Assembly (NCBI GenBank): GCA_016874675.1
Contig: VGTL01000003.1
Span: forward strand, 11,346 to 75,345
Reading direction: 5' to 3'
Length of the DNA: 64,000 nucleotides
Source: Methanobacteriota archaeon
GTDB lineage: Archaea; Thermoplasmatota; DTKX01; VGTL01
The notes under the pieces are model-generated. The model was not told the origin of the DNA and ran no database searches. It saw nothing but the letters and a program-made list of their open reading frames with translations. Positions within the stretch are counted from its first letter, which is position 1, and each line of letters begins with the position of its first letter. The position numbers and the translations under genes are program-made. Below, in pieces: positions 1 to 64,000 of this stretch.

Positions 1-2124
1 GCCGGTGTCCCTCCAGGTGAACGAGAGCGGGTCGCCGTCGGGATCGGAGCACTCCCCGGTGAAGTTCACCCTCGCGCCCGAGACGGACCGGGAACCGTTC
101 GCCGGCGAGAGTATCCGAAGCTCGCCCGGCGGGCGGTTGACGTTCGTGACCGAGAGCGCCCAGGTCCGCTCGAGGTCGTATTCGCCGTCAGAGATCCTCA
201 CCGTGACGTTGTGGGGTCCGGCGGAGTCGAATCCGGCGACGTAGGTGATGTTGCGGGAATTACCCACGGGCACCCCGTCGACGAGCCAGACCAGGCTCAA
301 CGCCGGTGAATCGACGTCCTCCACGGTCACCGAGAGGTCCAGGCTGGAGTTCTCCGCCATGGTCACGCGCCCGTTTTGGGGCTGGACCGCCACGACCACG
401 GGGGCGTCGTTCACCGGAGCAACGGTCACCCTCACCCTCTCGGTGGCGTTGCGGCCGGTGCCGTCGGTGGCCACGAACAGGAGGGAGGTGGCGCCGCTCC
501 AGTTCGCCGGCGCGGCGAGCTCCAGGAGGCCGGTGCGGCCGTCGAGGTCGCAGTCGAAGCCGGTGGTCAGGTCCTCCACCGAGAAGGTCAAAAGGTCGCC
601 GTAGGGCAGGTCCGCGTCGAAGAACCTCCCGGACAGGTCCGCGAGGAGACCGGTGTCCTCCGGCGTCGAGAGCTCGTGGGATGTGGCCACCACCACCGGG
701 GCGTCCGGCGTGTTGAGCACGGCGACCTTCAGGACGCCGTCGGCGGAGGCGCCGGCCCGATCCGTGGCGGTGACGGTGATGTTCTCGACGCCGCTCCAGT
801 TGACGGCGGGACGCAGCGTCACCACGCCGCCCGGGGAAATGCCCAGCGCGACGGAGCCGTTGTCCTTGAACGTGAGCGCAAGCGCGTCGCCGTAGGGGAA
901 ATCGACGTCATCGAAGTACTGCGAGAGCACGAGAGTGTCGTTGACCGTGTCCTCGTCCATTATGACCCCGGGGAGCGGGAGCACGAGCACCGGGGCGTCG
1001 TTCACCGGCGTGACGGTGACGTTGACCTCGGCCTTCGCCCGGGCGCCCCTCGGGTCCGTCGCCGTGAAAACGACCTTCTCGTAACCGCTCCAGTCCGCGG
1101 GGGTCTTGAACGTGGCCGTCCCGGTGGAATTGTCGACCGTGGTCGATATGTTCGTGAAGTTTCCGGCGGTGAAGGCCAGCCTGTCCCCGGCGTCCGGGTC
1201 CGAGAACACCCTGTACAGGTCCAGCGAGCCGGTCGTGTCCTCGGGGAAGCTCGCCTCCGGCACGGGCGAGGCGGCGGCGGGCGCGCGGTTGAGCGAGTAC
1301 TCCGAGAGGCGGAACAGTACCTCCAGGCCGGCCATCGGCGAGAACGTGCGGTGCACCAGGTTGGTCGCCTTCGGCGAGTAGAGGGCGGAGAGGTTCTGGG
1401 CCGTGGGCTGGCCGCCGCCCGTGGTGTAGGTCCCGTTGTAGGTGAGGTTCAGGCACGAAAGCGCCCCGGCGGGGACCGCGGCGTCCTCCGTCCGGGGCAC
1501 CGTGGCGTCGTACTCGACCTGGTCGGCGCTAGTGGTCTCGAACGCGCCGCCGGCGCCCGATGTCCTGGTCCAGACCGAAAGGTCCGACCGGATGTGCCAG
1601 GAGCCGCCGACGGACAGCGGGAACCGGTAGTACTCGACCGGGGGGCTGGCCGTGGTGGAGGTGTCGGCCGTGAACGTGCCTATGGCGGAGCCCATGTCTA
1701 CGACGATGTGCTGGTACGAGCGGACCAGTGCGAGGTCCGGGACGCGGTACAGGAAGGTCCCGTTGCCCGTGGCGGGCCACGAGACGGGCGTCGGGAAGCC
1801 CATTATCGTCAGGGTGCCCGAGAGGGTCTCGGAATAGGCGGCCTGGACGACGTAGACCTCCGTGCCGTTGTCGGCCGAAAGATCCGCCACCCGGTCCACC
1901 ATCTCGCCCGTGACGCGGGTGATGCGCACGCTCGCCAGCCCCAGGTCGATGGAGAAATTGACGGCCTGGTCGGCGGCCCACTTCCAGCGGCACCCGACCG
2001 CCCAGGGCGGGGCGGGCTCGGCCCGGCCCGCCCGCGGGGACGGCCCGTCCGCCAAAAGCACGCTCGCCAGCGCGGGGGCCGCAAGCAGGACCACTATTGC
2101 CAGCACGGGCGCGGCTTTTGGCAT
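1..2124 (-). CDS. Partial (3' end runs off the window) secreted cadherin-like adhesin. It has an N-terminal signal peptide (MPKAAPVLAIVVLLAAPALA), many N-x-S/T sequons and repeated VNDAPV cadherin-like motifs.
   Basis: Manual minus-strand translation from the ATG near 2124 stays open to position 1. The ORF track omits it because it has no in-window stop. The long Gly/Arg-rich plus-strand ORFs here are high-GC antisense artefacts. Confidence 0.45.
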   Translation of the reverse strand, partial: MPKAAPVLAIVVLLAAPALASVLLADGPSPRAGRAEPAPPWAVGCRWKWAADQAVNFSIDLGLASVRITRVTGEMVDRVADLSADNGTEVYVVQAAYSETLSGTLTIMGFPTPVSWPATGNGTFLYRVPDLALVRSYQHIVVDMGSAIGTFTADTSTTASPPVEYYRFPLSVGGSWHIRSDLSVWTRTSGAGGAFETTSADQVEYDATVPRTEDAAVPAGALSCLNLTYNGTYTTGGGQPTAQNLSALYSPKATNLVHRTFSPMAGLEVLFRLSEYSLNRAPAAASPVPEASFPEDTTGSLDLYRVFSDPDAGDRLAFTAGNFTNISTTVDNSTGTATFKTPADWSGYEKVVFTATDPRGARAKAEVNVTVTPVNDAPVLVLPLPGVIMDEDTVNDTLVLSQYFDDVDFPYGDALALTFKDNGSVALGISPGGVVTLRPAVNWSGVENITVTATDRAGASADGVLKVAVLNTPDAPVVVATSHELSTPEDTGLLADLSGRFFDADLPYGDLLTFSVEDLTTGFDCDLDGRTGLLELAAPANWSGATSLLFVATDGTGRNATERVRVTVAPVNDAPVVVAVQPQNGRVTMAENSSLDLSVTVEDVDSPALSLVWLVDGVPVGNSRNITYVAGFDSAGPHNVTVRISDGEYDLERTWALSVTNVNRPPGELRILSPANGSRSVSGARVNFTGECSDPDGDPLSFTWRDTG

Positions 2125-2134
2125 GGCGACCGCC

Positions 2135-2425
2135 TCAGCCCTCCAGGGCCCCAAGCTTCGTCGCCATGGTGTGGTCCTTGTCGCGGCGGTCGTCGATCTT
2201 CACCGTCGTGACCACCCGCTTCGCGCCCGCGGCGATGACCGCCCCGTGCGCCTTCCCGACGGCCGAGAACACCTCCTCGACCGTGCGGGCCTCCAGCGAG
2301 GTCGACATCGGCCCGTGCATGAGCTTGAGGCCTGATTCGTCCAGTGCCTTCACCGCCTTCTTCACGTACGCGCTGACGCTCGTCCCCACGCCCAGCGGCA
2401 CCACGCTCACATCGGCCACGATCAT
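2135..2425 (-). CDS. MTH1187/YkoF-family small protein (DUF77, thiamine-binding-like), about 96 aa.
   Basis: [45 protein letters not shown]... is typical of the MTH1187/YkoF fold. Start chosen at the internal Met. Confidence 0.55.
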
Positions 2426-2577
2426 CCTGCCACCCCCATTCGCTACAACCTCCCGCCTCAAAAGGGTTTTGGCCCCGATGCCAACTGTTATTTCACTGGT
2501 ATTCAGATGGGGGTGCGGGGATGGACTTGGTGGACGTCGGAAGGCCCCCGGCAAGGCCCGTCAGGGCCCCCCGGGGG

Positions 2578-4188
2578 ATGAAGCTCTCGTGCAAGGGCTG
2601 GCGCCAGGAGGCGATTCTCCGGATGCTCGAAAACAACCTCGAGAACGCCGAGAGGCCGGAGGAGCTCGTCGTCTACGGCGGGACCGGGCGCGCCGCGCGC
2701 AACTGGGACTGCTTCCGGGCCATTGTCAGGGAGCTCAGGCGCCTCGGGGACGACGAGACGCTGCTCGTGCAGTCCGGAAAACCGGTGGGGGTCTTCCGGA
2801 CCCGCAAGGACTCGCCGCGCGTGCTGATTGCCAACTCCAACCTCGTGCCGGAATGGTCCACCTGGGAGCGCTTCCGGGAGCTCGAGGAGCGCGGCCTCAT
2901 GATGTACGGCCAGATGACCGCCGGCTCCTGGTGCTACATCGGCACGCAGGGCATCATCCAGGGCACCTACGAGACGTTCGCCGCCGCGGCGCGCCATCAC
3001 TTCGGGGGCACGCTCGAGGGCCGGCTGGTGCTCTCGGGGGGGCTGGGCGGCATGGGCGGGGCCCAGCCCCTCGCCGTAACCATGAACGGCGGGGTGGCCC
3101 TGGTGGTCGAGGTGGACCGGAGCCGGATAAGCAGGCGCCTCGAGCGCGGATTTTGCGACCTGCTCGCCGAGAGCCTGGACGACGCCCTGGGCCGGGCGCT
3201 GGAGGCCAAGCGGAAGGGGCGGGCCCTCTCCATCGGCCTTGTGGGCAACGCCGCCGAGACGCACCCCGAGCTCGTCAGGCGGGGGGTGGTGCCGGACCTG
3301 GTGACGGACCAGACATCGGCCCACGACGCGCTGAACGGCTACGTGCCGGGCGGGCTCGCATTCGAAGAGGCGCTTAGGCTCAGGCGGCGCGACCCGGAGG
3401 AGTACACCCGCCGCTCCTACGAGTCCATGGCGGCCCAGGTGCGGGCGATGCTCCTGATGCGGCAGCGGGGCGCGGTGGTCTTCGACTACGGCAACAACCT
3501 GCGGGGCCAGGCCCTCCAGGCCGGCGTGAGGGAGGCCTTCGACTACCCCGGGTTCGTGCTGGCCTACATCCGGCCGATGTTCTGCGAGGGACGGGGGCCG
3601 TTCCGGTGGATAGCCCTATCGGGCGACCCGGAGGACATCCTGAAGACGGACCGCGTCGTCGTGCGCGAGTTCTCCGCCAACCGCTCCCTGGTCCGGTGGA
3701 TAGAGCTTGCCGAGAAGTTCGTCCCGTTCGAGGGCCTGCCGGCCCGGGTGTGCTGGCTCGGGTACGGCGAGAGGGCGCGCTTTGCCCGCATCATCAACCG
3801 GATGGTCGGCCGCCGGGAGCTCTCCGGGCCGATAGCGATAACGCGCGACCACCTCGACTGCGGCTCGGTCGCCTCGCCCAACCGCGAGACCGAGGGGATG
3901 AAAGACGGCACGGACGCGGTCGCGGACTGGCCCCTCCTGAACGCGCTGCTCAACTGCGCCGCCGGGGCCGATTCGGTCCACATCCACAACGGCGGGGGCG
4001 TGGGCATCGGGCTCTCCACCCACGCCGGGATGGTGGTCGTCGCCGACGGGTCCCGGGAGGCGGAGGGGCGCATAGCGAGGGTGTTTTCCACCGACCCCGG
4101 GATGGGGATAGTCCGCCACTGCGACGCCGGCTACGAGGAGGCCAGGCGCAACGCCCGCCGGCACGGCATTCGGATACCTATGAGATAG
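2578..4188 (+). CDS. hutU: Urocanate hydratase (urocanase).
   Basis: Full-length match to the urocanase family (...[13 protein letters not shown]..., ...[15 protein letters not shown]..., ...[10 protein letters not shown]..., C-terminal ...HNGGGVGIG...). First ATG at 2578 within ORF 2521-4188. Confidence 0.9.
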
Positions 4189-4744
4189 GTGCAATCGGAG
4201 GGAGGGGCACCAGGCAGTGCGGGCATGTATTCCAGGCCTTCATCACGAGCTTGGAGCACCTCGGGCAGCTGGAGAGGTAGCGGGGCATGGACCCTCCAGG
4301 CACCGCCGCGGGGCCCTGCAGCTCGCGCAGGAACGCCGGGATCCGCTTTGCGAGAAGCCGGGCGCCCTCGAGGTCTCCGGCCTGGAGGAACCTCTCGGCC
4401 CGGCCCAGAGCCTGCTGGAGGCGGTGCGTGTCCCGGCCGGAGCGCTCGAGCCTCCTTTTGGCCTCGGCCGCCCGGTCCAAAATCTTGCGGATGGGGCCCT
4501 GGAGCCTCTCGGCCTCCCGGGCCTGGTCGAGCGCCCCGGAGAGGAAGTCCTCCACGCCCTCGTGGTCCCTCTCCTCGAGAAGCTCCCGGGCCCTCCGGAC
4601 CATGACCACGGCCCCGTTGACGTTGATGCCCCGGGCCTGGACCCTGCCGACCTCGAGCAATGTCTCCTGGATGCGGGCGCTGGCCGAGCATTGCGGGCAG
4701 GCAACGCCCGCAAGCGGGCTCCCGCACACCGGACATTCGGGCAT
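4178..4744 (-). CDS. Hypothetical protein with N- and C-terminal CxxC...CxxC zinc ribbons flanking a helical region.
   Basis: [10 protein letters not shown]...CPQC at the N-terminus and CPRC...CPHC at the C-terminus. No recognisable family. Confidence 0.4.
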
Positions 4745-4748
4745 GGGG

Positions 4749-5402
4749 CTACGGCTGCTTCTTCGGGACCCTCTGCCAGTCCTCGAGGAACCTCTCGATG
4801 CCCGAGGTCGTCAGGGGGTGCTTCGTCAGGAGCTCGAGCACCTTGAACGGCACGGTCCCGATGTGGGCGCCGGCCCGGGCCGCCTCGAGTACGTGTATGG
4901 GGTGGCGGATGCTCGCCACGATTATCTCGGTGCGGAAGCCGTAGTTTCGGTAGATCTGGACCGTGTCCCGGACCACGTCCATGCCGGTGGCGCCGATGTC
5001 GTCGAGCCGCCCGATGAACGGGCTGACGAACGTGGCGCCGGCCTTGGCCGCTAGCATCGCCTGGACGGGTGTGAAGACCAGCGTGAGGTTGGTCTTGATG
5101 CCGGCCCTCGAGAGAATCCTGGTCGCCTTCAGTCCCTCGGTCGTCATGGGTATCTTGACGGTGATGTTTTGGTGGACCTTCGAAAGCTCCCGGGCGTCGG
5201 CCACCATCTCGTCGCCCTTCATCGCGCAGGTCTCGACGCTTATGGGCCCGTCGACGATGCGGCAGATCTCGGCGATGAGGGCGGTGGGCTCGGCCCTCTC
5301 CTTGGCGATGAGGGTGGGGTTGGTGGTCACGCCGTCCACCAGGCCCCAGCTTAGGGCCTCCCTTATCTCGGCCAGGTTGGCGCTGTCGATGAATAGCTTC
5401 AT
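4749..5402 (-). CDS. fsa: Transaldolase / fructose-6-phosphate aldolase (TalC/FSA family), about 217 aa.
   Basis: [35 protein letters not shown]...[11 protein letters not shown]... is the short transaldolase/FSA family. Start at the internal Met (5402). Confidence 0.85.
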
Positions 5403-5484
5403 CCTCGGGCCTCCGCGGACCTCCGGTGTCCGGAAGCCCCAAAGCCATCGGCCCTCATTAAGCTTTTTACGTGGATGAATGAAT

Positions 5485-5665
5485 TTCGCCACTTTGTTAT
5501 TCAAGGCGCAAGGCGCAAGGCGCAGGGCGCAAGGGACGAGGGGGCAGGGGAAAAGGATCAAGGAACGAGGGTCAAGGGAGAAGGGGCAGGGGACAGGGGA
5601 TGAAGGACGGTTTCCATCGTCCCTGCGCCCTGCGCCCTGCGCCTTGACCTTTTCACGGCAAGGGT
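5485..5665. repeat. Composite palindrome: tandem GCGCAAGG / GGGCAGGG units, a spacer, then the complementary CCTGCGCC units.
   Basis: Read directly: ggcgcaaggcgcaaggcgcagggcgcaagg ... ccctgcgccctgcgccctgcgcc. Lies between the fsa 5' region and rpe. Confidence 0.7.
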
Positions 5666-5693
5666 TTTATGCCAAAACGCCGGTCGCCCGGGC

Positions 5694-6359
<666 letters not shown>

Positions 6360-6449
6360 TGCCCCCGCCCCGCGGCCTCTCGGACGGCCAAAAATATTTA
6401 TGCGCCGTCCGCCTTGCCACACCCTGAGCCCGTGCCAGGTGCACGCCGT

Positions 6450-6556
6450 CCCGGCTTAGCTCAGACTGGTGGAGCGGGGGACTGTAGTCGGTTCCCGGAG
6501 AGATCCGGTACCCCGCGGCAATCCTCAGGTCGCTGGTTCAAATCCGGCAGCCGGGA
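6450..6556 (+). tRNA. Intron-containing tRNA, probably tRNA-Tyr (anticodon GTA), with a roughly 34-nt intron after position 37.
   Basis: Acceptor stem CCCGGCT/AGCCGGG. D arm GCTC...GAGC. Anticodon stem GGGGA/TCCTC with loop CTGTAG|intron|A. T arm GCTGG-TTCAAAT-CCGGC. The intron contains a ccggagagatccgg hairpin. No encoded CCA. Confidence 0.6.
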
Positions 6557-6743
6557 CTTGTCAATTTTACAGCCCGGCTGCCGGATTTGTCCAAACCGGA
6601 GAAGAGCTGTGAGAACCTGAAAGAGCTCTTCGGGGCCGCGGACGGTCGAAGCTCTTCCAGGCCGTAGACACCTCCCCTGCGGCCTTTTGCGGCGCAGACG
6701 CCGAACATAGCGGGCGCCAGAAGAGATATCTACCACGGAGGGA

Positions 6744-7712
6744 ATGGGCCGCCTGGAAGGGCGATATCAGATGATCGATTTCGACGAGTTCGGCCCGGAG
6801 AAGATTCTCAACGTCTACGACCCGAAATCCGGAACGAGGGGGGTGGTCGTCATCGATAGTACGGCGCTCGGCCCCGGCAAGGGCGGCATCCGGATGACGC
6901 CCTCCGTCAACACGGGGGAGGTCGCCAAGCTGGCGCGCACCATGACCTGGAAGAACGCCCTGGCCGGGTTGCCCTTTGGCGGGGCGAAGTCGGGCATCAT
7001 TGCCGACGACAAGAAGATATCGGGGAAGAAGAAGTAAGAGATCGTAAGGGCCTTTTCCCGCGCGATCAGAATAATCTGCCCCGGGATGTACGTCGCCGCT
7101 CCGGACATGGCAATGGGCTCTCAGGAGATGCGCTGGTTCGCCGAGGCCAACGGGGACAGGCGCGCCTGCACCGGAAAACCCAAAGACCTTGGGGGCCTCC
7201 CGCACGAACTGGGAAGCACGGGCCTGGGTGTTTTTCAGGCCGCCCGGGTGGCCGCCCCCCATGCAGGCCTGAGGCTCGGCGATGCCACCGTCGCCGTCGA
7301 GGGGTTCGGCAACGTCGGTTTCTTCGCCGCCAGATTCCTGGCCGGGGCGGGTGCCAGGCTGGTCGCGGTGTCGGACAGCAAGGGTGTGGTCTGCAACGGC
7401 AACGGCATCGACTTCGAGAAGCTGGCCGAAGCCAAGGCGAGGACCGGCACTGTCGCGGGCTACGAGCCGGCGGACAAGACCTGCTGTGACAGTATTTTGG
7501 ATGTGAGATCGGACATCCTCGTAACCGCGGCCGTCCCGGACCTCGTCGGGCCGTCCGATGTCGGGCGGTTGCACTTCAAGCTCATCGTCGAGGGTTCCAA
7601 CACCCGGTCGGTGCTTGGGGATTCCAAAGGGCGCGGCCTGCCGCCGCGGCGGTGCGCCATGGACCTGGCGGTCAAACGCGTCCGGGAGCGGATGGGGAAG
7701 GAAGGCCCCTGA
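6744..7712 (+). pseudogene. Glu/Leu/Phe/Val dehydrogenase-like gene interrupted by an in-frame TAA (7035-7037) and C-terminally truncated.
   Basis: ORFs 6744-7037 and 7086-7712 are in the same frame. The read-through gives ...GGAKSGIIADDKKISGKKK*EIVRAFSRAIRIICPGMYVAAPDM..., a contiguous GDH N-terminal domain. GGIR, the catalytic Lys and the GFGNVG Rossmann motif are conserved. It ends about 100 aa short of a canonical GDH. Confidence 0.5.
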
Positions 7713-7808
7713 ACGCGCCCGGCCGTTATCCCGCTTCTGATATCCCGGCCGGACCCACCTCCATTCTGCGGAGCGGGAGAAGGGACCGGCCCCGTCGCCT
7801 GGCGGCCC

Positions 7809-9269
7809 TCAGTCCTTCAGTATTCTCTCCACCTCGTCCGCGTCGGCGTCGATAACATACCTGAGCCCGCTTATCTCGGCCGCCTCGCGGGTCAGCGCCA
7901 CGAGGTCGTCGCGTGTCATGTGCTTGAGGGCGAACTTGCGGCTCCCGCACATGAGCTGGCGCAGGCCCTGTGCAATCCTCTCCAGGTAGGTGTACAGGCC
8001 GAATGCGCCGGTGGGCACGTCCTTGAACTTCGGACCGAGCTCGGCGGCAAGTTCGGGCGCTGTGACGAAGATCTCCTCCGGGGTGGTGCCAAAGCGCTTG
8101 ACGTACACCGGGACCTGGCCCTCCTTCATCTTCCGGCCCAGGGTCTTCCCGACCATCGCCGCCGCGAGCGGCCCGCGGGCCATGCCCACGAGCTTGAAAT
8201 AGGGCGCGCCGATGGCGAGCCCCTTGAACACCTGGTCCTCGAAGGCGAAGCCGCCGGCGACCGCTATTTCCGGGATGTACTTCTTCTCCCGGGCCAGCGA
8301 GGAGAACTTGACGGCCCGGGCCAGGTCCGCCGGGCGGTAGGCGCCGGTCTTGAGGAACACATACTTCGCGCCCATGTCCCGGAGCTCCTTGACCCTCTTG
8401 AGGAATCCCTCCTTGGTCACCATCCCGACGCGCGAGTGGCGCTCGAACTCCTTGAAGGAGCCGTTCTCGAAGGCCTTGATCACCTCCGGGTCCGCGGGGT
8501 CCGGGTGCACAACGTAGCCCCGGCTCTTGAGGAGCTGCTCGGCGACCGGGCTCACCGGGCATCCCGGGCCCTCCACCACGCACTTGGCCCGGACCGAGGG
8601 GGCGCTTTGCTCTTTGACGAGGCCGCCGGCACCGGTCAGCGCCAGGACATCGCAGTCCGTCTTGACGATGTCCTCGGGGTGGAGGCGCGCCGGCCCCCGG
8701 AAATGGGCCAGGGACTGCCTCTCGTTTGGCGCCCTGGAGTGCTTGAGCATCTTTGAGATGTCGAGGCCCTTGGGGTCCTGGACCCCGCCCCAGTCGTCGG
8801 TGACGGCCACTACGGTCGCTCCCTTGTGCACCAGGTAATTGACCAAGGCCGAACCGGTGATATCGAAACCCTGGACGGCCACCCGGACGCCGGCCAGATC
8901 GGAGGGGGCCGGTTTCGAGTGCCGGGAGGATTGCAGGTAGGTCTCGGCGACGAGCCCCATCCCGAAGCCCGCCACGCCCAGCTCATAGGGAATCCCGCCC
9001 ATCTCCGGGGGCTTGCCGGTGGCGCCCAGAAGGTCCCCGACCACGTGCGCGAAGGCTTTCATCTCCTCCTGGCCGGTGCCGAGGGTGAGGTTGTCGAGGA
9101 CCAGGATGCCCTGCATGCTCGCTTCCGGGTCATAGACCTGGAGGACCTCCACGGGGCCCCATTCGTCGAAGAAGGCGGAAACGTTGGTATCCTCCAGCAC
9201 CCGGAGCAGGGACTCGGGCCGGTAACCGCCAATGGGAGTCACATCGCCGCCTTGTGTCATAGGCATCAC
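7809..9269 (-). CDS. Fusion protein: degenerate Glu/Leu dehydrogenase-like N-terminal domain plus C-terminal part of a glutamate-synthase (GltB) FMN-domain-like TIM barrel.
   Basis: The N-terminal half is paralogous to the 6744-7712 gene, but GGIR/Lys/GxGxxG are degenerate. The C-terminal ...IAVAGGFAFEDQVFKGLAIGAPYFKLVGMA...GTTPEEIFVTAPELAAELG... resembles the GltB domain-2 C-terminal region. Confidence 0.5.
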   Translation of the reverse strand: MMPMTQGGDVTPIGGYRPESLLRVLEDTNVSAFFDEWGPVEVLQVYDPEASMQGILVLDNLTLGTGQEEMKAFAHVVGDLLGATGKPPEMGGIPYELGVAGFGMGLVAETYLQSSRHSKPAPSDLAGVRVAVQGFDITGSALVNYLVHKGATVVAVTDDWGGVQDPKGLDISKMLKHSRAPNERQSLAHFRGPARLHPEDIVKTDCDVLALTGAGGLVKEQSAPSVRAKCVVEGPGCPVSPVAEQLLKSRGYVVHPDPADPEVIKAFENGSFKEFERHSRVGMVTKEGFLKRVKELRDMGAKYVFLKTGAYRPADLARAVKFSSLAREKKYIPEIAVAGGFAFEDQVFKGLAIGAPYFKLVGMARGPLAAAMVGKTLGRKMKEGQVPVYVKRFGTTPEEIFVTAPELAAELGPKFKDVPTGAFGLYTYLERIAQGLRQLMCGSRKFALKHMTRDDLVALTREAAEISGLRYVIDADADEVERILKD

Positions 9270-9461
9270 GGCAAACTATTGATAAACTATTTATATGGAG
9301 ATGACAATATTAGCATTGATATGGTGCCGGAATAATAAAAATCGATTTTTATTGGGTAAAATCTGGAGGGTTATTAATATTAACAATGGCAAATATTATC
9401 GTACAATTCTATTATATTCACATATCCAGAATGCCATTATTAATATAGAAAAATATTTATT
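9270..9461. promoter_or_regulatory. AT-rich divergent intergenic region between the 7809-9269 gene (-) and the regulator (+), roughly 200 nt and about 25% GC.
   Basis: Runs of tatttatatgg, aataataaaaatcgatttttatt and ttaatatagaaaaatatttattatg in an otherwise roughly 68% GC genome. Multiple TATA-like boxes. Confidence 0.45.
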
Positions 9462-10556
9462 ATGACACCCATATACACCCACATGACGGATTTACTAAAC
9501 GACCGTCTCAACCTCGAAATCCTGGAAAGCATCTGCTCGGGAACGGGAGTGGAGGTCAACATCTCCGCACTGGCCAACTCGTTCAAGCGCCACCGCAACA
9601 CGATAAAGGAACAGGTGAAGGCGCTCTTCGAGCACAAGATACTGAACCGCCCCATCTTCCCCTTCATCTGGCTCTACGAGGAATACCCGCTGCTCGTCGT
9701 GGTGAGGGCGGACCTGCCCCGGAACGACCAGCTCGACCGTTGGCTCAAGGAGGACGAGCACATCTTCGGCGCGTTTTACGTGCGCGACGAGGAGTACAAC
9801 ACGCTTCTGATAGAGTTCTTCAAGGATCTTCATACCTACGGGGAGTGGAGGAAGAAGATAGTCGCCGAGAACAAGATACCCCCCAGGGAGTCCCGCTATC
9901 CATCCCACAGCCTCCTCTTCAGCAACCGCCTGATGATCAAGTACCAGCCCTATTCCCCCATCTACAAGATGGAAGAGCGCTACAAAAGCGGAGAGGACCT
10001 CACCCTGAACGATTTCAGGCTGAACAACCTTTGCTTCCAGATCCTGAAGAAGCTGGTTCTCGGCGAGGGGATTCGCACCAACGAGAACCTCTTGGCGCAG
10101 AAGCTCGACGTCCACCGCAAGACAATCGAGCGGCGCATCTCCGACCTGGTGAAGGCGGGAGTGGTCGCCAATCCCGCCTGCCGGTTCCCGAAGTTCTTCG
10201 TTCCCCCCGACAGTATTTTAATATATTATCTAATAGAAGTAAAGAAATCCATGGACAAGATCGTGAAGGCCATCAAGGCCGACCCGAGCATCCCGCTGGC
10301 CCTGGAGGCCAACATCGGCCGCTACAACCTTCTGCTCTTTGGCGCCCTTTCCAACGTAGAGGATTCCTTCAACTGGGAGGCGAGCTACGACAGCCGGTTC
10401 CCGGACTGCATCGGCGCCATGAAGAAGATCTACCTGTCGCCCCAGATGACCGCTTCCATAGACCAGCAGAAGGTCTCGCTCAACATCATCCGGCTGCGCA
10501 AGGAGGCGCTGGCGGGCCGGGGCCTTCTTGAGGCGGTCCGGCCCCGCGGGGAGTGA
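9462..10556 (+). CDS. Putative transcriptional regulator with two winged-HTH-like segments. Lower GC than its neighbours.
   Basis: LEILESICSGTGVEVNISALANSFKRHRNTIKEQVK and LCFQILKKLVLGEGIRTNENLLAQKLDVHRKTIERRISDLVKAGVV look like wHTH motifs. Family not recognised. Confidence 0.45.
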   Translation: MTPIYTHMTDLLNDRLNLEILESICSGTGVEVNISALANSFKRHRNTIKEQVKALFEHKILNRPIFPFIWLYEEYPLLVVVRADLPRNDQLDRWLKEDEHIFGAFYVRDEEYNTLLIEFFKDLHTYGEWRKKIVAENKIPPRESRYPSHSLLFSNRLMIKYQPYSPIYKMEERYKSGEDLTLNDFRLNNLCFQILKKLVLGEGIRTNENLLAQKLDVHRKTIERRISDLVKAGVVANPACRFPKFFVPPDSILIYYLIEVKKSMDKIVKAIKADPSIPLALEANIGRYNLLLFGALSNVEDSFNWEASYDSRFPDCIGAMKKIYLSPQMTASIDQQKVSLNIIRLRKEALAGRGLLEAVRPRGE

Positions 10557-10606
10557 GCGCTGGAAAGCTTTATGCCCTGTTTGACCGTTGCCGGCGGGGG
10601 TGTGCA

Positions 10607-12163
10607 ATGGCAGGCAGGATGGGGCTGGCGCTCCTCAGCGTGTGGGACAAGACGGGGGTAGTGGAGTTCGCCCGGGAGCTTTCGGCGATGGGGGCCGAGC
10701 TCGTATCGACCGGCGGGACGCTCAAGGCCCTGAAGGGGGCCGGCCTCGAGGTGCGCTCGGTGTCGGACCTCACGGGCTTCCCCGAGATTCTCGACGGCCG
10801 GGTCAAGACCCTGCACCCGGTGCTCCACAGCGGCATACTGGCCCGCCGGGACATCAGGGAGCACATGGACGAGCTCGACGGGCGGGGCATCCGGAAGGTG
10901 GACCTGGTCGCGGTGAACCTATACCCGTTCGAGGCGACCGTCAGCAAGCCCGGCTGCACGCTCGAGGAGGCGGTGGAGAACATAGACATAGGGGGGCCGT
11001 CGATGCTGCGCGCCGCCGCCAAGAACTACGAGGGGGTGGTGGTGGTCTGCAACCCGGCCCGCTACCCGCAGATAATCGAGGAGCTCAAGAAGGACGGCGA
11101 GGTCTCCCGTAGTACGCGCAAGCGGCTGGCGGCGGAGGTGTTCCGCCACACGGCCGCCTACGACGCCGCAATCTCGTCCCAGCTGCCCGGCATGATGGGC
11201 GTGGCCGAGCAGTTCCCGGACATCTTCACGGCCGGCGCCCGCAAGGCCCTGGACCTGCGCTACGGCGAGAACCCCCACCAGAAGGCCGCCTTCTACCGCG
11301 ACCCGTTCCGGAAGGAGCCCTGCGCCGCCTTCGGGGAGGTGCTCCACGGGAAGCTGCTCTCTTTCAACAACTACCTCGACCTGGACGCCGCCCTCGAGCT
11401 CGTCAAGGAGTTCGGGGAGCCGGCGGCCGTGCTCGTCAAGCACACGAGCCCCTGCGGCGTCGCAGTGCGGCCCGCAATATCGGCGGCCTACGAGGCGGCC
11501 CGCGCCGCCGACCCGAAGTCCGCCTTCGGAGGCGTGGTCGCCCTCAACCGGCGCTGCGACCGGGCCACCGCCGACCGGATCAACGCCACCTTCATCGAGG
11601 CGGTGGCGGCGCCCGACTTCGAGGACGATGCCCTGGAGGTGCTCCAGAGCAAGAAGAACGTGCGCCTGGTCCGGGTCGGGCCGCTGGAGGGCCTCCGGGA
11701 GCGCGACGAGCTCGACGTCCGGCGCGTCGTCGGCGGCTACCTCGTGCAGGACCGCGACCATGCGGTGCTCAAGGCCTCCGACCTCAAGGTCGTGACCAAG
11801 AAGAAGCCCTCCGAGAAGGAGATAGCCGACCTGCTCTTCGCCCGGCTGGTGGTCAAGCACGTGAAGTCCAACGCGCTGGTGTTCGCCAAGGACCTGACGA
11901 CCACGGGAATCGGGGCCGGCCAGCAAAGCCGCGTGGACGGGGTGGCAATCGCGGTCAAGAAGGGCGGCGACCGGATTCCCGGCAGCGTCATGGCATCGGA
12001 CGCCTTCTTCCCGTTCCGGGACGGCGTGGACGAGGCCGCGAAGGCCAGGGCGGTCGCCATCCTCCAGCCGGGGGGAAGCCTCCGCGACGCCGAGGCCATC
12101 GCGGCGGCGGACGAGCACGGCATCGCCATGGTGTTCTCGGGGCTGAGGAGCTTCAAGCATTAG
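10607..12163 (+). CDS. purH: Bifunctional AICAR transformylase / IMP cyclohydrolase.
   Basis: LLSVWDKTGVVEFARELSAMGAELVSTGGT...VKTLHPVLHSGILARRD... and the C-terminal AICARFT domain. Start taken at the internal ATG (ORF opens at 10553). Confidence 0.9.
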   Translation: MAGRMGLALLSVWDKTGVVEFARELSAMGAELVSTGGTLKALKGAGLEVRSVSDLTGFPEILDGRVKTLHPVLHSGILARRDIREHMDELDGRGIRKVDLVAVNLYPFEATVSKPGCTLEEAVENIDIGGPSMLRAAAKNYEGVVVVCNPARYPQIIEELKKDGEVSRSTRKRLAAEVFRHTAAYDAAISSQLPGMMGVAEQFPDIFTAGARKALDLRYGENPHQKAAFYRDPFRKEPCAAFGEVLHGKLLSFNNYLDLDAALELVKEFGEPAAVLVKHTSPCGVAVRPAISAAYEAARAADPKSAFGGVVALNRRCDRATADRINATFIEAVAAPDFEDDALEVLQSKKNVRLVRVGPLEGLRERDELDVRRVVGGYLVQDRDHAVLKASDLKVVTKKKPSEKEIADLLFARLVVKHVKSNALVFAKDLTTTGIGAGQQSRVDGVAIAVKKGGDRIPGSVMASDAFFPFRDGVDEAAKARAVAILQPGGSLRDAEAIAAADEHGIAMVFSGLRSFKH

Positions 12164-12335
12164 GGGGCAGCAGGCAGCGGGCAGCGGTGGGGCAGCGGGC
12201 AGCGGGCAGTGGTGGGGCATCGGGCAGCGGGCAGCGGCTGCAGGGGGGCGTCCGTCGTCCCCGCTGCCTGCTCCCCGATGCCCGATGCCCCCCTGCTGCC
12301 CGCTGCCTCTTCCCCCCACCGCAAAGTGCAAAAAT
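12164..12335. repeat. Composite palindrome: (GGGCAGCG)n ... spacer ... (CGCTGCCC)n.
   Basis: gggcagcgggcagcggtggggcagcgggcagcgggcag ... ctgcccgctgcctcttcc, immediately 3' of purH. Confidence 0.7.
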
Positions 12336-12365
12336 CACAAAGCGCATTGAGGTCTTGGGTTTCCT

Positions 12366-12977
12366 ATGCTCACCATCGGCGTCCTGATTTCAGGCAAGGG
12401 CTCGAACCTCCAGGCGATCATCGACGCGGTCGGGCGAGGCGAGATCACCGGCCGGGTGGCGGTGGTCATCAGCAACAAGGCCGACGCCTACGGACTGGAG
12501 AGGGCCCGCAAGGCGGGCATAGAGGCGCTGGTCATCCCGTCCAGGGGGAAGGAGCGCACCGACTTCGAGCGCGAGGTGGCCGAGGCCCTGGAGTCGCGGG
12601 GCGTGGAGCTCGTGTGCCTGGCGGGCTTCATGCGCGTGCTCACCCCCTATTTCATCCGCCGGTTCAAGCACCGGATAATGAACATCCACCCGGCCCTGCT
12701 GCCGTCCTTCCCCGGGGAGGACGCCCAGGGGCAGGCCTTCGCCTACGGCGTCAAGGTGACGGGCTGCACGGTCCACTTCGTGGACGAGGGCGTGGACACC
12801 GGGCCCGTAATCGTCCAGATACCGGTCGAGGTCCGCGAGGACGACACGGCCGACACCCTCTCGGGGAGGATACTGGAGCAGGAGCACCGGGCGTTCCCGC
12901 GGGCCATCCAGCTCTTCGCCGAGGGAAGGCTCCAGGTCACCGGCAGAAAGGCCAGGGTGCTGCCGGCGAGGAGATAG
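12366..12977 (+). CDS. purN: Phosphoribosylglycinamide formyltransferase.
   Basis: IGVLISGKGSNLQAIIDA...NIHPALLPSFPG... is the canonical PurN. Confidence 0.9.
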   Translation: MLTIGVLISGKGSNLQAIIDAVGRGEITGRVAVVISNKADAYGLERARKAGIEALVIPSRGKERTDFEREVAEALESRGVELVCLAGFMRVLTPYFIRRFKHRIMNIHPALLPSFPGEDAQGQAFAYGVKVTGCTVHFVDEGVDTGPVIVQIPVEVREDDTADTLSGRILEQEHRAFPRAIQLFAEGRLQVTGRKARVLPARR

Positions 12978-12984
12978 GGTCCGG

Positions 12985-13165
12985 GGGAAAAGGCGCACCC
13001 GGAGGACCTTCGGTCCTCCTCGCCTCGGCGAGCATGGCTCGCCTTCGGAGGCGCAGGGCGCAAGGGTCATGGCGCGAGGGGAAAGGGGCCTGGGGGGCTG
13101 CGCTGTCCCCGCCACCCTTCCCCCTTGTCCCTTTTCCCTTGCGCCTTTCCCCTTGAGCCTTGCGC
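12985..13165. repeat. Composite palindrome with GCGCAGGG/GCGCAAGG units and a complementary C-rich arm.
   Basis: ggcgcagggcgcaagggtcatggcgcgagggg ... ccttgcgccctgcgccccgcgcc, 3' of purN. Confidence 0.6.
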
Positions 13166-13225
13166 CCTGCGCCCCGCGCCTTCCTCCTTGCTGGAAAAAG
13201 AGTTGAAATTCCTACTAGGAAGAGG

Positions 13226-13262
13226 AAAAAAATCTTCGACCCCGGGCCGGAGCCCGGGGTCT
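13226..13262 (-). terminator. Hairpin plus T-tract terminator 3' of the first surface-protein gene.
   Basis: Minus-strand reading gaccccgggctccggcccggggtcgaagatttttt: a GC hairpin followed by T6. Confidence 0.5.
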
Positions 13263-13270
13263 TGGGTCGC

Positions 13271-15106
13271 TCAGTTCTTCCTGCGCCGGACCAGCACCGC
13301 GACCGCGAGAATCGCCGCGACCAGTATCGCAACCTCGAAGCCCGGAGACGAGTACTGGAGCTCGCAGGTGGCCTGCTTGGTCATGTTTCCCGGGTCCGGG
13401 TTGGGCAGGCTGACGACCGAGGTTATGGTGTGCTTCCCGGCGCCCTTCACCTTGAAGGAGACCTTGACCTCCTTGGTTGAGAGCGGGTCGACGCTGACGG
13501 TCTGGTTGGCGAGCAGCTTGGCGCTCGCACCGGTGCCCTCCATCAGCATCAGCTGGACCGAGCCGGCCTTCTCCCCGATGTTCTTCAGCGTCACGGTGGC
13601 GGTGAAGGACTGGGAGCTGTCCTTGGGCTGGTTGTCCTTCTTTGCCGGGGATATCTTGAAGGACTGGATGCCGATGGCGGCATATATCTGGCGCGCCACG
13701 AAGACCGTGGAGTCCTTCTTCGACTCGACCCCGCCGACAATTGCCACTGCGGTGTAAGTCTGGTTGCCGTCGATGACTTCGTCGTTGAGGCTGATCCCCA
13801 GCGTCACCGTCTTGCTCTCGCCGATGCTGAGGTTGAACGGCTCGGTCACATTGGTGTATTCCCAGCCTCCCTGCCGAAGCTTCACCACGACGCCCGTGGC
13901 GTTGGCGGTGCCGTTGTTTTTCACCGAGATGGAGACCTCGACGAAGTCGTTGACGCGCTTGTCTGCGGGCATCGAGAACGAGGTTACCTCCAGCACGGGC
14001 ATCCTCTTTTTGACGGTCACATTGACCGTCATGTAGGTCGAAAGGAATAATCCCTCGCCATAGCCCGCCCGGATGGTCTTGGTCTCGCTTCCCCCCGTTA
14101 TCTCGGGCAGGACGTAGTCCCAGGTGGCGTTGACAGTCTCGCCCTCGGGGACTGTAACATTTGGCAACTCGCCCACGGGCATGTAGACCAGTATGACGAA
14201 CTCGGAGAAATCGATGGTGATATTGTCGGCGGCGGCGGTCCCGTCGTTCATCAACGTCACGGTGAAGGTGACGGTCTCGCCCTCGTATCCGGAGGCCGGG
14301 GAAACGGCAAGCCCGGTGATCGTGATGTTCGCCATCGGGCTGGTCAGGCTGATGTTCGTGCCGGCCATCACGGGGTCCATTTCCAGTATCTTGGCCCAGA
14401 CGGTGTGCTCGCCGTCGGCGAGCCCGAGCCCGCTGAAGTCGGTCTCCAGCGCGCTGTCCCCGCCCTCGCCCGCGGCAAGGGTTATGTCCCTTTCGCCGAG
14501 CATGACGTCCGCGTCCATGCCGAAGCTCACCGTGACGGTCCCGTCCAGGTTGCCGTCGTTCGTGAGGGAGGCCGTGATGGTGACGGTGTCGACGCCGATG
14601 AGCGCCTCGGAGGCGCTGAGCGCCACCGACTCGACCGTGAAGTCGCTGGCCATCGACCTGTAGTGGACGGTCACCACGGTCTGGTTTTCGGTCTCGGTGG
14701 CGTTCACGGCGGTCACCATGATCTCGTAGTCGCCGTAGGTCGGCGGGTACCACTGCCAGGTGTGCTCGGCAGGCTGGTCCGCGTCCAGGGCGCCCATGCT
14801 GACCGGATCCCCTTCCGGTGTGCCGTCCACGGAGAGCGTCAGAACAAGATCGGTCGCATTCTCCATCAGGGAGGCGATCGACACGGTGGCGGTGATGTTC
14901 ACCGGCTCCGTCTCCATCCACTCGGAGGAGTTGTCATGGCTTCCGTCCGGGTTCGTGAACTCCACGTCCACGGCAAATTGCTCCGCCCTGCCCGAAGCCG
15001 CGCCCGCCGGGGCCGCGACCGCAAGGACGCTCAGAAGAAATCCCAGCGTCACAAGCAGGGTCCCAATATTTCCGCTCTTTTTCATTTCGCTCACCCTCTT
15101 TTCCAC
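13271..15106 (-). CDS. Secreted surface (S-layer-like) glycoprotein with a signal peptide, CARDB-like beta-sandwich repeats, many N-glycosylation sequons and a PGF-CTERM archaeosortase sorting signal.
   Basis: N-terminus MKKSGNIGTLLVTLGFLLSVLAVAAPAGA. C-terminus ...SSPGFEVAILVAAILAVAVLVRRRKN (PGF-CTERM). Repeated ...NNGT...TV motifs. Confidence 0.7.
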   Translation of the reverse strand: MEKRVSEMKKSGNIGTLLVTLGFLLSVLAVAAPAGAASGRAEQFAVDVEFTNPDGSHDNSSEWMETEPVNITATVSIASLMENATDLVLTLSVDGTPEGDPVSMGALDADQPAEHTWQWYPPTYGDYEIMVTAVNATETENQTVVTVHYRSMASDFTVESVALSASEALIGVDTVTITASLTNDGNLDGTVTVSFGMDADVMLGERDITLAAGEGGDSALETDFSGLGLADGEHTVWAKILEMDPVMAGTNISLTSPMANITITGLAVSPASGYEGETVTFTVTLMNDGTAAADNITIDFSEFVILVYMPVGELPNVTVPEGETVNATWDYVLPEITGGSETKTIRAGYGEGLFLSTYMTVNVTVKKRMPVLEVTSFSMPADKRVNDFVEVSISVKNNGTANATGVVVKLRQGGWEYTNVTEPFNLSIGESKTVTLGISLNDEVIDGNQTYTAVAIVGGVESKKDSTVFVARQIYAAIGIQSFKISPAKKDNQPKDSSQSFTATVTLKNIGEKAGSVQLMLMEGTGASAKLLANQTVSVDPLSTKEVKVSFKVKGAGKHTITSVVSLPNPDPGNMTKQATCELQYSSPGFEVAILVAAILAVAVLVRRRKN

Positions 15107-15200
15107 ATACCCAATCGGACTTCTTACAACACCTAATATTCTATTATATCATATTTATAAGTATCGCGCGGACAAGCACCCTCGCATGGAGAGATTCATC
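15107..15200 (-). promoter_or_regulatory. AT-rich promoter region upstream of the 13271-15106 surface-protein gene.
   Basis: tattctattatatcatatttataagtatcgcgcg contains TATA-like boxes upstream of the minus-strand start. Confidence 0.4.
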
Positions 15201-15286
15201 AAACCCGGGTGGAATGGCAATGACCTGCGGAGGGCGGGCCGGGAGTGCTCCGATTCATTCGCGAGCGGTGCATGACATTAACACAA

Positions 15287-15325
15287 AAAAAATCAACGAC
15301 CCCGGGCTTTCGCCCGGGGCCGCAA
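15287..15325 (-). terminator. Hairpin plus T-tract terminator 3' of the second surface-protein gene.
   Basis: Plus strand aaaaaaaatcaacgaccccgggctttcgcccggggccg. On the minus strand this is a hairpin followed by T8. Confidence 0.5.
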
Positions 15326-15331
15326 ATCCGC

Positions 15332-17095
15332 TCAGTCCTTCCTGCGCCTGATCAGCAGCGCGGCCACGAATATGGCCGCCACCAGGAACAGCACCTCGAA
15401 GCCGGGCGTGTATTCCAGAATGCACTTGGCCGTCTTGGTGGAGCCCGCCGGGTCGGCCTCGGAGCCGGTCAGCGTCGCCGTGGCGGTGTGGCCGCCGGAG
15501 CCCTTGACCTTCCAGGTGTAGGTCTTGGTCACGGTGCTGTTGCCCCCGAGCGTGATGGCCTCGGTGGCTATGTTCTTGGTGCCCTCCTTGATGGTCAGGG
15601 TGCAGTTGGTCGTCGCGAGCTCGCCGGTGTTGCTCAGCACCACGGTCAGGGTGTAGCTCTGGGTGCTGTCCTTGGGCTGGCCGTCCTTCTTGGTCGGCTT
15701 GACCGAGAAGGTGGTTATGGCCACCTTGGCCGGGATGGGCACGTGGGCGACCTTCTTCGTGACGTTCATCTCGGCGCCCATCGCCTTCGCGAAGAACTTG
15801 TGGTCGACGTCGGCCGGCGCGATCATCGTGACCTTGAGGGTCACGGTCGTGGTGTTGCCGGCCGGAAGGTCGAAGGCCGTGGAGTTGGCGAGCTTGGTGG
15901 TCCCGTCGTAGAACTCGACCACGACGCCCGTCGCGTCGCCGGTGCCGTTGTTCTTGATGACGGCGGTGAAGTCGACCATGTCGCCGACCTTCAGGCCGTC
16001 GGGCACCGTGAACGAGGTTATCTGTATCTGGGGCAGCTTGGCCTTGACGGTCACGTTCGCCATCGCCTCGGAGGTTCCGACCATCGCCTTGAGGTTCTTC
16101 ACGGTGTCGGCCGCGACGTCGGGCAATGTCCACTGGAACGTCACATCCTTGGTCTCGCCCATCGGGACGGTCACGTTGGTGACGTTGCCCAACTTGTTCG
16201 AGCCCTCGTAGAAGTCGACCACCAGCTCGGGGGAGTCGGCGGTCCCGGTGTTGTTGAGGGTGGCCTTGAGGGTCACCGTCGCGCCCTCGTAGGCGGAGGC
16301 CGGGTCGACCGTCAGCGTGTCGACCGCCACGTCAGCCATCGGGGTGGCCAGCGTTATGTTCGGATCCGCCCTCGCCTCGGTGTAGCCCCAGTCTTGGACC
16401 ATGGCCCTTATGGAGTGCTCGCCGTCGGCGAGGTCGAACCCGCCGAAGTCGGTGTCCAGGGCGATGTCGCCGCCCTCGCCGGAGGCGAGGGTTATGTCCT
16501 TCTCGCCGAGCCGGACGTCCGCGTCCGCGACGAACATGACCGTGGCGGTCCCGTCCATGTTGCCGTTGTTCACGAGGGAGGCCGTGATGGTGACGGTGTC
16601 GACGCCGATGAGCGCCTCGGAGGCGCTGAGGGAGACGGACTCCACGACGATGTCGCTGGCCAGGAAGGTGTATTCCTCGGTCACCACCGTCTGGTTCTCG
16701 ACCTCGGTGGCGTTGACGGCCGCCACCATGACCACGAATTCGCCGTACGCCATCGGGTGCCACTGCCAGGTGTAATCGACGGACTCGCCCTCGTTGAGGG
16801 CTCCGATGCTGACCGGGTCGCCCTCCATGTCTCCGTTGATGGTGAGCTCCAGCATCAGGTCGGTCACGTTCTCCATCATGGCGACAAGGGACACTGTGGC
16901 GGTGATGTTCACCGGCTCCGTCGCCATCCACACCGAGGAGTTGTCATGGCTCCCGTCGGGGTTGGTGAACTCCACGGTCACTGCGAAGTGCTCCGCCCTG
17001 CCAGCAGCGGCGCCCGCAGGGGCGACGACCGCAAGGACGCTCAGAAGAAATCCCAGCGTCATAAGCAGGGTTCCAATCTTCCCGTTCTTTTTCAT
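15332..17095 (-). CDS. Paralogous PGF-CTERM surface glycoprotein.
   Basis: MKKNGKIGTLLMTLGFLLSVLAVVAPAGA...PGFEVLFLVAAIFVAALLIRRRKD. Same architecture as 13271-15106. Confidence 0.7.
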   Translation of the reverse strand: MKKNGKIGTLLMTLGFLLSVLAVVAPAGAAAGRAEHFAVTVEFTNPDGSHDNSSVWMATEPVNITATVSLVAMMENVTDLMLELTINGDMEGDPVSIGALNEGESVDYTWQWHPMAYGEFVVMVAAVNATEVENQTVVTEEYTFLASDIVVESVSLSASEALIGVDTVTITASLVNNGNMDGTATVMFVADADVRLGEKDITLASGEGGDIALDTDFGGFDLADGEHSIRAMVQDWGYTEARADPNITLATPMADVAVDTLTVDPASAYEGATVTLKATLNNTGTADSPELVVDFYEGSNKLGNVTNVTVPMGETKDVTFQWTLPDVAADTVKNLKAMVGTSEAMANVTVKAKLPQIQITSFTVPDGLKVGDMVDFTAVIKNNGTGDATGVVVEFYDGTTKLANSTAFDLPAGNTTTVTLKVTMIAPADVDHKFFAKAMGAEMNVTKKVAHVPIPAKVAITTFSVKPTKKDGQPKDSTQSYTLTVVLSNTGELATTNCTLTIKEGTKNIATEAITLGGNSTVTKTYTWKVKGSGGHTATATLTGSEADPAGSTKTAKCILEYTPGFEVLFLVAAIFVAALLIRRRKD

Positions 17096-17226
17096 TATCT
17101 ATCACCTTTCTTCTTTGTTTTTCCTATCCGTTTTCATACCATATGAAATATCTTCACATTATATATATGTAGTGTTCAATGAAATTCTTCGGGGGCCGAA
17201 TCCCCGGCGCCCGGCGACGGCTCCCC

Positions 17227-18978
17227 TCATCCGGTACTCCTCCGGAATAGCAGGGCGGCGACGACGATCGCCCCGACCAAGAGCAAGACCTCGAAGCCGG
17301 GGGTGTACTCCAAAGTGCACCTTGCGGTCTTGGTGGACGCCGCCGGGTCGGCCTCGGAGCCCGTCAGGGCCGCCGTGGCGGTGTGGCCGCCGGCACCCTT
17401 CACCTTCCAGGTGTAGGTCTTGGTCAGGTTGCCGCCGCCCTCGAGGGCGATGTTCTCGGAGGCGACGACCCGGGCGCCCTCCCTGATGGTCAGCGTGCAG
17501 TTGGCCGACTTGACCTCCCCGGAGTTTTGCATGACCGCGGTCAGGGTGTAGCTCTGGGTGCTGTCTTGGGGCTGGTTCTCGCGCCTGGACGGGCTGACGG
17601 TGAAGGAGGAGATGGCCACCCTGGCCGGGACCGGGGTGTGGGCGACGTTTTTGGTCAGGTTCAGCTCGGCGCCCCCGGCCCTCGCGATGAAGGTGTGCAG
17701 GGCGTCCGGGGTCCCGGAGAGCCTCACGGGCAGCGAGACGGCCTTGCTCGAGCCGACCGATAGGTTGAACGGCCCCGAGCCGGCCAGCCGGGTCGCGCCG
17801 TCGAAGAACTCCACCACGACCCCGGTGGCGTCTCCGGTGCCGTTGTTCCTGACCGTGGCGGTGAAATTGACCTCGTCTCCGATCCGGAGGCCGTCCGGGA
17901 CGGTGAAGGACGAAAGGAGTATCCGGGCCAATCTCGCCAGGACGGTGACGTTCACGGAGGCCGAGGAGGCCCCCAGGCTCGCAGTCACCGTGAGGTTGGT
18001 GTCGGCGGCGACGTCGGGCAGCGACCAGACGAAGATGACGGGCCGGGTCTGGCCCATGCCGACGCTGATGTTGTGCACGAGGCCCAGAACGCCGGACCCG
18101 TCGGAGAACTCCACGGTCTGGTCGGGGGCGTTGGCCGTGCCGCTGTTGTTTATCAGGGCGGTCAGGGTGATGTTGGCGCCCTCGAGACCCGAGCCGTCGG
18201 AGGCGGTGAGGCTCTCCACCGCCAGCCTCGCCGCCGGGTTGGTGAGGGTGATGTTCTCCGTGGAGGCGGCCTCGCTGTACCGCCAGTCGGTCAGGCTGGC
18301 ACCGATGACGTGCTCGCCGTCGGTCAGGTCGTACCCCGAAAAGTCGGTGACAAGGACGGCGTTGGCGGCGCCTCCCTCCGGGACGTCTTGGTCCACCGTG
18401 GCGAGCGGGGTGCCGTCGATGCAGAATGTCACGCCCGCCGTCCCGGGCGCGTTGCCGGCGTTGGCCAGCGCTGCCGAGAGCGTCACCTCGTCCACGCCGA
18501 TGAGGGCCGTGTAGGCGGACGCCTCGACCGACCGGACGGTGATGTCGCTGCCCAGGGCCTTGAAGTGCTGCGTCGAGACCGTCTGGCCGGCGGCGTCGGT
18601 GCCGTTGATGGCGGTCACGACCACCAGGTGGTCTCCGTACACGACAGGGGTCCACTGGAAGGTATGCTCCCGGAACTCGCCCTCGTTGAGGGCCCCCACG
18701 GGCGCTTCGGCCTGGACCCCGCCGGAGTCGATGTCCAGCACGAGCTTGAGGTCCGTCACGTTCTCCATGCCGGCGGGGACGCTCACGTTGACCGTGATGT
18801 TGACCTGCGAGCCGGCATCGGAGACGTTGGAGGTCGCGCCGGTCGCGTCCATGAATTTCACTGAAAGCTCGAAGTTGCCCGCCCTGCCCGGGGCTGCGCC
18901 GGCCGGCGCCACCAGGACTCCCGCCAGTAGGCCCAGCGCCAGAAGCAGGGTCAATCCCTTGTTCCGGTTACACATCAT
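17227..18978 (-). CDS. Third paralogous PGF-CTERM surface glycoprotein.
   Basis: MMCNRNKGLTLLLALGLLAGVLVAPAGA...PGFEVLLLVGAIVVAALLFRRSTG. Start at the internal MM. An AT-rich promoter lies at roughly 19100-19160. Confidence 0.65.
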   Translation of the reverse strand: MMCNRNKGLTLLLALGLLAGVLVAPAGAAPGRAGNFELSVKFMDATGATSNVSDAGSQVNITVNVSVPAGMENVTDLKLVLDIDSGGVQAEAPVGALNEGEFREHTFQWTPVVYGDHLVVVTAINGTDAAGQTVSTQHFKALGSDITVRSVEASAYTALIGVDEVTLSAALANAGNAPGTAGVTFCIDGTPLATVDQDVPEGGAANAVLVTDFSGYDLTDGEHVIGASLTDWRYSEAASTENITLTNPAARLAVESLTASDGSGLEGANITLTALINNSGTANAPDQTVEFSDGSGVLGLVHNISVGMGQTRPVIFVWSLPDVAADTNLTVTASLGASSASVNVTVLARLARILLSSFTVPDGLRIGDEVNFTATVRNNGTGDATGVVVEFFDGATRLAGSGPFNLSVGSSKAVSLPVRLSGTPDALHTFIARAGGAELNLTKNVAHTPVPARVAISSFTVSPSRRENQPQDSTQSYTLTAVMQNSGEVKSANCTLTIREGARVVASENIALEGGGNLTKTYTWKVKGAGGHTATAALTGSEADPAASTKTARCTLEYTPGFEVLLLVGAIVVAALLFRRSTG

Positions 18979-19210
18979 GACTGGCCACCCTTGTGTCTGC
19001 CCTTGCGGACAGCGTTGCCGTATGTTATGTTCGGTCACCACACCATTCACGCTATATAAACCTAACTGGCCGAACTTCGATTAATGTTCAATTTCATCTT
19101 CGACGATCGCCGATGAATCCTCATAAGTGTTTTTATTCTTTATTATATTTATATAATTTATATATTTATAGAAATGAAAATAGAAGAAGACCGAAACGCC
19201 GAAGCCATGG

Positions 19211-19492
19211 CTACAGTTTCTTTGCCACCATCAGAAGGGTCTCTTGCTTGGGGTGCTTGCGTTTCACGAGCACCCTGCCGCGCCGGTCGAACCAGCGGGG
19301 GGAGTAGGCCTTCCGGGGCTCCGGGCGGGGCTCCAGCCCGGGGTCCGCGGCCCGGGCCGCGTTGAGCAGCGCCTCCACGGTGGGGGCGTCGCGGGCCAGG
19401 TTCTTCGGGACCCGGCGGCCCTCCTTCCTGGTGAGCCGGGAATCGAAGTATTCGGGGTACAGGACGAGCAGTCCCTCCTTCCTGGAAGGCAT
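19211..19492 (-). CDS. srp19: Signal recognition particle protein SRP19.
   Basis: MPSRKEGLLVLYPEYFDSRLTRKEGRRVPKNLA... is the canonical archaeal SRP19. Confidence 0.8.
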   Translation of the reverse strand: MPSRKEGLLVLYPEYFDSRLTRKEGRRVPKNLARDAPTVEALLNAARAADPGLEPRPEPRKAYSPRWFDRRGRVLVKRKHPKQETLLMVAKKL

Positions 19493-19504
19493 GCCCCGCC
19501 CCCG

Positions 19505-19885
19505 CTACTCCATCAGGACCGCGTTCAGGGTCCCGTGCTGGCCCGGGCGCGAGATGACGCGGGCCTTGCCCAGGTCGGTCTTGAGCACCGCCCCCTTCGT
19601 CACGATGTTGCGCTGGACGTAGTGGGGGTTCGAGGGGTTCTCCAGGACGGTGAGGACCTTTGTCCTCTGGACCTTGCCGGTCTTCGGGTTCAGAACGTTT
19701 GCGAACTCGATGGAGAGCAGGCGGACCTTCACGGCGGCCGCCCTGACCCGGACCTGCTTTGTCTTGGTCTTGCCGATGGTGGCAAGCTGGACCTCCCGGC
19801 CGATCTCGTGCTTTCGCTTCTTCCTCAGCGGCCGGTACATCCCGCCGGAAGGCTTTCGCTTCGACCTTCCCTGCCATAGGGCCAT
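19505..19885 (-). CDS. rps8e: 30S ribosomal protein S8e.
   Basis: MALWQGRSKRKPSGG...RKKRKHEIGRE... is the S8e signature. Confidence 0.85.
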   Translation of the reverse strand: MALWQGRSKRKPSGGMYRPLRKKRKHEIGREVQLATIGKTKTKQVRVRAAAVKVRLLSIEFANVLNPKTGKVQRTKVLTVLENPSNPHYVQRNIVTKGAVLKTDLGKARVISRPGQHGTLNAVLME

Positions 19886-19976
19886 GTCATCACCTTGGGA
19901 TTGACCCCATTGCACCTTCCATATTTGAAGATTTCTTGCAGAGCATTTATTAGCAAAGAGGGGGCATATCCGGGTC

Positions 19977-20807
19977 GTGGACTGGCTCGAGGCGCTTCTG
20001 CTGGGCGTCATCCAGGGCCTGACCGAGTGGCTTCCGGTGAGCAGCTCCGGCCATCTGGCCCTCGCCCACAGCTATCTCGGAGAGGTGCCGGTGGTCATCG
20101 ACGTCATGCTCCATTTCGGGACGATGGTCGTCCTTATAGTGTATTTCCGGAAGGAGGTGGGGATGGTGGGGCGCTCGGCGGGCGCCGTGCTGCGGGAGGT
20201 GGCGCGCGGGGCGGGATGGAAGGAGGCGATCTACAGGGACGCCCAACGGAGGCTCTCCTTTCTCATAGTGCTGGCCCTCGTCCCGACGGCGGTCCTCGCC
20301 CTGGCCTTCCGGTTCCTCCTGGGCGGGGCCCTGTTTTCGAACCTGCCCCTGGTCGCGGCCGGCTTCGCGGCCAGCGGGGCGATGCTCGTGCTCTGCGGCT
20401 TCGCAAGGAAGGGGGACCGGACGGATGACCGGCTCACGGTGGGAGATTCGATGGCGGTCGGGACCGCCCAGGGGGTCGCCTTCCTGCCCGGGTTCTCGCG
20501 GTCGGGGCTCACCATCGCCACCGGGATGCTCCGGGGCCTGGAGCCCCGGGCCGCCGGCCGCTACTCGTTCCTCATAATGCTCCCGGCAGTGCTCGGGGCC
20601 ATGGTCTTTTCCCTGCCGGACCTGGGCGTCGTCGGCCGGGAGCTCGTCGTTTTGGGACTGGCAGCCATGGCCGTGGCGATGGTCGTCGGCTGGCTGAGCC
20701 TGGACCTGCTGATGCGCATCCTGAAGAAAGGCGGGGTCCAGTACTTCGCCCCCTACTGCTTCCTCGCCTGCGGCCTGACGGTGCTCATCGCACTGGGATA
20801 TTTGTGA
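19977..20807 (+). CDS. uppP: Undecaprenyl-diphosphatase (UppP/BacA).
   Basis: LLGVIQGLTEWLPVSSSGHL...FSRSG.TI..G are the BacA family motifs. Polytopic membrane protein. Confidence 0.85.
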   Translation: MDWLEALLLGVIQGLTEWLPVSSSGHLALAHSYLGEVPVVIDVMLHFGTMVVLIVYFRKEVGMVGRSAGAVLREVARGAGWKEAIYRDAQRRLSFLIVLALVPTAVLALAFRFLLGGALFSNLPLVAAGFAASGAMLVLCGFARKGDRTDDRLTVGDSMAVGTAQGVAFLPGFSRSGLTIATGMLRGLEPRAAGRYSFLIMLPAVLGAMVFSLPDLGVVGRELVVLGLAAMAVAMVVGWLSLDLLMRILKKGGVQYFAPYCFLACGLTVLIALGYL

Positions 20808-20935
20808 AAAGGGGCAAGGCGCAGGGCGCAAGGGGTGAAGGCGCAGGGCGCAAGGACCTTGCGCCTTGACCCATGAGCCTTGCGCCTTGCGCCCTGCGCC
20901 CTGCGCCTTCCCTCATTCCCTTCGCAGGCTCAGCT
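20805..20935. repeat. Composite palindrome (GCGCAGGG/GCGCAAGG ... CCTTGCGCC/CCCTGCGCC).
   Basis: ggcaaggcgcagggcgcaaggggtgaaggcgcagggcgcaagg ... ccttgcgccttgcgccctgcgccctgcgcc. Confidence 0.65.
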
Positions 20936-21242
20936 TGGCCTTGCGCTCGTCCTCCTCGCGCTTGTGCCTCTGGCGCTCGTCGAGGAAGGCCGTTATGCGC
21001 CCGCGGGCGAGGCGCTCGGCCTCGGTGGCGCCCTTCTCGAGGATCCATTTCCCGCAGTCCACCTCGAGGTGGTCGATGAAATCCGTCGGGAGGGTGAACC
21101 GGCCGCGCTCCTTCGCGATGTCCTGGCGGACCTTGAGGATGAGCTCGTGGATCGTGTTGTGGGCGTATATCTCGACCAGGTGGTAAGGGGTCCCGTCGGT
21201 GGGAAGCGGCCGGGGCCGGCTCCCCCTCTCTTTTTCGCTCAT
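20913..21242 (-). CDS. Hypothetical protein of 109 aa, co-directional with and immediately downstream of pan.
   Basis: Open frame with normal composition. No family recognised. Confidence 0.3.
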   Translation of the reverse strand: MSEKERGSRPRPLPTDGTPYHLVEIYAHNTIHELILKVRQDIAKERGRFTLPTDFIDHLEVDCGKWILEKGATEAERLARGRITAFLDERQRHKREEDERKAKLSLRRE

Positions 21243-21248
21243 CGGTCC

Positions 21249-22472
21249 TCAGGCGAACATCACGCCGGCCTCGCCGTACTTCTTCGTCGAGCCGTGGAGC
21301 GCCTTGTCCAGCGCCTGCTCGAAGTCGCGGGCGGCGACCCTGTCGCGGTTGTCGCGTATGGCGAACATGCCTGCCTCGGTGCATATGGCCTTGATGTCGG
21401 CGCCTGTCGCGCCCTCGCACCTCTGGGCCAGCGAGTAGAACTCTATGCCGGGGTCTATGTTCATCTTGCGGGTGTGGATTTTGAATATCTCGAACCGGGC
21501 CTCCAGTGGGGGCACGGGTATCTCGATGATGCGGTCGAACCGGCCCGGCCGCAGCAGCGCCTCGTCGAGTATGTCCGCCCGGTTGGTCGCGGCCACTATC
21601 TTGACGTCGCCTATCGGGTCGAAGCCGTCCATCTCGGCCAGAAGCTGCATCAGGGTGCGCTGCACCTCTCGGTCGCCCGAGGTGGCCACCTCGAGCCGCT
21701 TGGCCCCTATTGCGTCCAGCTCGTCGATGAAGAGGATGCTCGGCGCCTTCTCCCGGGCGAGCTCGAAGAGCTCCCGCACCAGCCGGGCGCCCTCGCCGAT
21801 GTACTTCTGGACGAGCTCGGAGCCGACCAGCCGTATGAACGTGGCCTTGGTCTGCTGGGCCACGGCCTTCGCAAGAAGGGTCTTCCCGGTGCCGGGGGAC
21901 CCGATGAGAAGCACGCCCTTGGGGGGCTCGATGCCCACCTTGCGGAAGAGCTCCGGGCGGGTCAGCGGGTACTCGACGCACTCCTTTACCTCGCGGATCT
22001 GGTCGACGAGGCCCCCTATGTCCTCGTAGCCGACGCCGGGCTTCTCTATGACCTCGCCGCTGGTCACCAGCGGGTCCTTGGAGGCGGGCAGTATCCCCAT
22101 TATCGCCAGGGTCTGCTTGTTCATCGACACGCGGGTGCCGGGGGAGAGCTTCTTCCGGTCGATGTAGTCGGCCGAGTAGACGATGAAGTCGGGGCCTGTG
22201 CTGGACCGTATCACGACGCGCCCGTCCTCGAGGGCGTCGCGGACGTACCCCACGATCAGGGGCGGGGTCTTGAGCCTCTCGAGCTCCACCCGGAGGCGCT
22301 TTATCTCCTTCTGGAGCCGCAGGAGCTCGTTTTCGACGTACCGCCTCTCGCTCTCCGCCCGGCGGACGTCCTCCACGAGCTGGGCGTTCTTGCTCTCCAG
22401 CGCCGAGATCCGGTCGGCCAGGTAATGCGAAAGGTCCGCCCCGGCCTCGGCCGTCTCCTCCCGCTCGCCCAT
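21249..22472 (-). CDS. pan: Proteasome-activating nucleotidase (AAA+ ATPase), 407 aa.
   Basis: N-terminal coiled coil, an OB region, Walker A GSPGTGKT, ...ILFIDELDAIG..., second region of homology. An AT-rich promoter (caatatatacat on the minus strand) lies near 22515-22535. Confidence 0.9.
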   Translation of the reverse strand: MGEREETAEAGADLSHYLADRISALESKNAQLVEDVRRAESERRYVENELLRLQKEIKRLRVELERLKTPPLIVGYVRDALEDGRVVIRSSTGPDFIVYSADYIDRKKLSPGTRVSMNKQTLAIMGILPASKDPLVTSGEVIEKPGVGYEDIGGLVDQIREVKECVEYPLTRPELFRKVGIEPPKGVLLIGSPGTGKTLLAKAVAQQTKATFIRLVGSELVQKYIGEGARLVRELFELAREKAPSILFIDELDAIGAKRLEVATSGDREVQRTLMQLLAEMDGFDPIGDVKIVAATNRADILDEALLRPGRFDRIIEIPVPPLEARFEIFKIHTRKMNIDPGIEFYSLAQRCEGATGADIKAICTEAGMFAIRDNRDRVAARDFEQALDKALHGSTKKYGEAGVMFA

Positions 22473-22554
22473 GTGTCCACCCGAGTGTGAGCAAACAACA
22501 CAATTAAGGTGGATGTATATATTGTTTGCTAGACGGAAATCGAAACAAGCGATG

Positions 22555-22690
22555 TGAAGGCGGCAATGCAGGATGGCAGAAAGGCAGGAAGGGAGGCAGA
22601 ATGGCAGGACGGCAGAACGGGGATTGGTCTTTGGTCCCCTCCTGCCTTGCTGCCTTGCTGCCTTGCTGCCTTGCCGCCCATCGATTAAAA
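22555..22690. repeat. Composite palindrome with GGCAGGA/GGCAGAA units and complementary CTGCCTTG units.
   Basis: gcaggatggcagaaaggcaggaagggaggcagaatggcaggacggcag ... cctgccttgctgccttgctgccttgctgccttgcc. Confidence 0.7.
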
Positions 22691-22728
22691 TTATATGGGC
22701 CAACGCGGATGAGGAGTCGGCGATACCG

Positions 22729-23214
22729 TTGCTTTGCGAGGTATGCGGCAGGCAGACGTCGATGCTCCGGGTGGTCCTGATCGAAGGCTCGGAGCTCAAC
22801 GCCTGCCCCGACTGCGCCAGATTCGGCGTGGAGCGCGCCCCCAAGCCGAAGGCGTCCACCGCCCCGGTGCACATCTCCGAGGCGATCGAGCGCCGCGAGA
22901 AGCGCTCCCTGACGCGCGATGTCCTCTCGGACGGGACCGAGGAGCTGGTCTCCGATTTCCACGTCCGTATCCGCCGGGCCCGGGAGAAGCTGCTTTGGTC
23001 CCCCGAGGACCTCGGCCGGAAGATAAACGAGAAAAAGAGCGTTATCCTCAAGCTCGAGGGCGGCCAGATGCGCCCCGACGACTCGCTCATCCGCAAGCTC
23101 GAGCGGACCCTGAACATCAAGCTCAGGGAGAGGCCCACGATGGCCTCCGCCCCCAAGTCGGCAGTCCAGCGCGGCCTCACCCTCGGGGACCTCATTCGAA
23201 TCGAAAAAAAATGA
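22729..23214 (+). CDS. mbf1: Archaeal MBF1 homolog (N-terminal zinc ribbon plus XRE-type HTH), probably with a TTG start.
   Basis: (M)LCEVCGRQ...CPDCARFG zinc ribbon, then ...WSPEDLGRKINEKKSVILKLEGGQMRPDDSLIRKLERTLNIKL HTH. The ORF opens upstream inside the repeat element. TTG at 22729 gives the canonical M-x-C-E-x-C-G start. A TATA-like aaaattatatgg lies just upstream. Confidence 0.55.
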   Translation: MLCEVCGRQTSMLRVVLIEGSELNACPDCARFGVERAPKPKASTAPVHISEAIERREKRSLTRDVLSDGTEELVSDFHVRIRRAREKLLWSPEDLGRKINEKKSVILKLEGGQMRPDDSLIRKLERTLNIKLRERPTMASAPKSAVQRGLTLGDLIRIEKK

Positions 23215-23405
23215 TATGAGGCGCAAGGCGCAAGGCGCAGGGCGCAGGGCGCAGGGGGCGAAGGCGCAAGATGGAAGGATCAAGGGAACGACCGCTGATT
23301 CCTCCCTTGTCCCTCGCGCCTCATCCCTCGCGCCTTCAGCCTTGCGCCTCGCGCCTTCAGCCTTGCGCCTCGCGCCCTGCGCCCTGCGCCTTCCCGAAGA
23401 AGTAT
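23215..23405. repeat. Composite palindrome (GGCGCAAGG/GGCGCAGGG ... CCTTGCGCC/CCTCGCGCC).
   Basis: ggcgcaaggcgcaaggcgcagggcgcagggcgcaggg ... cttgcgcctcgcgccttcagccttgcgcctcgcgccctgcgccctgcgcc. Confidence 0.7.
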
Positions 23406-23517
23406 ATATCGTGAAGACAATACGTCATGGCGGTGGTTCGCGCTGGGCCGGGCGGGGGCGGGGTCGGGCCGTGGGGGCGCCGCCCCATCGCAGTCCGACG
23501 GGTCGCCCGGCGAGGCC

Positions 23518-26037
23518 GTGGTGGTCGTCATAGAGGACAACGGCAACGGGAACGGCCTGCCGCGCCCGGTGGAGTCCTTCCTCAACTCCTACACGCGCTT
23601 TCTCCGGCGGAGGGCCGAGTTCGTCGTGCTGGCCCTGGTGGTGCTCACCGCGGCGTTCGTCCCGGTTCTCCAGCAGATGCGGTTCGAGACCGACCTCGAA
23701 CAGTTCCTGCCCGAGGACCCGGTCATCGACGCCGACCGGCGGGCGGAGGGCTTTTTCGGGGCGCCGGCCGATCCGCAGTACTTCCTCGTCTCCGGCCCCA
23801 ACGTGCTGGCCCCGGCCGCGCTTCGGGAGGAGCTCAACATCACCCTCCAGGCGCGGTACATCGAGGGGGTGACCGAGACCCTGTCCCTCGCCGGCCTTCT
23901 CGACGAGGCCGCGCGCTGGGAGTTCGACGGCGCCAACTGGACCCGGCACCCCGACCGCGGGCTGCTCAACATGTCCGACGCGGAGGTCGTCGCGCTGCGG
24001 GACCTCGCGCTCTCAGTCCTGGACCCGGGGCTAGACCTTTCGGCCCTCCCGCTGCCGCCCGCGCTGGAGCCCGGGGACCTGCGCCTCCTGGTCTCCTCGC
24101 TCCTACCCGGGGACTTCCGGCCCGGCGACACCGGGGCCCCCTCGACCGTGGTCATCGCCGGCATCAACGGCTCCCTGTCCCCCGAGAGGCGCAAGGACGT
24201 GTCGGCGCTGCTCTCCGACCGGGTCGGCGCGCTGGGGCTTCGGGAGATCCGGGTGTCGACGACCTCGACCTCACTGCTCACCCGCGAGGTGGACCGCGCC
24301 ACCGTCCACGACAACCTTCCCATCGCGCTGGTGATAGTGGTGACTGTGTGCACCATCCTGGCCCTGGCGCTGCACCACTGGTCCTATGTCCTGCTCCCGC
24401 TCGCCTGCCTGGCCATGGCGGCCATCTGGACCTTCGGCTCCGCCATGCTGCTGGGGATCCGGCTCATCGCCATCGACATCGCCGTGATCCCCCTCATCGT
24501 CGGGCTCGGCGTGGACTACGTCATCCACGTGTCCCTGCGCTACCAGGAGGAGCTGGAGCGGGAGCGGAGACCGGGCCGGGCGATGTCCAACGCCCTGGTG
24601 GCCATCTTCTCCTCCATGTCGCTTGCGGTGCTCACCACCCTGGCGGCCTTCCTGACCTCGGTCTTCACGGGCATCCAGCCGATAAGGGAGTTCGGCCTGC
24701 TGTGCGCCCTGGGCGTCGGCTCCTGCGCGCTCCTGGCGGCCACGTTCTATCCGGCGGCGCGCATCCTGCTGGACCGGCGCCGGGCGGACGCCCGGGTGAG
24801 GACCCTTCGGAACACCCGCCTCTTCACGCACGGCATGGCCCTCGGCGCCGGGGCGGTCCGGAGGTTCCCGGCGGCGGTCGTGGTGGCCGTCATGGTCCTG
24901 ACCTTCGGGGGCCTTCTCGGGGCCTTCCACCTGCGCACGGAGTTCGGGGTGGAGGACTTCGTCCAGCCCGACTGGCCTGCGATGAGGACCGTCGAGCGGC
25001 TCCGTGAGGAGTTCCCGGGAGCCAGCATGTACCAGTCCGTCATCCTCCTCGAGGGGGACATCGCCAACCCGGCCACGCTCTGGGCCATATTCAACATCAC
25101 AGAGCGCGCCGGCGAGTCGAGGTTCGTCGTGAGATCGACCGTCGGCGGCACAGACATTCCCAAGGTGCAGAGCGCCGCCACGGTGGTCCGGCGCGCGCTG
25201 GCCCAGGACCCCGCGCTCGCCTCCCGATTCAATATCTCGGGGACGGGTCCCCTGCCCGCCTGCGGCCCTGACGACGTGGCGGGGCTCTTCGACCATCTGC
25301 GGGCGAACCAGACCTTCGGCGAGGCGTTCGGCCAGGTGGTCCACCGGGGGCATCGCTACGATGCCGCGGTCGTCAGGGTGTACAGCTTCGTGCGCGACAC
25401 CGCCCAGGGAAGGGAGCTCTACCGCGAGCTCTCTGAGGCGGCGGGAGGGGCCGGCACGGCCACGGGCGGGACGATCCTCACCATCCGAACCCTGGACGCC
25501 TTCCGCGACAGCCAGATATCGTCGACGGTGGTGTCCGTGGTCTTTGCGGCGCTCTTCCTCGTGGCGGTCTACCGCAAGCCGGTGCTGGGGCTCCTCTCGT
25601 TGCTGCCGGTGGCCCTGTCGGCCATCTGGGTCCTGGGCACCATGTTCGTCCTGTCCATCTCGCTGAACGCGCTGACACTGACCGTGACCGCCCTGACCAT
25701 AGGGCTCGGGATAGACTACACCATCTACATCACGCAGCGGTTCCGGCAGGAGATGGCGTGCAAGCGCCCCGCCCCGGCCATGCACGACACGATAATGAAC
25801 CTCGGCGCCCCCATCTTCCTGAGCGCGCTGACCACCTGGGCGGGTTTCGGCGTGCTGGCCCTGTCCCCGATGCCCCTGACCCAGCAGTTCGGGGTGGTGA
25901 GCGCGGCGACGATCGGGTACTCGTTCCTGCTGGGGACCTTCGTCTTCCCCATCTTCCTGGTTGCCCTGGAGGTGTGGAAGCGCCGGCGGGGTCGCGGGGG
26001 CGGGGCACCGGCCACCGGTGGTGACGAGGGAGAGTGA
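23518..26037 (+). CDS. MMPL/RND-superfamily membrane transporter (two MMPL/SSD domains), 839 aa.
   Basis: Two blocks each with about 6 TM helices and large intervening loops. Typical MMPL family composition (..LPLIVGLGVDYVIH.., ..TIGLGIDYTIY..). Confidence 0.75.
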   Translation: MVVVIEDNGNGNGLPRPVESFLNSYTRFLRRRAEFVVLALVVLTAAFVPVLQQMRFETDLEQFLPEDPVIDADRRAEGFFGAPADPQYFLVSGPNVLAPAALREELNITLQARYIEGVTETLSLAGLLDEAARWEFDGANWTRHPDRGLLNMSDAEVVALRDLALSVLDPGLDLSALPLPPALEPGDLRLLVSSLLPGDFRPGDTGAPSTVVIAGINGSLSPERRKDVSALLSDRVGALGLREIRVSTTSTSLLTREVDRATVHDNLPIALVIVVTVCTILALALHHWSYVLLPLACLAMAAIWTFGSAMLLGIRLIAIDIAVIPLIVGLGVDYVIHVSLRYQEELERERRPGRAMSNALVAIFSSMSLAVLTTLAAFLTSVFTGIQPIREFGLLCALGVGSCALLAATFYPAARILLDRRRADARVRTLRNTRLFTHGMALGAGAVRRFPAAVVVAVMVLTFGGLLGAFHLRTEFGVEDFVQPDWPAMRTVERLREEFPGASMYQSVILLEGDIANPATLWAIFNITERAGESRFVVRSTVGGTDIPKVQSAATVVRRALAQDPALASRFNISGTGPLPACGPDDVAGLFDHLRANQTFGEAFGQVVHRGHRYDAAVVRVYSFVRDTAQGRELYRELSEAAGGAGTATGGTILTIRTLDAFRDSQISSTVVSVVFAALFLVAVYRKPVLGLLSLLPVALSAIWVLGTMFVLSISLNALTLTVTALTIGLGIDYTIYITQRFRQEMACKRPAPAMHDTIMNLGAPIFLSALTTWAGFGVLALSPMPLTQQFGVVSAATIGYSFLLGTFVFPIFLVALEVWKRRRGRGGGAPATGGDEGE

Positions 26038-26039
26038 AG

Positions 26040-26160
26040 GACGCGGGAAGGGCAGCGGGCAGTGGGCAGCGGCGGACGACGGGCTCCGCGTCGTCACCGC
26101 TCCCTGCTGCCCGCTGCCCGCTGCCTTTCCCCCCCGCTGCCTGCTGCCTTGCTGCCTCGT
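26040..26160. repeat. Composite palindrome (GGGCAGCG/GGGCAGTG ... CTGCCCGCTGCC).
   Basis: gggcagcgggcagtgggcagcggcggacgacgggctccgcgtcgtcaccgctccctgctgcccgctgcccgctgcc. Confidence 0.7.
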
Positions 26161-26251
26161 TTTATATAAGATAATTTATTTATACTTCATACTGTTACGA
26201 ACGTATATTGACGGAAGGTGGCTCGCTCTGAGGCGGTTCGTCGGGGCCGTC

Positions 26252-29200
26252 GTGGCGGTCCTGTCCCTGCTGGCGGGGCTTCCGTTCCAGCCGGTCCAGG
26301 CCTCCGTATACCAGGCCAGCGCCGAGCCCGTGGCGCCCTCCTGGATTAATCCCTCCTCCCGGCCCGTGGCGGTCATCGGGATAAACCTGTCCCAGAACTC
26401 GGGGGAGAGGCTGCTGGAGGTGGGGGTCAGCTTCACGGACACCGGCGGGGACGGCGACTTCACCACCACCGACCTGCTCCCGCTTTCCAAGGACGCCTCG
26501 AGCGGGGTGGCGCTCTACCTGGACAACAAGAGCGCCGGCAGCTTTGGAACGTTCGACGCGGCGGACCGCCCGATCGCCCTCTCGGCCGTACCGGCGTGGA
26601 CCGCGGGCAACTCCTCTTTCCGCACCCTGCTCCGGACCGGCGGCACCGCCATCCCGGCCAACGACCTCGGCAACAACACCGGCCCCGACCTGTTCGTGGT
26701 CGTCCGCACGAGCTCCACCGCCTCGGAGGGGGACGACTTCTCCGTTTCGCTTGGGCCCGATGACGTACTGGTCGAGGGGGGACCGCTCGATTTCCCGGCG
26801 GCGGACACCGACACGATAACGGTCGATGCCACTTCGCCCCGGGCGAGGGCCGGACCCGACATCACGGTGGACGAGGGCGTGGAGACGGGGTTCAGCGCCG
26901 CCACATCCACGGACAACATCGGCATCGCCAACTACACCTGGACGTTTGGGGATTTCGGACCGGACTTCCGGGCGTGGGGCGTCTACGTCACGCATGCCTT
27001 CGCCGCGCCGGGGAGGTTCCTGGTCCTCCTCAACGTGACCGACTACGCCGGGAACTCGGACGTCGCGGCGCTGACCGTCACGGTGCGGAACGTGAACCAG
27101 CCGCCGGCAATAACATCGACGCCCGTCACCGCCGCCCTGCAGGGCTCTCCCTACTACTACCTGCTGACGGCGACGGACCCGGACCACGACACATTGCGGT
27201 TCCTGGTCCTCTCGGCGCCTCCCAACATGACGGTCAACCCCTTGAACGGCCTGGTGTCCTGGGTCCCGGGCCAGGGGGATGTCGGCGGGGTGTCGGTCAC
27301 GCTCGGCGTCACCGACGACAAGAGCCCGGTGGTGAGGCAGTCCTACACAATAGAGGTCCGGGACGTCAACGACCCGCCTTGGTTCACCAGCCTGCCGGTG
27401 TATCTGGCGACCCAGGGACAGTCGTATTCATACAGGGCCGGGGCCCAGGACCCGGACAACAACCAGCTGGTCTACGGGCTCGTCGCCGGGCCGGCCAACA
27501 TGACCGTCGGCAAATTCTCCGGCCTCGTGACCTGGACCCCGGCCTGGGACCAGGTCGGCCTCAACAGGGTGGTGCTCTCCGCTTCCGACGGCCAGTACAC
27601 CGTGTACCAGGACTTCTGCGTGACCGTCATCAACACCAACGACCCCCCGGTCATAGTCTCCGTGCCGCCCACCACGGCGCTCCAGGGCGTTCCCTACGGC
27701 TTCAGGGTCCAGGCGTTCGACCCCGACGGGGACGTGGTGAGGTTCTTCCTGAACGGCTCGCCGCCCGGGATGGTGCTGGACGAGGTCAGCGGGGTCCTCG
27801 ACTGGACGCCCTCGGCGGACCAGGTCGGGGAGGTGCAGGTGAAGCTCGAGGCCACGGACAGGCACGGCGGCCAAAGCAACCTGTCGTACACCATAATTGT
27901 GGTCAACGTCAACGACCCTCCGGTGATAACGAGCGCCCCGCCGCCGACCGCCCGGCAGGGGAGCCTCTACACCTACCAGGTCCGTGTTTCGGACCCCGAT
28001 GGCGACCCGGTGACGCTCTCCCTGCTCTCCCACCCGCCGGGGATGTCCGTCAACGCCTCGTCGGGGGTGGTGGAGTGGGTGCCCGGGCAGGAGTCCGTAG
28101 GCAGGGCAGAGGCGTCCATCCTGGCCTCGGACGGGCGGGGGGGGATTGCCGTCCAGAGCATCCAGCTCGCGGTGCAGGACACGAACGACGCTCCGGTCTT
28201 CCTGGGCGGGATCGCCCCGGTGGCGTACCAGAACCAGCCCTATGTCTCGCAGGTGCGCGCCTTCGACCCGGACGGGGACCAGCTCATCTACACCCTCATC
28301 AACCCGGAGGAGGACATCAGCCTGGACAGGCAGACCGGGACGCTGGTGTGGTACCCCCGGGTCCCCCAGGAGGCCAAGATAGCGGTCAGGGTGACCGACC
28401 CGAACGGCACCTCCGCCGATGAGGTCTTCACCGTGACGGTCAGGCCCTCGCCGGTGCCGCCGGTGGTGCAATCCATCGGGTTGCTCCGTGCCCGCGTCGG
28501 GGAGCGCTTCACCTACCAGATCGAGGCCTCCGACCCGGACGGGGGCAGGTTGAGGTTCTCCACCCCGTCCAGGATGCTGCGCATCAACGCCACCACGGGT
28601 GTTCTCTCATTCACTCCCCGTCCGGCGGACGCCGGGGTCCACGAGTTCACGGTGGAGGTGTCGGACACCGGCGGGATGAACACGACCGCCACCGGGGTCC
28701 TGGTGGTCGACCCCGAGGACGGGGGATTCTCCCTCGAGGGGATCTTCGGCTTCGCCATGGCCGGGCTCGCCGGCATCGACCCCCGGCTCGCCCTCACCAT
28801 CATCGTCGCCCTCGGGGCGGCCCTGGCGTACCAGTTCGCGCGATTGCGACGCCTGGACGAGCTGGAGCGGCCGGCCGGGGGGGAGGCACCGCCCGGGCCC
28901 GCAGGCGTGACCGAGGAGGAGCGGCGGGCGCTCCAGCTAAGGCAGTCGCGGGAGCTGGAGGCCCGGGAGGCGGCCATGAGGGACGCCGGCACCGCCGGGG
29001 CGGATGCCGGCATGGCAGCGGAGGAGCGGGAGCGCCTGGAGCGGAAGGCGAGGGAGTGGGATGCCGCGCTCCAGAAGGAGAGGGAGGCCCGGGAACTCAG
29101 GGAGAGGGCGCGGGAGGCCGGGGGACCGGTGCTCTCGAGAGAGGAGCAGGAGCGTCTCGAGAGGGAGGTCGAGGAGGAGCTGGCCGCGGCCGGGCTCGGC

Positions 29201-29359
29201 GGAACCGGAATCGACGTCGCCGGGGATGCCGGGAAGGGCGCCATCCAGGGCGAGACGCGAAAGACCGCGGAGGACGGCACCCGCAGGAAGGTACCGCCCA
29301 AGAGGTCCAAGAGGAGATCGAGGGACCGGGCCGGGCAGCGGGGAGGGGACAATCATTAA
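26252..29359 (+). CDS. Large type-I membrane protein. It has a signal peptide, about 8 cadherin-like / putative Ig (He_PIG-type) repeats and a PKD-like region, then one TM helix and a cytoplasmic Glu/Arg-rich coiled-coil tail.
   Basis: Repeats of the form ...ITSTPVTAALQGSPYYYLLTATDPDHDTLRFLVLSAPPNMTVNPLNGLVSWVPGQ.... TM helix ...ALTIIVALGAALAY.... Tail with ERLERKAREWDAALQKEREARELRERARE. Start uncertain (GTG 26252 or CTG 26228). An AT-rich promoter lies at roughly 26160-26215. Confidence 0.6.
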   Translation: MAVLSLLAGLPFQPVQASVYQASAEPVAPSWINPSSRPVAVIGINLSQNSGERLLEVGVSFTDTGGDGDFTTTDLLPLSKDASSGVALYLDNKSAGSFGTFDAADRPIALSAVPAWTAGNSSFRTLLRTGGTAIPANDLGNNTGPDLFVVVRTSSTASEGDDFSVSLGPDDVLVEGGPLDFPAADTDTITVDATSPRARAGPDITVDEGVETGFSAATSTDNIGIANYTWTFGDFGPDFRAWGVYVTHAFAAPGRFLVLLNVTDYAGNSDVAALTVTVRNVNQPPAITSTPVTAALQGSPYYYLLTATDPDHDTLRFLVLSAPPNMTVNPLNGLVSWVPGQGDVGGVSVTLGVTDDKSPVVRQSYTIEVRDVNDPPWFTSLPVYLATQGQSYSYRAGAQDPDNNQLVYGLVAGPANMTVGKFSGLVTWTPAWDQVGLNRVVLSASDGQYTVYQDFCVTVINTNDPPVIVSVPPTTALQGVPYGFRVQAFDPDGDVVRFFLNGSPPGMVLDEVSGVLDWTPSADQVGEVQVKLEATDRHGGQSNLSYTIIVVNVNDPPVITSAPPPTARQGSLYTYQVRVSDPDGDPVTLSLLSHPPGMSVNASSGVVEWVPGQESVGRAEASILASDGRGGIAVQSIQLAVQDTNDAPVFLGGIAPVAYQNQPYVSQVRAFDPDGDQLIYTLINPEEDISLDRQTGTLVWYPRVPQEAKIAVRVTDPNGTSADEVFTVTVRPSPVPPVVQSIGLLRARVGERFTYQIEASDPDGGRLRFSTPSRMLRINATTGVLSFTPRPADAGVHEFTVEVSDTGGMNTTATGVLVVDPEDGGFSLEGIFGFAMAGLAGIDPRLALTIIVALGAALAYQFARLRRLDELERPAGGEAPPGPAGVTEEERRALQLRQSRELEAREAAMRDAGTAGADAGMAAEERERLERKAREWDAALQKEREARELRERAREAGGPVLSREEQERLEREVEEELAAAGLGGTGIDVAGDAGKGAIQGETRKTAEDGTRRKVPPKRSKRRSRDRAGQRGGDNH

Positions 29360-29421
29360 GACCGCAGAGGGAGATTAACCGTGACTTCGGGAATCGGCGG
29401 AAAGCCGGGGGGCGGGGTAGG

Positions 29422-30342
29422 ATGGCGCGCCGCAGGTTGAAGGGCAGTGGTGGCGCCCGGGCCGCTGCCGGCCGGCTGCCGCGCCCGTCCGGGGGCGGGC
29501 GCGCCGGTCCGGCGGCCCCGGGGCGGGCACCGGCAGCCGGGCCACCAGTCCTTCGGGCCGGCCACGTCGACGCCGACCGGTTCGAGCGCTCAAAGCGCGT
29601 GGGCTGGTTCGACTTCGAAAGGATACGGAAGGAGAGGGTGCTGGTGGTCGGGGCGGGGGCCCTGGGGAACGAGGTGGTCAAGAACCTCGTGCTCTCGGGC
29701 TACCGCCGGATATCCCTCGTGGACATGGACCGCGTGGTCTACTCGAACCTGAACCGGTGCGTCTTCTTCTCGGAGGAGGACTCCCGCCGGAAGAGGCTCA
29801 AGGCCGAGGTCGTGGCGAGCAAGGCCGGGCTCCTGGACCGCGAGGCCCGGATAGTACCGTACGACCATCGCATAGAGGAGCTCCCGGACGGTTTCTTCGG
29901 CGACCACGACCTCGTGCTCGGCTGCCTCGACAACATCGCCGCCCGGCTCCACATCAACGCCCGCACCTACCCGCGCCTCATTCCGTACGTGGACGGGGCC
30001 ACGCTCGGCACGGTGGGCAAGGTCCAGGTGGTGCTCCCGCCCGAGACGCCCTGCCTGGAGTGCGGGATGAACCGCACCCACATGAAGGTGCTCGAGAAGC
30101 GCTGGAGCTGCACCGGCCGGGACGTGACCTTCTTCGACCCCAAGCTCGCCGCCGAGATAACCACCACGAGCGTCATCGCGGCGGTCCAGGTGCGCGAGGC
30201 CCTCAAGCTGACCAGCCGCCGGCATGAAAGCTGCATCCGGCACATGTTCTACTACGACGCCACGAGGAACGTTTGCGATGTCCTGCAGGTCGACCTGAAC
30301 CCCAGATGCCCCCACCACGGGGCCCCGGAGGCCGTGGAATGA
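29422..30342 (+). CDS. E1-like ubiquitin/SAMP-activating enzyme (ThiF/MoeB/UBA family).
   Basis: Rossmann motif VLVVGAGALGNEVVKNLVLSGYRRISLVDMDRVVYSNLNRCVFF. CxxC zinc motif (ETPCLECG, later RCPHHG). A disordered Gly/Arg-rich N-terminal extension. The stop overlaps the next gene's ATG (ATGA). Confidence 0.75.
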   Translation: MARRRLKGSGGARAAAGRLPRPSGGGRAGPAAPGRAPAAGPPVLRAGHVDADRFERSKRVGWFDFERIRKERVLVVGAGALGNEVVKNLVLSGYRRISLVDMDRVVYSNLNRCVFFSEEDSRRKRLKAEVVASKAGLLDREARIVPYDHRIEELPDGFFGDHDLVLGCLDNIAARLHINARTYPRLIPYVDGATLGTVGKVQVVLPPETPCLECGMNRTHMKVLEKRWSCTGRDVTFFDPKLAAEITTTSVIAAVQVREALKLTSRRHESCIRHMFYYDATRNVCDVLQVDLNPRCPHHGAPEAVE

Positions 30343-33300
30343 AGGGCCGGTTCGACGCGCTCAAGTACGCCAAATCGCTCGAAAAGCAGCTGAGCGCCGA
30401 CCCGCGCAAGAAGAGGCTCCAAGACGACGTCGCCCGGCTCCAGTCCCGGCTCGCCGACGAGGGCAGGAAGGGCGCCGACGTCTCCGGCCTGGAGAGGCTG
30501 CTCTCGGACGCCTCCTCGGCCGTGGAGGGCGGCGACCTCGGCCTGGCCGAGGAGCTCGTCTCCAGGGCGGAGAAGGGGCTATCGGGGCTGGGGGCGCTCT
30601 CTGTCGAGGAGGCCATCGCTCGGGCGCGCCGGGCGGCCGAGGACGTCGGGATGCTGGGCCTCGACAACGTCCGGGCGCTGGAGCTGATAGGGCAGGCGGA
30701 GGACGCCATCCGAAAGAAAGACCACAGGTCCGCCCGGAAGCTGGCCGTCGCATCGCAAAAGGAGGCGGAAACGGCCCTGGAGGGATCGGTCCAGGACGCC
30801 CTGCCCTATGCCGAGGGCCTCGTCTCGGAGTGCGAGAGGTGCGGGATGGACGTATCGGGACTGCGGGGGAGGCTCTCCGCCGTCCGGGAGCTTTTGGGAA
30901 AGCGGGAGTACAACGCCGCCCTGCAGGAGTGCACCACGCTCGTCGAGGACATCGAGCCCGCCCGGAAGTCCTTCTTCCGCGAGCGCCTCGCCCGGGCGGG
31001 CGAATCCGTCGAGCGCGCCCGGGAGGGGGGCCGGGATGTCTCCGCGCTCGAGGGCTCCCTGGCCCGCGCCCGCAGGCTGCTCGACCTCAAGGACTTCGAG
31101 GGGGCCTGCGAGGCCCTCGGAGAGGTCGAGGCGGCCACAGGCGCGGCGGCGGCCCCGGCCGGCCCGCCGGGACCCGGCCCGGAGGCCCCCCCGGACGAGG
31201 TGGAGGAGGCCTCCGGGGTGCTCTCGGAGCTCAGGTCGGCCATCGCGGCCGGGACCAAGATGGGTCTTGACCTCAAGGCCGAAACGGCCAGGGTGCCCGA
31301 GGTCGAGGGCCTGTTGAAGGCCGGTGACGGCCGGGGCGCCGCCGCCGTCGGGCGGCAGGTGCTGGCGAAGGTGCGCGAGCGCCAGAAGGCCCTCTCCGGG
31401 AGCGCCATAGCGTCGCTCGAGGATGAGGTGGCCCGGCTCCGCAAGGGGGGCGCCTCGGTGGCCCCCGCGCAGAAGGTCCTCGAGCAGGCCTCCGAGAGGC
31501 TGCGGGCCGGCTCCCACGAGGAGGCGTTCGCCCTGGCCCGCCGGGCGGTCGACGAGCTCGACGCCCTCCGGGAAGGGATGGCCGGCTACGCGGAGGCGAT
31601 GTCCCGGTGCAAGGGCCTGCTCAAGGACGCCGCTGGGAGCCGGCTGGACTGCACGCTCGCCGAGCCCCTGGTCGAGGAGGCCCGGGCGGCCGCGGCCCGG
31701 GGCGAGTACCTCGCCGCTGCCGGGAAGCTCGCCGAGGCCCTCGGGTTGCTCGAGGACGCGATGGCCGGCCGGGCCGCCGGCGGCCTCCGGCGGGCGCTGG
31801 AGCTGGTCTCCCGCGCCGACGAGGAGGGGACGGACCTCGAGGACGTCGAGAGGCTGGCGCTCGACGGGCTGGCATTCGAGGAATCCGGGGAGGGCGGGCG
31901 GCTGGGCGAGGTGGCCGCCACCATCGAGCGGCTGGCGGGCTCGCGGGCCCGCTCATCGATGATGGCCCGGGACGCCCTCGACCGGGCCGGCGAGACGATG
32001 GCCGAGGCGATGATGGAGATGCTGGACGTCTCCGACGAGACCCGCAAGGTGGGGCTGGCCGGGGAGGCCCTGCAGAGGGGGGAGTACGAGGACGCCCGGT
32101 TCCTCGCGGAGGACGTCGCCCCGGCCCTCCGCCAGCGGTGCCGCGAGGCCCTGGACCAGTCCATATCGAAGGCGGCCTCGATGGTGGAGGAGCTGGGCCA
32201 GTCCGGGGCCGAGATGCCCCGGGCGCGGGAGTACCTCCGCAGGTCGCGCGAGCTCGCCGAGTGCGGCCGTTTCGGGCTGGGGCACTCCTACGCGCTGCAG
32301 GCGGTCCAGGAGGCCCGCGCGGTCGGCGACCGCTTCCGGGAGGCCCAGGACGCCCGCGCCGCCGTGGAGGCCATGCTCGAGAGCGCGACGGCGCTGGGGG
32401 TGCCCCGGGAGGATTTGGAGGCCGCCCTGTCGGAGGTCAGCTCGGCCATCGAGGTTCGCGCCTACGAGAGGGCAGTGGCGGCCGGGGCGGCCGGACTGGA
32501 GCGGGGCGAGGAGCGCTTCGCCCGGGAGGCCCGCGCCCTGGAGGCGGGCCTCTCCGAGCTCCTGTCGTCGCTTCGCAAGCTGCCCATCGATGGCTCGGCC
32601 GGGGCGGCGGCCCTCAAGGCCGCCCGGGGCCACCTGGGGAAGGCGGAGCACGCCGAGGCCATATCGGCGCTCAGGGGGCCGACCGAGAGCCTGTCGAGGG
32701 CGAGGCGGCAGTACGAGGATTCAGCGGCCGCGCTGGAGGCTGCGCTGGCGCGTCTGTCGGAGGCCGAGGGATACGGCCTGGACGTCTCCGAGATCAGGCC
32801 TGACCTCGAGGCCGCCTCCCGTGCCCATTCCTCCGGCGCCTACGACGAGGGATTCCGGCTTGCGCGCACCGCCCTGGAGCTGGGGGAGCACCTGATCTCC
32901 GAGAGGGCCGCGCAGGCGATGGGGGAGCTCCGGGACCTCCTGGAGTCCACCGAGCGGGCCGGCACCGTCCTCGACGACCTGCACGAGCGCGTCGGGGCGC
33001 TCTCCGGGTGCTTCTCGTCCAAGGCGTTCGGGGGGCTCTTCAAGGAGGCGGTGGCCATACGCGCCGAGATAGGGAGGCGCCGGGCGCGCCACTCCGAGGC
33101 GGTCACGGCCATCCAGGGCATCCAGGCCGCCATCGAGGAGGTCAAGGCGATGGGCGCGGACCTCAGCCCGACCGAGGACCTCCTGGGATTGGCGCGGTTC
33201 GCCTCCGAGCGGGGCTCCTATGACGATGTGCTGGACTACTCCCGGCGGGCGCAGTCGGAGCTCACCGCCGCCGCCGGATCGAGCGTGGACAGGCAGCGGG

Positions 33301-36300
33301 AGGCCCTCGCCGCGCGCATCGCCAGGCACGCCGGCGAGGGTGTGGAGCTTCGGGCCTGCCGGAACGCTCTTTTGGCCAACCCCGGCCTGCTTCCCGACGG
33401 CGGCTTCCGGGCCGTCCTGGCCGACCTCAAACGCATCGAGACCGACATGGAGGTGCGCCGGGACCAGCACCGCAACACCCAGAAGGTCCTGGCGGCAGCC
33501 GAGTCCCGCCTGACCGAGGCCGGGAGCCTGGGGGTCAACACCGCCGATGCCTCCCGGCTCCTCGAGTCGGCAAGGGGGGCCTCTTCGGCCGGCGACTACC
33601 CCAAGGCGGTGGAGCTCGCCGAGCAAGCGCGCGACATCGCCGCCCGCAGCACCGAGAGCCACCAGCAGACCATGGGCGCGATGGAGCTCGCCCGCGCCCA
33701 CCTGCGCGACGCCGAATCGATGGGGGCCGACATCGCCCGTGCCCGGGAGCTCCTGGAGCGGGCGGCCGCGATGTTCGCGGCGCGCAACTACGACGACGCC
33801 ATGGCCCTGGTGGTCGAGAGCGAGACCGATATCCTCCACTCGCAGGAGACGCTGGTGGGGGACACGATGGATCTTGCCCGCTCTACGCTGGATGAGGCCC
33901 AGAAGATCGGCGCCGACACGAACGGCGCCATGGAGCTCCTCGGGCGCGCCGAGAGCGCCAGGCAGGCGCGCGACTTCGGGCCGGCCTTTGCCCTGGCCCG
34001 GGAATCCTACGAGAGCGCCCAGGAGGAGCGTTCCCGCCACAGCACGGCCCTGGGGGCCCTCAGCGAGATCCAGGAGATGGTACAGAAGGCGCAGGCCGAG
34101 GGGGTGCGGGTGGAGCGCCTGGTGAAGGAGCTCGAGCACGCCCGGGAGGCCCTGCAGAGATTCGACTACGAGGGCTGCACCGGCACCGCCGAGCGGGTCC
34201 GGATGCAGGCGGAGGAGTGCATCGGCGCCGCCACGCAGGCCCGGCGGGCGCTGGAGCGCTGCGAGGCCGCCCTCCGCACGGCCACCGAGATGGCTGCCCA
34301 GACCAACGAGGGCGAGGGGCTGCTTCTCCGCTGCCGGGAGCAGTACCAGGCCGGCGAGTACCGCGCCGCCCTCTCCACCGCCGGGACCTGCCACGAGCGC
34401 CTGGCCGCCGCCCAGCACCGCCAGGTCTGGGGCGAGCTCGGCCAGCTGGTCCTCGAGCTAGACGACGCGGAGGATGCGGGGGCCGAGCTCTCGGCGGCGT
34501 GGGGGCTGGCCGAGGAGGCGGGGCTCGCGCTCGCCGGCGGGGACTTCCCCAGCGCGCTCCTGAGGACCCGGGCCGCCCGGACGAGGCTCGCCGAGGCCAC
34601 CCACGCGTTCGAGGGCATCTCCAGCGTCATGCTCGCCAGCCGCCTGATAGTGGACGAGGCGCGCTTCATGGAGGCCGACGTCGCGGTGGCCTCGGACCTC
34701 TCCGCCGGTGCCCAGAGCGAGCTTCGGGCGGGCAACTACCACGGCACCCAGGAGCTGGCGCTCCAGGCGGCGGAGGAGGCCACCCGCAACCAGAGGAGCC
34801 TCCTCAACCAGCTCATCTCGACGGCCGACCGGGCCGTGTCGGAGGCGGCGGGGTGGGGCATCAGGTCGCGCCTTGCGGTCGACCGGCTGGCGCGCTCCCG
34901 GACGGCGATGGAGTTCCAGGACTTCAAGGGGGCCCGCGACCTCCTCGAGGAGTGCGACGACGCGCTGGCGCAGGCGATAACCGACCACAAGGGCGTCTCG
35001 GACAGGATGGCCCAGCTCACCGAGTCCCTCGTGAGGGCCGAGGCGCTCGGCCTGGACCCAGCCCCCGTGCGGAAGGGGGCCGCCGAGGCCGAGACGCTGG
35101 CGGCCCGGGGCGAGTACTCCCGGGCGCTGGAGGCGCTGGGCGACCTGTCCCGGGAGCTGGCCGCGGCCGAGCGCACGCTGGTGTCGGACCGCCTGGAGCA
35201 ATCCCGATTGGCCCTGGAGGAGGCCCTCGCCCAAGGCGTGTTCATCGCCGATGCCGCCCGGGCCATTGAAGGGGCGAGGGGGGCCCTGGAGTCGGGGCAG
35301 TTCCAGTCCGCCCTGGAGCTTGCCGCGGAGGCATCGCGCACGGTGGAGAACAACCGCCAGGAGCACCGGCGGGTCACGGCGATCGTGATGGAGCTCTCCT
35401 CCGAAATCGAGTGCGGCAAGGAGCTGGGTGTGGGGGTCCCCGACTCGCCTGCCGTCCTCTCCGGCGCCCGGGAGCTCCTCTCCCGCGGGGAGTTCGCCCA
35501 GGCCGAGGAGCAGGCGCGCCGGGGCCGCGCCGCCGTGGCGAGCGCCCTCACCGGGGCGATGCAGGGCAACCTCTCCGCGCTGGAGGAGGAGCTGCGCGAG
35601 GCCGAGCGACAGGGCGTTAGGTCGGCGGTGGCCGCCGGGCTCCTGAAGGGGGCCGACCGGGACCTCCGCTCCAGATCCTACTCGGAGATGATCGGCCACA
35701 TCGAGGAGGCGCGCCGGGAGCTCGCCGCGGCCCGCCGGGCCCGTGAGCAGATCCAGCGGACGCTCGAGTCCATGGGCGAGAGGCTGAAGGAGACGGAGGC
35801 GCTGGGCGCCGACGGCGAGGCGGCCTCGGCGCTCGTGGGCCGCGCGATGGAGGTCTCCTCGGAGGGCGACTACGCCCAGGCCCTGGAGCTCCTGGGGGAG
35901 GCCGATCTTGCCGTCGAGGCCGCCCAGCGCGTCCGGGTGGAGGAGGCGCTCTCGGGGGCCTCGGCGCTCGTCGAGGAGGGCGACGCCATCGGCGCGGACA
36001 CGCGCGCCGCCCACAAGGCGCTCGCCGGCGCGAGGAAGGCCCTGGAGGGGAGGGACTACCGGGGGACCTCCGGGCTCGCCCGGGAGGCCCTCGAGGAGGC
36101 CGAGCGGCGGGTCGGGGAGCACCGGCGCAGCATCGAGACTGTGGCCGTATCGGAGAAGACGCTGGCGGACGCCGAGTCCGAGGGGCTGAACGTGGAGCGG
36201 CTGCGCCGCGTGCTGGAGGAGGCACGCCGCAGCCTGCGCAAGCACGACTACCCGGCGGTGGCGGAGGCGGCCGCCCGGATCGACCGGGAGGTCGGGACCC

Positions 36301-39300
36301 TCCTGCGCCAGTCCAGCGAGGCCCGGCGGCTGATAGGCTTCTGCGAGCGCAAAATCGACTCGGCGCGCCATATCGGCGCCGATGTCTCATCGGCGGAGGC
36401 CCTCCTGGCCGAGGCCCGGGCCGCCACGGAGAAGCGGGTCTTCGTGAAGGCCTTCGAGCTCGCCACCCAGTGCCTGCGGCAGATAGACAGCATGCAGCAC
36501 GCCGTCGTGCTGGGGTACCTCACCGACAGCGAGCTCCAGCTCGCCGAGATGGAGGAGGCGGGGGCCGACATCGCCGAGGCCCAGGAACTGATAGAGATCG
36601 CCATCGAGGCCCTCAACGAGAGCGAGTTCGAAAAATCCATGGAGCTCGGCCGCCAGGCGGTCGAGACCGCCCGGGGCAAGATGTCCCAGCACGAGCTGGC
36701 CGCCGAGAGGGTCCGGGAGCTCGAGCGCAAGATGAAGGACGCCACGGAGCTGGGCGGGGACCTGCGCTCCATCGAGAGGCTGCACTCCGAGGCCCGCTCG
36801 GCGCTCCAGTCCCACGACCACGCCCGCCTGGAGGCGATCGCCGGCGAGGCGCTGGAGGCGATGGTCGGCTCCCTCCACGAGCTGGTGGCCACCCGGACCG
36901 CCGAGGCCTCGGCGGTCATCTCGGGCGTCGAGGAGATAGGCGCGGCCGTGGCCAGGGCGCGCGACCGCCTGCTGCGGTCCCGGCGGGCGCTCGAGTGCGA
37001 CGACTTCAAGACGGCCCTCAACCTGCTTGAGGAATCCCAGAGCGCCGCGGGCGCCGCCCGGCTCAGGCACGCCGAGACTCTCGAGGGCGTCAAGGGGCTC
37101 CAGAACATGGCCCGGGAGGCCTCCGAGCTGGGGCTGGACGTGTCGCGGGCCCGGTGGGCGCTGGCCGAGGTGGACGAGGCCATCGACGAGGGCCAGTACG
37201 ACCAGGCCGACCGCATAATCTCCGAAACGCGCGCCGAGCTGGAGAAGGGCTACCTCAGCCACGCCGAGCAGGCGCTCGCCCGGACGGAGGAGGCGCTGGT
37301 CAAGACCCGGGAGCTGGGGGCGGACGTCGGGGCCGAGGTGAAGGCCCTGGCCGAGCTGCGCGTCATCTTCTCGCAGGGACGCTACCAGACGGTGATGAAG
37401 TCGTGCCGGGAATGCCGGCGCAGGCTGGACGAGAGGCTCAACGAGCACATCGCCGGGATCATCCTCCGGGCCGAGAACCTCATAAACGAGGCGGGGAAGG
37501 TGGGGGTGGACGCCCGGGAGTACCGGGAGACCCTGGAGCGCTCCGAGGAGACCGTCAGCGAGGGCGACTACGAGGCGGCCCTCCGTTTGGCCAGCGAGGC
37601 CATCGACCGGACCCGGGCGCTCCTGCGCAGCTCCATATCGGGAACGATATCGACCCTGGGGGGGCTGATAGAGGAGTCGCGCCGCATCGGGGCCGACGTC
37701 CGGGAGGTGGAGGAGTACTCCCGGCAGGCGCTCTCGGCCCTGCAGAAGGACGAGTACGAGCTCGCCCACGACCACGCCCTCTCGGGCATCGCGGCGGTGG
37801 ACCGCGTCCGGGAGGAGTTCATCGTCCGCCGCAGGCAGGAGGTCGAGCGCAAGATCTCCGAGGCCGAGGCGATGGGGGCCCAGGTGGAGGACTTCCGCCG
37901 CTCGACGGCCAAGGCCCAGGAGTTCCTGGAGAGGGCGGACTTCGAGAAGGCCGCCCTGCTGCTTCAGGAGACGGAGGAGAACACCCTCAAGCGGCAGTCG
38001 CGCGTGGCCGAGGAGAGCATCCGCCGGGCCGAGGAGCAGCTCGCCAAGGTGAAGATGGACATAGACCTGGCCCGGGCCCGCTCGCTCCTCGACGAGGCGC
38101 GCAGCGCCCTGGGATACGGGGAGTTCGAGGAGGCGGTGGACTACTCGGTGCAGTGCGTGGAGGAGACGAACCGCGTCCAGGCCCAGTTCGTCGAGGAGGT
38201 GATCGGCACCACGGAGGAGACCATCGCCGCGGCCGCCCAGATGGGCGCCGACACCCAGAAGGCGCGCGAGCTCCTCGACTACTCGCGCGCCGACCGGGAG
38301 GCGGGCAACTTCGACGCCGCCCTGGCGAAGGCTGTGCAGGGGGCGGAGGAGGCCGAGCAGGCCCAGTACGACTTCGTGCGCGGGCCCATCGAGCACATCC
38401 GCCGGGTGATGAAGGAGGCCCGGCTCTCCGACGACAGGATAAAGCGGCTGATGGCGGCGGCCGAGGGGCACCTCGAGAAGAAGGAGTACCAGGAGGCCCG
38501 CCGGGAGGTCATGCGCGCCATGGACCTCACCGGGGAGATCCAGGAGAAGCTCGCCCGCAAGGAGATAATGGACTCCGAGGAGGTCGTGGCCGGGGTCGAG
38601 AAGGCGGGGGCGGTCTCGCCCGTCGCCCGCAACCTGCTCCGGAGCGCCCTGACCGCCATCAACGCCCGCGACTTCGAAAAGGCCATGAAGTTCTCCCGCG
38701 AGTGCTCCGTTCAGGCCATGAAGACGCGCGACGAGTTCGCCTCCGCCCAGAGGGCCCAGACTGCGGCGGAGGCCGAGATCGCCACCCTGAACGAGCTGGG
38801 CCTCATGACCGAGGAGACGGGGGACCTTCGGGACCTCTCGAGGTCCGGGTTCTCCTCCGGCGATTACATGAAGTCGAAAGAGTACTCCGCCCAGGTGGTC
38901 CACAAGGCGGAGTCGCTCTACTTCAAGGCGGCCGGAGAGGCCCTCTCCTCGTCCCAGTTCAAGATAAACTACGCCAGAAACATCGGGGCGGACGTCAGCA
39001 CGGCCGAGAGCCTGCTTCGCGACGCGAAGGCCGCAAACGAGTCCCGGGACTTCCGCCGCACCCTCGAGCTCGCCCGGCGCTGCCGAGAGGAGGCCGAGAG
39101 GGCCAAGGAGCGCTACAAGGAGCTCGTGGACACCATCTACTCCGCCGAGTCGAAGATATCGGTCGCCCACACCTACGGCCTGGACACCTCCGCCGCCGAG
39201 CGGCTGCTCTCGATGGCGGTGGCCCAGAAGTCGAAAAACGGCGAGGAGGCCCTCGATTTCGCCCGCCAGAGCATGGAGGAGGTCCAGCGGGCCCTCGAGA

Positions 39301-39824
39301 GGTTCACCCCCGACATCAAGGTCGAGATAAAGCTCGAGGGGGTGCTCCAGAAGGAGCGGTGGAGCCAGGCCTCCCTGACCATCTCGAACACCGGGAAGGC
39401 GACGGCCAAGGACATCTCCGTGCGCTTCAGCGGCGACCTCGAGGTGCAGGGCGGCGAGCGCGTGAGCGTTCTGCGCGGCGGGGAGAGCCGGAGGCAGTCC
39501 GTGCGGGTCCGGCCCTCGAAGGGCGGGGACCTGCCCCTGGGAACGAGCGTGGTGAGCTTGAGGGAGTTCGACGACAAGGAGTTCCGGTCACAGGAGACGC
39601 GCTGGATCCGCGTGGAGGACGCCACACCCCTGGCGACGCCCCTCAACCAGTTCGTCACCAAGTCCGTGAGGTGCCATATCTGCCTGGGCACGATAAAGTC
39701 CGGGCTGCCCCTCGTGCGGTGCGAGTGCGGCAAGACCTACCACGAGACCTGCGCCTCGCGCGTGGGGGAGTGTCCCAACTGCGGGCGGGACCTGCATAAC
39801 GTCGGCCCGGGCGGGGGGGGCTGA
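30339..39824 (+). CDS. Giant (3161 aa) alpha-helical repeat protein: about 40 tandem copies of a 65-75-aa unit, a beta-rich domain, then a C-terminal C4HC3 RING-variant/PHD-like zinc finger. Candidate E3-like scaffold.
   Basis: Repeat core G-[AV]-D-[VT]-x3-A-x2-LL-x2-A-x2-A-x4-[DE]-[YF]-x2-A-x2-LA, for example GADVSRARELLERAAAMFAARNYDDAMALV. C-terminus CHICLGTIKSGLPLVRCECGKTYHETCASRVGECPNCG fits C-x2-C-x12-C-x-C-x4-H-x2-C-x6-C-x2-C. Translationally coupled to the E1 gene. Confidence 0.7.
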   Translation: MKGRFDALKYAKSLEKQLSADPRKKRLQDDVARLQSRLADEGRKGADVSGLERLLSDASSAVEGGDLGLAEELVSRAEKGLSGLGALSVEEAIARARRAAEDVGMLGLDNVRALELIGQAEDAIRKKDHRSARKLAVASQKEAETALEGSVQDALPYAEGLVSECERCGMDVSGLRGRLSAVRELLGKREYNAALQECTTLVEDIEPARKSFFRERLARAGESVERAREGGRDVSALEGSLARARRLLDLKDFEGACEALGEVEAATGAAAAPAGPPGPGPEAPPDEVEEASGVLSELRSAIAAGTKMGLDLKAETARVPEVEGLLKAGDGRGAAAVGRQVLAKVRERQKALSGSAIASLEDEVARLRKGGASVAPAQKVLEQASERLRAGSHEEAFALARRAVDELDALREGMAGYAEAMSRCKGLLKDAAGSRLDCTLAEPLVEEARAAAARGEYLAAAGKLAEALGLLEDAMAGRAAGGLRRALELVSRADEEGTDLEDVERLALDGLAFEESGEGGRLGEVAATIERLAGSRARSSMMARDALDRAGETMAEAMMEMLDVSDETRKVGLAGEALQRGEYEDARFLAEDVAPALRQRCREALDQSISKAASMVEELGQSGAEMPRAREYLRRSRELAECGRFGLGHSYALQAVQEARAVGDRFREAQDARAAVEAMLESATALGVPREDLEAALSEVSSAIEVRAYERAVAAGAAGLERGEERFAREARALEAGLSELLSSLRKLPIDGSAGAAALKAARGHLGKAEHAEAISALRGPTESLSRARRQYEDSAAALEAALARLSEAEGYGLDVSEIRPDLEAASRAHSSGAYDEGFRLARTALELGEHLISERAAQAMGELRDLLESTERAGTVLDDLHERVGALSGCFSSKAFGGLFKEAVAIRAEIGRRRARHSEAVTAIQGIQAAIEEVKAMGADLSPTEDLLGLARFASERGSYDDVLDYSRRAQSELTAAAGSSVDRQREALAARIARHAGEGVELRACRNALLANPGLLPDGGFRAVLADLKRIETDMEVRRDQHRNTQKVLAAAESRLTEAGSLGVNTADASRLLESARGASSAGDYPKAVELAEQARDIAARSTESHQQTMGAMELARAHLRDAESMGADIARARELLERAAAMFAARNYDDAMALVVESETDILHSQETLVGDTMDLARSTLDEAQKIGADTNGAMELLGRAESARQARDFGPAFALARESYESAQEERSRHSTALGALSEIQEMVQKAQAEGVRVERLVKELEHAREALQRFDYEGCTGTAERVRMQAEECIGAATQARRALERCEAALRTATEMAAQTNEGEGLLLRCREQYQAGEYRAALSTAGTCHERLAAAQHRQVWGELGQLVLELDDAEDAGAELSAAWGLAEEAGLALAGGDFPSALLRTRAARTRLAEATHAFEGISSVMLASRLIVDEARFMEADVAVASDLSAGAQSELRAGNYHGTQELALQAAEEATRNQRSLLNQLISTADRAVSEAAGWGIRSRLAVDRLARSRTAMEFQDFKGARDLLEECDDALAQAITDHKGVSDRMAQLTESLVRAEALGLDPAPVRKGAAEAETLAARGEYSRALEALGDLSRELAAAERTLVSDRLEQSRLALEEALAQGVFIADAARAIEGARGALESGQFQSALELAAEASRTVENNRQEHRRVTAIVMELSSEIECGKELGVGVPDSPAVLSGARELLSRGEFAQAEEQARRGRAAVASALTGAMQGNLSALEEELREAERQGVRSAVAAGLLKGADRDLRSRSYSEMIGHIEEARRELAAARRAREQIQRTLESMGERLKETEALGADGEAASALVGRAMEVSSEGDYAQALELLGEADLAVEAAQRVRVEEALSGASALVEEGDAIGADTRAAHKALAGARKALEGRDYRGTSGLAREALEEAERRVGEHRRSIETVAVSEKTLADAESEGLNVERLRRVLEEARRSLRKHDYPAVAEAAARIDREVGTLLRQSSEARRLIGFCERKIDSARHIGADVSSAEALLAEARAATEKRVFVKAFELATQCLRQIDSMQHAVVLGYLTDSELQLAEMEEAGADIAEAQELIEIAIEALNESEFEKSMELGRQAVETARGKMSQHELAAERVRELERKMKDATELGGDLRSIERLHSEARSALQSHDHARLEAIAGEALEAMVGSLHELVATRTAEASAVISGVEEIGAAVARARDRLLRSRRALECDDFKTALNLLEESQSAAGAARLRHAETLEGVKGLQNMAREASELGLDVSRARWALAEVDEAIDEGQYDQADRIISETRAELEKGYLSHAEQALARTEEALVKTRELGADVGAEVKALAELRVIFSQGRYQTVMKSCRECRRRLDERLNEHIAGIILRAENLINEAGKVGVDAREYRETLERSEETVSEGDYEAALRLASEAIDRTRALLRSSISGTISTLGGLIEESRRIGADVREVEEYSRQALSALQKDEYELAHDHALSGIAAVDRVREEFIVRRRQEVERKISEAEAMGAQVEDFRRSTAKAQEFLERADFEKAALLLQETEENTLKRQSRVAEESIRRAEEQLAKVKMDIDLARARSLLDEARSALGYGEFEEAVDYSVQCVEETNRVQAQFVEEVIGTTEETIAAAAQMGADTQKARELLDYSRADREAGNFDAALAKAVQGAEEAEQAQYDFVRGPIEHIRRVMKEARLSDDRIKRLMAAAEGHLEKKEYQEARREVMRAMDLTGEIQEKLARKEIMDSEEVVAGVEKAGAVSPVARNLLRSALTAINARDFEKAMKFSRECSVQAMKTRDEFASAQRAQTAAEAEIATLNELGLMTEETGDLRDLSRSGFSSGDYMKSKEYSAQVVHKAESLYFKAAGEALSSSQFKINYARNIGADVSTAESLLRDAKAANESRDFRRTLELARRCREEAERAKERYKELVDTIYSAESKISVAHTYGLDTSAAERLLSMAVAQKSKNGEEALDFARQSMEEVQRALERFTPDIKVEIKLEGVLQKERWSQASLTISNTGKATAKDISVRFSGDLEVQGGERVSVLRGGESRRQSVRVRPSKGGDLPLGTSVVSLREFDDKEFRSQETRWIRVEDATPLATPLNQFVTKSVRCHICLGTIKSGLPLVRCECGKTYHETCASRVGECPNCGRDLHNVGPGGGG

Positions 39825-39864
39825 GGGAATGCGGGCACGGGGCGGAGCGAGGGGGCCGAGCCGC

Positions 39865-39905
39865 TACATGCCAGGGACAAAAAGTAAATATAAGGAAATG
39901 CGAAT
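39865..39905 (+). promoter_or_regulatory. AT-rich promoter-like element upstream of the Ub-like gene.
   Basis: caaaaagtaaatataaggaaatgcgaatatgg, a TATA-like taaatataagg in GC-rich context. An aggggt RBS-like sequence precedes the ATG at 39981. Confidence 0.4.
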
Positions 39906-39980
39906 ATGGTTGCCGTAAAGGGTACAAAGCGGAGGTTTTGACGGACTACGGCCTTGCTCGGCTGCGGGAAAGGGGTATTG

Positions 39981-40223
39981 ATGACCACCAGGGTGACGAT
40001 AAAGGACGCGGACACCGGCAGCAGGATCGAGATGGACCTTGAACCGGACAACACCATCGAGGAGACCATCGAGAGCGCCGCCAGCTACTGGGAGAAGGAG
40101 GCCGGGGCGTACGTCCTCCGCTGCGGCAAGAGGGTGCTCCGCGGTCAAATCACGCTTGCCGAATCGGGGATCCGAGAGGGCGATGTCCTGGAGCTCATCC
40201 CCGATCCCGAGGGCGGAGCGTGA
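39981..40223 (+). CDS. Small ubiquitin-like beta-grasp protein (80 aa) ending ...PEGG-A.
   Basis: MTTRVTIKDADTGSRIEMDLEPDNTIEETIE...VLELIPDPEGGA. Ubiquitin-like in length and pattern, with a C-terminal diglycine followed by one extra residue. Confidence 0.6.
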   Translation: MTTRVTIKDADTGSRIEMDLEPDNTIEETIESAASYWEKEAGAYVLRCGKRVLRGQITLAESGIREGDVLELIPDPEGGA

Positions 40224-40390
40224 GAGCCCCCTTGGCCGTCGCGCTGGGCCGGGGGAGGGGAGAGGGAACCGGGGTGCTGGGTCGGACCGGGACGGGCCGG
40301 TCCCGTGAAGGGGGGGTGTGAGGAACGCCGCTTCCCAAGGAGATACTTCGAAGGAGGCTCCAGAACGAGATAGCCCAGGTCCGCCGCAAG

Positions 40391-40873
40391 ATGATCCACA
40401 CCATCGTGGTCTCGGACCCCACTTTCAGCACGTTCCCCGTGGAGATAAAGGTCACGCTGCGCGGCGTGCCGGGGCCCATCCTTCGCGACGGCAAGGTCTC
40501 CCACAAGTTCACCCACAAGTTCACGATGGAGATCACCGATGACTATCCCTATCACAAGCCCATAGTGAGGTGGGAGACGCCGGCGTTCCACCCCAACGTG
40601 ATGCTCCCCGAGGACGGCGGCTACGTGTGCACGCGCCTTTTAGACGAGTGGGACTTCAACTCGACGCTGCTCACCTTCTTCAAGGGCATAGAGTCGCTTC
40701 TGTCCAACCCCAATCCCGCCAACCCGTACGGCACGGACAGCTGCACCCGCGCCGCCGAGTACTTCAACAAGCACCCCTACAAGCCCCCCGAGATAGTCCA
40801 GTCCGCCAAGAAGGCGCCGCGGATACTCGGGGACCGCAACGAGCCCGAGCGGGCGGGCGACCCGGGCGGGTGA
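40391..40873 (+). CDS. E2-like ubiquitin-conjugating enzyme (UBC fold).
   Basis: HPN motif and catalytic Cys in ...WETPAFHPNVMLPEDGGYVCTRLLDEWDFNSTLLTFF.... The upstream in-frame sequence LRRRLQNEIAQVRRK resembles the UBC N-terminal helix, so the true start may lie upstream at 40322-40390. Confidence 0.65.
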   Translation: MIHTIVVSDPTFSTFPVEIKVTLRGVPGPILRDGKVSHKFTHKFTMEITDDYPYHKPIVRWETPAFHPNVMLPEDGGYVCTRLLDEWDFNSTLLTFFKGIESLLSNPNPANPYGTDSCTRAAEYFNKHPYKPPEIVQSAKKAPRILGDRNEPERAGDPGG

Positions 40874-40916
40874 GCCCAACGGCCGAAGCGTCCGCGACAT
40901 CGGGGGTGCAGTAGGC

Positions 40917-41858
40917 TTGTCGGACCGGCCCAAGATCGTCGCCGAGAGGAAGCGCCGGGCCCGCGAGATGAAGCCGCCCCAGGACTTCATCATCCACGAG
41001 TGGGGGAAGCCCTACGCCGGCATAGAGGTCTACATATCCCAATTGGCGTTCGACAAGATGATGAAGCAGTGCTCTCTCTACGCCAAGCGCCACCTCGAGG
41101 CGCTGGGCTACCTGGTGGGCGACTACTGCCGGTGGAAGAACAAGGAGTACACCATAGTCGAGGACGCCGTGACCTCGGACCTGGACACCACCTCCGTGTC
41201 GGTCCACTTCCAGGCCTTCGAGAAGGCGTTCGACCAGCTGGACCGGATAGACTTCGACTACGTCCTCGTCGGCTGGTACCACTCCCACCCGGGCCACGGC
41301 TGCTTCATGTCCCAGACCGACATATCGACGCAGAAGCGGATGTTCAACAAGTCGTTCCACCTAGCGATAGTCATCGACCCCATCAACAAGGAGTTCAAGG
41401 TCTACAAGATGGACGGCCCGGTGCCGGAGGAGAAGGTCTTCGGGATATACCGCAACCTCAACGGCGAGGGGCCTCCCTCCCTGGAGGTGCACGGGCCCGG
41501 CGCGGAGGGCTATGCGCCCTACGGGGACCGGAACTCGACGCCGGCCTACGAGCCCGGGTCGGCGCCCCGCGGGGGGGCCGCCCGGGCCAAGGCGGCCGCC
41601 CGCACCGAGGCCGAGCGCATCGCCCGCGAGCGCGAGAGCCAGCGCCGCTCCCGCGAGCGCGCCGCCGAGAGGACCCGGCTCTTCAGCACGGCGCTGCTCC
41701 TCTTGCCGCTCTTCTTCGCGGCTTTCGGCGGGGTGCTGGGCTTCGCCCTCGCGTTCCAGAGGGACCGCGTGGCGGCGTGGGTCATCCTGGCCGTCGGCGG
41801 GGTCATGACCGTCCTCTGGGCATTGTGGGCGGCGGCGGGACCGCCGTTCATTGGGTAG
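40917..41858 (+). CDS. JAMM/MPN+ metalloprotease (Rpn11/deubiquitinase-like) with a C-terminal membrane anchor.
   Basis: Exact JAMM motif GWYHSHPGHGCFMSQTDI (H-S-H-x7-S-x2-D) with an upstream Glu. C-terminal hydrophobic helices LFSTALLLLPLFFAAFGGVLGFALAF and VAAWVILAVGGVMTVLWALWAAAG. Confidence 0.75.
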   Translation: MSDRPKIVAERKRRAREMKPPQDFIIHEWGKPYAGIEVYISQLAFDKMMKQCSLYAKRHLEALGYLVGDYCRWKNKEYTIVEDAVTSDLDTTSVSVHFQAFEKAFDQLDRIDFDYVLVGWYHSHPGHGCFMSQTDISTQKRMFNKSFHLAIVIDPINKEFKVYKMDGPVPEEKVFGIYRNLNGEGPPSLEVHGPGAEGYAPYGDRNSTPAYEPGSAPRGGAARAKAAARTEAERIARERESQRRSRERAAERTRLFSTALLLLPLFFAAFGGVLGFALAFQRDRVAAWVILAVGGVMTVLWALWAAAGPPFIG

Positions 41859-41859
41859 A

Positions 41860-42002
41860 TCGGCTCGGGGGACGTGTTGTTGATATCGGTTAGGGGGACT
41901 TGTTTTTCCTGTCGGTGAATGGAAGACGGCGGTAGAAAAACGAATGTACTTGTTCTCGTCTACCCCCTACCCGATCTCACCCGCACGTCCCCCGAACCGA
42001 TT
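41860..42002. terminator. Long imperfect inverted repeat between the convergent JAMM and leuB genes. Likely a bidirectional terminator.
   Basis: Arms cggctcgggggacgtgttgttgatatcggttagggggac and gtctaccccctacccgatctcacccgcacgtcccccgaaccg flank a T/A-rich centre (cttgtttttcc ... gaaaaacgaa). Confidence 0.4.
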
Positions 42003-43151
42003 TCATATTCTCCCCACCTTCGCTGCTATCGCCGTCGCCAGGGCCATGGTGCCCATGCTCCCGCCCATGTCCGGGGTGCGGACGCGGCCCTCGCGGATGA
42101 CCTGGGCCACCGCGGCCTCGACCCGGCCGGCCCTCTCTTTCTCTCCGAGCCACCCGAGCATCAGCCTGGCCGACAGGACCGCCGCCACGGGGTTGGCCAC
42201 GCCGCGGCCGGCGATGTCGGGCGCCGAGCCGTGGGCGGGCTCGAACATCGCGTAATCGTCGCCGATGTTGGCCCCCGGGGCGAACCCCAGCCCCCCGACG
42301 AGCTGGGCGCAAAGGTCCGACAGGATGTCGCCGAACATGTTGGTGGTGACCAGCACGTCGAAGTGAAGGGGGTCGCCCACCAGCCTCATCGCGCAGGCGT
42401 CCACCAGCATCTCCTCGTACTCGATTTCGGGGTGGTCGCGGGCGACCTCCCTGACCGCCGACAGGAAAACGCCATCGGTGGCGCGCAGGACGTTGGCCTT
42501 GTGCACCGCGGTCACGCGGCGCCTCTCCCCGTCCCTGCCGGCGATGCCCGCGCGGGCGGGCCAGCTGCGGCGCGGGACGGACGCGGCGTGCTCGAACGCC
42601 GATTTGGCTATCCGGTGGGAGGCCCTCTTCGTTATGGCCCGGACGGCTATCGCGGCCTGCCGCGGGACCCGCTCCATCCCCCGGATCTCGTAAAGCTCCT
42701 GCGGTATCCGGTCCCACTCGACGCCCGAGTACATCCCCTCGGTGTTCTCCCGGAAGATCGTTATATCGACGCCCTCGCGCATGTTCCCGGGGTTCCCGGG
42801 ATAGGCCCTGCAGGGCCGAAGATTCGTAAAGAGGTCGAACATCCTGCGGATGCGTACGACGGCGCCCGAGTAGCGGGCCCCCCTGGCCCTCTGGGCCTCG
42901 GAGAGCTCGGCCATCGCGTCCGCCTCCGGCTTAGAGGTCACCGCGCCGAAGAGCGCGCAGTCCGTCCTCCGCAGGAGCTCGATGGTGCGGTCCGGGAGGG
43001 GCGTGCCCTCCTTCCTCCAGAACTCCCAGCCGATGTCCCCGGGCATGTACCGGGCCTCGAACCCCGTGGCGTCCAGCACCAGCCGGGCGGCGCCCAGAAC
43101 CTCCCGCCCGATGCCGTCGCCCGGCAGCCAGGCGATGTCAGGCCTTGCCAT
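42003..43151 (-). CDS. leuB: Isopropylmalate/isocitrate dehydrogenase family enzyme. Probably 3-isopropylmalate dehydrogenase, given the adjacent leuCD.
   Basis: LPGDGIGREV...NLRP...IFRENTEGMYSG...TTNMFGDILSDLCAQLVGGLG... are the family motifs. Confidence 0.7.
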   Translation of the reverse strand: MARPDIAWLPGDGIGREVLGAARLVLDATGFEARYMPGDIGWEFWRKEGTPLPDRTIELLRRTDCALFGAVTSKPEADAMAELSEAQRARGARYSGAVVRIRRMFDLFTNLRPCRAYPGNPGNMREGVDITIFRENTEGMYSGVEWDRIPQELYEIRGMERVPRQAAIAVRAITKRASHRIAKSAFEHAASVPRRSWPARAGIAGRDGERRRVTAVHKANVLRATDGVFLSAVREVARDHPEIEYEEMLVDACAMRLVGDPLHFDVLVTTNMFGDILSDLCAQLVGGLGFAPGANIGDDYAMFEPAHGSAPDIAGRGVANPVAAVLSARLMLGWLGEKERAGRVEAAVAQVIREGRVRTPDMGGSMGTMALATAIAAKVGRI

Positions 43152-43632
43152 GCGGAAGCCTCCTTCTGGTGTGCGGCACCAGCCCCCCGTCCTCCAGGAT
43201 GTCCATCATGAACCTCGGCAGCCGCTCGCCGTCCAGGACGCGCCTCCCGCGGCCGCACCGCAGGGTGCCTGCGGAGAGATCGACCAGGACGCGCTCGCCC
43301 TCCCTCACGGCCTTGCGGGCGCCCGGGCACCGGAGCACCGGGAGGCCCACGTTCACGGCGTTTCGGAAGAATATCCGGCCGAACGAGCCGGCCACGATGG
43401 CCTGGACGCCCGCGGCCTTCAGGGCCATCGGCGCCTGCTCCCGGCTGGAGCCCACGCCGAAGTTTAGGCCGGCCACGATGACCCGCCCCGAGAGGCGCCG
43501 CCCCGCCGGGAGGGCTCCCTCGAGGGCATGGGGGGCGAGCCTCCCCGGGTCCGCCGTCCGGCAGTGCTTCCCGGCGATTATCGCGTCCGTGCTCACTGCG
43601 TCGCCCAGGAGGAGGGCTCGGCCCCGGACCAT
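43138..43632 (-). CDS. leuD: 3-isopropylmalate dehydratase small subunit (aconitase-family swivel domain).
   Basis: MVRGRALLLGDAVSTDAIIAGKH...VIVAGLNFGVGSSREQAPMALKAAGVQAIVAGSFGRIFFRNAVNVG. Confidence 0.75.
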   Translation of the reverse strand: MVRGRALLLGDAVSTDAIIAGKHCRTADPGRLAPHALEGALPAGRRLSGRVIVAGLNFGVGSSREQAPMALKAAGVQAIVAGSFGRIFFRNAVNVGLPVLRCPGARKAVREGERVLVDLSAGTLRCGRGRRVLDGERLPRFMMDILEDGGLVPHTRRRLPHGKA

Positions 43633-44897
43633 CACCGACGCATCACCTCCCGCGGGTCGGCTATCTCCCCCTTCAGCGCGGAGGCGGCCACGGTGGCGGG
43701 GGAGGCCAGGTAGATGTCGGCCCGGGGGCTTCCCATCCGCCCCCGGAAATTGCGGCTCGTGGTCGAAATGCAGACCTCTCCGGGGGCGAGGACGCCCTGG
43801 TGCGCCCCCAGGCAGGGGCCGCAGCCGGGGCTCTCCAGGACGGCCCCCGATTCGAGCAATCTCGCGAAGACGCCCCTGCGGAGCCCCTCGAGCAGGACCT
43901 CCCTCGACGCCGGCACGAGGAGCAGTCGCACCCGGGGGTGGACCCTCCTTCCCCCGAGGATCCGGGCGGCCACCTCGAAATCCCCCAGGCGGCCGTTGGT
44001 GCACGAGCCGATGACCGCCTGGTCCAGGGGGCGGCCGGCCTCCTCCCAAACGGGCCGGACGCGGTCGACGGAATGGGGGCAGGCGAGGAGGGGCTCAAGG
44101 CGCGAGCAGTCGACCCGTATCCGCCGCTCGTACCGCGCTCCCGGGTCGGCCCGGACGGCGGCCCTCCGGGACCGAAGGCCCCCGGCGGCCAGGTAGCCGA
44201 GCGTCCTCCAGTCCGGCTCGACGATGGCGGCCTTGGCACCCATCTCGGTGGACAGGTTGCAGAGCGTCTGGCGCGCCCCGATGCCCATTCCCGACACCGT
44301 CCCTCCCGAGAACTCCATCGCCCTGTACTCCGCGCCGTAGGCGCCGATCTCACCGACCAGGTGCAGGGCCAGGTCCATCGCCCCGACGCACTGCGGGAGC
44401 CGTCCACCCGCCTCGACGCGGACCGTCCCGGGGACGCGAAGCCATATCCTCCCTGTGGCCCAGACCGCGGCGAGGTCGGTCGGTCCGACGCCGGTGGCGA
44501 ACGCTCCCAGGGCGCCCGCCATGGTGGTGTGAGAGTCGGCCCCCACGACGAGATCGCCGGGGCGGACATGCCCATTCTCGGCGAGGAGCTGGTGGCAGAC
44601 CCCCTCCCCCACGTCGTAGAAATGGCGGATTCGGTGCCTTCGCACGAAATCCCGGACGAGCCGGTGGGCGGCGGCGGTCTCCTCGCACTCGGCGGGAGAG
44701 CGGTGGTCCAGCGCGATGACGACCGTTCCCGGCCGCAGGACCCTCCGGGCGCCCATCGCCGAGAAGCCCTCTATCGCGATGCGGGCGCTCTCGTGGGCCA
44801 GCGTTAGGTCGGGGCGCGCCTGGACGAGGTCGCCCGGGTCGACCCTCTTCATGCCCGAGGCGCGCGCCAGGACCTTCTCGGAAACCGTCCGGCCCAT
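43632..44897 (-). CDS. leuC: 3-isopropylmalate dehydratase large subunit (aconitase family).
   Basis: MGRTVSEKVL...GDLVVGADSHTTMAGALGAFATGVG...GSCTNGRLGDF...CGPCLG.... Confidence 0.8.
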   Translation of the reverse strand: MGRTVSEKVLARASGMKRVDPGDLVQARPDLTLAHESARIAIEGFSAMGARRVLRPGTVVIALDHRSPAECEETAAAHRLVRDFVRRHRIRHFYDVGEGVCHQLLAENGHVRPGDLVVGADSHTTMAGALGAFATGVGPTDLAAVWATGRIWLRVPGTVRVEAGGRLPQCVGAMDLALHLVGEIGAYGAEYRAMEFSGGTVSGMGIGARQTLCNLSTEMGAKAAIVEPDWRTLGYLAAGGLRSRRAAVRADPGARYERRIRVDCSRLEPLLACPHSVDRVRPVWEEAGRPLDQAVIGSCTNGRLGDFEVAARILGGRRVHPRVRLLLVPASREVLLEGLRRGVFARLLESGAVLESPGCGPCLGAHQGVLAPGEVCISTTSRNFRGRMGSPRADIYLASPATVAASALKGEIADPREVMRR

Positions 44898-44959
44898 CGC
44901 TGGTCGCTGGACACGTAGGGTGAGGTTGGTTATTTTCTTTTGCCCCTCGCCCGCCGGAA

Positions 44960-45136
44960 TCAGCGCTTCTCGATGAGCTCGACGAGCGTCCCGTCCGGGT
45001 CCTCGACGAAGGCTATCTCGGCCCGGTTCTGGGGTATGGGCCGTCGGCTGGCCAGCCTCATGCCGAGGAAAGCCTCGTAGAAACGGATGGAGCGCTCCAG
45101 GTCCGAGCTCCTTACGGATACATGCGCGAAAGTCAT
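44960..45136 (-). CDS. Small VOC/glyoxalase-like domain protein (58 aa, single beta-alpha-beta-beta-beta module).
   Basis: MTFAHVSVRSSDLERSIRFYEAFLGMRLASRRPIPQNRAEIAFVEDPDGTLVELIEKR. Confidence 0.4.
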   Translation of the reverse strand: MTFAHVSVRSSDLERSIRFYEAFLGMRLASRRPIPQNRAEIAFVEDPDGTLVELIEKR

Positions 45137-45168
45137 CCGGCCACCCCGGGCGAGATGCCTTAACCGGC

Positions 45169-46722
45169 CTAATAAAGTGCCGGCGGGGGAGTCTGGGGGG
45201 CCGCGGGCGGGGATCTGCGGCCTTCCCACTTAAGCAAGAGCTCCACGGCGTACTTTCCCGAGACGATGCAGCCCGGGACGCTTCCCCCGGGCGTGGCCCA
45301 CTGCCCCGCCATGCAGAATCCGGAAAGGCCGGGCAGGGTGATGGGGAGGCTCTTCGTGACGAGCTCGGGCGTGATGAGCCAGCCTCCCCAGGCACCCTCG
45401 TGGTTGAGCGTGTAGCGCCAGGTGGTGCAGGGGGTGGCGACGTCGGTGAGCTCCACACTGGCCCCGATGCCCGGATAGACCCGCCCGAGCGTTTGGAGGA
45501 TTGCGGCCGCGGCGTCGCGCTTCTCCATTTCATAGAGCGAGATGTCCTTTTCCAGGAGCTCCTTCCAGGGCCCCCATTCCGTCTCGACCATGGCCTGCAG
45601 GACGGACCTGCCCTCCGGGCAGAACCCTCCCCGGCGGTCCATTATCCTCCAGGAAAGCGCCCCAACCGGCCTCCCGGCCACCCGCAGGGGGCTCGCCAGC
45701 TGCAGGAACGAGAAGTGCGGCTCTCCCTCGAAGGTCCTCGCCAGGCCATAGCTGACAGTCAGCAGTGGGCGCACGGTCTTCCACCCGGCGTACCGTTCGC
45801 GGACGGCCCGGCCGGCGTATTTCCCTTCCAGCATGGAGAAAATGGTGCTGCGGCCGTCGGCGGCGGATATCACATAATCGGCCCGGCGCTCGGCCCCGTC
45901 CCGCAGCCTCACGCCCAAGGCGCGACCGCCCTCGACCATTATTCGCTCGACGGTGCTCCGGAATACCATCTCGCCGCCCAACGAACGATACTTTGCCTCC
46001 ATCCCGCCGATGAAATCCCGGCAACCGGTCCGGAGCAGGGACATCCTTCCGTCCGCGAGCAGGGCGAGCGTCATCATGATGAACCAGACCGGCACCTCCG
46101 GAAGGAAGAGCGAGCGGAAAAGGTCCCTCAGCACGGGGGAGCGCAGCCCCCCGGCGAAATCACCGACCGGGCGGGCGTACCGCCCGGCCAGGTACCTGAG
46201 CAGGCGGCGCATCTTCCACATGGCCCAAAGGCCGTCCAGCGTCCCGGCAAGCTCCGGTGGCCGGAAAGACTCGATAAGGCCCATGTCGACGCCCCTGAGG
46301 GCCTTGGCGCCGTCGATGAACCAGTCGACCTGAGCGGCGTCTCCCGGTGAGATCCCCCGTAGGTCGGTCCGTAGCCGGTCCAGGTCGCCGGTGGTGTCGA
46401 TGCGGGTCCCGGTGGATTCGTCGGTGAATCGCCCCAGCCCGTCCATCCGCGAGAGGCTTCCGGGCCCGAGCGCACCCACCTCCCGGTAGGCCTCGAGCCC
46501 CCCGCCGTCCATTATGAAATGGATGCCGTCGTCGATAACGTACTGCCCGCGCCTCCACCAGGCCGCCACCCCGCCGGCCCTCGTGTGGTGCTCGAGGATG
46601 GTCGCCTCCAGGCCGGCGAGGCGGGCATATATCCCGGCCGAAAGACCGGCTATCCCCGCCCCGATGATGATCACCGAGGCGTGGCCCGGGCGCCCCTTTC
46701 CGGCCCGCCGGGGCGGCGGCAC
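45169..46722 (-). CDS. FAD-dependent oxidoreductase (phytoene desaturase/CrtI-like amine oxidase family).
   Basis: N-terminal dinucleotide-binding VIIIGAGIAGLSAGIYARLAGLEATILEHHTRAGG. Length and pattern as for CrtI-like enzymes. Confidence 0.7.
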   Translation of the reverse strand: MPPPRRAGKGRPGHASVIIIGAGIAGLSAGIYARLAGLEATILEHHTRAGGVAAWWRRGQYVIDDGIHFIMDGGGLEAYREVGALGPGSLSRMDGLGRFTDESTGTRIDTTGDLDRLRTDLRGISPGDAAQVDWFIDGAKALRGVDMGLIESFRPPELAGTLDGLWAMWKMRRLLRYLAGRYARPVGDFAGGLRSPVLRDLFRSLFLPEVPVWFIMMTLALLADGRMSLLRTGCRDFIGGMEAKYRSLGGEMVFRSTVERIMVEGGRALGVRLRDGAERRADYVISAADGRSTIFSMLEGKYAGRAVRERYAGWKTVRPLLTVSYGLARTFEGEPHFSFLQLASPLRVAGRPVGALSWRIMDRRGGFCPEGRSVLQAMVETEWGPWKELLEKDISLYEMEKRDAAAAILQTLGRVYPGIGASVELTDVATPCTTWRYTLNHEGAWGGWLITPELVTKSLPITLPGLSGFCMAGQWATPGGSVPGCIVSGKYAVELLLKWEGRRSPPAAPQTPPPALY

Positions 46723-47334
46723 TCAGGCGCCTCCCTTGCGGCCCGGGCGGGCCAGCCCGTCCAGGGCGATCTCCGCCGCGGCCTTGAAGGCCGGTTCCAG
46801 TGGGAATCCCTGCGGATCTGCAGCATGCTGGATGAAGAGGCCGTCGCACAGCGCGATGAGGGACGCGGCGGCGTTCTCGAGCCTCCCCGCCGGCCGGCGC
46901 AGGGCGCGCGAGAGGGCGCGGGCCACCACCCTCCGGTACTCGGCGTAGATGCCCACGACATGCCTCACCAGGCGGGATTCGGAGAGTATCTGCCCCTCGA
47001 ACGTCATCGTCGAGTAGAACCGGGCGATCTTTGGGTTCTCGGCGTAGAACCGGGCGTTGAGCTCGAAGAGCGACCCGACGACCTGCGGGAGCGAGGACGC
47101 GCCCTCGAGCGGTTCCAGGACCGCCCTCCGGTAGGCGTCGGCGGCCTCCAGCGCGGCGGCCAGGTAGAGGTCACGCTTGTCCCGGAAGTGCCAGTACATC
47201 GCGCCCTTGGTTGTGCCGGCGGCGCGCGTGACGTCGTCGATGGAGGCGGCGTGGTAGCCCCTCTCACCGAACACCTCGCGGGCCGCCTCCAGTATGCTCC
47301 GTCTCGTCGGGGACCTGCCGCCTTTCATGCCCAT
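46723..47334 (-). CDS. TetR-family transcriptional regulator.
   Basis: SILEAAREVFGERGYHAASIDDVTRAAGTTKGAMYWHFRDKRDLY is a TetR HTH. It is upstream of, and co-directional with, the FAD oxidoreductase. Confidence 0.7.
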   Translation of the reverse strand: MGMKGGRSPTRRSILEAAREVFGERGYHAASIDDVTRAAGTTKGAMYWHFRDKRDLYLAAALEAADAYRRAVLEPLEGASSLPQVVGSLFELNARFYAENPKIARFYSTMTFEGQILSESRLVRHVVGIYAEYRRVVARALSRALRRPAGRLENAAASLIALCDGLFIQHAADPQGFPLEPAFKAAAEIALDGLARPGRKGGA

Positions 47335-47436
47335 ACTAAACGGTCGGTATGTCATTAATGCTTTCGGCGCGGAGCCGATCCGGAGCGTGCCCCGGGGCCC
47401 AAAACCTATTAATGGCCGGTCCGGCAATGACCTTTC

Positions 47437-48549
47437 GTGCTCTGCCTGGGCCTCGAGAGCACCGCGCACACCATCGGCGCCGGCGTCGTCGACGGGAGGT
47501 GCCGGGTGCTCGCAAACGAGCTGGAGTCGTACGTGCCGCCGGAGGGGGGCATCCACCCGAGGGAGGCCGCCAACCACCACGCCGAGCGCGTGGTGCCGGT
47601 CATTCGGGCGGCCGTGGAGAGTGCCGGCGTGCGGTTCTCCGAGCTGGACCTCGTCTCGTTCTCCCAGGGGCCGGGCCTGGGTCCCTGCCTGCGGACCGGC
47701 GCCACGGCGGCGCGCTCGCTTGCGGTCTCGCTGGGATTGCCCATCATCGGGGTCAACCACTGCATCGCCCACCTGGAGATCGGCCGCGGCGCCACCGGCG
47801 CCCGGGACCCGGTCCTGCTCTACGTCTCGGGCGGGAACACGCAGGTCATCGCCTACATGGCGGGCCGCTACCGGATATTCGGCGAGACCCTGGACATCGG
47901 CGTGGGGAACCTTTTGGACAAGTTCGGCCGGGGCATGGGCCTGGCCTTCCCGGCGGGGCCCAAGATAGAGAAACTTGCCCTGGAGTACGCCGCGCAAAAC
48001 GAATCCGGGGGCCGGGTGCCGGGGGCCGGGTCGCCAAGCCCGTCGCCCGGCGCATCGATCGTCACCCGGCCCCCGGCACCCGGCCCCGTCCCGGCCCCCG
48101 GCACCCGGCACCCGGCACCCGGCTACCTCCCATTGCCCTACTCGGTCAAGGGAATGGACATCTCGTTCTCCGGGATACTCACGGCCGCGGAAGTGAGAAG
48201 GCGCGAGGGCGTGCCCGTCCCGCAGCTTTGCTTCTCGATGCAGGAGACGATCTTCGCGATGCTGGTGGAGGTCACCGAGCGCGCGATGGCCCACGTCGAG
48301 AAGGACGAGGTGGTCCTGGGCGGGGGCGTGGCGGCCAACGCCCGGCTGCGCCAGATGCTGGGACGGATGGCGGCCGACCGGGGCGCCAGGATGTTCGTCC
48401 CGGAGAAGCGCCTCTGCATCGACAACGGCGCGATGATCGCCTGGCTGGGCATCCTCATGCACCGGTCGGGCGTCCGGATGCCAGTCCGGGGGACCCGGAT
48501 TCGCCAGCGGTTCCGCACCGACGAGGTGGAGGTCGCATGGCGCGATTGA
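47437..48549 (+). CDS. kae1: tRNA N6-adenosine threonylcarbamoyltransferase Kae1, carrying a roughly 35-aa Pro/Gly-rich in-frame insertion.
   Basis: MLCLGLESTAHTIGAGVV...VNHCIAHLEIGR...LLYVSGGNTQV... The insertion ESGGRVPGAGSPSPSPGASIVTRPPAPGPVPAPGTRHPAPGY is encoded by a repeat element. Confidence 0.9.
   Translation: MLCLGLESTAHTIGAGVVDGRCRVLANELESYVPPEGGIHPREAANHHAERVVPVIRAAVESAGVRFSELDLVSFSQGPGLGPCLRTGATAARSLAVSLGLPIIGVNHCIAHLEIGRGATGARDPVLLYVSGGNTQVIAYMAGRYRIFGETLDIGVGNLLDKFGRGMGLAFPAGPKIEKLALEYAAQNESGGRVPGAGSPSPSPGASIVTRPPAPGPVPAPGTRHPAPGYLPLPYSVKGMDISFSGILTAAEVRRREGVPVPQLCFSMQETIFAMLVEVTERAMAHVEKDEVVLGGGVAANARLRQMLGRMAADRGARMFVPEKRLCIDNGAMIAWLGILMHRSGVRMPVRGTRIRQRFRTDEVEVAWRD
48020..48130. 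repeat. CCGGCACC-unit composite palindrome inserted in-frame within kae1.
   Basis: ccgggggccgggtgccgggggccgggtcgcc ... cccggcacccggccccgtcccggcccccggcacccggcacccggcacccggc. The same CCGGCACC unit array recurs intergenically at 56995-57045. Confidence 0.65.
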
Positions 48550-49193
48550 GGAAGGGCGCAAGGCGCATGGCGCAAGGCGCCGAGGCCGAGCTCCGCCTGG
48601 TGGACTGGATGGGCCGGAAGGCGGTCGCCAAGCGGCGGGTCCCCAAGCCCTACCGCCTCCCGGAGCTGGACCGCGCGCTGCGCCAGTCGCGCACGAGGCT
48701 CGAGGCGCGGCTTCTGCGCCTAAGCCGCCTGGCGGGCGTCCCGGCCCCGCTGGTCTACGACGTCGACCTCGCCGACGACTCCTGCACCCTGACCATGGAG
48801 TTCATCGCGGGCGAGCAGGCCAAGCGCCTGCTCAACCGCCTCCCGCTCCCGGCGGCCCGCAGGCTCTCGCGCCAAATCGGGGAGGCCGTCGGGAGGCTCC
48901 ATACCGGCGGAATAGTCCACGGCGACCTCACGACCTCGAACATGCTCCTGAGCGGCGGCACCCTCTACTTCATCGACTTCGGGCTGGGCGCAGCGACCGG
49001 GGAGCTCGAGGCCCAGGGGGTCGACCTGCGCGTGCTCAAGGAGGCCTTCGGCAGCACCCACGCCCACATCGGCCGGTGCTTCGACGACATGATGGCCGGC
49101 TACCGGGCCGCCTACCGAAGCGGCGCCGAGGCGGAGAGGCGCCTGAGGGAGATAGAGGGCCGGGGCCGCTATTCGGACCAGGTGGAAGGATGA
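48537..49193 (+). CDS. bud32: Bud32/PRPK-like atypical serine kinase (KEOPS subunit).
   Basis: ...GAEAELRLVDWMGRKAVAKRRVPKPYRLPELDRALR...HTGGIVHGDLTTSNML...LYFIDFGLG.... The start overlaps the kae1 stop. The first codons run through a GCGCAAGG repeat fragment. Confidence 0.8.
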   Translation: MARLRKGARRMAQGAEAELRLVDWMGRKAVAKRRVPKPYRLPELDRALRQSRTRLEARLLRLSRLAGVPAPLVYDVDLADDSCTLTMEFIAGEQAKRLLNRLPLPAARRLSRQIGEAVGRLHTGGIVHGDLTTSNMLLSGGTLYFIDFGLGAATGELEAQGVDLRVLKEAFGSTHAHIGRCFDDMMAGYRAAYRSGAEAERRLREIEGRGRYSDQVEG

Positions 49194-49759
49194 GGCTTTT
49201 GCTCGTTTCGGGCAACGAAGGGAAGTTCCGGGAGTTTCGGGAGGCGCTGGGGAGACGGGGCCACCGGCTGGAGTGGAAGCGGTTCCCCTACCCGGAGGTC
49301 CAGTCGGCCTCCCTCGACGAGGTGGTGGGGGAGGCCCTGGCCTGGCTTAGGGCGAGGCTGGGCGAATCCGAGCCCTTCATGATCGACGACTCGGGCCTCT
49401 TCGTCCCGGCGCTCAACGACTTCCCCGGCGTCTTCTCGGCCTACGTCCTCCGGACGGTCGGCAATCCCGGGATGCTCCGTCTGATGGAGGGCGTGGGGGA
49501 CCGCCGGGCGCGCTTCGAGGCGCGCCTGGGCCTCTGGAGCCGGGAGACCGGCCAGAGGATATTTCCGGGCAGGGTGGACGGCAGGATAGGGACGGAGGCG
49601 AGGGGGGCCGGCGGCTTCGGCTTCGACCCGATATTCGTCCCTGAGGGCCGCGACCGCACCTTCGCCGAGATCTCCGTCGAGGAGAAGAACTCGTTCTCCC
49701 ACCGCGGAAGGGCGGTGGCGGCGCTCTTGGATTTCCTGGAGGGGCGGGCCGGCCGCTGA
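49190..49759 (+). CDS. rdgB: Non-canonical purine NTP pyrophosphatase (RdgB/HAM1/ITPase).
   Basis: MRLLLVSGNEGKFREF...GFGFDPIFVPEG...TFAEIS.EEKN.FSHRGRA.... The ATG overlaps the bud32 stop (ATGA). Confidence 0.8.
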   Translation: MRLLLVSGNEGKFREFREALGRRGHRLEWKRFPYPEVQSASLDEVVGEALAWLRARLGESEPFMIDDSGLFVPALNDFPGVFSAYVLRTVGNPGMLRLMEGVGDRRARFEARLGLWSRETGQRIFPGRVDGRIGTEARGAGGFGFDPIFVPEGRDRTFAEISVEEKNSFSHRGRAVAALLDFLEGRAGR

Positions 49760-49774
49760 CGGGCCGGGGGCGCC

Positions 49775-50749
49775 TCAGATTATCGTGAACGAGAGGCCGG
49801 CGCTAGCCCGGTTGCCCGCCCCGTCCTCGGCGACCAGGGTCAGGTTGTGGGCGCCCTGCGACCAGCGCATGTCGGAGGCGGTGGGCTTGACAAGGTAGAC
49901 ATTGTCGCGCAGGTAGTCGCTTTTCAGGTTTGAGTAGCTCCTGACGGGCTTGAGGAAGTGCTTCTCCGTGCTGGCATCCAGGGTGTAGTGGAAGCCGGAG
50001 ATCATCGCGTTGTCATGCACCCGGATGTAGATTGGCGTGCCCAGCGTGAGGTTGGTGCCGTTGACGATGGCGATGATATCGATGACCGGGGGCTCCGAGG
50101 CGACGATCTCGGTCTGGCGCTCCAGAGAGGAGGTCCGGCCGGTGCCGTCCTCCACCCGGACGATGTATCCGTACACGCCCGTCTCGGTGTAGTTGAGCTC
50201 CAGCTGGTGGAGCCGGGCGTCGATCTGGACGAAGTCGTCCCGCGTGACGGTCAACCCGTTGGGCGGCAGGACGAGCTCGGCAGTCATGGCGTTTATCCCC
50301 GAGTTCTCCATCACATCTATCGAGAGCCGCAGGCTGCCGCCCAGCTCCTGGTGCTTGGGCGTGCGGTCGACGAGCTGCGGGGGCGACAGGTCCATGATGG
50401 GCGGGTTGACGAGGAGTATCCAGAACGCGAGCCAGCACATGAAGTAGGAGAAGAAGAGCCCCGGCCACTTCATTCCCTCCATCTTGCGGGTGATGATGCG
50501 CAGGCGGTCCAGCATCGGCTTGAGCGCGAGCGCGGCCAGCACGCCGACCGCGAGCCCGATGTGCCACGAGCCGCTCAGGACGAAGACGGCCGTGGATATC
50601 AAGGCCGCGAGGAGCCCCCAGAGGGCCGCCACGAGGGTGCCCCTGGCGAGCTCGACCTCGCCGAGATAGTAGCCCTTCTCGTCGAAGGGCGGGGGGGCGA
50701 ACTCCTCCTCCTCGTCCTCCGCCGCCTTGCGAAGCTTCTTCTTGGCCAT
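49775..50749 (-). CDS. Hypothetical membrane protein: acidic N-terminus, three TM helices and an extracellular beta-rich domain.
   Basis: TM segments LVAALWGLLAALISTAVFVL, IGLAVGVLAALAL and LFFSYFMCWLAFWILLV. No family recognised. Confidence 0.4.
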   Translation of the reverse strand: MAKKKLRKAAEDEEEEFAPPPFDEKGYYLGEVELARGTLVAALWGLLAALISTAVFVLSGSWHIGLAVGVLAALALKPMLDRLRIITRKMEGMKWPGLFFSYFMCWLAFWILLVNPPIMDLSPPQLVDRTPKHQELGGSLRLSIDVMENSGINAMTAELVLPPNGLTVTRDDFVQIDARLHQLELNYTETGVYGYIVRVEDGTGRTSSLERQTEIVASEPPVIDIIAIVNGTNLTLGTPIYIRVHDNAMISGFHYTLDASTEKHFLKPVRSYSNLKSDYLRDNVYLVKPTASDMRWSQGAHNLTLVAEDGAGNRASAGLSFTII

Positions 50750-50828
50750 GCCGGGACCTCAAACACCGGACGGTTATTAATTGTTGCCCCACGGATGGGT
50801 TTAATAGCCACGGGTGGGATTTTGGGGC

Positions 50829-51713
50829 ATGGGCGGACGGGGAACAGGGAGCAGGGGGCAGGGGGCAGGGGGCAGAAGGCGGAGGGCAGGGGGCGCTGAG
50901 CGGGCGCGAGCGGAGAGGCAATATCACATCGCGCTCTCGCCGGGGGAGCTTGCCGAGCATGTCCTGCTTTGCGGGGACCCGGACCGGGCGGCCCGGGTGG
51001 CCTCCCGCTTCGACGAGGTGCGATTCGAGCGCCGCCACCGCGAGTACATCACGTTCACCGGCAGGTGGGAAGGCGCGGACCTCTCGGTGATGTCGACGGG
51101 CATCGGGCCCGACAACACCGAGATAGCCGTCATCGAGATCTCCCGGGTGTGCCGGCGCCCCACGCTCATAAGGATAGGCAGCTGCGGGGCGCTGCAGGAA
51201 AGAATGAGGCTCGGCGACCTCGTGATCTCGGCCGGCGCGGTCCGGCTCGAGAACACCTCGACCTTCTTCGTCCATGAAGGGTACCCGGCCGTCTCCGACT
51301 GCGAGGTCCTGCTGGCGCTGGTCGCGGCCGCCGCGCGCAGGGGGCACCGCCACCACGTCGGGCTGACCGCCACGGCGCCCGGCTTCTACGGCGCCCAGTG
51401 CCGGGCCGTCGATGGCTTCCCTCTCAGGCGGCCGGGCCTCATCGGCGAGCTCGCCGCCCAGGGCGTGCTGAACTACGAGATGGAGACGAGCGCACTGCTG
51501 ACGCTGGCCTCCCTGCGCGGCCTGCGCGCCGGGGCGGTGTGCGCGGTCTTTGCCCACCGGCCGTCGGGCCGGTTCATCGACGGCAGGGACATCCCGCGCG
51601 TCGAGGCCCGCTGCATCGAGACGGGGCTGGAGGCGGTGCGCGTCCTGCGCCGGATGGACGAGGTGAAGCGGGCCGCCGGCGCGACCAGGTGGACGCCGGA
51701 GATGAGGATATGA
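50829..51713 (+). CDS. Purine/uridine nucleoside phosphorylase family (PNP_UDP_1) enzyme.
   Basis: ...QYHIALSPGELAEHVLLCGDPDRAARVASRFDEV...ITFTGRWEGADLSVMSTGIGPDNTEIAVIEI...NYEMETSALLTLA.... The N-terminal roughly 30 codons are Gly/Arg-rich and encoded by a GGGCAGGG repeat array. Start uncertain (GTG 50814 or ATG 50829). Confidence 0.65.
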   Translation: MGGRGTGSRGQGAGGRRRRAGGAERARAERQYHIALSPGELAEHVLLCGDPDRAARVASRFDEVRFERRHREYITFTGRWEGADLSVMSTGIGPDNTEIAVIEISRVCRRPTLIRIGSCGALQERMRLGDLVISAGAVRLENTSTFFVHEGYPAVSDCEVLLALVAAAARRGHRHHVGLTATAPGFYGAQCRAVDGFPLRRPGLIGELAAQGVLNYEMETSALLTLASLRGLRAGAVCAVFAHRPSGRFIDGRDIPRVEARCIETGLEAVRVLRRMDEVKRAAGATRWTPEMRI

Positions 51714-51714
51714 G

Positions 51715-51835
51715 GGAAGGGGAGCGGGCAGCGGTGGACGACGGGGGCCGCTTCGTCACCGCTCCCCGCTGCCCGCTGCCCGCTCCCCTTCCCATTGCCC
51801 CGTGACCCGTGCCCCTTGCCCCTTGCCCGGTGCGG
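51715..51835. repeat. Composite palindrome (GGGCAGCG ... CGCTGCCCGCTGCCC, plus CCCCTTGCC units).
   Basis: gggaaggggagcgggcagcggtggacgacgggggccgcttcgtcaccgctccccgctgcccgctgcccgctcccc. Confidence 0.7.
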
Positions 51836-51836
51836 T

Positions 51837-52319
51837 CTATTTCTTGTACCCGATCTTCCGCAGAAACTCCCGTCGCTCCCTGACATCGGCGTCGGTCTCG
51901 AGGCCCCGGCTCCTCTCGCCGTCGATGACGCCCAGGATGCCCCGGCCGCGCTCGTTTTGGGCGATTATCACGTCCACCTCGTTGGCCGTGGCGCAGATGA
52001 TTTGGCAGACCTCCGGAACCTCGCGCAGGGCGCGCAGGATGTTGATGGGGTAGGCGTCCTTCAGGGCGATGAAGAAGGTGTGGCCGGCCGAGAGTGCCAG
52101 GGCGTTCTTCGCCGCTATCCTCTTCATCTCCTCGTCGTTGCCCTCGACGCGCACCAGGCACTTCGTGGAGGCCTCGCAGAAGGCCACGCCGAACCTCGAT
52201 TGCGGCACGGCGTTCACCACCGCCTCGTAGACGTCCTCGGCGGTCTTGATGAAGTGGGACTGACCTATCACTATGTTCAGGCCCTCGGGCTTCTCTATCC
52301 TCACGCTGGCTAGCTCCAT
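51837..52319 (-). CDS. Small conserved archaeal protein resembling the adenosine-specific kinase family (PF04008-like).
   Basis: MELASVRIEKPEGLNIVIGQSHFIKTAEDVYEAVVNAVPQSRFGVAFCEAS.... Family assignment is from memory only. Confidence 0.35.
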   Translation of the reverse strand: MELASVRIEKPEGLNIVIGQSHFIKTAEDVYEAVVNAVPQSRFGVAFCEASTKCLVRVEGNDEEMKRIAAKNALALSAGHTFFIALKDAYPINILRALREVPEVCQIICATANEVDVIIAQNERGRGILGVIDGERSRGLETDADVRERREFLRKIGYKK

Positions 52320-52372
52320 CCGCTCACCGCCCTCCCGGAGGGGCCCGGCGGGATTTAAAACCATCCGCCCCG

Positions 52373-55129
52373 TCAGTTGAGGTAGCAGCGGGTGAGGCGC
52401 CCCTCGCGGTCCAGCCGGACGGCCCCGGCGGCGACCAGGTTGCGGATGTGGTAGTTCACGACCTGGCTGCTCACGCCCATCCTCCGGGCGAGCTCGTTTT
52501 GGGTTATCCCGGGCGAGGAGCGGACGTTCTCCAGAACTATCTCCTGGATGGCGCTGAACTCGCTCCTGCGGCGGGGCAGCAGGGCGGAATCCGGGTAGAA
52601 GCGCTTGAACATCCCGTCGCGCGTGGTTTTCACGTAGCCCTCCCTCTCGAGCACCCGCAGGTGGTAGGCCAGCGTCCCGTTCTTGAGCCTAAGCTGGGCC
52701 TTTATGGAGTTGTAGTGCTCCCCGGGGTTGGCGATTATGTAGCCGTGGATCTTGCCCCGCGTGTACTGGTCGAGCACCTCCTCCCGGCGCAGCTTGACAT
52801 AGACCGGCAGCAGGAGGTTGAGCATCGCGACCAGCACCACCTCGTTCCAGCCCAGGGCCAGACCGCCCAGCACCAGGAAGACCGCCAGGGCCATCCCCAG
52901 CCCCTCCATCGAGACCACGGGGCCTCCTCGGGGTGCGGGCTGGAGCGTGACGGTCACGGTCTGGGGCTCCGCCGAGACGCCCTCCCCGACCGCCTGTATC
53001 GTCAGTGTGCCTTTCGTGACCGCGCCCGTGGGGCCGGACGGGCGGAGCAACACCAGGAAGGTGTGGTTCTCGCCGGCGCGCAGGTCCCGGGGGAGCTCCG
53101 TCACCTGGTACGCGAGCCCCAGCTCCTCGGCGCCGGTGATCCTGAGCGTCACGTTGCCTATGTCGGAGCCGGTGCAAAGCACCGAGACCGGGAACGTGAG
53201 CCCCTCCCCGCCGGTGAGGGTGATGGACCGGTCCCGGGGGTGGACCCGGAGCCTCGGCCAAAGCTCGGCCGGGTCGAGGTCCCTGACCGTGACGAAGAGG
53301 ATTCTCTCCACGACCAGGTCCGGCCGCCCCAGCGAGCTGGCGCGCACGATGATGGGGTAGATGCTGACCGTCACCGCGCTCCCGGGGACAGTGATGTCCA
53401 GCCGCACCACCTTGAGCTCGCCGGGGGAGACCGGGACGAAGGAGGTGTCGAACCGGCCCCAGGCGGCGAAGTCGCCGGCGAGCGCCACGGTCGCCTCGTC
53501 GGGGGCGTTGCCGGTGTTCCCCAGCGTGAACAGCACCGTCAGGCGGTTGGAGACGAAGAGGTTGACCTCGCGGGCGGGCCCGCCCATCGGCTCGAGCTCC
53601 AGGCCGCGGACGGGCGCCACCTCCACCTCGAACACTAGCTCGCGCAGGGGGCCCAGCTCCGGGTCGGAGAGGCGGACCCTCACGAGGTGCGTGCCGGCGG
53701 GCGACCGGTTGAAATCCGGCGACGGCTCCACCCTCAGCACCGCGCCCGCGGAGGCGCCCGGGCGGACGGAGTCGGCCCGTTCGGGCTCGACCGAGGCGTC
53801 CCATCCGGCCGGCGCCTCCGAGACCTCGTACAGGACGGTCCGGGGGGCGTTGCCGGAGTTGGTGAAGCCGAACGGGAACTGGACCGCCCGGCCCGGCTCT
53901 ACCGGGTGGGGGGAGGGGAAGTGCTCCTGCGGCACGGTTATCCCCCTGACCGGGAGGACCGCAAGCCGGACCTCCTCGGTCCTCTCGAACTCTTTCCCGG
54001 GCGGGCCGGAGGAGCGCGCCGTGAGCAATGCGATGTAGGTGTCGCCCGCCAGGGCGTTGTGCGGCGGGGTCACGCGCAGGTCGGTGGAGGCCAGCCTCCC
54101 GGGGGCGATGGCCAGCCTGTCCTTGCCGAACCCGAATGTCCAGGAGGACGAAGGAAACACAGCGCGCACTCCCAGCGTCACGGTATCGTCGCCGTTCCCC
54201 AGGTTGACCACGGAGACGGTGAACACGGCCTGCTGCCCGGGGAGCAGGGAGGCCGAGGGGGGCGCGACCCCCAGGCTCAGGCCGAATGTCTGGTTCACCC
54301 GGAGGACTGTGGAGTTGGTGTCCTGGCGGCCCGGGTCGCGCTCGGAGGCGACGCTCATCGAGAGCTGCACGCCGTCCGTGCCGCCGCTGGGCCGGATGTC
54401 GAAGGGCAGCTGGACCCGCACCCTCTTGACGGCCCTCTCGCCGGGCGCCAGGGTCGCCGTCCAGCTGTCCTGGCCCTCCAGCGCCGGATTGATGCTGAGC
54501 ACGGATGCGGTTACCGAGGTCACGTTGAACCGGTCCTTGCCGTTCCCGGTATTGACTATCGTGAAATCGAACCGAAGCAGGTTGCCGGGATCGCCCGACT
54601 GCGGCGGCGGGGCGTCCAGGTGGACGCCGGCAAACTGCCTGATGTCGAGGTTGATGGAGATGGAGTTGGCGGTGGCGCCGGTCTCGTTGCCCCTGATATT
54701 GAACGTGTATCGCTTGGCCTCGGCGTCGGCGGCCGGGTACAGGACGAGAAATACGGTCCCCGTCTCGCCGGGGGAGAGCTCGAACGGCACGGATGGCAAG
54801 AAGTTGTACGACCAATTGTTCCCGACAGGCCAAGGGTACAGTTCGAGGATGAGAAAGCCCGAGCCTCCGTTGTTCTTGACCTGGAAGCCGAACGTCGCGG
54901 ACTTCTGCGACGTGGTCGGGTCGACATACTTCGTGGCGTTGACCGGGAGGATGGAGAGGATGTAGTCCGGCTCCCGCGCCGCGGCGCCGCATTCGCCCCC
55001 GCCGCCTCCCTCGCCGCCCCCGCATCCGGAGGCGGCCGCAAGCCCGGGCAGGAGGAAGAGGCCGGCCAGGAGCAGGACCCGCAGGGGCCCGATTCGCCCC
55101 CCCCGCCGGCCGCCGGATAGCCCTTTCAC
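52373..55129 (-). CDS. Membrane-tethered transcription regulator of 918 aa. It has a signal/lipobox-like N-terminus, about 700 aa of extracellular CARDB-like beta-sandwich domains, TM helices and a cytoplasmic tandem winged-HTH.
   Basis: N-terminus MKGLSGGRRGGRIGPLRVLLLAGLFLLPGLAAASGC. TM helix MALAVFLVLGGLALGWNEVVLVAMLNLLLPVYV. C-terminus ...KIHGYIIANPGEHYNSIKAQLRLKNGTLAYHLRVLEREGYV... and ...GITQNELARRMGVSSQVVNYHIRNLVAAGAV.... Confidence 0.6.
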   Translation of the reverse strand: MKGLSGGRRGGRIGPLRVLLLAGLFLLPGLAAASGCGGGEGGGGGECGAAAREPDYILSILPVNATKYVDPTTSQKSATFGFQVKNNGGSGFLILELYPWPVGNNWSYNFLPSVPFELSPGETGTVFLVLYPAADAEAKRYTFNIRGNETGATANSISINLDIRQFAGVHLDAPPPQSGDPGNLLRFDFTIVNTGNGKDRFNVTSVTASVLSINPALEGQDSWTATLAPGERAVKRVRVQLPFDIRPSGGTDGVQLSMSVASERDPGRQDTNSTVLRVNQTFGLSLGVAPPSASLLPGQQAVFTVSVVNLGNGDDTVTLGVRAVFPSSSWTFGFGKDRLAIAPGRLASTDLRVTPPHNALAGDTYIALLTARSSGPPGKEFERTEEVRLAVLPVRGITVPQEHFPSPHPVEPGRAVQFPFGFTNSGNAPRTVLYEVSEAPAGWDASVEPERADSVRPGASAGAVLRVEPSPDFNRSPAGTHLVRVRLSDPELGPLRELVFEVEVAPVRGLELEPMGGPAREVNLFVSNRLTVLFTLGNTGNAPDEATVALAGDFAAWGRFDTSFVPVSPGELKVVRLDITVPGSAVTVSIYPIIVRASSLGRPDLVVERILFVTVRDLDPAELWPRLRVHPRDRSITLTGGEGLTFPVSVLCTGSDIGNVTLRITGAEELGLAYQVTELPRDLRAGENHTFLVLLRPSGPTGAVTKGTLTIQAVGEGVSAEPQTVTVTLQPAPRGGPVVSMEGLGMALAVFLVLGGLALGWNEVVLVAMLNLLLPVYVKLRREEVLDQYTRGKIHGYIIANPGEHYNSIKAQLRLKNGTLAYHLRVLEREGYVKTTRDGMFKRFYPDSALLPRRRSEFSAIQEIVLENVRSSPGITQNELARRMGVSSQVVNYHIRNLVAAGAVRLDREGRLTRCYLN

Positions 55130-55237
55130 GCTCCCACCACCTTGAACAATCTGTCCGCGGACCTAATGAACATTGGCATTGGACCCTTCTGGGACCCCTT
55201 CTTATATCAATTGTTTAGTACGCGTTTTGATGATGGC

Positions 55238-55885
55238 TTAAGCCTTGTGGTGGGCATCTTGATGGACAACTGCCCCGGATGACCCGCGCGATATCTCCGC
55301 CTCCACGACGGCCCGATGGATGCGCGCCCGGCCGGCCCTCTGCTCCCAGTCCCTCTCCTGCACGTGCAGCTCCCCCGCCCCCGGGAATAGGAGGCCCACC
55401 TCCCCGGGCGTGAAGTAGTGGTGCCATATCCCGTCGCCGCGCTCGAAGGTCGCCGGCTCCACCTCCCGCCCCCTTCCGAAGCGGGCGTCGGCGGTCGAGA
55501 ACCCCTCGAAGAACAGCCTGCCCCCGGCCCGGACGACCCGGAGCATCTCGGAGGCGGCGGCCCTGCGGCCCTCCTCGGGGAGGTGGCCCAGCACGTGGCG
55601 GCAGAGCACCGCGTCGAAGCTCCCGTCGCGAAAGGGCAGCGCGGCGACCTCCGCCCGGACCAGCCGTCCGGGGCAGCGGCCGGCAAGGGCGCGCAGCGCC
55701 GAGCGGGCGATGTCCACGCCGACGACCGTCAGGCCGGGGAGGTGGCGCGAAAGGGGGACGAGCAGCCGGCCGCCCCCGCAGCCGGTCTCCAAGACAAGCG
55801 CGCCCTGCGGGAGGTCGGGCAGGACGACCGCACCGCTCCACGGCCGCCGCCGCGTTTCGTAGAAGCGCTCCCAGGCTTCTTTCAT
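55238..55885 (-). CDS. Class I SAM-dependent methyltransferase.
   Basis: VLETGCGGGRLL (motif I) ...GSFDAVLC...VVRAGGRLFF. Confidence 0.7.
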   Translation of the reverse strand: MKEAWERFYETRRRPWSGAVVLPDLPQGALVLETGCGGGRLLVPLSRHLPGLTVVGVDIARSALRALAGRCPGRLVRAEVAALPFRDGSFDAVLCRHVLGHLPEEGRRAAASEMLRVVRAGGRLFFEGFSTADARFGRGREVEPATFERGDGIWHHYFTPGEVGLLFPGAGELHVQERDWEQRAGRARIHRAVVEAEISRGSSGAVVHQDAHHKA

Positions 55886-56178
55886 CCTTGGAACATCCTC
55901 TCCAGGGCCTCGCGCGCGGTCATGCCCTCGGTGATGCCGAGCTTCCGGGCCTCGTCGGACACGTTGGCCACCCTGGCGTCCAGGAGGTCCTCGAAGGTCC
56001 TCACCCCAATGACGCGCACCGCCACCTCGCCCGCCTTGTTGACGGAGTCCATGTTCAGGTACCCGCACATGGCGAAGCCCCGGTCGGCGCGGACCATGAC
56101 CAGGGGCGCCTTGGGCAGGTCGACCTTCACGCCGAGGGCGACGCCCTTTCCCAGGCGGATGTGTTCCACAAGCGGCAT
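55882..56178 (-). CDS. Small conserved hypothetical protein (DUF1805/YunC-like), 98 aa.
   Basis: MPLVEHIRLGKGVALGVKVDLPKAPLVMVRADRGFAMCGYLNMDSVNKAGEVAVRVIGV.... Overlaps the methyltransferase start by 4 nt. Confidence 0.35.
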   Translation of the reverse strand: MPLVEHIRLGKGVALGVKVDLPKAPLVMVRADRGFAMCGYLNMDSVNKAGEVAVRVIGVRTFEDLLDARVANVSDEARKLGITEGMTAREALERMFQG

Positions 56179-56274
56179 CTGGAGGGCCTCCCGCCGCGGT
56201 GATTCCCCCTTCCCGATATATCGGTTCCGGTGGGGCAAACCAGATAATCCGGCAAGACACTGGATGTCGAGCCC

Positions 56275-56988
56275 ATGAAGGAGAAGGTCGTCCGGCTCCA
56301 GGACCCGCGCGCGGTGGTCTACGGGGCCGAGAGGCTCTCCCTGCTCGCCCGCCTCCGGGAACGGGCGGAGGGCATCGGCCGGGCGCTCGGCCAGGGCTGG
56401 TACGTGCACGGTTCCATCGCCCGCGGGGACGTGAAGCGGGGCAGCGACATCGACCTCGTGTTCCTCGAGGGCGCGCTCGCGTCGTTCGAGGTCGAGTCCC
56501 GGCTGGAGCGCGCCGGCCTCCACTGGACCTCGCGCGAGGTCGTGCTGGCCACGCCCATGAGCTCCCCCAAGGGGCACCTTCACCTGGACGAGGAGGCGAC
56601 CGTCACGTTCCCGCTTGCCGGCTTCCGCCCGCAGGAGGAGGCGTTCTACAGGTTCGGGGGCCTGCTCCCCGCCCGGGGGCTGGCCGGGGCGCCGAGGGTG
56701 CCGGGCGTGAGCAAGCGACTCCTGCTCGTCATGCCCACCCCGGAGGGACACGTCGAGAGCTCCATCCTGGGCCGCGAGGCCGAGACCGCCAGCATTCTGG
56801 GCGTCCCGGTCGACGTCGTGAACGAGCGCGTGCGCGTCCTGGGCCGCCGGGACAGGATAGGCCGGACGGGCGTGTACCTGCGGGAGGAAGTTGCCGACCG
56901 GAGCTCGCTTGAGGAGACTCTCAGGTTCATCCAGGACCGCGACCCGGTGGTGCGCCGGGCGGCGGGCGGCCGGGGGAAACGTTCCTAG
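56275..56988 (+). CDS. Pol-beta-superfamily nucleotidyltransferase domain protein.
   Basis: GQGWYVHGSIARGDVKRGSDIDLVFL is the G[SG]x9-13Dx[DE] NTase motif. Confidence 0.6.
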   Translation: MKEKVVRLQDPRAVVYGAERLSLLARLRERAEGIGRALGQGWYVHGSIARGDVKRGSDIDLVFLEGALASFEVESRLERAGLHWTSREVVLATPMSSPKGHLHLDEEATVTFPLAGFRPQEEAFYRFGGLLPARGLAGAPRVPGVSKRLLLVMPTPEGHVESSILGREAETASILGVPVDVVNERVRVLGRRDRIGRTGVYLREEVADRSSLEETLRFIQDRDPVVRRAAGGRGKRS

Positions 56989-56994
56989 CTACGT

Positions 56995-57045
56995 CCCCCG
57001 TCCCCCGTCCCCCGGCACCCGGCACCCGGCACCCGGCACCCGGAT
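56995..57045. repeat. Tandem CCCCCGT x3 plus CCGGCACC x4 array. Same unit as the kae1 insertion.
   Basis: cccccgtcccccgtcccccggcacccggcacccggcacccggcacccgg. Confidence 0.65.
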
Positions 57046-57461
57046 CAGGCCCCGCTGCCGGCCCTCTCCTTCAGGAGCGCCAGGAAGGAGGGCAGGTCCT
57101 CCACCGTCCGGCAGCCGCCCCCCGCCAGTCGCCGGAGCCGCGACCATATGAAGTCGTCGGATTCGACCCGGGCGTCCCGGAGCAGGCGCACCAGGCGGTC
57201 GTGGAGCTCCACGCCCTTGCGGTCCCAGTCCGTAAGGACGATGACCTGCCGGTACCTGCGGGAGAGCGCGTCGGTCCGGTCGACCAGGCTCTTTCCGCGG
57301 TTGAGCTTGACCACCTCCCCCTCGAGGCCCAGGGCGCGCAACGCCCCAACGTCCCGCTTGCCCTCGACCAGGACCGGGGATTCCAGGTTCGCCGCGCAAA
57401 GGCGCCCGAGCAGCTTCTCGAGCTCGTCGAGCTCGCGCTTGCGGTCAGCCATCCCTGCCAC
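57045..57461 (-). CDS. Small Toprim-domain protein.
   Basis: ...VLVEGKRDVGALRALGLEG...VIVLTDWDRKGVELHDRL... is a Toprim E...DxD pattern. Confidence 0.5.
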   Translation of the reverse strand: MAGMADRKRELDELEKLLGRLCAANLESPVLVEGKRDVGALRALGLEGEVVKLNRGKSLVDRTDALSRRYRQVIVLTDWDRKGVELHDRLVRLLRDARVESDDFIWSRLRRLAGGGCRTVEDLPSFLALLKERAGSGA

Positions 57462-57861
57462 CGTCCAGACGCGCGGCCAGCCGGCCCAGCGCCTCTTGGG
57501 GCCCGAGCCCCTCCACCTCCACGCCCCTCCACCTGTCGGCCCTCCCGGAGGTGATGCGGAGGGAGCCCTCCTTGACGCCCAGCACGGAGGACAGCACCTC
57601 GAGCAACTCGGCGTCAGCCCGGCCCCTCTCGGCCCTCGAGCCCACGGCCACCCTTATCCGCTTCCGCCAGCGGTCGTACGAGAGCCTCCCCGGCCGGCCG
57701 GAGCCGGGCTGGACCTCGACGAGCAGCAGGCACCCGCCCGGGGCGGGCAGCACGGCCGCCTCCACGCCCCCGCCCTTTTCGGTCGCCCCGCCGGCCCTGG
57801 TCGCCGGGGGGTCCCATGCACCCTTGCACCCTTGCACCCTTGCACCCTTGCACCCTTGCAC
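57445..57861 (-). CDS. DUF167/YggU-like protein. The N-terminal codons derive from a GCACCCTT repeat array.
   Basis: ...LLLVEVQPGSGRPGRLSYDRWRKRIRVAVGSRAERGRADAELLEVLSSVLGVKEGSLRITSG.... The ORF's first 15 codons read KGARVQGCKGA from (aagggtgc)n. True start uncertain. Confidence 0.45.
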   Translation of the reverse strand: MQGCKGARVQGCKGAWDPPATRAGGATEKGGGVEAAVLPAPGGCLLLVEVQPGSGRPGRLSYDRWRKRIRVAVGSRAERGRADAELLEVLSSVLGVKEGSLRITSGRADRWRGVEVEGLGPQEALGRLAARLDGGRDG

Positions 57862-57875
57862 AAACAGCCTTGTTT
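57800..57875. repeat. Tandem GCACCCTT x5 array.
   Basis: gcacccttgcacccttgcacccttgcacccttgcacccttgcac. Confidence 0.7.
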
Positions 57876-58230
57876 TTTGTGCCCCAGGGGCTACTTGCCC
57901 CCATCATGGTTTCCTCCGGGGCCGATTCTCCCTGGGGCCGGATTTCCCCGGGCGTTAACAGGCACCTTCATAGGGCGCAGGGCGCTCTCCGGCGGATGAC
58001 CCCGCCCGGGTGTGCGGAACCGGGGTTGGTCCGGAATCATTTCGCGGCGTTGCGCCGGCCTCATCCGGAGACCCATTTTGCGGTACCGCCTGTTGTGGCC
58101 CCACGTCGTCGCAGCGGTTCACGGCTCCCCGCATATCTGTCATGGGGCGGGATTGCGATGGCGGTCGGCGGATTTAAGCTTTGGCAAAACCGTTAAGTAC
58201 GGCCCGGGCGTTTCATCGGCCGGGAGCACG

Positions 58231-58653
58231 ATGATAGTCCGAAGCGGCCACATAGTCTTCCCGAAGAAGGTCAGGTACAAGGACCTCGCCCGCGTCCTCC
58301 CGGACCTCATGAAGCTGTTCCTCAAGGAGAGCGGCCAGACGCCGGAGGACGAGGCGCTGGTCCGGATACTGATCCGCACCAACGTCGCCGACCTGGCCGC
58401 CAACCGCAAGCCGGAGGGGTACAACCGGGACAACAAGCTCAGGCTCATCTTCCCCATCCGCAAGGGAGGGGAGGTGTGCCTCTACATCTACCGCTCGAGC
58501 CGGAGCGAGGAGGTGGCCCGCATCACCGAGGCCATCAGCGCCCTCCTCAGGCACCGGGGCCTGCCCCACAAGCTGGAGTGGGACAAGATGGTCCTTTACC
58601 ATTACAAGGAGCGGAGGGCGAGGCGCCAGGAGGCGCCGGCCCCCAACGCCTGA
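58231..58653 (+). CDS. Hypothetical protein of 140 aa.
   Basis: MIVRSGHIVFPKKVRYKDLARVLPDLMKLFLKESGQTPEDEALVRILIRTNVADLAANRKPEGYNRDNKL.... No family recognised. Confidence 0.3.
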   Translation: MIVRSGHIVFPKKVRYKDLARVLPDLMKLFLKESGQTPEDEALVRILIRTNVADLAANRKPEGYNRDNKLRLIFPIRKGGEVCLYIYRSSRSEEVARITEAISALLRHRGLPHKLEWDKMVLYHYKERRARRQEAPAPNA

Positions 58654-58745
58654 CTCCGTTTCTATCGGTGAAAGGCACCCGGCGTCACCTATATGATATA
58701 TAATGACTGCGAGCGGGCCGACGGTCCGAAACATTTATAATCGGA

Positions 58746-59471
58746 TTGGAATATCCGGAGAGCATGAACGAATATATTTATCTCGCCCTGTCTGCTGTAG
58801 TGTTCCTAGTGGGCCTGATTATCGGTATCATGCTTCTGCGCCGAAGCATCAGGGAGCAGGAGGAGTACGACCTGAAGTTCCGTACCCTCGCTTCCGCCTC
58901 CGCACCCGCCGCCCCATCGACCGAGGAGGCCCCGCCGGTCCCGGCCAAGGAGGCCGAGGAAGCGCCGGCGCCCGCCTCCGCGCCCACGATCGCGCCGACC
59001 GAGGCGCCGGCCCCGGCCGCCGAGGGTGCCGGCACCACCGAGGCCCAGGCCAAGGAGAAGGTGGAGCAGGCCAAGGGCGAGATCGAGAAGCTGCGGGGAG
59101 ACGGGATCAACGTCGGCTCCGCGGAGAAGCTGCTCCAGCTTGCAACATCCAGCCTTTACAGCGGCGATTTCGATCGCGCCCTGAAATACGCCACCAAGGC
59201 CTCCAAGGTCGGACGGGACCTCAAGGAGCGCGCCTCCGCGGAGAAGCCCGCCGAGGCCGCGCCCGCCGCGAGCTCCGAGGAGAAGGAGGTCGTCGCCCTC
59301 ATCAGCGCCGTTCAGGGCAAGGTCGCCGCCATCAAGGAGGACAGCGTCGAGAAGAGCGAGGTGGAGAACCTGCTGCGGCTGGCCACCTCGTTCGTTCGCA
59401 GCAAGAGCTACGCCAAGGCCCAGCGGTACGCCAAGCAGGCGGAGGAGAAGGCCAACGCGCTGGCGAAGTAG
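58746..59471 (+). CDS. N-terminally membrane-anchored protein with an Ala/Pro/Glu-rich linker and two copies of the helical motif found in the giant 30339-39824 protein.
   Basis: TM helix IYLALSAVVFLVGLIIGIMLL. Motifs GINVGSAEKLLQLATSSLYSGDFDRALKYATKA and SEVENLLRLATSFVRSKSYAKAQRYAKQA. Confidence 0.5.
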   Translation: MEYPESMNEYIYLALSAVVFLVGLIIGIMLLRRSIREQEEYDLKFRTLASASAPAAPSTEEAPPVPAKEAEEAPAPASAPTIAPTEAPAPAAEGAGTTEAQAKEKVEQAKGEIEKLRGDGINVGSAEKLLQLATSSLYSGDFDRALKYATKASKVGRDLKERASAEKPAEAAPAASSEEKEVVALISAVQGKVAAIKEDSVEKSEVENLLRLATSFVRSKSYAKAQRYAKQAEEKANALAK

Positions 59472-59513
59472 TCTTTCCTTTTTAACCTCGATTCCCATAG
59501 TCCGGGGGACCAG

Positions 59514-60173
59514 ATGGTGTACACGCTCGAGGAGGGGAAGCTGGCCGTTTCCGTGGCCCGCCGGGTGGTGGAGGGCTGGGTCCAGGGCAACAAGAAGGAG
59601 TACAGGCCGCCCCGGGACCTCCCCGGGTCCTTCCGCCGGGACTCCGGCGTCTTCGTCACGCTCAATACCTACCCCGACCGGGCCCTGCGCGGCTGCATCG
59701 GCTACCCCGAGCCGGTCATGCCGCTCATCGACGCCATAATCGATTCGGCCAAGAGCGCCTCCACCCGGGACCCGCGCTTTCCCCCGGTGACCGCTAAGGA
59801 GCTCGACAGAATCGTGGTCGAGGTGAGCCTGCTCACCCCGCCCGAGCTCATCCGGGTGGGCAGCCCCAAGGAATACCTCGATGTCGTGAAGATCGGCCGG
59901 GACGGCCTCATCGCCGACAACGGGATACTGCGGGGCCTGCTGCTGCCCCAGGTGCCGGTGGAGTGGAAGTGGACCGTGCACGAGTTCCTCGACCACACCT
60001 GCAACAAGGCCGGGCTTCCCATGGACGCCTGGACCGACCCGGAGACCAAGATGTACCGCTTCACCGCCGAGGTCTTCGACGAGGTCAGGCCGCGCGGCGA
60101 GGTCGAAGCCCGGGCACTGGACAACGGCCAGTCCCAGAAGAACGGGCCGACGGTGCCGGCCGCGCGAAAATGA
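59514..60173 (+). CDS. AMMECR1-domain protein.
   Basis: ...GVFVTLNTYPDRALRGCIGYPEPVMPLIDAI...DPRFPPV.... Confidence 0.8.
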   Translation: MVYTLEEGKLAVSVARRVVEGWVQGNKKEYRPPRDLPGSFRRDSGVFVTLNTYPDRALRGCIGYPEPVMPLIDAIIDSAKSASTRDPRFPPVTAKELDRIVVEVSLLTPPELIRVGSPKEYLDVVKIGRDGLIADNGILRGLLLPQVPVEWKWTVHEFLDHTCNKAGLPMDAWTDPETKMYRFTAEVFDEVRPRGEVEARALDNGQSQKNGPTVPAARK

Positions 60174-60174
60174 T

Positions 60175-60265
60175 GCTGGGTGCGGGGAGCGGGGTGCAGG
60201 GGGACGGACGCGGCCACACGCCCCCGCACCCAGCCCCCTGCACCCCGCACCCGGAGGCGGAGCGT
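60175..60265. repeat. Self-complementary GGTGCGGGG ... CCCCGCACC palindrome.
   Basis: ggtgcggggagcggggtgcagggggacggacgcggccacacgcccccgcacccagccccctgcaccccgcacc. Confidence 0.6.
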
Positions 60266-60271
60266 GCAAGC

Positions 60272-60712
60272 ATGGACTGGGAACCCGTAAGGTACAGGTA
60301 CGCCACCTCCCTGAGATGGACCGGGGAGCACAAGGGCGACCTCTCGTGCGAGGGGAAGCCCACGCTGAAAGTAGCCTGCCCCCCGGAGTGGGGCGGCCAC
60401 GCGGGCATCTGGTCCCCGGAGGACCTCTTCGTCGGGTCCCTCGAGGTCTGCACGCTGACGACCTTCCTCTTCCTCTTGGACAAGCTCCGCGGCCGCATCT
60501 CGTCCTACGAGAGCTCGGCGGCGGGCACGGCCCAGATGGTCGACCACGATTTCGTGTTCAAGGACATCGTGATCGAGGTGAAGGTGGTGGTCCCCACGGC
60601 CGCCGACTCGGAGAAGGCCGAAAGGGTGTTCTCCGAGATCGGCAAGCTCTGCCTCATAACGAAGAGCGTGAACTGCGAGGTCGGGGTCAGGCCCGAGATA
60701 GCCGTCGGGTGA
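60272..60712 (+). CDS. OsmC/Ohr-family peroxiredoxin-like protein.
   Basis: ...CPPEWGGHAGIWSPEDLFVGSLEVCTLTTF...KLCLITKSV.. is the OsmC pattern with two Cys. Confidence 0.7.
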   Translation: MDWEPVRYRYATSLRWTGEHKGDLSCEGKPTLKVACPPEWGGHAGIWSPEDLFVGSLEVCTLTTFLFLLDKLRGRISSYESSAAGTAQMVDHDFVFKDIVIEVKVVVPTAADSEKAERVFSEIGKLCLITKSVNCEVGVRPEIAVG

Positions 60713-60810
60713 GCCCCGGGGCCGCCGGATTTGTGCGACATTGTGGCATATATATTAAAGCGGAGCCGGCTATGCTCGGCGCGTCCAAGAAGGCACGGGA
60801 GTGGAGAAAC

Positions 60811-61179
60811 ATGGCGGACAAGCAGAAGATGTTGTATGTCGTGACGTCGGGGCCCGACCGGGCCGAGCAGCTGTACGCGCCATTCGTGCTGGCCCAGACG
60901 GCCGTGGCGATGGGGATGGAGGCGACAGTCTACTTCGTCATCAAGGGCGTGATGGCGGTCAAGAAGGGAGAGGCCGACAAGATCAAGATGGGCTCCTTCC
61001 CCAGGCTCAGCGAGGTCATGCAGGGGGCCATCAAGGCCGGCGTCAAGGTCATGGTCTGCGAGCAGAGCTGCGGCCTCCTGGGCATCCCGAAGGGCTCGTT
61101 CGAGGAGTGGGCGAAGATAGTGGGCGCCGCCACCCTCAACGACCTTACACTGGACGCCGACGGCGTGCTGTGCTTCTGA
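60811..61179 (+). CDS. DsrE/DsrF-like (YchN fold) small protein.
   Basis: MLYVVTSGPDRAEQLYAPFVLAQTAVAMGMEATVYFVIKGV...VMVCEQSCGLLGI. Confidence 0.5.
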   Translation: MADKQKMLYVVTSGPDRAEQLYAPFVLAQTAVAMGMEATVYFVIKGVMAVKKGEADKIKMGSFPRLSEVMQGAIKAGVKVMVCEQSCGLLGIPKGSFEEWAKIVGAATLNDLTLDADGVLCF

Positions 61180-61184
61180 AAAAA

Positions 61185-61250
61185 AAGTCGCACGGCGCAG
61201 GGCGCAAGGTCCCTTGCGCCATGGGCCTTGCGCCTCCGTAGACGACCGGC
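61185..61250. repeat. Short GCGCAGGG/GCGCAAGG ... CCTTGCGCC palindrome.
   Basis: gcacggcgcagggcgcaaggtcccttgcgccatgggccttgcgcctcc. Confidence 0.55.
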
Positions 61251-61349
61251 CCTAGGCCGGTCGTCCCGGCCTAAGCGAGCTTCGCTCGCTTGCGGTGCAC
61301 CCTCTCACCGACCGCAACGGCTATTAGCCCCGACGGGCATCCGAATGCG

Positions 61350-62390
61350 ATGGCCGACGGCTTCGAGCGGGTGGCCCGGAACGCCGAGGAGATCGTGACC
61401 CGCGAAGAGCTGCGGGAGCTCTGCGGCCGTACGACGAAGCGGGCCTACATCGGCATCGAGCCCTCGGGCCAGGCCCACCTGGGCTGGAAGATTGTCGCCG
61501 AGAAGGTGCGCGACCTTTCGGCGGCCGGTTTCGACATGACCGTCCTTCTGGCCGACTGGCACGCCCACATCAACGACAAGTTCGGCGGGGACCTGGACAG
61601 GATACGCACCGCCGCCGAGTACATCAAGGACGCCCTGGAGGCGCTCGGAGTCCCCCGGGAGAGCGTCCGGTACGTCCACGCCTCGGAGTACATCGGCGAC
61701 CCCGGGTACTGGGAGCGGATAATCCGCATCTCCAAGGCGACCTCGCTCTCCAGGATAAAGCGCGCCATGGACATCATGGGGCGCAAGGAGGACGAGCTCG
61801 AGCTCGATTCCTCCCGCCTCATCTACCCCATGATGCAGGTCGCCGACATATTCCACCTCGACGTCGATCTGGCGTACGGCGGCCTGGACCAGCGCAAGGC
61901 CCACATGCTCGCCCGCGACGTCGGCGAGAAGTACGGATGGAAGAAGGTGACGGCCCTCCACACGCCGCTCCTGCCCAGCCTCACCGGCGCTGACCGCATG
62001 GACCCGCTCGACGCCAAGATGTCCAAGAGCCGGCCGGACTCGGCCGTCTTCGTCACCGACTCCGAGGAGGACATCCGCCGCAAGATAAAGGGGGCGTTCT
62101 GCCCGGCCAGGCAGGTGGAGGGGAACCCCGTGCTGGACCTGTGCCGCCTGGTGCTGTTCCCGTACTCCGGGCCCCTGAAGGTATCCCGGCCGGCAAAGTA
62201 CGGCGGGGACCTGGTCGTGGGGAGCTACCCCGAGCTCGCCGGGATGCACGCCTCCGAGAAGCTGCACCCGGCCGACCTCAAGTCCGCCGTCGCGGGGGCG
62301 CTCATGGAGATGCTGGCGCCGGCCCGCCGCTTCTTCGAGGGGCACCCCGACAATTTCGAGGCGGTCAGGAAGTTCACTGCCACGAGGTGA
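61350..62390 (+). CDS. tyrS: Tyrosyl-tRNA synthetase (archaeal type).
   Basis: ...AYIGIEPSGQAHLG (HIGH-like) ... KMSKS present (DAKMSKSRPD). Confidence 0.9.
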   Translation: MADGFERVARNAEEIVTREELRELCGRTTKRAYIGIEPSGQAHLGWKIVAEKVRDLSAAGFDMTVLLADWHAHINDKFGGDLDRIRTAAEYIKDALEALGVPRESVRYVHASEYIGDPGYWERIIRISKATSLSRIKRAMDIMGRKEDELELDSSRLIYPMMQVADIFHLDVDLAYGGLDQRKAHMLARDVGEKYGWKKVTALHTPLLPSLTGADRMDPLDAKMSKSRPDSAVFVTDSEEDIRRKIKGAFCPARQVEGNPVLDLCRLVLFPYSGPLKVSRPAKYGGDLVVGSYPELAGMHASEKLHPADLKSAVAGALMEMLAPARRFFEGHPDNFEAVRKFTATR

Positions 62391-62399
62391 GGGCGGCCT

Positions 62400-62570
62400 C
62401 GATATTATTGTGAGAATAGGGCAGCAAGGCAGGAAGGCAGAAGGGCAGCAAGGGAGGGCAGGAAGGCAGCAAGGGAGGACGGCCGTCCCCCTCCAGCCAT
62501 CCCTCCTTCTTGCTCCCTTGCTGCCTTGCTGCCTTGCTGCCTTGCTGCCTTCCCGCCTCATATCACAAAC
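62400..62570. repeat. Composite palindrome (GGCAGCAAGG/GGCAGGAAGG ... CCTTGCTGCC).
   Basis: gggcagcaaggcaggaaggcagaagggcagcaagggagggcaggaaggcagcaaggg ... cccttgctgccttgctgccttgctgccttgctgccttcc. Confidence 0.7.
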
Positions 62571-62601
62571 TATATCCGTCCCCGCGCCACATTCGTAGCC
62601 G

Positions 62602-64000
62602 ATGGGGCTCGGGCCAGGCGGGGCGGCCCGCCTTTCACTGAAGAACCTGCGAAGGCGAAGCGCCGTCCCCCTGCTCCTGGCGCTGCTCGTGCCGTCGGCG
62701 TCCGTGATGGTCCCGCTAGCGATGGGCGCCTCGTTCGAGGAGAGCCTCAGGCGGGACATCATCGAGAAGCTGGGCCCGGTGGACGAGATCGTGCGCTCCG
62801 CGGGCGTGATGCGGCCGGGGCTCTTCGACGACCTGGCGGCCGACCCGCGGCTGGGCGACCTCACCGACGGACTGGCGCCGGCGCTCATCCTGCCCGGGAT
62901 ACTGACCGGCCCCTCCGGGGAGCTCAGGGACACCCGGGTCGACGTGATAGGCATCGACGGCCGGGCCTCCGGGTTCGGCGCCTTCGCCGATGTCAAGGGG
63001 GGCCGGCCCGGGCTGCCCATCGCGCCCGGCGAGGTCTACCTGGGCGACGACTGCGCCAGGCGCCTGAACGTTTCGACCGGCGACTTTCTGCCGGCCGTCA
63101 TAAGGGACGCCGCCTTCTCCCTGGAGAGCGTCTACACCCCCGGGGCCCCGACGCACAATGCCACCCTGCGCGTCGCCTCCGTGGTCGGCCCGACCGGCCT
63201 GGGGGGGCTCCGCCTCGTCCCGCGGGGCCCCGACCGCCGAACCGCCTACGTCGACCTGGACTGGCTCATGGAGGCCACCGGGAGCGGCGGGATGAACGCC
63301 GTCCTGGTCTCCAACAACGGCGACGCCCGGGCCGGCCTGGGGGGCACCGCGGCGGTCTCGGCGCGCCTTGCGGAGCTCCTGGACGGCCTGGTCGGCCTCC
63401 GCGAGGGCGGTTTCACGCTGACGGCCGCCCAGGGCTACGTCAAGCTCGAGAACCGCAACATCTTCTTCAATAGCCGCTACGGGGACCTGGTCCGAGCCTC
63501 GGACCCGCGCGTTTCGGCGGTCTCGGTCCAGACCTCCTATTTCGTGAACATGCTCATGGCCAACGGCTCGCACATCGCCTACTCCACCGTCACGGCCCTC
63601 GACCCGGCGGCGGACGCCCCGTTCGGCCTTTTCACCGACAACGAGACGGGCCTCTTCACCCGGGGCGACCTCACCGACGACGAGATCATCCTGACCTCCT
63701 ACGCCGCCGGGAGGCTGGGCGTCGGCGTCGGAGAGGCCGTCACCCTCAACTACACGGTCTACGACAGCGCCTTCCGCCAGGAGCTCCGCTACGCCGGGTT
63801 CAAGGTGAGGCAGGTCGTCGAACTCGAGGGAAAGGCGGACGACCCGGAGCTCATGCCGCCCTTCCCGGGCATCAAGGGCAAGGCCTCCTGCGGCGACTGG
63901 AGCCCGCCCGTCCCCATCGACCGCGACATAATGGTCGGCGAGGACCTCACCTACTGGCAACAGCACGGCGGGGCGCCCAAGGCCTACATATCATCGGAGG
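62602..64000 (+). CDS. Partial (5' portion) exported/membrane protein resembling an FtsX/MacB-type ABC permease with a large extracytoplasmic domain. Continues past the window end.
   Basis: The open frame from the ATG at 62602 runs through 64000 with coding-like composition. The ORF track omits it because it has no stop. N-terminal hydrophobic helix AVPLLLALLVPSASVMVPLAMGA. Confidence 0.4.
   Translation, partial: MGLGPGGAARLSLKNLRRRSAVPLLLALLVPSASVMVPLAMGASFEESLRRDIIEKLGPVDEIVRSAGVMRPGLFDDLAADPRLGDLTDGLAPALILPGILTGPSGELRDTRVDVIGIDGRASGFGAFADVKGGRPGLPIAPGEVYLGDDCARRLNVSTGDFLPAVIRDAAFSLESVYTPGAPTHNATLRVASVVGPTGLGGLRLVPRGPDRRTAYVDLDWLMEATGSGGMNAVLVSNNGDARAGLGGTAAVSARLAELLDGLVGLREGGFTLTAAQGYVKLENRNIFFNSRYGDLVRASDPRVSAVSVQTSYFVNMLMANGSHIAYSTVTALDPAADAPFGLFTDNETGLFTRGDLTDDEIILTSYAAGRLGVGVGEAVTLNYTVYDSAFRQELRYAGFKVRQVVELEGKADDPELMPPFPGIKGKASCGDWSPPVPIDRDIMVGEDLTYWQQHGGAPKAYISSE

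Follow-up and report, generated by a model that had tools for sequence, protein, structure and literature searches.

The locus described here raises the question of why the Rpn11-like protease of an archaeal ubiquitin operon should end in two hydrophobic helices, and what such a presumed deubiquitinase (DUB) could be doing at a membrane. The gene lies in a 64-kb stretch of DNA (64,000 nt, hereafter the window) whose host belongs to the Thermoplasmatota. To our knowledge, eukaryote-like archaeal ubiquitin systems have been characterised with soluble components only, in Caldiarchaeum and in Asgard archaea, and no description of a membrane-anchored archaeal JAMM protein was found in the literature. 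One preprint mentions a Thermoplasmatota E2 clade, in a tree only.

The ubiquitin locus and its JAMM gene

The genes and presumed signals of the locus are as follows.

25961..29359, + strand: type-I surface protein; true start probably near 26200
26157..26191, + strand: AT-rich, TATA-like element upstream of the type-I gene
29422..30342, + strand: E1-like ThiF-family adenylating enzyme (Pfam ThiF, 3e-45); start uncertain (ORF call from 29056)
30273..39824, + strand: giant soluble protein, 3,162-3,183 aa depending on the start chosen (orthologues 3,106-3,256 aa)
39672..39782, + strand: RING finger of the giant protein, CHIC-x12-CEC-x4-H-x2-C-x6-C-x2-C
39877..39899, + strand: AT-rich, TATA/BRE-like element upstream of the ubiquitin gene
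39981..40223, + strand: ubiquitin-like protein (Ub), 80 aa, ending in PEGG-A (pro-form, one residue past Gly-Gly)
40325..40873, + strand: E2 of the UBC fold (Pfam UQ_con, 3e-14; best PDB matches UBE2C, UBE2A and UBC9)
40917..41858, + strand: gene of the Rpn11-like JAMM/MPN+ protease predicted to be membrane-tethered, 313 aa, TTG start, TAG stop
41900..41907, + strand: T-run TTGTTTTT, 42 nt past the JAMM stop codon

The first AT-rich element is presumed to be the promoter of a membrane protein-E1-giant RING unit, in which the E1 stop overlaps the giant-gene start. The second, the sole stretch between 26191 and 42000 in which 10 or more of 12 letters are A/T, is a putative promoter of the Ub-E2-JAMM unit that the JAMM gene closes, and the T-run, on which the next gene (leuB) converges, presumably represents an archaeal terminator. 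In every relative the locus lies between MMPL/PAN and leuBCD, a conserved position in the core genome, and six loci share the gene order giant RING-Ub-E2-JAMM-TM.

An identical ubiquitin protein (100%) is found in locus L001 and one of 98.75% identity in L003, and orthologues end in GGA, GGG or GGHGQRV. The ORF finder starts the E2 gene at the ATG at 40391, but the sequence coding for a conserved N-terminal helix begins at about 40325, with ACG at the position that is ATG in relatives. In the giant protein, about 45 helical repeats, each some 63 aa long, are combined with a CARDB-like beta domain and, at the C-terminus, a RING finger; the RING region is near-invariant among orthologues and scores 21.6-25.1 bits with Pfam Prok-RING_1 and 20.9-24.3 bits with zf-RING_2, in both cases under the cut-off. 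Neither TM helices nor signal peptides were detected in E1, E2, Ub or the giant protein, and the ubiquitin chemistry must therefore be cytoplasmic.

The JAMM protein, the sole one of the operon, is thus encoded with a ubiquitin ending in Gly-Gly plus an extension, an E1, an E2 and a RING protein. A protein 100% identical to it is recorded at NCBI (MBM4248014.1, 'hypothetical protein', Euryarchaeota archaeon MAG), and its start position is common to its orthologues, in which the codon is ATG, GTG or TTG. Rather than a soluble, stand-alone protein of ~200 aa, it is a 313 aa protein with two C-terminal hydrophobic helices, and can be divided into the following parts.

40917..41021, + strand: N-terminal motif RPKIVAERKRR...PP, residues 1-35, kept in soluble and anchored Thermoplasmatota JAMMs
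41022..41450, + strand: MPN+/JAMM catalytic domain, residues 36-178 (E61, H122-S-H124, S132, D135), from Pfam JAB, invariant columns, AF2 and Foldseek
41451..41573, + strand: disordered Pro/Gly-rich linker, residues 179-219 (pLDDT <50 at 183-212; 38% within-clade identity)
41574..41675, + strand: Arg/Glu/Ala-rich 'stalk' helix, residues 220-253, running on into TM1 (AF2 helix 220-280; 27% within-clade identity)
41676..41756, + strand: hydrophobic helix 1 of the hairpin, residues 254-280, with invariant P264, G271, G272 and G275 (hydropathy, conservation, AF2, insertion energy)
41757..41768, + strand: short charged loop QRDR, residues 281-284 (83% within-clade identity)
41769..41837, + strand: hydrophobic helix 2 of the hairpin, residues 285-307, with invariant G294 and W301 (same four kinds of evidence)

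The strings quoted by the first-pass annotation of this gene (GWYHSHPGHGCFMSQTD, AARAKAAARTEAERIARERESQRRSRERAAER, LFSTALLLLPLFFAAFGGVLGFALAF and VAAWVILAVGGVMTVLWALWAAAG) are all found in the ORF, and its description of the MPN+ site as intact is borne out: the catalytic motif E...HxH-x7-S-x2-D is complete in an Rpn11-like domain, and E61, H122, H124, S132, and D135 show no variation in 65 homologues. The Pfam JAB family (PF01398) is matched at 45.9 bits (cut-off 22.5; E 5.7e-12). By sequence, the closest solved structures are yeast Rpn11 (5e-15) and the Rpn11 homologue of Caldiarchaeum (CsRpn11; 4e-13), AMSH/STAMBP-type JAMMs giving a weak but significant match (about 5e-4), and residues 87-100 align to the Ins-1 region of yeast Rpn11. 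In the AF2 model, residues 40-180 have a pLDDT of 88-96, and Foldseek returned Rpn11 (4owp, 7e-11) and CsRpn11 (6fjv, TM-score 0.77), with MPN proteins making up 50 of the 50 best matches. A SAMP desampylase of the HvJAMM1 type was considered and rejected, as the NCBIfam desampylase equivalog desamp_Halo scored 22.4 bits, below its cut-off of 130; judged by these sequence comparisons, the protein is nearer to Rpn11 and CsRpn11 than to SAMP-type JAMMs. In the marine clade, the N-terminal motif is encoded as a separate ORF of 45-47 aa.

The C-terminal hairpin

The tail has Kyte-Doolittle peaks of 2.35 (residues 260-278) and 2.25 (285-303) in a 19-residue window, and summed Hessa apparent insertion free energies of -0.66 and -0.86 for its two helices. 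No window below +6 was found in E1, E2, the giant protein or LeuB, and among the core operon products the JAMM protein is the only one with two helices of negative insertion free energy. The AF2 model consists of a long helix (220-280), a turn and a second helix (284-306) at a pLDDT of about 90, and hydropathy and model together support the prediction that the tail forms two TM helices.

Many long spurious ORFs are to be expected in high-GC genomes, and two homologues (P0022 and P0023) have unrelated C-termini, probably through frameshifted assembly, so that the tail could be regarded as an out-of-frame or chance extension of a soluble JAMM gene. This explanation is refuted by several observations. 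The GC3 of the tail is 0.93, and its last 60 codons, when compared with those of the orthologue in L001, include 26 identical, 23 synonymous and only 8 non-synonymous positions; the tail is therefore coding and selected rather than the product of a chance ORF extension or frameshift. Furthermore, over 30 independent sequences, obtained from different samples, have the same tail, and none of 2000 shuffles of the JAMM protein yielded two such hydrophobic windows or reproduced the tail.

The anchor proposed by the first-pass annotation is accordingly real as a conserved feature and withstands the refutation named there, absence of the tail from orthologues: every close orthologue (65-85% identity) carries the tail, and so does a distant clade. 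Judged from about 20 orthologues, it is under purifying selection. The signature residues P264, G271, G272, G275, G294, and W301 are invariant across clades of only about 33% overall identity, including the distant marine clade, and within-clade identity is 64% in the hairpin versus 27-38% in the linker and stalk, the latter being replaced in marine-clade JAMMs by a long acidic linker. Every anchored form falls in one region of the JAMM tree.

The tail fits the signature P-x6-G-G-x2-G, a short charged loop and G-x6-W in two hydrophobic helices, and a search with a profile of this hairpin among 1.84 billion proteins detected 557 at E<=1e-3, with non-JAMM matches down to 7e-13, although such E-values may be somewhat inflated for hydrophobic segments. 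The consensus of the module is ..WYLLPIFFGIIGGIIGYfavkdrDkkmA..LLIlGIvmt.., which the JAMM tail matches position for position (P, GG, G, basic/acidic loop, G, W), QRDR corresponding to the k-D-R-D-K-K loop. Elsewhere the module is found alone or fused to zinc ribbons, PCI/wHTH repeats, DUF4352 or Ig-like domains, and among the best 150 of the 557 significant matches, the only JAMM proteins belong to the clades discussed in this text. When the isolated tail and ten further module carriers were scanned with Pfam and NCBIfam, no family covered the hairpin and only sub-threshold noise was returned. The anchor is thus a hairpin module of two helices rather than a simple tail anchor and, by these profile matches, is one copy of a widespread archaeal module that lacks Pfam or NCBIfam annotation. 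Since it occurs on many unrelated proteins, the hairpin may do more than, or other than, anchoring. When the tail HMM was run against the six reading frames of the window, no second copy was detected, and therefore no partner with the same module is encoded nearby.

We infer that the protein resides in the membrane with its catalytic domain on the cytoplasmic side, an orientation suggested by its cytoplasmic partners and by the fusion protein P0089 (see below). Applied to the hairpin itself, the positive-inside rule gave an ambiguous charge bias and no clear orientation, the QRDR loop holding two Arg; in the marine-clade hairpin, the loop is strongly basic and the N-terminal flank acidic.

Neighbouring genes, relatives and fusions

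The N-terminus of the type-I protein resembles a signal peptide; the protein also contains PKD/He_PIG/cadherin-like Ig repeats, a TM helix (residues 931-962, approximately) and a cytoplasmic, Glu/Arg-rich tail of about 170 aa. Its gene immediately precedes E1 in all 12 orthologous loci, which belong to a single clade with synteny throughout the neighbourhood, this upstream synteny having been taken from the metagenome scan. A relationship between this protein and the JAMM protein had been suggested at the outset and has gained unexpected support: in three sister loci (L041, L047, and L048) the cytoplasmic end of the type-I orthologue is a RING of the giant-E3 type, and no AT-rich promoter-like element was detected between the type-I gene and E1, but the window's own copy contains no RING. 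A functional link between the Arg/Glu-rich stalk of the JAMM protein and the similar tails of the type-I or giant proteins was rejected; the resemblance is probably compositional, because the genome is of high GC content and the marine clade has acidic linkers instead.

RING fingers like that of the giant protein are fused to JAMM domains in two further proteins, P0087 and P0089. The latter has a TM helix at its N-terminus, flanked C-terminally by RGR, in addition to a RING and a JAMM domain; the position of the RGR places the RING-JAMM part in the cytoplasm at the membrane, so that P0089, as read from its sequence, is an independent second case of membrane anchoring of a JAMM domain. Both proteins are encoded on short contigs, and their gene context is uninformative. 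In the marine clade, JAB genes occur in tandem or as fused doubles (P0027; L077, 263 aa + 362 aa). When that clade was compared with the giant protein, a weakly similar protein was seen in L005 (20% identity over 768 aa, E 6e-7), and no similarity was detected among the large ORFs compared in L006, L077, and L078.

Operons of the Methanomassiliicoccales type (such as L007, L008, and L013) encode proteins identical to those of the window at 51-61% (E1), 50-70% (Ub), 50-65% (E2), and 38-41% (JAMM) of positions. Their JAMM proteins share the N-terminal PKIV...PP motif but, unlike that of the window, are about 210 aa long, with a short basic tail and without a TM helix, and no similarity to the giant RING or type-I genes was detected around these operons up to 10 kb from E1. 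The hairpin tail is likewise absent from the Caldiarchaeum enzyme, and the initial statement that archaeal proteins of this kind are normally soluble agrees with these ~210 aa sister-operon JAMMs and with the published properties of CsRpn11 (PMC6043591). An E1 scan of GTDB representative genomes recovered only relatives of up to 62% identity, with soluble JAMMs or in unrelated contexts, and not the window's own clade.

A probable deubiquitinase at the membrane and its known counterparts

We consider it reasonably probable that the JAMM protein is a membrane-anchored protease of the Rpn11 branch, belonging to a eukaryote-like ubiquitin system, that trims pro-ubiquitin and removes ubiquitin beneath the membrane. 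The catalytic domain (residues about 36-178), a JAMM/MPN+ zinc metalloprotease, would lie in the cytoplasm and be held to the membrane by a leash of about 75 residues, made up of the disordered stretch and the charged helix that continues into the first membrane helix, with the two-helix hairpin as its anchor. Its gene would be the last of the Ub-E2-JAMM transcription unit, in a system consisting of E1, E2, one or more RING E3s, Ub, and the DUB. By analogy with the Caldiarchaeum enzyme, it would cut off the single Ala after Gly-Gly in the ubiquitin precursor, rendering ubiquitin activatable, and would hydrolyse ubiquitin-lysine isopeptide bonds. Maturation would need no anchor because pro-ubiquitin is soluble, while the isopeptidase activity, because the enzyme is anchored, would be confined to a shell of roughly 10-15 nm under the membrane. 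There it may counteract or edit the ubiquitin marks set by the RING ligases that the locus encodes, one of which, in sister lineages, would be the type-I membrane protein with its cytoplasmic RING. A second, soluble JAMM protein may be encoded elsewhere in the genome, beyond the 64 kb covered here.

Other functions of the anchor have to be weighed against this one. It is rather unlikely, if compatible with the explanation just given and not exclusive of it, that the anchor mainly keeps a constitutively active DUB away from cytosolic ubiquitin conjugates, such that those made by the soluble giant E3 survive and only ubiquitin that diffuses to the membrane, as precursor or free chains, is processed. 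E1, E2, and the giant E3 are indeed without TM helices, and leash length and composition vary, so that the exact geometry seems unimportant; nevertheless, the type-I orthologues with a TM segment and a RING, together with the TM-RING-JAMM fusion, argue that the targets sit at the membrane. A use of the hairpin primarily as a helix-helix device, for JAMM dimerisation or for docking to the type-I protein or the neighbouring MMPL transporter, would make it an analogue of eukaryotic MPN-MPN pairs and would account for the invariant small residues G271, G272, G275, and G294, which are typical of tight helix packing, for the tandem and fused double JAB genes of the marine clade, which recall Rpn8-Rpn11 pairs, and for the presence of the same hairpin on many unrelated small proteins. 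We regard this as quite unlikely, given that the window holds no partner with a copy of the hairpin, and a dimerised JAMM protein would still be membrane-bound.

An improbable reading is that the enzyme acts purely as a maturase of the ubiquitin precursor, its anchor bearing no relation to substrates and having been kept by drift in two clades. All ubiquitin orthologues have residues past Gly-Gly, so that trimming is needed, and no other JAMM protein is encoded in the operon; yet the hairpin is under purifying selection and has been kept across clades whose linkers have diverged beyond recognition, and P0089 gained membrane attachment independently. Membership in an antiviral conjugation system of the bacterial Bil/CBASS-associated E1/E2/JAB kind, with a membrane-bound effector or regulator, is highly improbable and was rejected, because the PADLOC scan gave weak, generic domain-level matches only (JAB 3.8e-7, E1 domain 5.6e-11, BilD 2e-6) and E2 and Ub matched nothing in PADLOC. 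Moreover, the position of the locus between MMPL/PAN and leuBCD is the same in every relative, the ubiquitin is 99-100% conserved, unlike the contents of variable defence islands, and the enzymes are nearest to eukaryotic Rpn11 and UBE2.

On the preferred reading, that of a membrane-anchored Rpn11-branch DUB, the euryarchaeal Thermoplasmatota possess a DUB built into the membrane and conserved over divergent clades, with a TM RING in sister lineages and an anchored RING-JAMM fusion elsewhere, an indication that membrane-based ubiquitin signalling extends beyond eukaryotes and the archaea most closely related to them. In eukaryotes, membrane-placed ubiquitin writers and erasers underlie ERAD, endosomal sorting and the control of mitophagy; if the proposed function is right, their placement on a membrane came about in the absence of any endomembrane system. 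Possible, if doubtful, is a whole membrane-centred ubiquitylation circuit outside Asgard archaea, TACK archaea and eukaryotes, in which a type-I protein supplies a RING or docking tail, a 3,000-residue RING scaffold and the E2 mark the cytoplasmic parts of envelope proteins, and the anchored Rpn11 homologue erases or recycles ubiquitin before extraction or degradation; this would constitute a prokaryotic parallel to ERAD or to the editing of ubiquitin in endocytosis. Because the system is small (six genes), with a precursor ubiquitin and a single DUB, its reconstitution is realistic. The anchor, for its part, points to a very common and unannotated archaeal membrane hairpin.

Among the closest known systems is that of Candidatus Caldiarchaeum subterraneum, in which CsRpn11 (PDB 6FJU/6FJV/6FNN) is an archaeal MPN+ enzyme that stands alone and whose gene accompanies those for Ub, E1, E2, and RING (PMC6043591, PMC5654768); it cuts the ubiquitin precursor after Gly-Gly and also cleaves conjugates (PMC6043591). 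The window's JAMM protein is 32% identical to it (TM-score 0.77 to the model), and is predicted to cut its precursor at the same place. However, CsRpn11 is a soluble protein of 202 aa, to which the window's enzyme adds the leash of about 75 aa and the two-helix membrane hairpin; the host is a member of the Thermoplasmatota and not of TACK or Asgard archaea, and the E3 partner is a protein of about 3,180 aa in place of a small RING protein. Eukaryotic Rpn11/PSMD14 of the proteasome lid and CSN5 are the best sequence and fold matches, with an identical E...HxH...S..D motif, but are positioned within PCI/MPN complexes beside an inactive MPN partner, whereas the window's enzyme would be positioned by its anchor in the lipid bilayer, and no Rpn8-like partner was detected in the 64 kb.

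The JAMM enzymes AMSH/STAMBP and yeast Sst2 edit ubiquitin on membrane cargo at endosomes. AMSH is a peripheral protein, brought to the membrane by ESCRT proteins via MIT and SBM motifs, whereas the archaeal enzyme is predicted to be integral. The confinement of a DUB to one membrane surface by a TM segment, in opposition to local E3 ligases, is known from USP19 at the ER and USP30 at the mitochondrial outer membrane. Although these are cysteine proteases of the USP type, with a single TM helix and no homology to the JAMM protein, the logic by which the latter would be confined appears to be the same.

Catalytic domain and hydrophobic tail of the JAMM protein

The gene for the JAMM protein was called by ORF finder as follows:

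40917-41858, +, JAMM gene, 313 codons, TTG start

The same start position is common to orthologues, as ATG, GTG or TTG, so the start call is reliable. NCBI 'hypothetical protein' FJ149_00975, from a Euryarchaeota archaeon MAG, matches it with 100% identity, and related proteins carry the labels Thermoplasmata, Thermoplasmatota or Methanomassiliicoccales; the window has a G+C content of 65-74% and, upstream, a gene for a PAN-type proteasomal ATPase, so the archaeal nature of the host is secure. Pfam JAB covers residues 37-141 (5.7e-12, exceeding the curated cut-off), and E61, H122, H124, S132 and D135, the MPN+ zinc and catalytic residues, are invariant in an alignment of 65 homologues, in agreement with the intact MPN+ domain described in the first-pass annotation, whose quoted sequence strings were all found in the ORF translation. 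A search of all PDB sequences ranked yeast Rpn11 highest (5e-15), with Rpn11 of plants and humans and CsRpn11, the Caldiarchaeum subterraneum homologue (4e-13), also among the top matches and CSN5 and AMSH ranking after the Rpn11 proteins. In the AlphaFold2 model built from the 65-homologue alignment the JAMM domain has a pLDDT of 88-96, and Foldseek retrieved Rpn11 (7e-11) and CsRpn11 (TM-score 0.77, 32% identity). The NCBIfam desampylase equivalog reached 22 bits, far short of its cut-off of 130, which rules out a SAMP desampylase and, together with the Rpn11 matches, places the protein in the Rpn11 branch, not the SAMP branch; an identity as a recognised defence-system JAB was also rejected. 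Sequence, fold and context together establish an MPN+ enzyme of Rpn11 type whose active site is intact.

The C-terminal hydrophobic helices noted previously are predicted to number two by hydropathy, Hessa energies, a shuffle control and the AlphaFold2 model. Kyte-Doolittle peaks reach 2.35 (residues 260-278) and 2.25 (285-303), and summed Hessa apparent insertion free energies for the two helices are -0.66 and -0.86. On the same scale all 19-residue windows of E1, E2, LeuB and the giant RING protein remain at or above +6, the MMPL transporter of the window, serving as a positive control, descends to -2.3, and two such low-energy windows occurred in 0 of 2000 shuffles of the JAMM protein. The model has a disordered stretch at residues 183-212 (pLDDT <50) and a single unbroken helix at 220-280, in which a charged stalk runs on into the first hydrophobic helix, followed by a three-residue turn and a second helix at 284-306 (pLDDT ~90). 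The GC3 of the tail is 0.93, and the last 60 codons compared with those of orthologous locus L001 include 26 identical, 23 synonymous and 8 non-synonymous positions, indicating that the tail is coding sequence.

Conservation and distribution of the two-helix hairpin

Two C-terminal hydrophobic helices are found in 32 of 101 homologues (E below 1e-5). They consist of every close orthologue with an intact C-terminus (64-85% identity; proteins P0001-P0021 and P0024) and a more remote group (P0026-P0029, P0031, P0036, P0037, P0043, P0047 and P0050) that is 30-53% identical in the JAMM domain and is called here, for convenience, the marine clade (contigs of ~50% G+C). Persistence of the tail in orthologues, on which the earlier proposal of a membrane-tethered enzyme had been staked, therefore extends from close orthologues to this distant clade. 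Six tail positions (P264, G271, G272, G275, G294 and W301) are invariant across the anchored groups, and the linker between domain and tail has changed, being Arg/Ala/Glu-rich in the window clade and long and acidic in the marine clade. The charge bias of the hairpin is ambiguous: its loop, QRDR, carries two Arg, and in the marine clade the loop is basic and the N-flank acidic.

Sequence identity by region of the JAMM protein
Within the window clade: JAMM domain 88%; linker and stalk 27-38%; hairpin 64%
Between clades: JAMM domain 50%; linker and stalk 7-10%; hairpin 23%

A short basic C-terminus lacking any TM helix is found in approximately sixty other homologues (~210 aa, mainly Methanomassiliicoccales-type), which bears out the earlier statement that related archaeal JAMMs are normally soluble. 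A C-terminal zinc ribbon is present instead in P0033, P0034, P0038 and P0082, and a soluble helical tail in P0025 and P0041; this variety of endings makes the JAMM C-terminus a hot spot for accessory modules. In a neighbour-joining tree of the JAMM domain, a rough guide without bootstrap values, all anchored forms fall in one region and the Methanomassiliicoccales-type proteins in another, with one small soluble pair nested among the anchored forms. The simplest reading of these sequences is one old fusion with occasional loss of the anchor.

A profile of the tail alone gave 557 matches at E<=1e-3 among 1.84 billion representative proteins; E-values of hydrophobic segments can be inflated, although the aligned Pro/Gly/charged-loop pattern is specific. 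The non-JAMM matches are small archaeal proteins with the same two-helix unit, the approximate consensus of which is WYLLPIFFGIIGGIIGY-favkdrDkkmA-LLIlGIvmt, and this sharing shows the JAMM anchor to be one instance of a mobile membrane hairpin that is widespread in archaea. Among the 145 matches listed that were new relative to the homologue search (P0102-P0246, of the 557), the unit is N-terminal in 42, C-terminal in 41, alone in 40 and elsewhere in 6, the strict motif being absent from 16. CxxC...CxxC zinc ribbons accompany it in 25 of the matches listed and DUF4352 or Ig-like domains in some. No model for the unit exists in Pfam or NCBIfam, and the JAMM copy is the only one in the window. 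Conserved glycines may give the hairpin a role beyond anchoring, such as helix packing or oligomerisation. Several Bathyarchaeota carriers (e.g., P0125 and P0170) have PCI/winged-helix repeats (Pfam PCI 8e-16, DDRGK 8e-8); the occurrence of PCI on hairpin carriers is intriguing, since MPN and PCI proteins are eukaryotic partners, but these carriers belong to another phylum and coincidence is possible.

Organization of the ubiquitin-like gene region

The JAMM gene follows a series of genes on the same strand, which includes:

25961-29359, +, type-I surface protein with PKD, He_PIG and cadherin-like repeats and one TM helix near residue 945
ends 30342, +, ThiF-family E1, second in gene order
30273-39824, +, giant protein of 3,183 aa with ~45 helical repeats of ~63 aa, a CARDB-like domain and a RING finger
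39981-40223, +, ubiquitin-like protein (Ub) of 80 aa ending GG-A, fourth in gene order
ends 40873, +, E2 of UBC fold, fifth in gene order, JAMM gene next
26157-26191, AT-rich TATA-like stretch before the type-I gene, from base composition
39877-39899, AT-rich TATA-like stretch just before the Ub gene, the only one between 26191 and 42000

A T-run follows the JAMM stop codon, and base composition suggests two putative transcription units, type-I protein-E1-giant RING and Ub-E2-JAMM. The best solved relatives of Ub are ubiquitin, the Rad23 UBL and NEDD8, and those of E2 are UBE2C, UBE2A and UBC9. Prok-RING_1 and zf-RING_2 score below threshold on the giant protein RING, yet its Cys/His ligand pattern is complete. 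Among the core components, hydrophobic helices are confined to JAMM, the giant protein having no TM helix.

The order giant RING-Ub-E2-JAMM-TM is kept in L001-L004, L075 and L076, and the order PAN/MBF1-like/MMPL/type-I protein/E1/giant in twelve metagenomic loci. Adjacency alone proves little, because the whole region is syntenic in the window clade, and anchor, giant RING and type-I protein occur together through what is essentially a single evolutionary event. Methanomassiliicoccales-type loci have the order E1-Ub-E2-JAMM, with no similarity to the giant gene or type-I protein detected in the sequence covered, which extends up to 10 kb from E1. The marine-clade order is primase-E2-(45-aa ORF)-JAB-TM, some loci having another JAB gene as well or two JABs in one fusion:

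L005, 9808-11533, JAB region
L006, 6636-7889, JAB region; PKIV...PP ORF in the JAB frame with one stop codon between
L077, 8984-11089, JAB region; tandem duplication of 263 aa and 362 aa
L078, 8499-10802, JAB region

The PKIV...PP motif of the JAMM N-terminus is a separate ORF of 45-47 aa between E2 and JAB in the marine clade. P0027 (510 aa) is a head-to-tail JAB fusion with HSHPGH in both copies, and such tandem or fused forms recall MPN-MPN pairs. The E2 C-terminus (..PPEIVQSAKKAPRILGD) and the JAMM N-terminus (RPKIVAERKRR) share P-[KR]-I-[VL] (window 40800-40935), which may be a docking motif or the trace of an old gene-junction duplication; in relatives the E2 end reads ..PPKIVK.

The E2 start seems non-canonical. 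A conserved N-terminal helix, PLPKEILRRRLQNEIAQVRRK, is encoded in the E2 frame ahead of the called ATG (40391), at 40319-40393 in the window, 9396-9470 in L001, ~9400-9478 in L003 and also in L075 and L076, with synonymous codon differences between loci; no ATG, GTG or TTG occurs after the in-frame TGA at 40319. The start-position codon is ATG in Methanomassiliicoccales L008 and in L076, ACG in the window, L001 and L003, and CTG in L075; the Ub stop codon of L001 shares the E2 frame and precedes the helix by only four codons. The type-I gene likewise has no obvious ATG, GTG or TTG in the interval (26195-26260) from its TATA-like box to the basic n-region of the signal peptide (..DGRWLALRRFVGAVVAVLSLLAG). 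Taken with the E2 case, this hints that the organism uses leaderless transcripts or non-canonical start codons.

Further features were evident in the region. Ub is 100% identical to the window protein in L001 (9156-9395) and 98.75% in L003 (9084-9323), where JAMM is 81% and 67% and the giant protein 67% and 50% identical, respectively, an extreme conservation reminiscent of eukaryotic ubiquitin. The giant protein, which is soluble and cytoplasmic, has the repeat motif ..G-a-D-v-s-x-A-e-x-LL..A......g-d-Y..A, and its last ~60 residues are near-invariant in orthologues, the rest being 36-67% identical; no description of such a giant archaeal RING protein was found. Its CARDB-like domain has counterparts in three tandem paralogous genes:

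13271-19050, -, CARDB/DUF11 surface proteins of 587-611 aa

Intergenic inverted repeats, each directly upstream of the AT-rich promoter-like box of the next gene, consist of GC-rich heptamers, (GGCGCAG)n/(CTGCGCC)n and (GGGCAGC)n/(GCTGCCC)n, with arms of 26-47 nt that are 79-92% complementary:

23218-23392, inverted repeat
26045-26131, inverted repeat

RING fingers predicted at the membrane and comparison with known enzymes

Two homologues are RING-JAMM fusions:

P0087, L080 3065-4129, zinc ribbon, RING, JAMM
P0089, L079 66-1379, ~70 N-terminal residues, very hydrophobic helix (73-91) and RGR, acidic linker, RING, JAMM

Both RINGs can be aligned to the giant-protein RING (3e-10 and 3e-8), and the fusions are a Rosetta-stone link between the E3 finger and the DUB; both genes sit on short contigs that give no neighbourhood information. 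P0089 is predicted to be a second, independent mode of fixing a RING-JAMM pair to the cytoplasmic membrane face. In three loci the type-I orthologues (981-995 aa) carry a RING finger after the TM helix (e.g., CGLCDRQISIKAGSDHHACPCGAHYHSKCFRRAGRCPRCGR), which makes the type-I protein a transmembrane RING protein there:

L041, 5599-8586, RING-ended type-I orthologue
L047, 5510-8467, RING-ended type-I orthologue
L048, 156-3101, RING-ended type-I orthologue

This RING is of the same type as that of the giant protein (BLASTP 3e-9; Prok-RING_1 20 bits, sub-threshold), which is also retained in these loci. The type-I tail of the window and L034-L039 is a long, Cys-free, charged (Glu/Arg-rich) cytoplasmic segment of ~170 aa without a RING. 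The suggested relationship between JAMM and the type-I protein thus gains from the cytoplasmic RINGs of the three orthologues but not from the window's own type-I protein.

Also established are the genomic association of the JAMM with Ub, E2, E1 and RING partners and its conserved hydrophobic hairpin of two helices. CsRpn11 processes its Ub precursor by a cut precisely behind Gly-Gly, and conjugates are cleaved by it as well (PMC6043591). By analogy, the JAMM protein would trim the Ala after Gly-Gly, a position at which Ub orthologues end in GGG or GGHGQRV in place of GG-A, and would hydrolyse Ub isopeptide bonds. Its partners and P0089 suggest that the catalytic domain faces the cytoplasm, and the leash of a ~40-residue disordered stretch and ~35-residue stalk helix would limit deconjugation to a membrane shell of the order of 10-15 nm. 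There the anchored JAMM would counteract RING ligases whose targets lie close to the membrane; a candidate target is the type-I protein, in its cytoplasmic tail. Ub-like processing or deconjugation at the membrane, as first proposed, is supported by these features as far as computation allows. A soluble JAMM may be encoded elsewhere in the genome, beyond the 64-kb window.

The literature covered, which took in few subscription journals, yielded no account of an archaeal JAMM anchored in a membrane or of the Thermoplasmatota locus described here, and a 2023 preprint includes a Thermoplasmatota E2 clade only in a tree; the anchored architecture is conserved and apparently undescribed. Together, the anchored JAMM, the RING-ended type-I orthologues and the P0089 fusion point to a membrane-linked ubiquitin system, its function inferred, in a non-Asgard, non-TACK archaeon. 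The closest characterised relative, CsRpn11, shares the branch, the kind of operon and the precursor logic, but is soluble and about 200 aa long, so the window JAMM represents a variant and not a plain member. Functional resemblance extends to AMSH, a JAMM DUB at membranes, which is recruited peripherally to endosomes, and to USP19 and USP30, which are TM-anchored DUBs but belong to another catalytic class.

Follow-up and report, generated by a model that had tools for sequence, protein, structure and literature searches.

Rickettsia palindromic elements (RPE; Ogata et al., 2000) are dispersed elements of ~100-150 bp that form long hairpins and lie both between genes and, in frame, within conserved or essential genes. 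In the passages that PMC2229807 and PMC10969869 devote to them, the additional peptide is considered tolerable to the host protein and the mobilising enzyme is described as unknown. Palindromic repeats with coding potential have also been noted in Methanocaldococcus jannaschii (Suyama et al., 2005, as cited in a passage of PMC2229807). Heptameric SSRs of the type GGGNATC occur at many loci in Xanthomonas and Nostoc, vary in copy number, are capable of forming G-quadruplexes and are enriched within ~50 bp of stop codons (PMC4692102). Borg tandem repeats evolve fast, are found both between genes and in ORFs, and add disordered peptide of low complexity (PMC9879509). Our literature search, which covered heptamer and hairpin arrays of Thermoplasmata and other archaea, found nothing specific, and a repeat family with heptamer arms, a GACG/CGTC core and strict polarity appears to be previously undescribed.

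Such a family is present in the stretch of DNA analysed here, 64 kb in length and from an uncultured archaeon (hereafter the window), and one of its members lies inside kae1. The tRNA modification t6A37, the product of Kae1, is universal and in most cases essential. The kae1 region contains the following features, with positions counted along the window.

47437-48549, + strand: kae1 (tRNA N6-adenosine threonylcarbamoyltransferase), 370 aa, intact; assigned from the match to PDB 2ivn, the invariant columns and synteny
47986-48123, + strand: expanded loop Y184-G229 of Kae1, 46 aa long where the nearest orthologs have 4 aa, from protein and codon alignments
48001-48031, + strand: G-rich arm, GAAT + (CCGGGGG CCGGGTG)x1.9, encoding E-SGGRVPGAG; TRF period 14, 100% matches
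48032-48063, + strand: hairpin core or loop, containing CCGTCGCCCGGC and GATCGTC junction motifs
48064-48088, + strand: C-rich arm, copy 1, with 24 nt that are 100% complementary to 48008-48031
48089-48123, + strand: C-rich arm, copy 2, CGTCCCGG CCCCCGG CACCCGG x3, encoding PGTRHPAPG; TRF period 25, 96%
48551-48580, + strand: short array (GGCGCAA)x4 at the kae1/bud32 junction, inside the first codons of bud32

The first-pass annotation had described Kae1 as canonical apart from an insertion of roughly 35 aa, and our results agree with regard to the integrity of the gene. The ORF at 47437-48549 matches Kae1 of P. abyssi (2ivn) with E=3.5e-115, 28 further PDB chains match as well (mostly Kae1/TsaD/Qri7, with some TsaB/YeaZ paralogs), and PF00814, the TsaD domain, was found on close homologs. 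All invariant columns in an alignment of 25 orthologs, including window Kae1, are retained, among them H108, H112, D329, N158 and R165. Roles of the corresponding residues in metal binding (HCIAH motif, DNGAM) and in insert I (the equivalents of N158/R165) have been described for Kae1 (PMC11621456, PMC8565320). The bud32 ATG at 48537 overlaps the kae1 stop and is followed by ham1, an order that is syntenic with the related contig L001. Two other relatives, L087 and L088, have bigger arrays at the kae1/bud32 junction.

The insertion is real, yet it was underestimated. The match to 2ivn is broken in two, with query residues 1-181 on chain residues 1-179 and query 229-369 on chain 184-325, which leaves ~43 surplus residues where crystal structures have 4. 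The closest relatives in the database, four proteins of 328 aa (P0001-P0004) that are 88-91% identical to window Kae1 outside the loop, lack the insert. They read LALE-NTAG-YLPLPY, whereas window Kae1 reads LALE-[46 aa]-YLPLPY, with the loop between E183 and Y230. The net gain is therefore 126 bp (42 aa). Window Kae1 joins these short-loop proteins in 86% of the replicates of a bootstrapped NJ tree. The annotated span of 48020-48130 leaves out the beginning of the left arm (48005), and the loop as a whole covers 47986-48123.

As the annotation had noted, the reading frame is preserved. Being a multiple of three in length and free of in-frame stops, the insert is most likely translated, in which case its 42 residues, rich in Pro, Gly, Ala and Ser, would form a disordered loop that spares the catalytic fold. 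In the AlphaFold2 model, residues 191-226 have a pLDDT <50 and are coil, without helix or strand; as a whole, this model is mediocre (mean pLDDT 68.9, with residues 113-151 equally low) and hence too weak for fold searches or claims about distances. The tryptic peptides predicted for the insert-bearing Kae1 are VPGAGSPSPSPGASIVTR, PPAPGPVPAPGTR and HPAPGYLPLPYSVK.

The site of the loop is the C-terminal end of the Kae1-specific insert I, which acts as a clamp on TC-AMP, recognises the 36-UAA-38 motif of the tRNA and is part of the Bud32 interface (PMC8565320, PMC11621456). It is the one internal Kae1 loop of variable length in the clade, a hot spot where several lineages have gained 6-19 aa. 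In P0017 the gain amounts to ~+40 aa of unrelated, non-hairpin sequence. An unrelated insertion of similar length, which the annotation had regarded as a possible sign of an ancestral loop, thus occurs within the clade, whereas the loop of Kae1 orthologs in unrelated archaea is short. The earlier description of a tolerated surface-loop insertion holds in so far as the loop tolerates changes in length, but this hot spot at the end of insert I is not a random neutral site; neutrality of the insert itself is assumed.

Part of the insert may be older than the remainder, since P0011, a more distant relative, shares the left-arm peptide SGGRVPGAG, with five synonymous and no non-synonymous differences over the nine codons. 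Acquisition of this peptide by recombination with a P0011-like allele found no support, because the flanks in the window are nearer to P0001 and P0002. The loops of P0017, P0015 and P0011 offer no evidence of being decayed elements, as none of them has a significant hairpin (z -0.8 to +0.2). A 22-aa insertion elsewhere in the Kae1 of P0030 was rejected as a further case, because it contains neither array nor hairpin and its genome is without arrays.

At the DNA level, the insert is indeed the composite palindrome of the first-pass annotation. An inverted-repeat search yielded a perfect stem of 24 bp (48008-48031 with 48064-48087) and an alternative stem of 29 nt that is 93% complementary (48005-48033 with 48087-48115). 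TRF reported CCGGGGG/CCGGGTG x3.7, or (CCGGGKG)x3.7, at 48005-48031. For the C-rich arm, (CMCCCGG)n at 48064-48123, it called CACCCGG x9.1 at 48063-48123, and copy 2 of this arm is a tandem duplicate of copy 1 with a 25-nt period. The array has been dynamic, with slippage, a duplicated right half and perfectly matched arms. Folded as RNA, the hairpin reaches -89.6 kcal/mol (z = -3.65, dinucleotide shuffles). With mononucleotide shuffles, the loop in the window has z = -4.8 and the loops of four relatives have z values of -0.9 to +0.2.

The kae1 hairpin belongs to a family of array-armed hairpins, a term that we use for a 5' G-rich heptamer arm, a short GACG/CGTC-rich core and a 3' complementary C-rich heptamer arm. 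At least 11 hairpins of like architecture lie within the window. Besides the one in kae1, these include the following.

56950-57044, no strand assigned: D-type hairpin between convergent genes; its arm unit is common to the kae1 hairpin
12164-12310, no strand assigned: intergenic hairpin (GGGCAGC)n - GGGGGGCGTCCGTCGTCCCC - (GCTGCCC)n, beginning at the base after the purH stop
5485-5660: further hairpin
20795-20920: further hairpin
22545-22690: further hairpin
23205-23400: further hairpin
26035-26170: further hairpin
51714-51790: further hairpin
60160-60265: further hairpin
62405-62570: further hairpin

Period-7 arrays number 26 against 0.9 expected from dinucleotide shuffles of the window, and period-8 arrays number 6 against 0.1 expected, with little or no excess at nearby periods. 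The array units vary by 1-2 bases between loci and show gradients within arrays. In its source genome, the family mostly occupies the space just past stop codons. Eight of the window hairpins begin or finish at stop codons; arms start 0-28 nt past the stops of seven genes and end 1-6 nt short of two convergent stops. Freedom from stops in all frames was dismissed as a family trait, because 46/60 open frames are not distinctive against a background of 64% in GC-rich DNA. Across the whole window, Rfam matched only a tRNA.

The annotation had also reported the kae1 array between genes, and this array is (CCCGGCA)x4.7 at 57011-57043 (TRF), within the D-type hairpin of 56950-57044. The degenerate G-arm of this hairpin lies within coding sequence, at the 3' end of a nucleotidyltransferase-domain gene, with the stop codon in the loop, while (CGTCCCC)3(CGGCACC)4.7 reaches the stop of a convergent Toprim-domain gene. 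With at most one mismatch, the 15-mer CCGGCACCCGGCACC has 10 occurrences where 0.03 are expected, all of them at the kae1 and 57011-57043 loci. Both loci also have in common the junction of CCCCGTCCC with the array and a match outside the arrays, in which the core stretch 48038-48054 agrees at 16/17 bases with the reverse complement of 56951-56967, its best match within the whole window.

Related contigs contain further members. The sequence (CCGGGKG)n-CCGGGAAATGACGCGTCCGT-(CCCGGCM)n was found at L134:8680, L153:8426, L177:678, L177:5548 and L132:443. These five D-type copies have unrelated flanks and a near-identical, asymmetric 25-nt core that occurs in both orientations, from which it follows that the family is dispersed. 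The left terminus RAAT|CCGGG recurs in four D-type copies (in L134, L177 and L132) and is common to the Kae1 copy, which is in register with them over this terminus and the G-arm. The core of the Kae1 copy is not canonical D-type; it is different and longer, and a canonical core would put a TGA in the kae1 frame. Aligned hairpin termini contain neither a clear right-side terminal motif nor a GTAG-type REP head. Across the family in related contigs, GGACG/CGTCC is present in 18/24 hairpin cores (a 6-fold enrichment), and adjacent array pairs run 5'->3' from G-arm to C-arm in 24 cases and from C to G in 0. A second in-gene case is a 45-aa hairpin insert, in frame, in the large subunit of an aconitase-family protein in L088. 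Here GVK..RV(L/W) falls inside the G-arm, and RVW is present twice, its codons being duplicated around the insert.

In L001, whose Kae1 is 88% identical, 7-mer arrays are absent in 21 kb, and the gap between the PNP and adenosine-kinase-like genes measures 1 bp against ~126 bp of arrays in the window. Judged from these sequence comparisons, the family appears to turn over quickly between relatives and to enter housekeeping genes in frame. The annotation had called the repeat mobile or expandable on the direct evidence of the Kae1 insert. The family is indeed dispersed, as the related contigs show, and expandable, as slippage and tandem duplication show. However, the Kae1 insert alone is no direct evidence of mobility; dispersal is documented by the copies elsewhere. 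The arm unit by itself is also weak evidence of kinship, because (CCCGGCA)n arises in many unrelated high-GC contigs: a scan for (CCCGGCN)x4.7 gave >116 matches, mostly single arrays in unrelated contigs, with true hairpins in ~8 contigs. The 31-nt core of the Kae1 hairpin had 0 exact matches in metagenome contigs. A tblastn search of the ORFs of array-bearing contigs against the window found no genes in common, and hence there are no orthologous filled and empty sites among these contigs.

We consider it probable, at roughly 0.6, that the extra 126 bp in kae1 are a copy of this lineage-specific, dispersed array-armed hairpin of D-type. Another element would have been copied at the DNA level into the kae1 loop, at a G-rich, heptamer-like stretch that the loop already contained, after which heptamer slippage and arm-to-arm template switching would have reshaped the arms. 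Selection may have done no more than remove copies that broke the frame, brought in stops or encoded an intolerable peptide, and the host Kae1 presumably tolerates the translated loop. Less easily fitted to this reading are four extra codons (YAAQ, 47986-47997) to the left of the hairpin. In both in-gene cases, kae1 and the L088 aconitase, the G-arm overlaps seemingly ancestral sequence, which favours some growth in place.

Growth in place might also account for the whole insert, a reading that we regard as possible but tentative. A G-rich seed in the loop would have slipped, fold-back or template switching would have copied it in inverted form, and this copy would have been duplicated, with nothing imported. 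The likeness to other hairpins would then stem from one mutational process, specific to the lineage, that worked on GC-rich seeds of a similar kind. The G-arm peptide of P0011, with its synonymous changes only, fits this reading, and the loop of P0011 equals the window loop minus 30 aa of core and C-arms. Likewise, the aconitase heptamer GGGTAWA in L088 fits the local ancestral codons GGG GTA AAG / AGG GTA TGG. The unit differences of 1-2 bases between loci, the gradients in arrays and the recurrence of (CCCGGCA)n in unrelated contigs point the same way. So does the lack of a transposase, RAYT-like or Y1-transposase gene in Pfam scans of 30 ORFs within the 64-kb window, and no direct repeat that would mark a target-site duplication is evident at the Kae1 or D-type copies. 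However, near-identical D-type elements with an asymmetric 25-nt core, at unrelated loci and in both orientations, are hard to obtain by independent genesis. Moreover, the GACG/CGTC-rich core is missing at empty sites, yet common across arm types and contigs, and with the window nested among short-loop relatives a seed would require several independent losses. That the segment is simply an ordinary ancestral variable loop, with old Pro/Gly-rich coding sequence whose likeness to the repeats is a by-product of 68% GC, seems highly improbable. The length of the site does vary in the clade, and P0017 has its ~40 extra residues without a hairpin. Nevertheless, at such divergence old sequence could not have kept a 24-bp inverted repeat and 14-nt tandem units perfect, the segment is missing in the nearest relatives, CCGGCACCCGGCACC is far too frequent at the two loci, and the architecture, polarity and core motifs are those of the family.

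Arrays do break assemblies, as contig L087 stops inside one, and neither the exact window Kae1 in a large protein collection nor the loop sequence in metagenome contigs was found. Nonetheless, an assembly or sequencing artefact, or an inactive kae1 copy that is backed by another, is very unlikely. A chimeric join cannot set a repeat between correctly ordered, in-frame halves of one gene, and the aconitase insert comes from an independent contig (L088) of another sample. The exact multiple of three, the absence of stops, the invariant residues and the conserved bud32 and ham1 operon context argue against a pseudogene as well. The least credible reading, extremely improbable in our view, is that the insert is removed as a BHB intron, as an intein or by ribosomal bypass and never enters the protein. 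Its very stable hairpin and the identical GGC codons near both ends do resemble bypass elements, which we take to include T4 gene 60 and the yeast mitochondrial 'byps'. However, the predicted stem runs on without interruption and lacks the pair of 3-nt bulges around a 4-bp helix at the junctions, and Rfam has no match for the insert. An intein needs splicing blocks of at least ~130 aa, far beyond the 42 aa of the insert, which also contains no intein motifs. Removal would be unnecessary for an in-frame, stop-free insert, and in P0011 part of the peptide persists, apparently through purifying selection.

It is conceivable, though doubtful, that the hairpins represent an undescribed class of archaeal repeats, distinct from both MITEs and plain microsatellites, in which a process specific to the lineage would add or expand G-rich repeats of 7-8 nt on a 3' strand end, for instance at a stalled fork or break, after which synthesis would fold back via a (GAC)n/(GTC)n mini-palindrome. 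If true, such a process would explain the 24-to-0 polarity, the common core and the G-arms that overlap pre-existing sequence, and it would also remodel essential proteins in frame (Kae1, aconitase, Bud32, nucleoside phosphorylase). The order from 5' G-arm to 3' C-arm resembles head-to-head telomere fusions. Alternatively or additionally, the polarity could be selected, as transcripts from either side make G-rich RNA first; the hairpin could then be a bidirectional terminator, which would act through an R-loop or G-quadruplex.

For Kae1, a tolerated, predicted disordered insert of 42 residues at the end of insert I would be a measure of what this conserved machine can absorb, and the insert-bearing protein is a natural construct for probing the role of the loop. 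More broadly, the family offers a tractable case for the origin and spread of repeats that form non-B DNA, and of new protein segments from them.

Compared to the known systems, the arrays resemble heptameric SSRs in being tandem heptamers of the GGGNNNN type that are over-represented, occupy many loci with variable copy number, are potentially able to form G-quadruplexes and lie near stops. In contrast to those single direct arrays, they form inverted pairs around a conserved core, with hairpins of 80-180 nt that also occur in coding sequence. With REP/REPIN and MITEs they have in common short, non-coding hairpin repeats, mostly after genes, at filled sites that differ between related genomes; the terminal inverted repeats of MITEs make up the whole element here. 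They differ in that no GTAG-type head, RAYT or transposase, or target-site duplication was detected within the 64-kb window, and in that their arms, which are themselves made of repeats, show concerted evolution. Borg repeats offer an archaeal setting in which tandem repeats likewise lie between genes and in ORFs and add disordered peptide. However, Borg units have lengths divisible by three, whereas the units here are 7 or 8 nt; as 7 nt is not a multiple of three, the peptide has a period of 7 aa per 21 nt. The arrays are also G/C-rich inverted pairs, in contrast to the A-rich Borg repeats. The M. jannaschii elements, in so far as the passage cited above describes them, are an archaeal precedent for open-frame repeat elements fused into protein genes. 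They are reportedly AT-rich conserved sequences and not heptamer arrays, and we treat the comparison as a lead. The likeness to RPE, taken from the passages cited above, extends to a dispersed family with a long stem-loop, to both intergenic and in-frame copies, to a peptide that is predicted to be tolerated, and to a mobiliser that was not found in the window. RPE copies in these passages have conserved sequence and peptide, whereas the arms here are tandem arrays of 7-8 nt whose unit varies by sub-family and locus. The strict polarity from G-arm to C-arm, the GACG/CGTC-rich core and the high-GC archaeal host differ as well. Given the heptamer arrays and the 68% GC, homology of the kae1 hairpin to RPE is very unlikely; RPE are set apart by composition and serve as an analogue only. 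As such, the family would be an archaeal, high-GC counterpart to the 'selfish DNA in protein-coding genes' of Rickettsia.

The reading frame at 47437-48549 (+) encodes a 370-aa product that solved Kae1 structures match over nearly its full length (best P. abyssi 2ivn, E=3.5e-115; M. jannaschii and T. acidophilum chains also match). Every structure alignment consists of two blocks, query 1-181 and 229-369, with ~47 residues of the window protein opposite 4 residues in the crystal structures. A search of 5.8 billion proteins retrieved a clade of uncultured relatives. The closest homologues, P0001-P0004 (328 aa, 88-91% identity to the window outside the loop), read ...KLALE-NTAG-YLPLPYSVKG..., compared to ...KLALE-YAAQNESGGRVPGAGSPSPSPGASIVTRPPAPGPVPAPGTRHPAPG-YLPLPYSVKG... 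in the window. Because these relatives have NTAG between the same flanks, the loop Y184-G229 (47986-48123) measures 46 aa vs 4 aa, a net gain of 126 bp. The two-block alignments bear out the insert proposed in the first-pass annotation, but not its size of roughly 35 aa. All columns invariant in 25 orthologs are kept, HCIAH and DNGAM motifs included, and the bud32 start (48537) overlaps the kae1 stop and is followed by ham1, as in relatives.

The insert is encoded by a composite palindrome, as had been suggested from the sequence alone. TRF resolved a 5' G-rich heptamer array (G-arm) and a complementary 3' array (C-arm), and a perfect 24-bp inverted repeat pairs 48008-48031 with 48064-48087.

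48005-48031, G-arm, (CCGGGGG/CCGGGTG)x3.7 (TRF)
48063-48123, C-arm, (CACCCGG)x9.1 (TRF)
47995-48135, hairpin span in the family list, inside kae1

The right side also parses as a 25-nt unit x2 (TRF), and an alternative inverted repeat (29 nt, 93%) pairs via the second C-arm copy at 48087-48115. Each C-arm copy is directly preceded by CGTC (CCGTCGCCCGG, GATCGTCACCCGG, CCCGTCCCGG). The loop folds as RNA at -89.6 kcal/mol (z = -3.65 vs dinucleotide shuffles). Against mononucleotide shuffles z was -4.8, while the corresponding loop DNA of four relatives showed no structure excess (z between -0.9 and +0.2). The matching intergenic array claimed earlier is likewise present, as (CCCGGCA)x4.7 at 57011-57043 between convergent genes; the array 15-mer (<=1 mismatch) occurs 10 times, only at these two loci, where 0.03 were expected.

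The window (GC = 68%) holds 26 period-7 and 6 period-8 arrays, vs 0.9 and 0.1 in dinucleotide-preserving shuffles. Period 6 shows a modest excess over these shuffles (9 vs 2.2), and periods 4-5 and 9-12 none comparable to period 7/8. The majority of the arrays are inverted pairs that fold as 80-180-nt hairpins, of which we counted at least 11. Besides the one in kae1, eight adjoin stop codons, starting 0-28 nt past one or ending 1-6 nt short of a convergent one, and two occupy divergent 5' spacers:

12150-12330, stop-codon-adjacent hairpin
20795-20920, stop-codon-adjacent hairpin
23205-23400, stop-codon-adjacent hairpin
26035-26170, stop-codon-adjacent hairpin
51714-51790, stop-codon-adjacent hairpin
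56940-57055, stop-codon-adjacent hairpin
60160-60265, stop-codon-adjacent hairpin
62405-62570, stop-codon-adjacent hairpin
5485-5660, hairpin in divergent 5' spacer
22545-22690, hairpin in divergent 5' spacer

Their arm units are locus-specific, yet only 1-2 substitutions from GGGYGCN (GGGCGCA, GGGCAGC, GGGTGCC, GGGTGCA). The family is defined by its arm polarity and its core composition. Across the window and related contigs (L088, L134, L153, L177, L178, L132, L114), neighbouring inverted heptamer/octamer arrays run from G-rich to C-rich in 24 pairs and in the opposite order in 0, a polarity shared by the kae1 insert. This is a real property of the element rather than a strand choice, because the palindrome is identical on both strands. 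The polarity recalls head-to-head telomere fusions, and also a design in which transcripts from both sides make G-rich RNA first. The cores are enriched 6- to 8-fold in GGACG/CGTCC (present in 18 of the 24), GACGA and ACGAC; in effect, they are short (GAC)n...(GTC)n mini-palindromes.

Comparison with related contigs suggests turnover. L001 is syntenic with the window over ~17 kb (Kae1 88% identical), but no 7-mer arrays were found in its 21 kb. The convergent spacer between the PNP and adenosine-kinase-like genes contains ~126 bp of hairpin plus C-rich arrays in the window (51714-51840) vs 1 bp in L001 (14273-14275), an example of rapid array gain or loss. Another convergent spacer, flanked by the JAB gene and an isocitrate/isopropylmalate dehydrogenase-family (Iso_dh) gene, carries inverted repeats of larger unit size, conserved in position (window 41859-42000, L001:3930-4131). 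Their units of 26-35 nt at both loci, plus 9-nt in L001, are built around GGGGGACGT / ACGTCCCCC, and may be an older relative of these hairpins. The synteny breaks just upstream of kae1 (45002-47346): only the first 45 residues of a glyoxalase gene remain (45002-45136), and the GT2/DUF2064/radical-SAM genes of L001 are replaced by two others.

45169-46722, minus strand, flavin amine-oxidase-like gene
46723-47346, minus strand, TetR regulator

A ubiquitin-like gene cluster (30228-41858: giant ~3200-aa protein, 80-aa YukD-like protein, E2-like UQ_con protein, JAB peptidase) is conserved with L001, L086, L088 and L089; its YukD-like protein is 100% identical between window and L001, its neighbours 85-94%. 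An Rfam tRNA hit at 6450-6556 (+) (107 nt, 48 bits), not reported by ARAGORN, is probably an intron-containing archaeal tRNA.

Arrays also reach other genes. In L087 and L088 they lie directly 3' of the kae1 stop; in the window, this junction carries a short (GGCGCAA)x4 array within the first bud32 codons (48537-48580). The predicted Bud32 N-terminus reads MARLRKGARRMAQ- in the window vs MAEVSGTLIGR- in L001, with an uncertain start codon. Similarly, a nucleoside phosphorylase of the window apparently begins within a (CAGGGGG)n array (50829-50894; MGGRGTGSRGQGAGGRRRRAGG..., start codon uncertain). The aconitase-family large subunit of L088 (4489-5955, minus strand) has a 45-aa in-frame insertion (5610-5738) whose extent is exactly that of a (GGGTAWA)n / (TWTACCC)n hairpin; the insertion is absent from L001, L086, L089 and the window. 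Together with kae1, this case points to recurrent in-frame capture by housekeeping genes in the lineage.

The kae1 insert belongs to the D-type hairpins, with (CCGGGKG)n / (CCCGGCM)n arms. By exact scan, (CCCGGCN)x4.7 occurs in >116 metagenome contigs among the matches listed, in most of them as a lone array without inverted partner in unrelated sequence. Arrays of (CCCGGCA)n with at least 4.7 units are found in contigs L091-L206, of widely differing GC content and origin. This heptamer is a recurrent microsatellite far beyond this lineage, and therefore identical arms alone are weak proof of kinship. Among the matches listed, ~8 contigs (L134, L153, L177, L178, L132/L182, L200, L137) show the complete architecture built on these arms and also hold the window's other arm types (AAGGCAGC, GGCGCAA); L134 is archaeal (MCM, archaeal A24 peptidase domain). 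Five D-type copies have a near-identical asymmetric core CCGGGAAATGACGCGTCCGTCCCGG at unrelated flanks, two on one contig, in both core orientations, a pattern that marks a dispersed repeat family. Of the earlier claim that the family is mobile or expandable, dispersal stands on these copies, but the shared array unit by itself is weak evidence.

Whether the kae1 hairpin was copied from another element or grew in place is less clear, as the evidence is mixed. Copying is favoured by the dispersed copies with a common core, by a family-specific core not present at empty sites, and by the left terminus, GAAT/CCGGG (break after GAAT), as in L134, L177 and L132; the kae1 copy is in register with D-type copies across this terminus and the G-arm. 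Its core, unlike the canonical one, is longer, with junction and C-arm three times; the canonical core in the Kae1 frame would give TGA. The best match of the kae1 core segment in the 64 kb is the copy at 56950-57044, with 16/17 bases identical outside the arrays and CCCCGTCCC preceding the C-arm in both. Searches of the 64-kb window found no transposase, RAYT or target duplication.

Growth in place is favoured by the more distant homologue P0011 (83% identity over 316 gap-free columns outside the loop). It shares the G-arm peptide SGGRVPGAG, whose nine codons differ from the window by 5 synonymous and 0 non-synonymous changes, and its loop equals the window loop minus 30 residues of core and C-arms. 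In the L088 aconitase, too, the heptamer unit fits ancestral codons (GGG GTA AAG / AGG GTA TGG), RVW flanks the insert on both sides, and the G-arm overlaps ancestral GVK..RV codons. A bootstrapped NJ tree placed the window with P0001-4 in 86% and outside them in 6%, the five sequences forming a near-star; therefore the long EY...SGG loop may be either ancestral or regained. Our working model joins copying and growth in place, with an arrival mechanism that we infer: a core-bearing element would have been copied into a G-rich, heptamer-like target, after which slippage and arm-to-arm template switching would make the arms locus-specific while keeping them perfectly complementary.

Among 25 orthologs, the insert site is the sole internal length-variable position besides one lineage-specific N-terminal insert, where several lineages carry +6 to +19 aa and P0017 ~+40 aa, unrelated in sequence. 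AlphaFold2 (shallow alignment) gave residues 191-226 a pLDDT <50 without secondary structure, flanked by helix 173-190, in a model that is mediocre overall (mean pLDDT 68.9; residues 113-151 just as low). When residues are matched to M. jannaschii numbering by alignment, the second helix of Kae1-specific insert I precedes the loop, which thus adjoins functional surfaces. Insert I sandwiches the TC-AMP adenine, contacts tRNA A37/A38 via N156, Q160 and R163, and contributes to the surface that binds Bud32 (PMC8565320, PMC11621456). The conserved flanks and the length variation in relatives suggest that the insert is neutral for Kae1.

Full-text literature searches yielded no description of such elements for Thermoplasmata or other archaea, and no Rfam family matches them. 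The closest functional analogue of the kae1 insert is the Rickettsia palindromic elements, dispersed hairpin repeats that are tolerated in-frame in conserved genes (PMC2229807, PMC10969869); M. jannaschii offers an archaeal precedent, as cited in PMC2229807. In their arms the hairpins are similar to G-rich heptameric repeats that likewise adjoin stop codons in Xanthomonas and Nostoc (PMC4692102), and in their coding outcome to Borg tandem repeats, which create disordered regions (PMC9879509). Unlike any of these systems, the hairpins combine arms made of heptamer arrays with a conserved GACG/CGTC core and a strict polarity.

Follow-up and report, generated by a model that had tools for sequence, protein, structure and literature searches.

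A gene on the minus strand at positions 52373-55129 of a 64,000-nucleotide (nt) stretch of DNA from a Methanobacteriota archaeon (GCA_016874675.1 VGTL01000003.1:11346-75345; hereafter the window) encodes a large predicted ectodomain, one transmembrane (TM) helix, and a tandem winged helix-turn-helix (wHTH) module within one polypeptide. On balance, we think that the protein is a type I one-component transmembrane transcription regulator, for which both DNA binding and the signal are predictions. The Thermoplasmatota family to which it belongs is large and unstudied, and its members may relay extracellular signals to genes with no kinase involved.

A single conserved open reading frame

The original prediction had placed one continuous open reading frame (ORF) at these positions, and this was borne out: The minus strand encodes 918 amino acids (aa) plus a stop codon, beginning with GTG and preceded by a Shine-Dalgarno–like sequence (GGTGG/GGGAG) 4 to 12 nt 5′ of the start. 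One protein-collection entry (P0001) is 100% identical, and 12 full-length orthologs were found. Because all 12 retain the architecture from end to end (45 to 69% identity) and come from independent metagenome contigs, the fusion is not an assembly artifact. In the full-length AlphaFold2 (AF2) model (mean pLDDT, 85.3), aa 52-733 fold into six beta-sandwich domains; these are followed by two helices, at aa 744-758 and 763-780, and then by two wHTH units. The cytoplasmic module is conserved far more strongly than the ectodomain, with mean ortholog identities of 91% for wHTH1, 77% for wHTH2, 77% for the TM helix, and 73% for the juxtamembrane helix, versus 44 to 57% for the ectodomain domains.

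A predicted surface array of beta-sandwich domains

The protein starts with a signal peptide (aa 1-34; 55028-55129, minus strand) that has a basic n-region and an h-region, LRVLLLAGLFLL, followed by PGLAAAS; the N-terminal hydrophobic stretch spans aa 13-38 (Kyte-Doolittle >1.6). The h-region ending in PGLAAA is kept among orthologs, and the signal is probably of the Sec/SPase I type, with a predicted cleavage site. The string LAAASGC, noticed earlier as lipobox-like, is present, but its Cys36 is found in none of the 12 orthologs, and no alternative Cys aligns there; we therefore reject a lipoprotein signal. The signal peptide is followed by a Gly-rich, low-complexity linker (aa 35-51, GCGGGEGGGGGECGAAARE; 54977-55027, minus strand) that differs in length and sequence among orthologs, and the model has low confidence across aa 1-51 (pLDDT <50).

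Six tandem beta-sandwich domains of ~112 aa, delimited from Pfam, NCBIfam, and the AF2 strand pattern, make up the ectodomain (52931-54976, minus strand): D1 (aa 52-166), D2 (167-281), D3 (282-393), D4 (394-507), D5 (508-619), and D6 (620-733), with pLDDT mostly above 90. In the N-terminal 730 aa, the Pfam model NPCBM_assoc/NEW3 passes its cut-off (5.5e-20, 71.8 bits versus 24.4), with further Pfam matches to FixG_C, Ig_VWA7, and DUF7507; the NCBIfam model "choice-of-anchor T" passes marginally (70.9 versus a cut-off of 70). The ectodomain had been described as CARDB-like. The beta-sandwich array stands, on the AF2 model and the NEW3 match, but the Pfam CARDB model itself (PF07705) falls below its gathering threshold (15.3 versus 22.7 bits). 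Domains D2 to D5 are related repeats, with hhalign probabilities of 96 to 97.5% for D2-D3, D2-D4, D3-D4, and D3-D5 and of 79 to 89% for D2-D5 and D4-D5. Foldseek searches with the ectodomain returned generic Ig-like arrays only, with no recognizable ligand-binding or enzymatic domain. The ectodomain is also rich in sequons, as originally predicted: The protein has 10 N-x-S/T sites against 4.7 ± 2.0 in shuffled sequences (about twofold), an enrichment of two- to threefold is seen in all 13 sequences (this protein plus the 12 orthologs), and the positions N64, N105, N272, N659, and N688 are conserved.

The region aa 41-672 is homologous to paralogs that lack an HTH; these consist of CARDB domains, a TM segment, and a short tail, and they look like ordinary surface proteins. 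At one locus (L003), such an HTH-less surface-protein paralog lies directly upstream.

One transmembrane helix and a predicted cytoplasmic C terminus

Within a hydrophobic block at aa 735-776 (Kyte-Doolittle), the TM helix was assigned to aa 743-761 (GLGMALAVFLVLGGLALGW; 52847-52903, minus strand) from its hydropathy, the AF2 helix at 744-758, and its 77% ortholog identity. It is Gly-rich (5 Gly in 19 residues), with G745, G756, and G760 invariant among orthologs, and the invariant G756xxxG760 is followed by a conserved N762-E763. E763 is kept in 76 of 80 family members, whereas conservation of the TM sequence is limited to the ortholog group and is not seen family-wide. The juxtamembrane segment (aa 762-783, NEVVLVAMLNLLLPVYVKLRREE; 52781-52846, minus strand) is a hydrophobic helix that ends in the family signature PLYxKL(K/R)(K/R)E, in which K779 is K/R in 100% of the family. 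About six low-confidence residues separate this helix from wHTH1 in the AF2 model.

The original prediction had allowed for a "TM helix or helices." One TM helix is supported, but a second pass is rejected in favor of the juxtamembrane helix, because the spacer from E763 to the Tyr of PLY is only 14 to 16 aa long in all 80 family members and contains charged residues in 46 of them (for example, TEVGKYKFL...). It is highly improbable that the block at aa 743-777 instead forms a two-helix hairpin that leaves the wHTH pair outside the cell in a nontranscriptional role. A hydrophobic block of ~35 aa with a polar N-E midway would suit a hairpin, and AF2 does split it into helices 744-758 and 763-780, both at low confidence (pLDDT 54 to 68). 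Against it stand the short and often charged second segment, with K, R, D, or E in those 46 relatives, and the distribution of basic residues, which are enriched after the block and not ahead of it: Across the 80 members, the mean K+R count is 0.64 for the 15 aa preceding the TM helix versus 4.9 for the 30 aa that follow the conserved Glu. The wHTH domains are basic (net charge, +4 and +3) and the ectodomain is acidic (−12), and there are short relatives of the module without a signal peptide or TM helix, some of them perhaps truncated gene calls. Because of the family charge bias, the charges in the "second hydrophobic half," and the TM-less relatives, the wHTH pair is predicted to be cytoplasmic, in agreement with the N-terminal signal peptide and sequons and with the topology that the original prediction required. 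All of this evidence places the protein as single-pass type I, with its N terminus outside and its C terminus inside.

A tandem winged-HTH module related to DNA-binding regulators

The first wHTH (aa 784-850; 52580-52780, minus strand) is ArsR-like and consists of H1 (788-800), H2 (806-813), a recognition helix (817-829, NGTLAYHLRVLERE), and a wing (833-846) with K842/R843. It passes the Pfam model HTH_HVO_0163_N (PF24266) at aa 790-847 (2.8e-17, 63 bits versus a cut-off of 31), matches PDB 5duk at 1.8e-5 as a single sequence and 2.2e-10 as a profile, and is modeled at a pLDDT of about 84 to 97. The second (aa 860-918; 52376-52552, minus strand) has H1 (860-871), H2 (877-884), a recognition helix (888-900, SQVVNYHIRNLVA), and a wing (904-917) with R908. 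At aa 865-906 it matches three Pfam models at 4e-15 to 6e-10, namely HTH_24 (55.5 bits versus a cut-off of 21.9), MarR_2 (40.8 versus 27), and HTH_20 (39.4 versus 27); its pLDDT is 89 to 96, and its profile matches in the PDB are MarR, SlyA, and AdcR. Residues 788-846 and 860-917 each form a canonical H1-H2-H3-wing unit in AF2 (pLDDT of a separate module model, 85.0), so the C-terminal 135 aa form the two wHTH domains that had been proposed (pLDDT 80 to 97). With this fold and the predicted intracellular location of the pair, the ectodomain–TM–cytoplasmic tandem wHTH architecture stands.

Single-domain structural matches include ArsR 6j05 (2.0 Å over 69 columns), MarR 3bpx (1.0 Å over 64), and CadC 3f72 (0.8 Å over 55). 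When the module profile was compared with the PDB, 32 of the 33 matches were DNA-binding regulators, led by 5duk and followed by MarR, SlyA, AdcR, ZitR, ArsR, and Lrp; the exception was one weak match to eS25, and neither ScpB nor ESCRT-II appeared among the matches. The basic residues R791, K810, K834, K842, R843, and R908 of the recognition helices and wings are K/R in 90 to 100% of the family (K842, 99%; R843, 98%; R908, 99%). An ArsR/SmtB metalloregulator was considered and rejected. Such proteins carry metal-binding Cys/His motifs (an alpha3 CXC or an alpha5 site) and a dimerizing alpha5 helix. C915 is the only Cys of the module, AF2 places no helix after either wing, and the family models fail (NF033788, HTH_metalloreg, 30.8 versus 55 bits; HTH_5, 21.5 versus 22).

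The module is shared by a large family

Whole-module searches recovered at least 1,188 representatives at E ≤ 1e-30, counted after clustering at 50% identity. Among the matches listed, the module is at the extreme C terminus in all 150, in proteins of 177 to 1568 aa. The layout of signal, variable region, TM, and module recurs in 79 of 80 genome loci; an N-terminal hydrophobic segment is found in 71 of those 79, and the others are mostly 5′-truncated ORFs. All loci in named genomes belong to Thermoplasmatota metagenome-assembled genomes (MAGs), with multiple copies, up to four per MAG. The ectodomains joined to the module include PKD ×3, FG-GAP+He_PIG, DUF11, NosD, and NEW3/CARDB. The same TM plus tandem-wHTH output module is fused to many unrelated surface-protein ectodomains.

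Comparison with known systems

Transmembrane transcription regulators (TTRs), such as ToxR, TcpP, and CadC, are defined by a predicted DNA-binding domain and at least one TM region in the same protein (Demey et al. 2023, PMC10269533). The present protein has a TM helix (aa 743-761) and predicted DNA-binding domains in one polypeptide, and as a TTR it would bind DNA and regulate transcription from the membrane. As in the TTRs, one chain carries the extracytoplasmic domain, the lone TM helix, and the cytoplasmic wHTH, and neither a kinase nor a receiver domain is present. Among TTRs, the single-pass class is the most common, and computational work has reported TTRs to be widespread in archaea at about four per genome (PMC10269533); the original description of such regulators as rarely characterized in archaea is fair, but computationally they are already common there. 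The protein does not fall into the ToxR/CadC-like class, which we rejected on the N-out/C-in topology and the lack of any Trans_reg_C match in Pfam even at E ≤ 1. ToxR and CadC are type II, carrying an OmpR-type DNA-binding domain at the N terminus and a periplasmic sensor at the C terminus, whereas this protein is oriented the other way, starting with a cleavable signal peptide and ending in its DNA-binding domain. It has tandem ArsR/MarR-type wHTHs rather than one Trans_reg_C domain, and in place of a compact sensor it has an adhesin-like array of 680 aa.

In archaea, ArnR and ArnR1 are membrane-bound and act in Sulfolobus (Sulfolobus acidocaldarius, PMC6396743), and they resemble the present protein as membrane-bound one-component HTH regulators. 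Our literature search for experimental work on archaeal regulators of this kind returned mainly these two. ArnR reportedly carries its HTH at the N terminus, followed by a HAMP-like region and C-terminal TM helices, and has almost no extracellular part. Against that layout, the present protein has the reverse domain order, no HAMP match in Pfam, and a huge ectodomain, and we rejected an ArnR/ArnR1-type class on the first two counts; ArnR is also crenarchaeal, whereas the module family is found in Thermoplasmatota.

For wHTH1 alone, the closest relatives are the HVO_0163-type ArsR-like regulators (PF24266) and PDB 5duk, a 77-aa Thermoplasmatales protein that aligns over 63 to 70 residues and shares the motifs PG.H and L.YHL..LER. 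These proteins are small and soluble, whereas here the domain forms the N-terminal half of a membrane-tethered tandem. HVO_0163 itself has been described only as "ArsR-type" and hypochlorite-induced (PMC10294847). Other proteins recovered by whole-module Foldseek searches with two winged-helix domains per chain, namely PF0095 of Pyrococcus furiosus (PDB 2quf/2qlz), ScpB, ESCRT-II, SelB, and RPC34, show a likeness at the level of fold only (11 to 18% identity; rmsd, 8 to 20 Å). None is membrane-anchored, and several bind protein or RNA. A similar logic, in which a repeat-rich or glycan-binding ectodomain is linked through one TM helix to cytoplasmic control of transcription, is found in Notch, a eukaryotic type I receptor that releases a transcription effector, and in the Clostridium RsgI anti-sigma factors, which are type II, carry extracellular carbohydrate-binding modules, and act through a sigma factor. 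Neither is related in sequence or fold to the present protein, whose cleavage is hypothetical.

Conserved upstream region and downstream gene

A conserved noncoding region of ~100 nt upstream of the gene (55130-55246, minus strand) has a mean identity of 83% across five orthologs, versus 58% at third positions of the coding sequence, and is a candidate for the promoter and operator sites. It contains the block AAGGCTTAAGCCATCATCAAAAC (55224-55246) with the palindrome GGCTTAAGCC (55235-55244), a TATA-like element TTGATATAA (55202-55210), the block CCAATGCCAATGTTCATTAGGTCCG (55158-55182), and a second palindrome, GTCCGCGGAC (55153-55162); the two 10-bp palindromes thus lie on either side of the TATA-like box. 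Each element is unique within the window; the region matches nothing in Rfam and shows no signal of RNA structure (z = −0.05). A scan of metagenomes located the upstream block only ahead of relatives of this gene; because the element is confined to its own locus, no regulon can be defined from it.

Eight nucleotides past the stop codon is an adenosine-specific kinase family gene (PF04008; 51837-52364, minus strand; Pfam, 1.8e-71). It lies directly downstream on the same strand in all seven ortholog contexts, even where upstream synteny differs. The two genes are probably cotranscribed and may also be functionally linked.

Proposed mechanism and competing explanations

As a regulator, the protein would use its Sec signal peptide to export ~680 aa of six NEW3/CARDB-like domains, probably N-glycosylated and projecting from the membrane like a stalk. 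Given its resemblance to the HTH-less surface-protein paralogs of related genomes, the ectodomain may associate with them. The Gly-rich TM helix and the juxtamembrane helix join it to the cytoplasmic part, where the two wHTH domains, with their conserved wing arginines, could act on DNA as an intramolecular pseudo-dimer. The ectodomain's state, be it set by a ligand, by surface contact, or by the envelope or oligomeric state, would be relayed along the TM and juxtamembrane helices, or by clustering, and would alter DNA binding at the membrane and hence transcription. The gene's own conserved promoter and the co-directional adenosine-kinase gene would be the first candidate targets.

Several points weigh against the protein being a regulator. 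The tandem winged-helix fold class also has protein- and RNA-binding members. The modeled DNA-binding module sits very near the membrane (~6 residues), on a tether much shorter than in ToxR or CadC. In addition, the wHTH1 recognition helix (NGxLAYHLxxLE) is almost invariant among paralogs with entirely different ectodomains, which is unexpected if each paralog controls its own operator; this invariance would fit a target common to the paralogs, DNA binding without specificity, or a protein partner that they share. Further points are that the ectodomain has no recognizable ligand-binding or enzymatic domain and that the conserved upstream element is confined to this locus. The fold class, the short tether, and the invariant recognition helix also favor a competing explanation that we consider unlikely but the most serious of the alternatives, in which the protein is a structural coat or adhesin protein whose wHTH tail is an adaptor to a cytoplasmic protein partner or a nonspecific DNA/nucleoid tether. 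ScpB and ESCRT-II use tandem winged-helix domains for protein binding, and both are among the top Foldseek matches of the whole module (with ESCRT-II represented by Vps22/25 and followed by SelB and RPC34; E, 4e-5 to 1e-3). An adaptor role would also suit the homology of the ectodomain (aa 41-672) to ordinary-looking HTH-less paralogs, including the upstream neighbor in L003, and the fact that "choice-of-anchor T" and the other ectodomains of the family are typical surface-protein modules. However, ScpB and ESCRT-II superpose badly on the whole module (rmsd, 10 to 15 Å; TM-score, about 0.3), and its sequence-level relatives, bar the weak eS25 match, are ArsR-, MarR-, or Lrp-type DNA-binding regulators. 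Conserved arginines in the wings and basic residues in the recognition helices typically signify DNA contact, and the TM-less versions of the module resemble ordinary small regulators.

Regulated intramembrane proteolysis, in which an event at the ectodomain would lead to shedding, cleavage of the TM helix, and Notch-like release of a soluble tandem-wHTH fragment, seems rather unlikely. Release would ease DNA access from so short a tether, and the TM-less versions suggest that the module is perhaps functional untethered. The TM helix is unusually conserved (77% versus 44 to 57% in the ectodomain) and rich in helix-destabilizing Gly ahead of the conserved N-E; these features are compatible with intramembrane proteolysis but not diagnostic of it. 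The conservation is confined to the protein's own ortholog group, and the invariant GxxxG fits helix-helix packing equally well. The original prediction had suggested a site-2 protease (S2P)–type partner, and this suggestion is not supported: No protease gene lies in the conserved neighborhood or beside any of the 80 family loci, and a crude motif test found no S2P or rhomboid motif in the window. Such a protease need not be encoded near its substrate. Site-2 proteases prefer type II (N-in) helices, and type I substrates suit presenilin-like or rhomboid proteases. Because the protein is type I, a site-2 protease is the wrong partner class, and a presenilin-like or rhomboid protease would be required.

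Beyond the single gene, our preferred reading as a type I regulator can be extended to a broader and doubtful proposal, in which the module is a portable, Thermoplasmatota-wide outside-in "output cassette" that stands in for two-component systems, with or without Notch-like cleavage. Dozens of ectodomain types, including NEW3/CARDB, PKD, FG-GAP, DUF11, and beta-helix, would then report contact, glycan binding, or envelope state to the chromosome. If this were true, the family would be one of archaeal type I receptor–transcription factors.

Little is understood about how archaea sense their environment, and this gene represents a large family in which a near-invariant cytoplasmic cassette is combined with interchangeable surface domains, in an orientation opposite to the ToxR/CadC paradigm. 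If the cassette binds DNA, then the family would offer a testable route from surface to transcription in uncultured archaea and a compact, modular architecture on which synthetic receptors could be built. If its role is instead to bind a protein partner or to tether DNA, then it would represent an unrecognized connection from the archaeal envelope to the interior of the cell.

A surface-type ectodomain fused to a tandem wHTH tail

The focal gene (window 52373-55129, reverse strand; window G+C, 65-73%) encodes a 918-aa protein with two hydrophobic stretches, one N-terminal (aa 13-38) and one at aa 735-776. Besides one identical protein, we found 12 full-length orthologues (45-69% identity). Because these come from independent metagenome contigs and keep the same architecture, the fusion of an ectodomain to winged-HTH (wHTH) domains is real. 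No further copy of the ectodomain, or of the module formed by the transmembrane (TM) segment, juxtamembrane helix and tandem wHTH, was found elsewhere in the window.

Within the first 730 aa, Pfam recovers NPCBM_assoc/NEW3 (5.5e-20, in two stretches), FixG_C, Ig_VWA7 and DUF7507, and NCBIfam returns a choice-of-anchor T match (70.9 bits versus a cut-off of 70). A full-length AlphaFold2 model built on an 82-sequence alignment (mean pLDDT 85.3) places a disordered segment (aa 1-51) before six beta-sandwich domains of about 112 aa each (D1-D6; aa 52-733), followed by two low-confidence helices (aa 744-758 and 763-780). D2 to D5 are related repeats (hhalign probability 79-89% for D2 with D5 and D4 with D5, and 96-97.5% for the other four pairs); D1 and D6 diverge more. 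The ectodomain had been described as CARDB-like: the beta-sandwich array and the NEW3/NPCBM_assoc matches bear this out, but CARDB itself scores below the Pfam threshold, and we do not assign the protein to that family. A Foldseek search with the full model matched generic strings of Ig-like domains only (hydin, alpha-2-macroglobulin, cadherins), showed no enzyme or ligand-pocket domain, and thus pointed to no specific ectodomain function.

From its sequence, the N-terminal signal is of the Sec/SPase I type, with a basic n-region, an h-region and a PGLAAA motif conserved across orthologues. The lipobox of the original prediction does not hold, as Cys36 is missing in all 12 orthologues. The sequon-rich character of the ectodomain does: the focal protein has 10 N-x-S/T sequons (4.7 ± 2.0 in shuffles), enrichment is two- to threefold in every orthologue, and N64, N105, N272, N659 and N688 are conserved positions. 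The tail has a single conserved sequon, N817-G-T, which belongs to the recognition-helix motif.

The predicted tandem wHTH at the C-terminus was recovered by both profile and structure. Pfam matches HTH_HVO_0163_N at aa 790-847 (63 bits) and then HTH_24/MarR_2/HTH_20 at aa 865-906, and AlphaFold2 gives two canonical H1-H2-H3-wing units (aa 788-846 and 860-917); a separately built model of the last 189 aa (pLDDT 85.0) agrees with the full-length model. Each half on its own superposes at 0.8-2.0 A on the wHTH domain of ArsR, MarR or CadC, and the whole module fits the tandem-WH class (RPC34, TFIIIC, SelB, ESCRT-II, ScpB and PF0095) loosely, at 8-20 A rmsd. Searched against the PDB, the module profile finds almost only DNA-binding regulators (5duk at 2e-10, then MarR, SlyA, AdcR, ZitR, ArsR and Lrp), the only exception being a weak match to ribosomal protein eS25. 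Family-wide, the recognition helices and wings keep six basic residues (R791, K810, K834, K842, R843 and R908) at 90-100% conservation. An ArsR metalloregulator was rejected (30.8 versus 55 bits for the model score; metal-site cysteines absent).

Membrane topology

The hydrophobic block at aa 743-777 can be read as two short helices, and the original prediction had allowed for one or more. In 80 family members taken from named genomes, a TM of about 20 aa is followed by a conserved Glu (76 of 80), a 14-16-aa spacer and PLYxKL(K/R)(K/R). Because the spacer carries charged residues in 46 of the 80 (for example, TEVGKYKFL), it is not a second membrane pass. Across the same 80 members, the 15 aa preceding the TM hold on average 0.64 K+R and 2.0 D+E, against 4.9 K+R in the 30 aa past the conserved Glu. 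Net charge is +4 for wHTH1, +3 for wHTH2 and -12 for the ectodomain. Some short relatives have neither TM nor signal peptide (P0058, P0069 and P0078), of which some are perhaps truncated gene calls. Spacer charges, K+R bias, domain charges and these TM-less relatives indicate a single-pass protein of type I (N-out/C-in), with the wHTH pair predicted to be cytoplasmic, as had been proposed. We reject a two-TM hairpin with external wHTH domains on the spacer length, the charges of the relatives and the positive-inside bias.

The membrane-proximal and cytoplasmic parts are the most constrained, because mean pairwise identity among orthologues is 77% in the TM, 73% in the juxtamembrane helix, 91% in wHTH1 and 77% in wHTH2 versus 44-57% in the ectodomain domains, and because the TM holds an invariant G756xxxG760. 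A GWNE motif lies in the same segment.

A conserved upstream block and a conserved downstream gene

Roughly 100 nt 5' of the start codon (window 55130-55246) have a mean identity of 83% in five orthologues; in the same five, the coding sequence is 72.5% identical overall, third positions 58% and ectodomain-coding DNA 70%. The region contains a TATA-like box, TTGATATAA (55202-55210), flanked by two perfect 10-bp palindromes: GGCTTAAGCC (55235-55244), within the block ACCACAAGGCTTAAGCCATCATCAAAACGCGTAC, and GTCCGCGGAC (55153-55162), which accompanies CCAATGCCAATGTT.AT.AGGTCCGCGGACAG. The region resembles a promoter under tight constraint, with candidate operator sites that the focal protein itself might bind (autoregulation). 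The element is kept in orthologue contig L087 despite a different upstream gene, occurs once in the window and is absent from 80 distant family loci; in a metagenome scan it stood solely in front of relatives of the focal gene, and a search for a regulon using it yielded no occurrences beyond these. A structured 5' leader or known RNA was rejected (no Rfam match; RNA-folding z = -0.05). Direct GGTCC repeats with 11/22-bp phasing were also discarded as an operator, being not significant: GGTCC has a frequency of 5.4 per kb, its count is matched in 18 of 100 shuffles, and orthologue contig L001 has GGGCC in place of the first repeat.

Synteny around the focal gene is of a housekeeping kind: DUF1805, SAM-methyltransferase, focal gene, adenosine-specific kinase (PF04008) and PNP/UDP phosphorylase. 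In the window, an 8-nt gap separates the focal gene from the PF04008 gene (51837-52364, reverse strand), which is the next gene downstream, in the same orientation, in seven of seven orthologue contexts (L001 10792-11274, L003 10876-11361, L084 4298-4780, L085 3842-4324, L086 4368-4865 and L087 4592-5074 besides the window). Because the pairing is kept even in L087, with its different upstream gene, the two genes are likely co-transcribed; the PF04008 gene may be an operon partner or a regulatory target.

Several other features lie nearby. A 324-aa membrane protein with a C-terminal Ig-like region (window 49775-50749, reverse strand; L003 copy, 12325-13278) has a weak, below-cut-off EMC6_arch match (1.5e-4) and is kept in synteny near the focal gene. 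A fused Kae1-Bud32 (tRNA t6A) ORF, recognised by sequence motifs only, spans window 47437-49193 on the forward strand; the linker between its halves contains a (CCCGGCA)n heptamer microsatellite, translated as PAPGTRHPAPG. This heptamer recurs between the 3' ends of nucleotidyltransferase and Toprim ORFs, and a separate octamer, (CCCTTGCA), is repeated about six times at 57813-57860; the other GC-rich microsatellites are at 48051-48141 and 56990-57062.

A portable module in Thermoplasmatota

An exhaustive search of 1.84 billion representatives with the module profile gave 11,608 matches at E<=1e-3, of which 1,188 reached E<=1e-30. Among the 150 matches listed, the module was at the extreme C-terminus in every one, in proteins of 177-1568 aa. 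Scanning 185,579 species genomes recovered 92 loci, every one of them in a MAG of Thermoplasmata, Thermoplasmatota or Methanomassiliicoccales (some deposited as 'Methanobacteriota archaeon'), with up to four copies in some MAGs. The window lineage itself is seemingly absent from these genomes, because their best module identity is only 51-55%; modules of the metagenome orthologues reach roughly 80-95%.

A variable region of 250-1300 aa precedes the TM and module in 79 of 80 loci; of these 79, 71 have an N-terminal hydrophobic segment (the remainder are mostly 5'-truncated ORFs). The variable regions include PKD x3, NEW3, FG-GAP+He_PIG, DUF11/DUF7507, NEW3+CARDB and NosD beta-helix. On L001, about 6 kb from the orthologue, a 411-aa PKD-PKD-TM protein (614-1849) has an HTH_HVO_0163_N + HTH_24 tail. 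Conversely, the focal ectodomain (aa 41-672) recurs in HTH-less paralogues, where additional CARDB domains lead into a TM and a low-complexity tail, and both kinds occur on one genome contig; on L003, an 894-aa HTH-less paralogue with the same ectodomain plus CARDB (5204-7888) lies directly upstream of the orthologue.

Recurrent neighbours of the 80 loci are PNP (18), M20 peptidase (13) and KaiC-like ATPase (10), clusters that reflect subfamily synteny. The KaiC-like genes (PF06745; 1e-34 and 2e-29), apparently of two length classes, adjoin L015, L019, L038, L043, L051, L054, L058, L068, L071 and L078; none is present in the window. Signalling roles have been proposed for archaeal KaiC-like ATPases, and these neighbours may be connected to them.

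A proposed transmembrane one-component regulator

On the evidence, the focal protein is best read as a one-component regulator with a type I transmembrane topology. Outside would stand a coat-like, glycosylated stalk; a connector formed by the constrained TM and juxtamembrane helix would cross the membrane; and inside, two ArsR/MarR-type wHTH domains of one chain would bind DNA as an intramolecular pair. Our data establish the architecture, the fold, the selection pattern and the modular family, together with a deduced topology; DNA binding, the signal, its mechanism of transmission and the targets are what we infer here. The main rival holds that the wHTH tail is an adaptor or nucleoid tether and not a classical specific regulator, because the recognition helix of wHTH1 is near-invariant among paralogues with unrelated ectodomains and the membrane tether is very short. 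A less likely alternative is release of the tandem wHTH by intramembrane proteolysis, which would be compatible with the conserved, Gly-rich TM. A type I helix would call for a presenilin-like or rhomboid protease, not a site-2 protease. The site-2-protease-type partner once suggested found no backing: neither the orthologue contexts nor the genes adjoining the 80 family loci hold a linked protease or other universal partner, and in the window a crude motif search detected neither an S2P nor a rhomboid gene.

Transmembrane transcription regulators are common in Archaea (PMC10269533), ArnR/ArnR1 being an experimental example (PMC6396743). The regulator proposed here falls within their operational definition (PMC10269533), but differs from both the ToxR/CadC and the ArnR types in orientation, DNA-binding domain type and sensor, and is a member of neither. 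Automated annotation labels the family 'uncharacterized membrane protein/predicted transcriptional regulator', and our literature search found no published description of it. HVO_0163 is called 'ArsR-type' in one paper (PMC10294847); we found nothing further on it or on the focal architecture.

The most interesting aspect is modularity at the level of the family. Given the varied fusions and the HTH-less paralogues of the same ectodomain, the module is a portable cytoplasmic cassette carried on ordinary surface-protein ectodomains.
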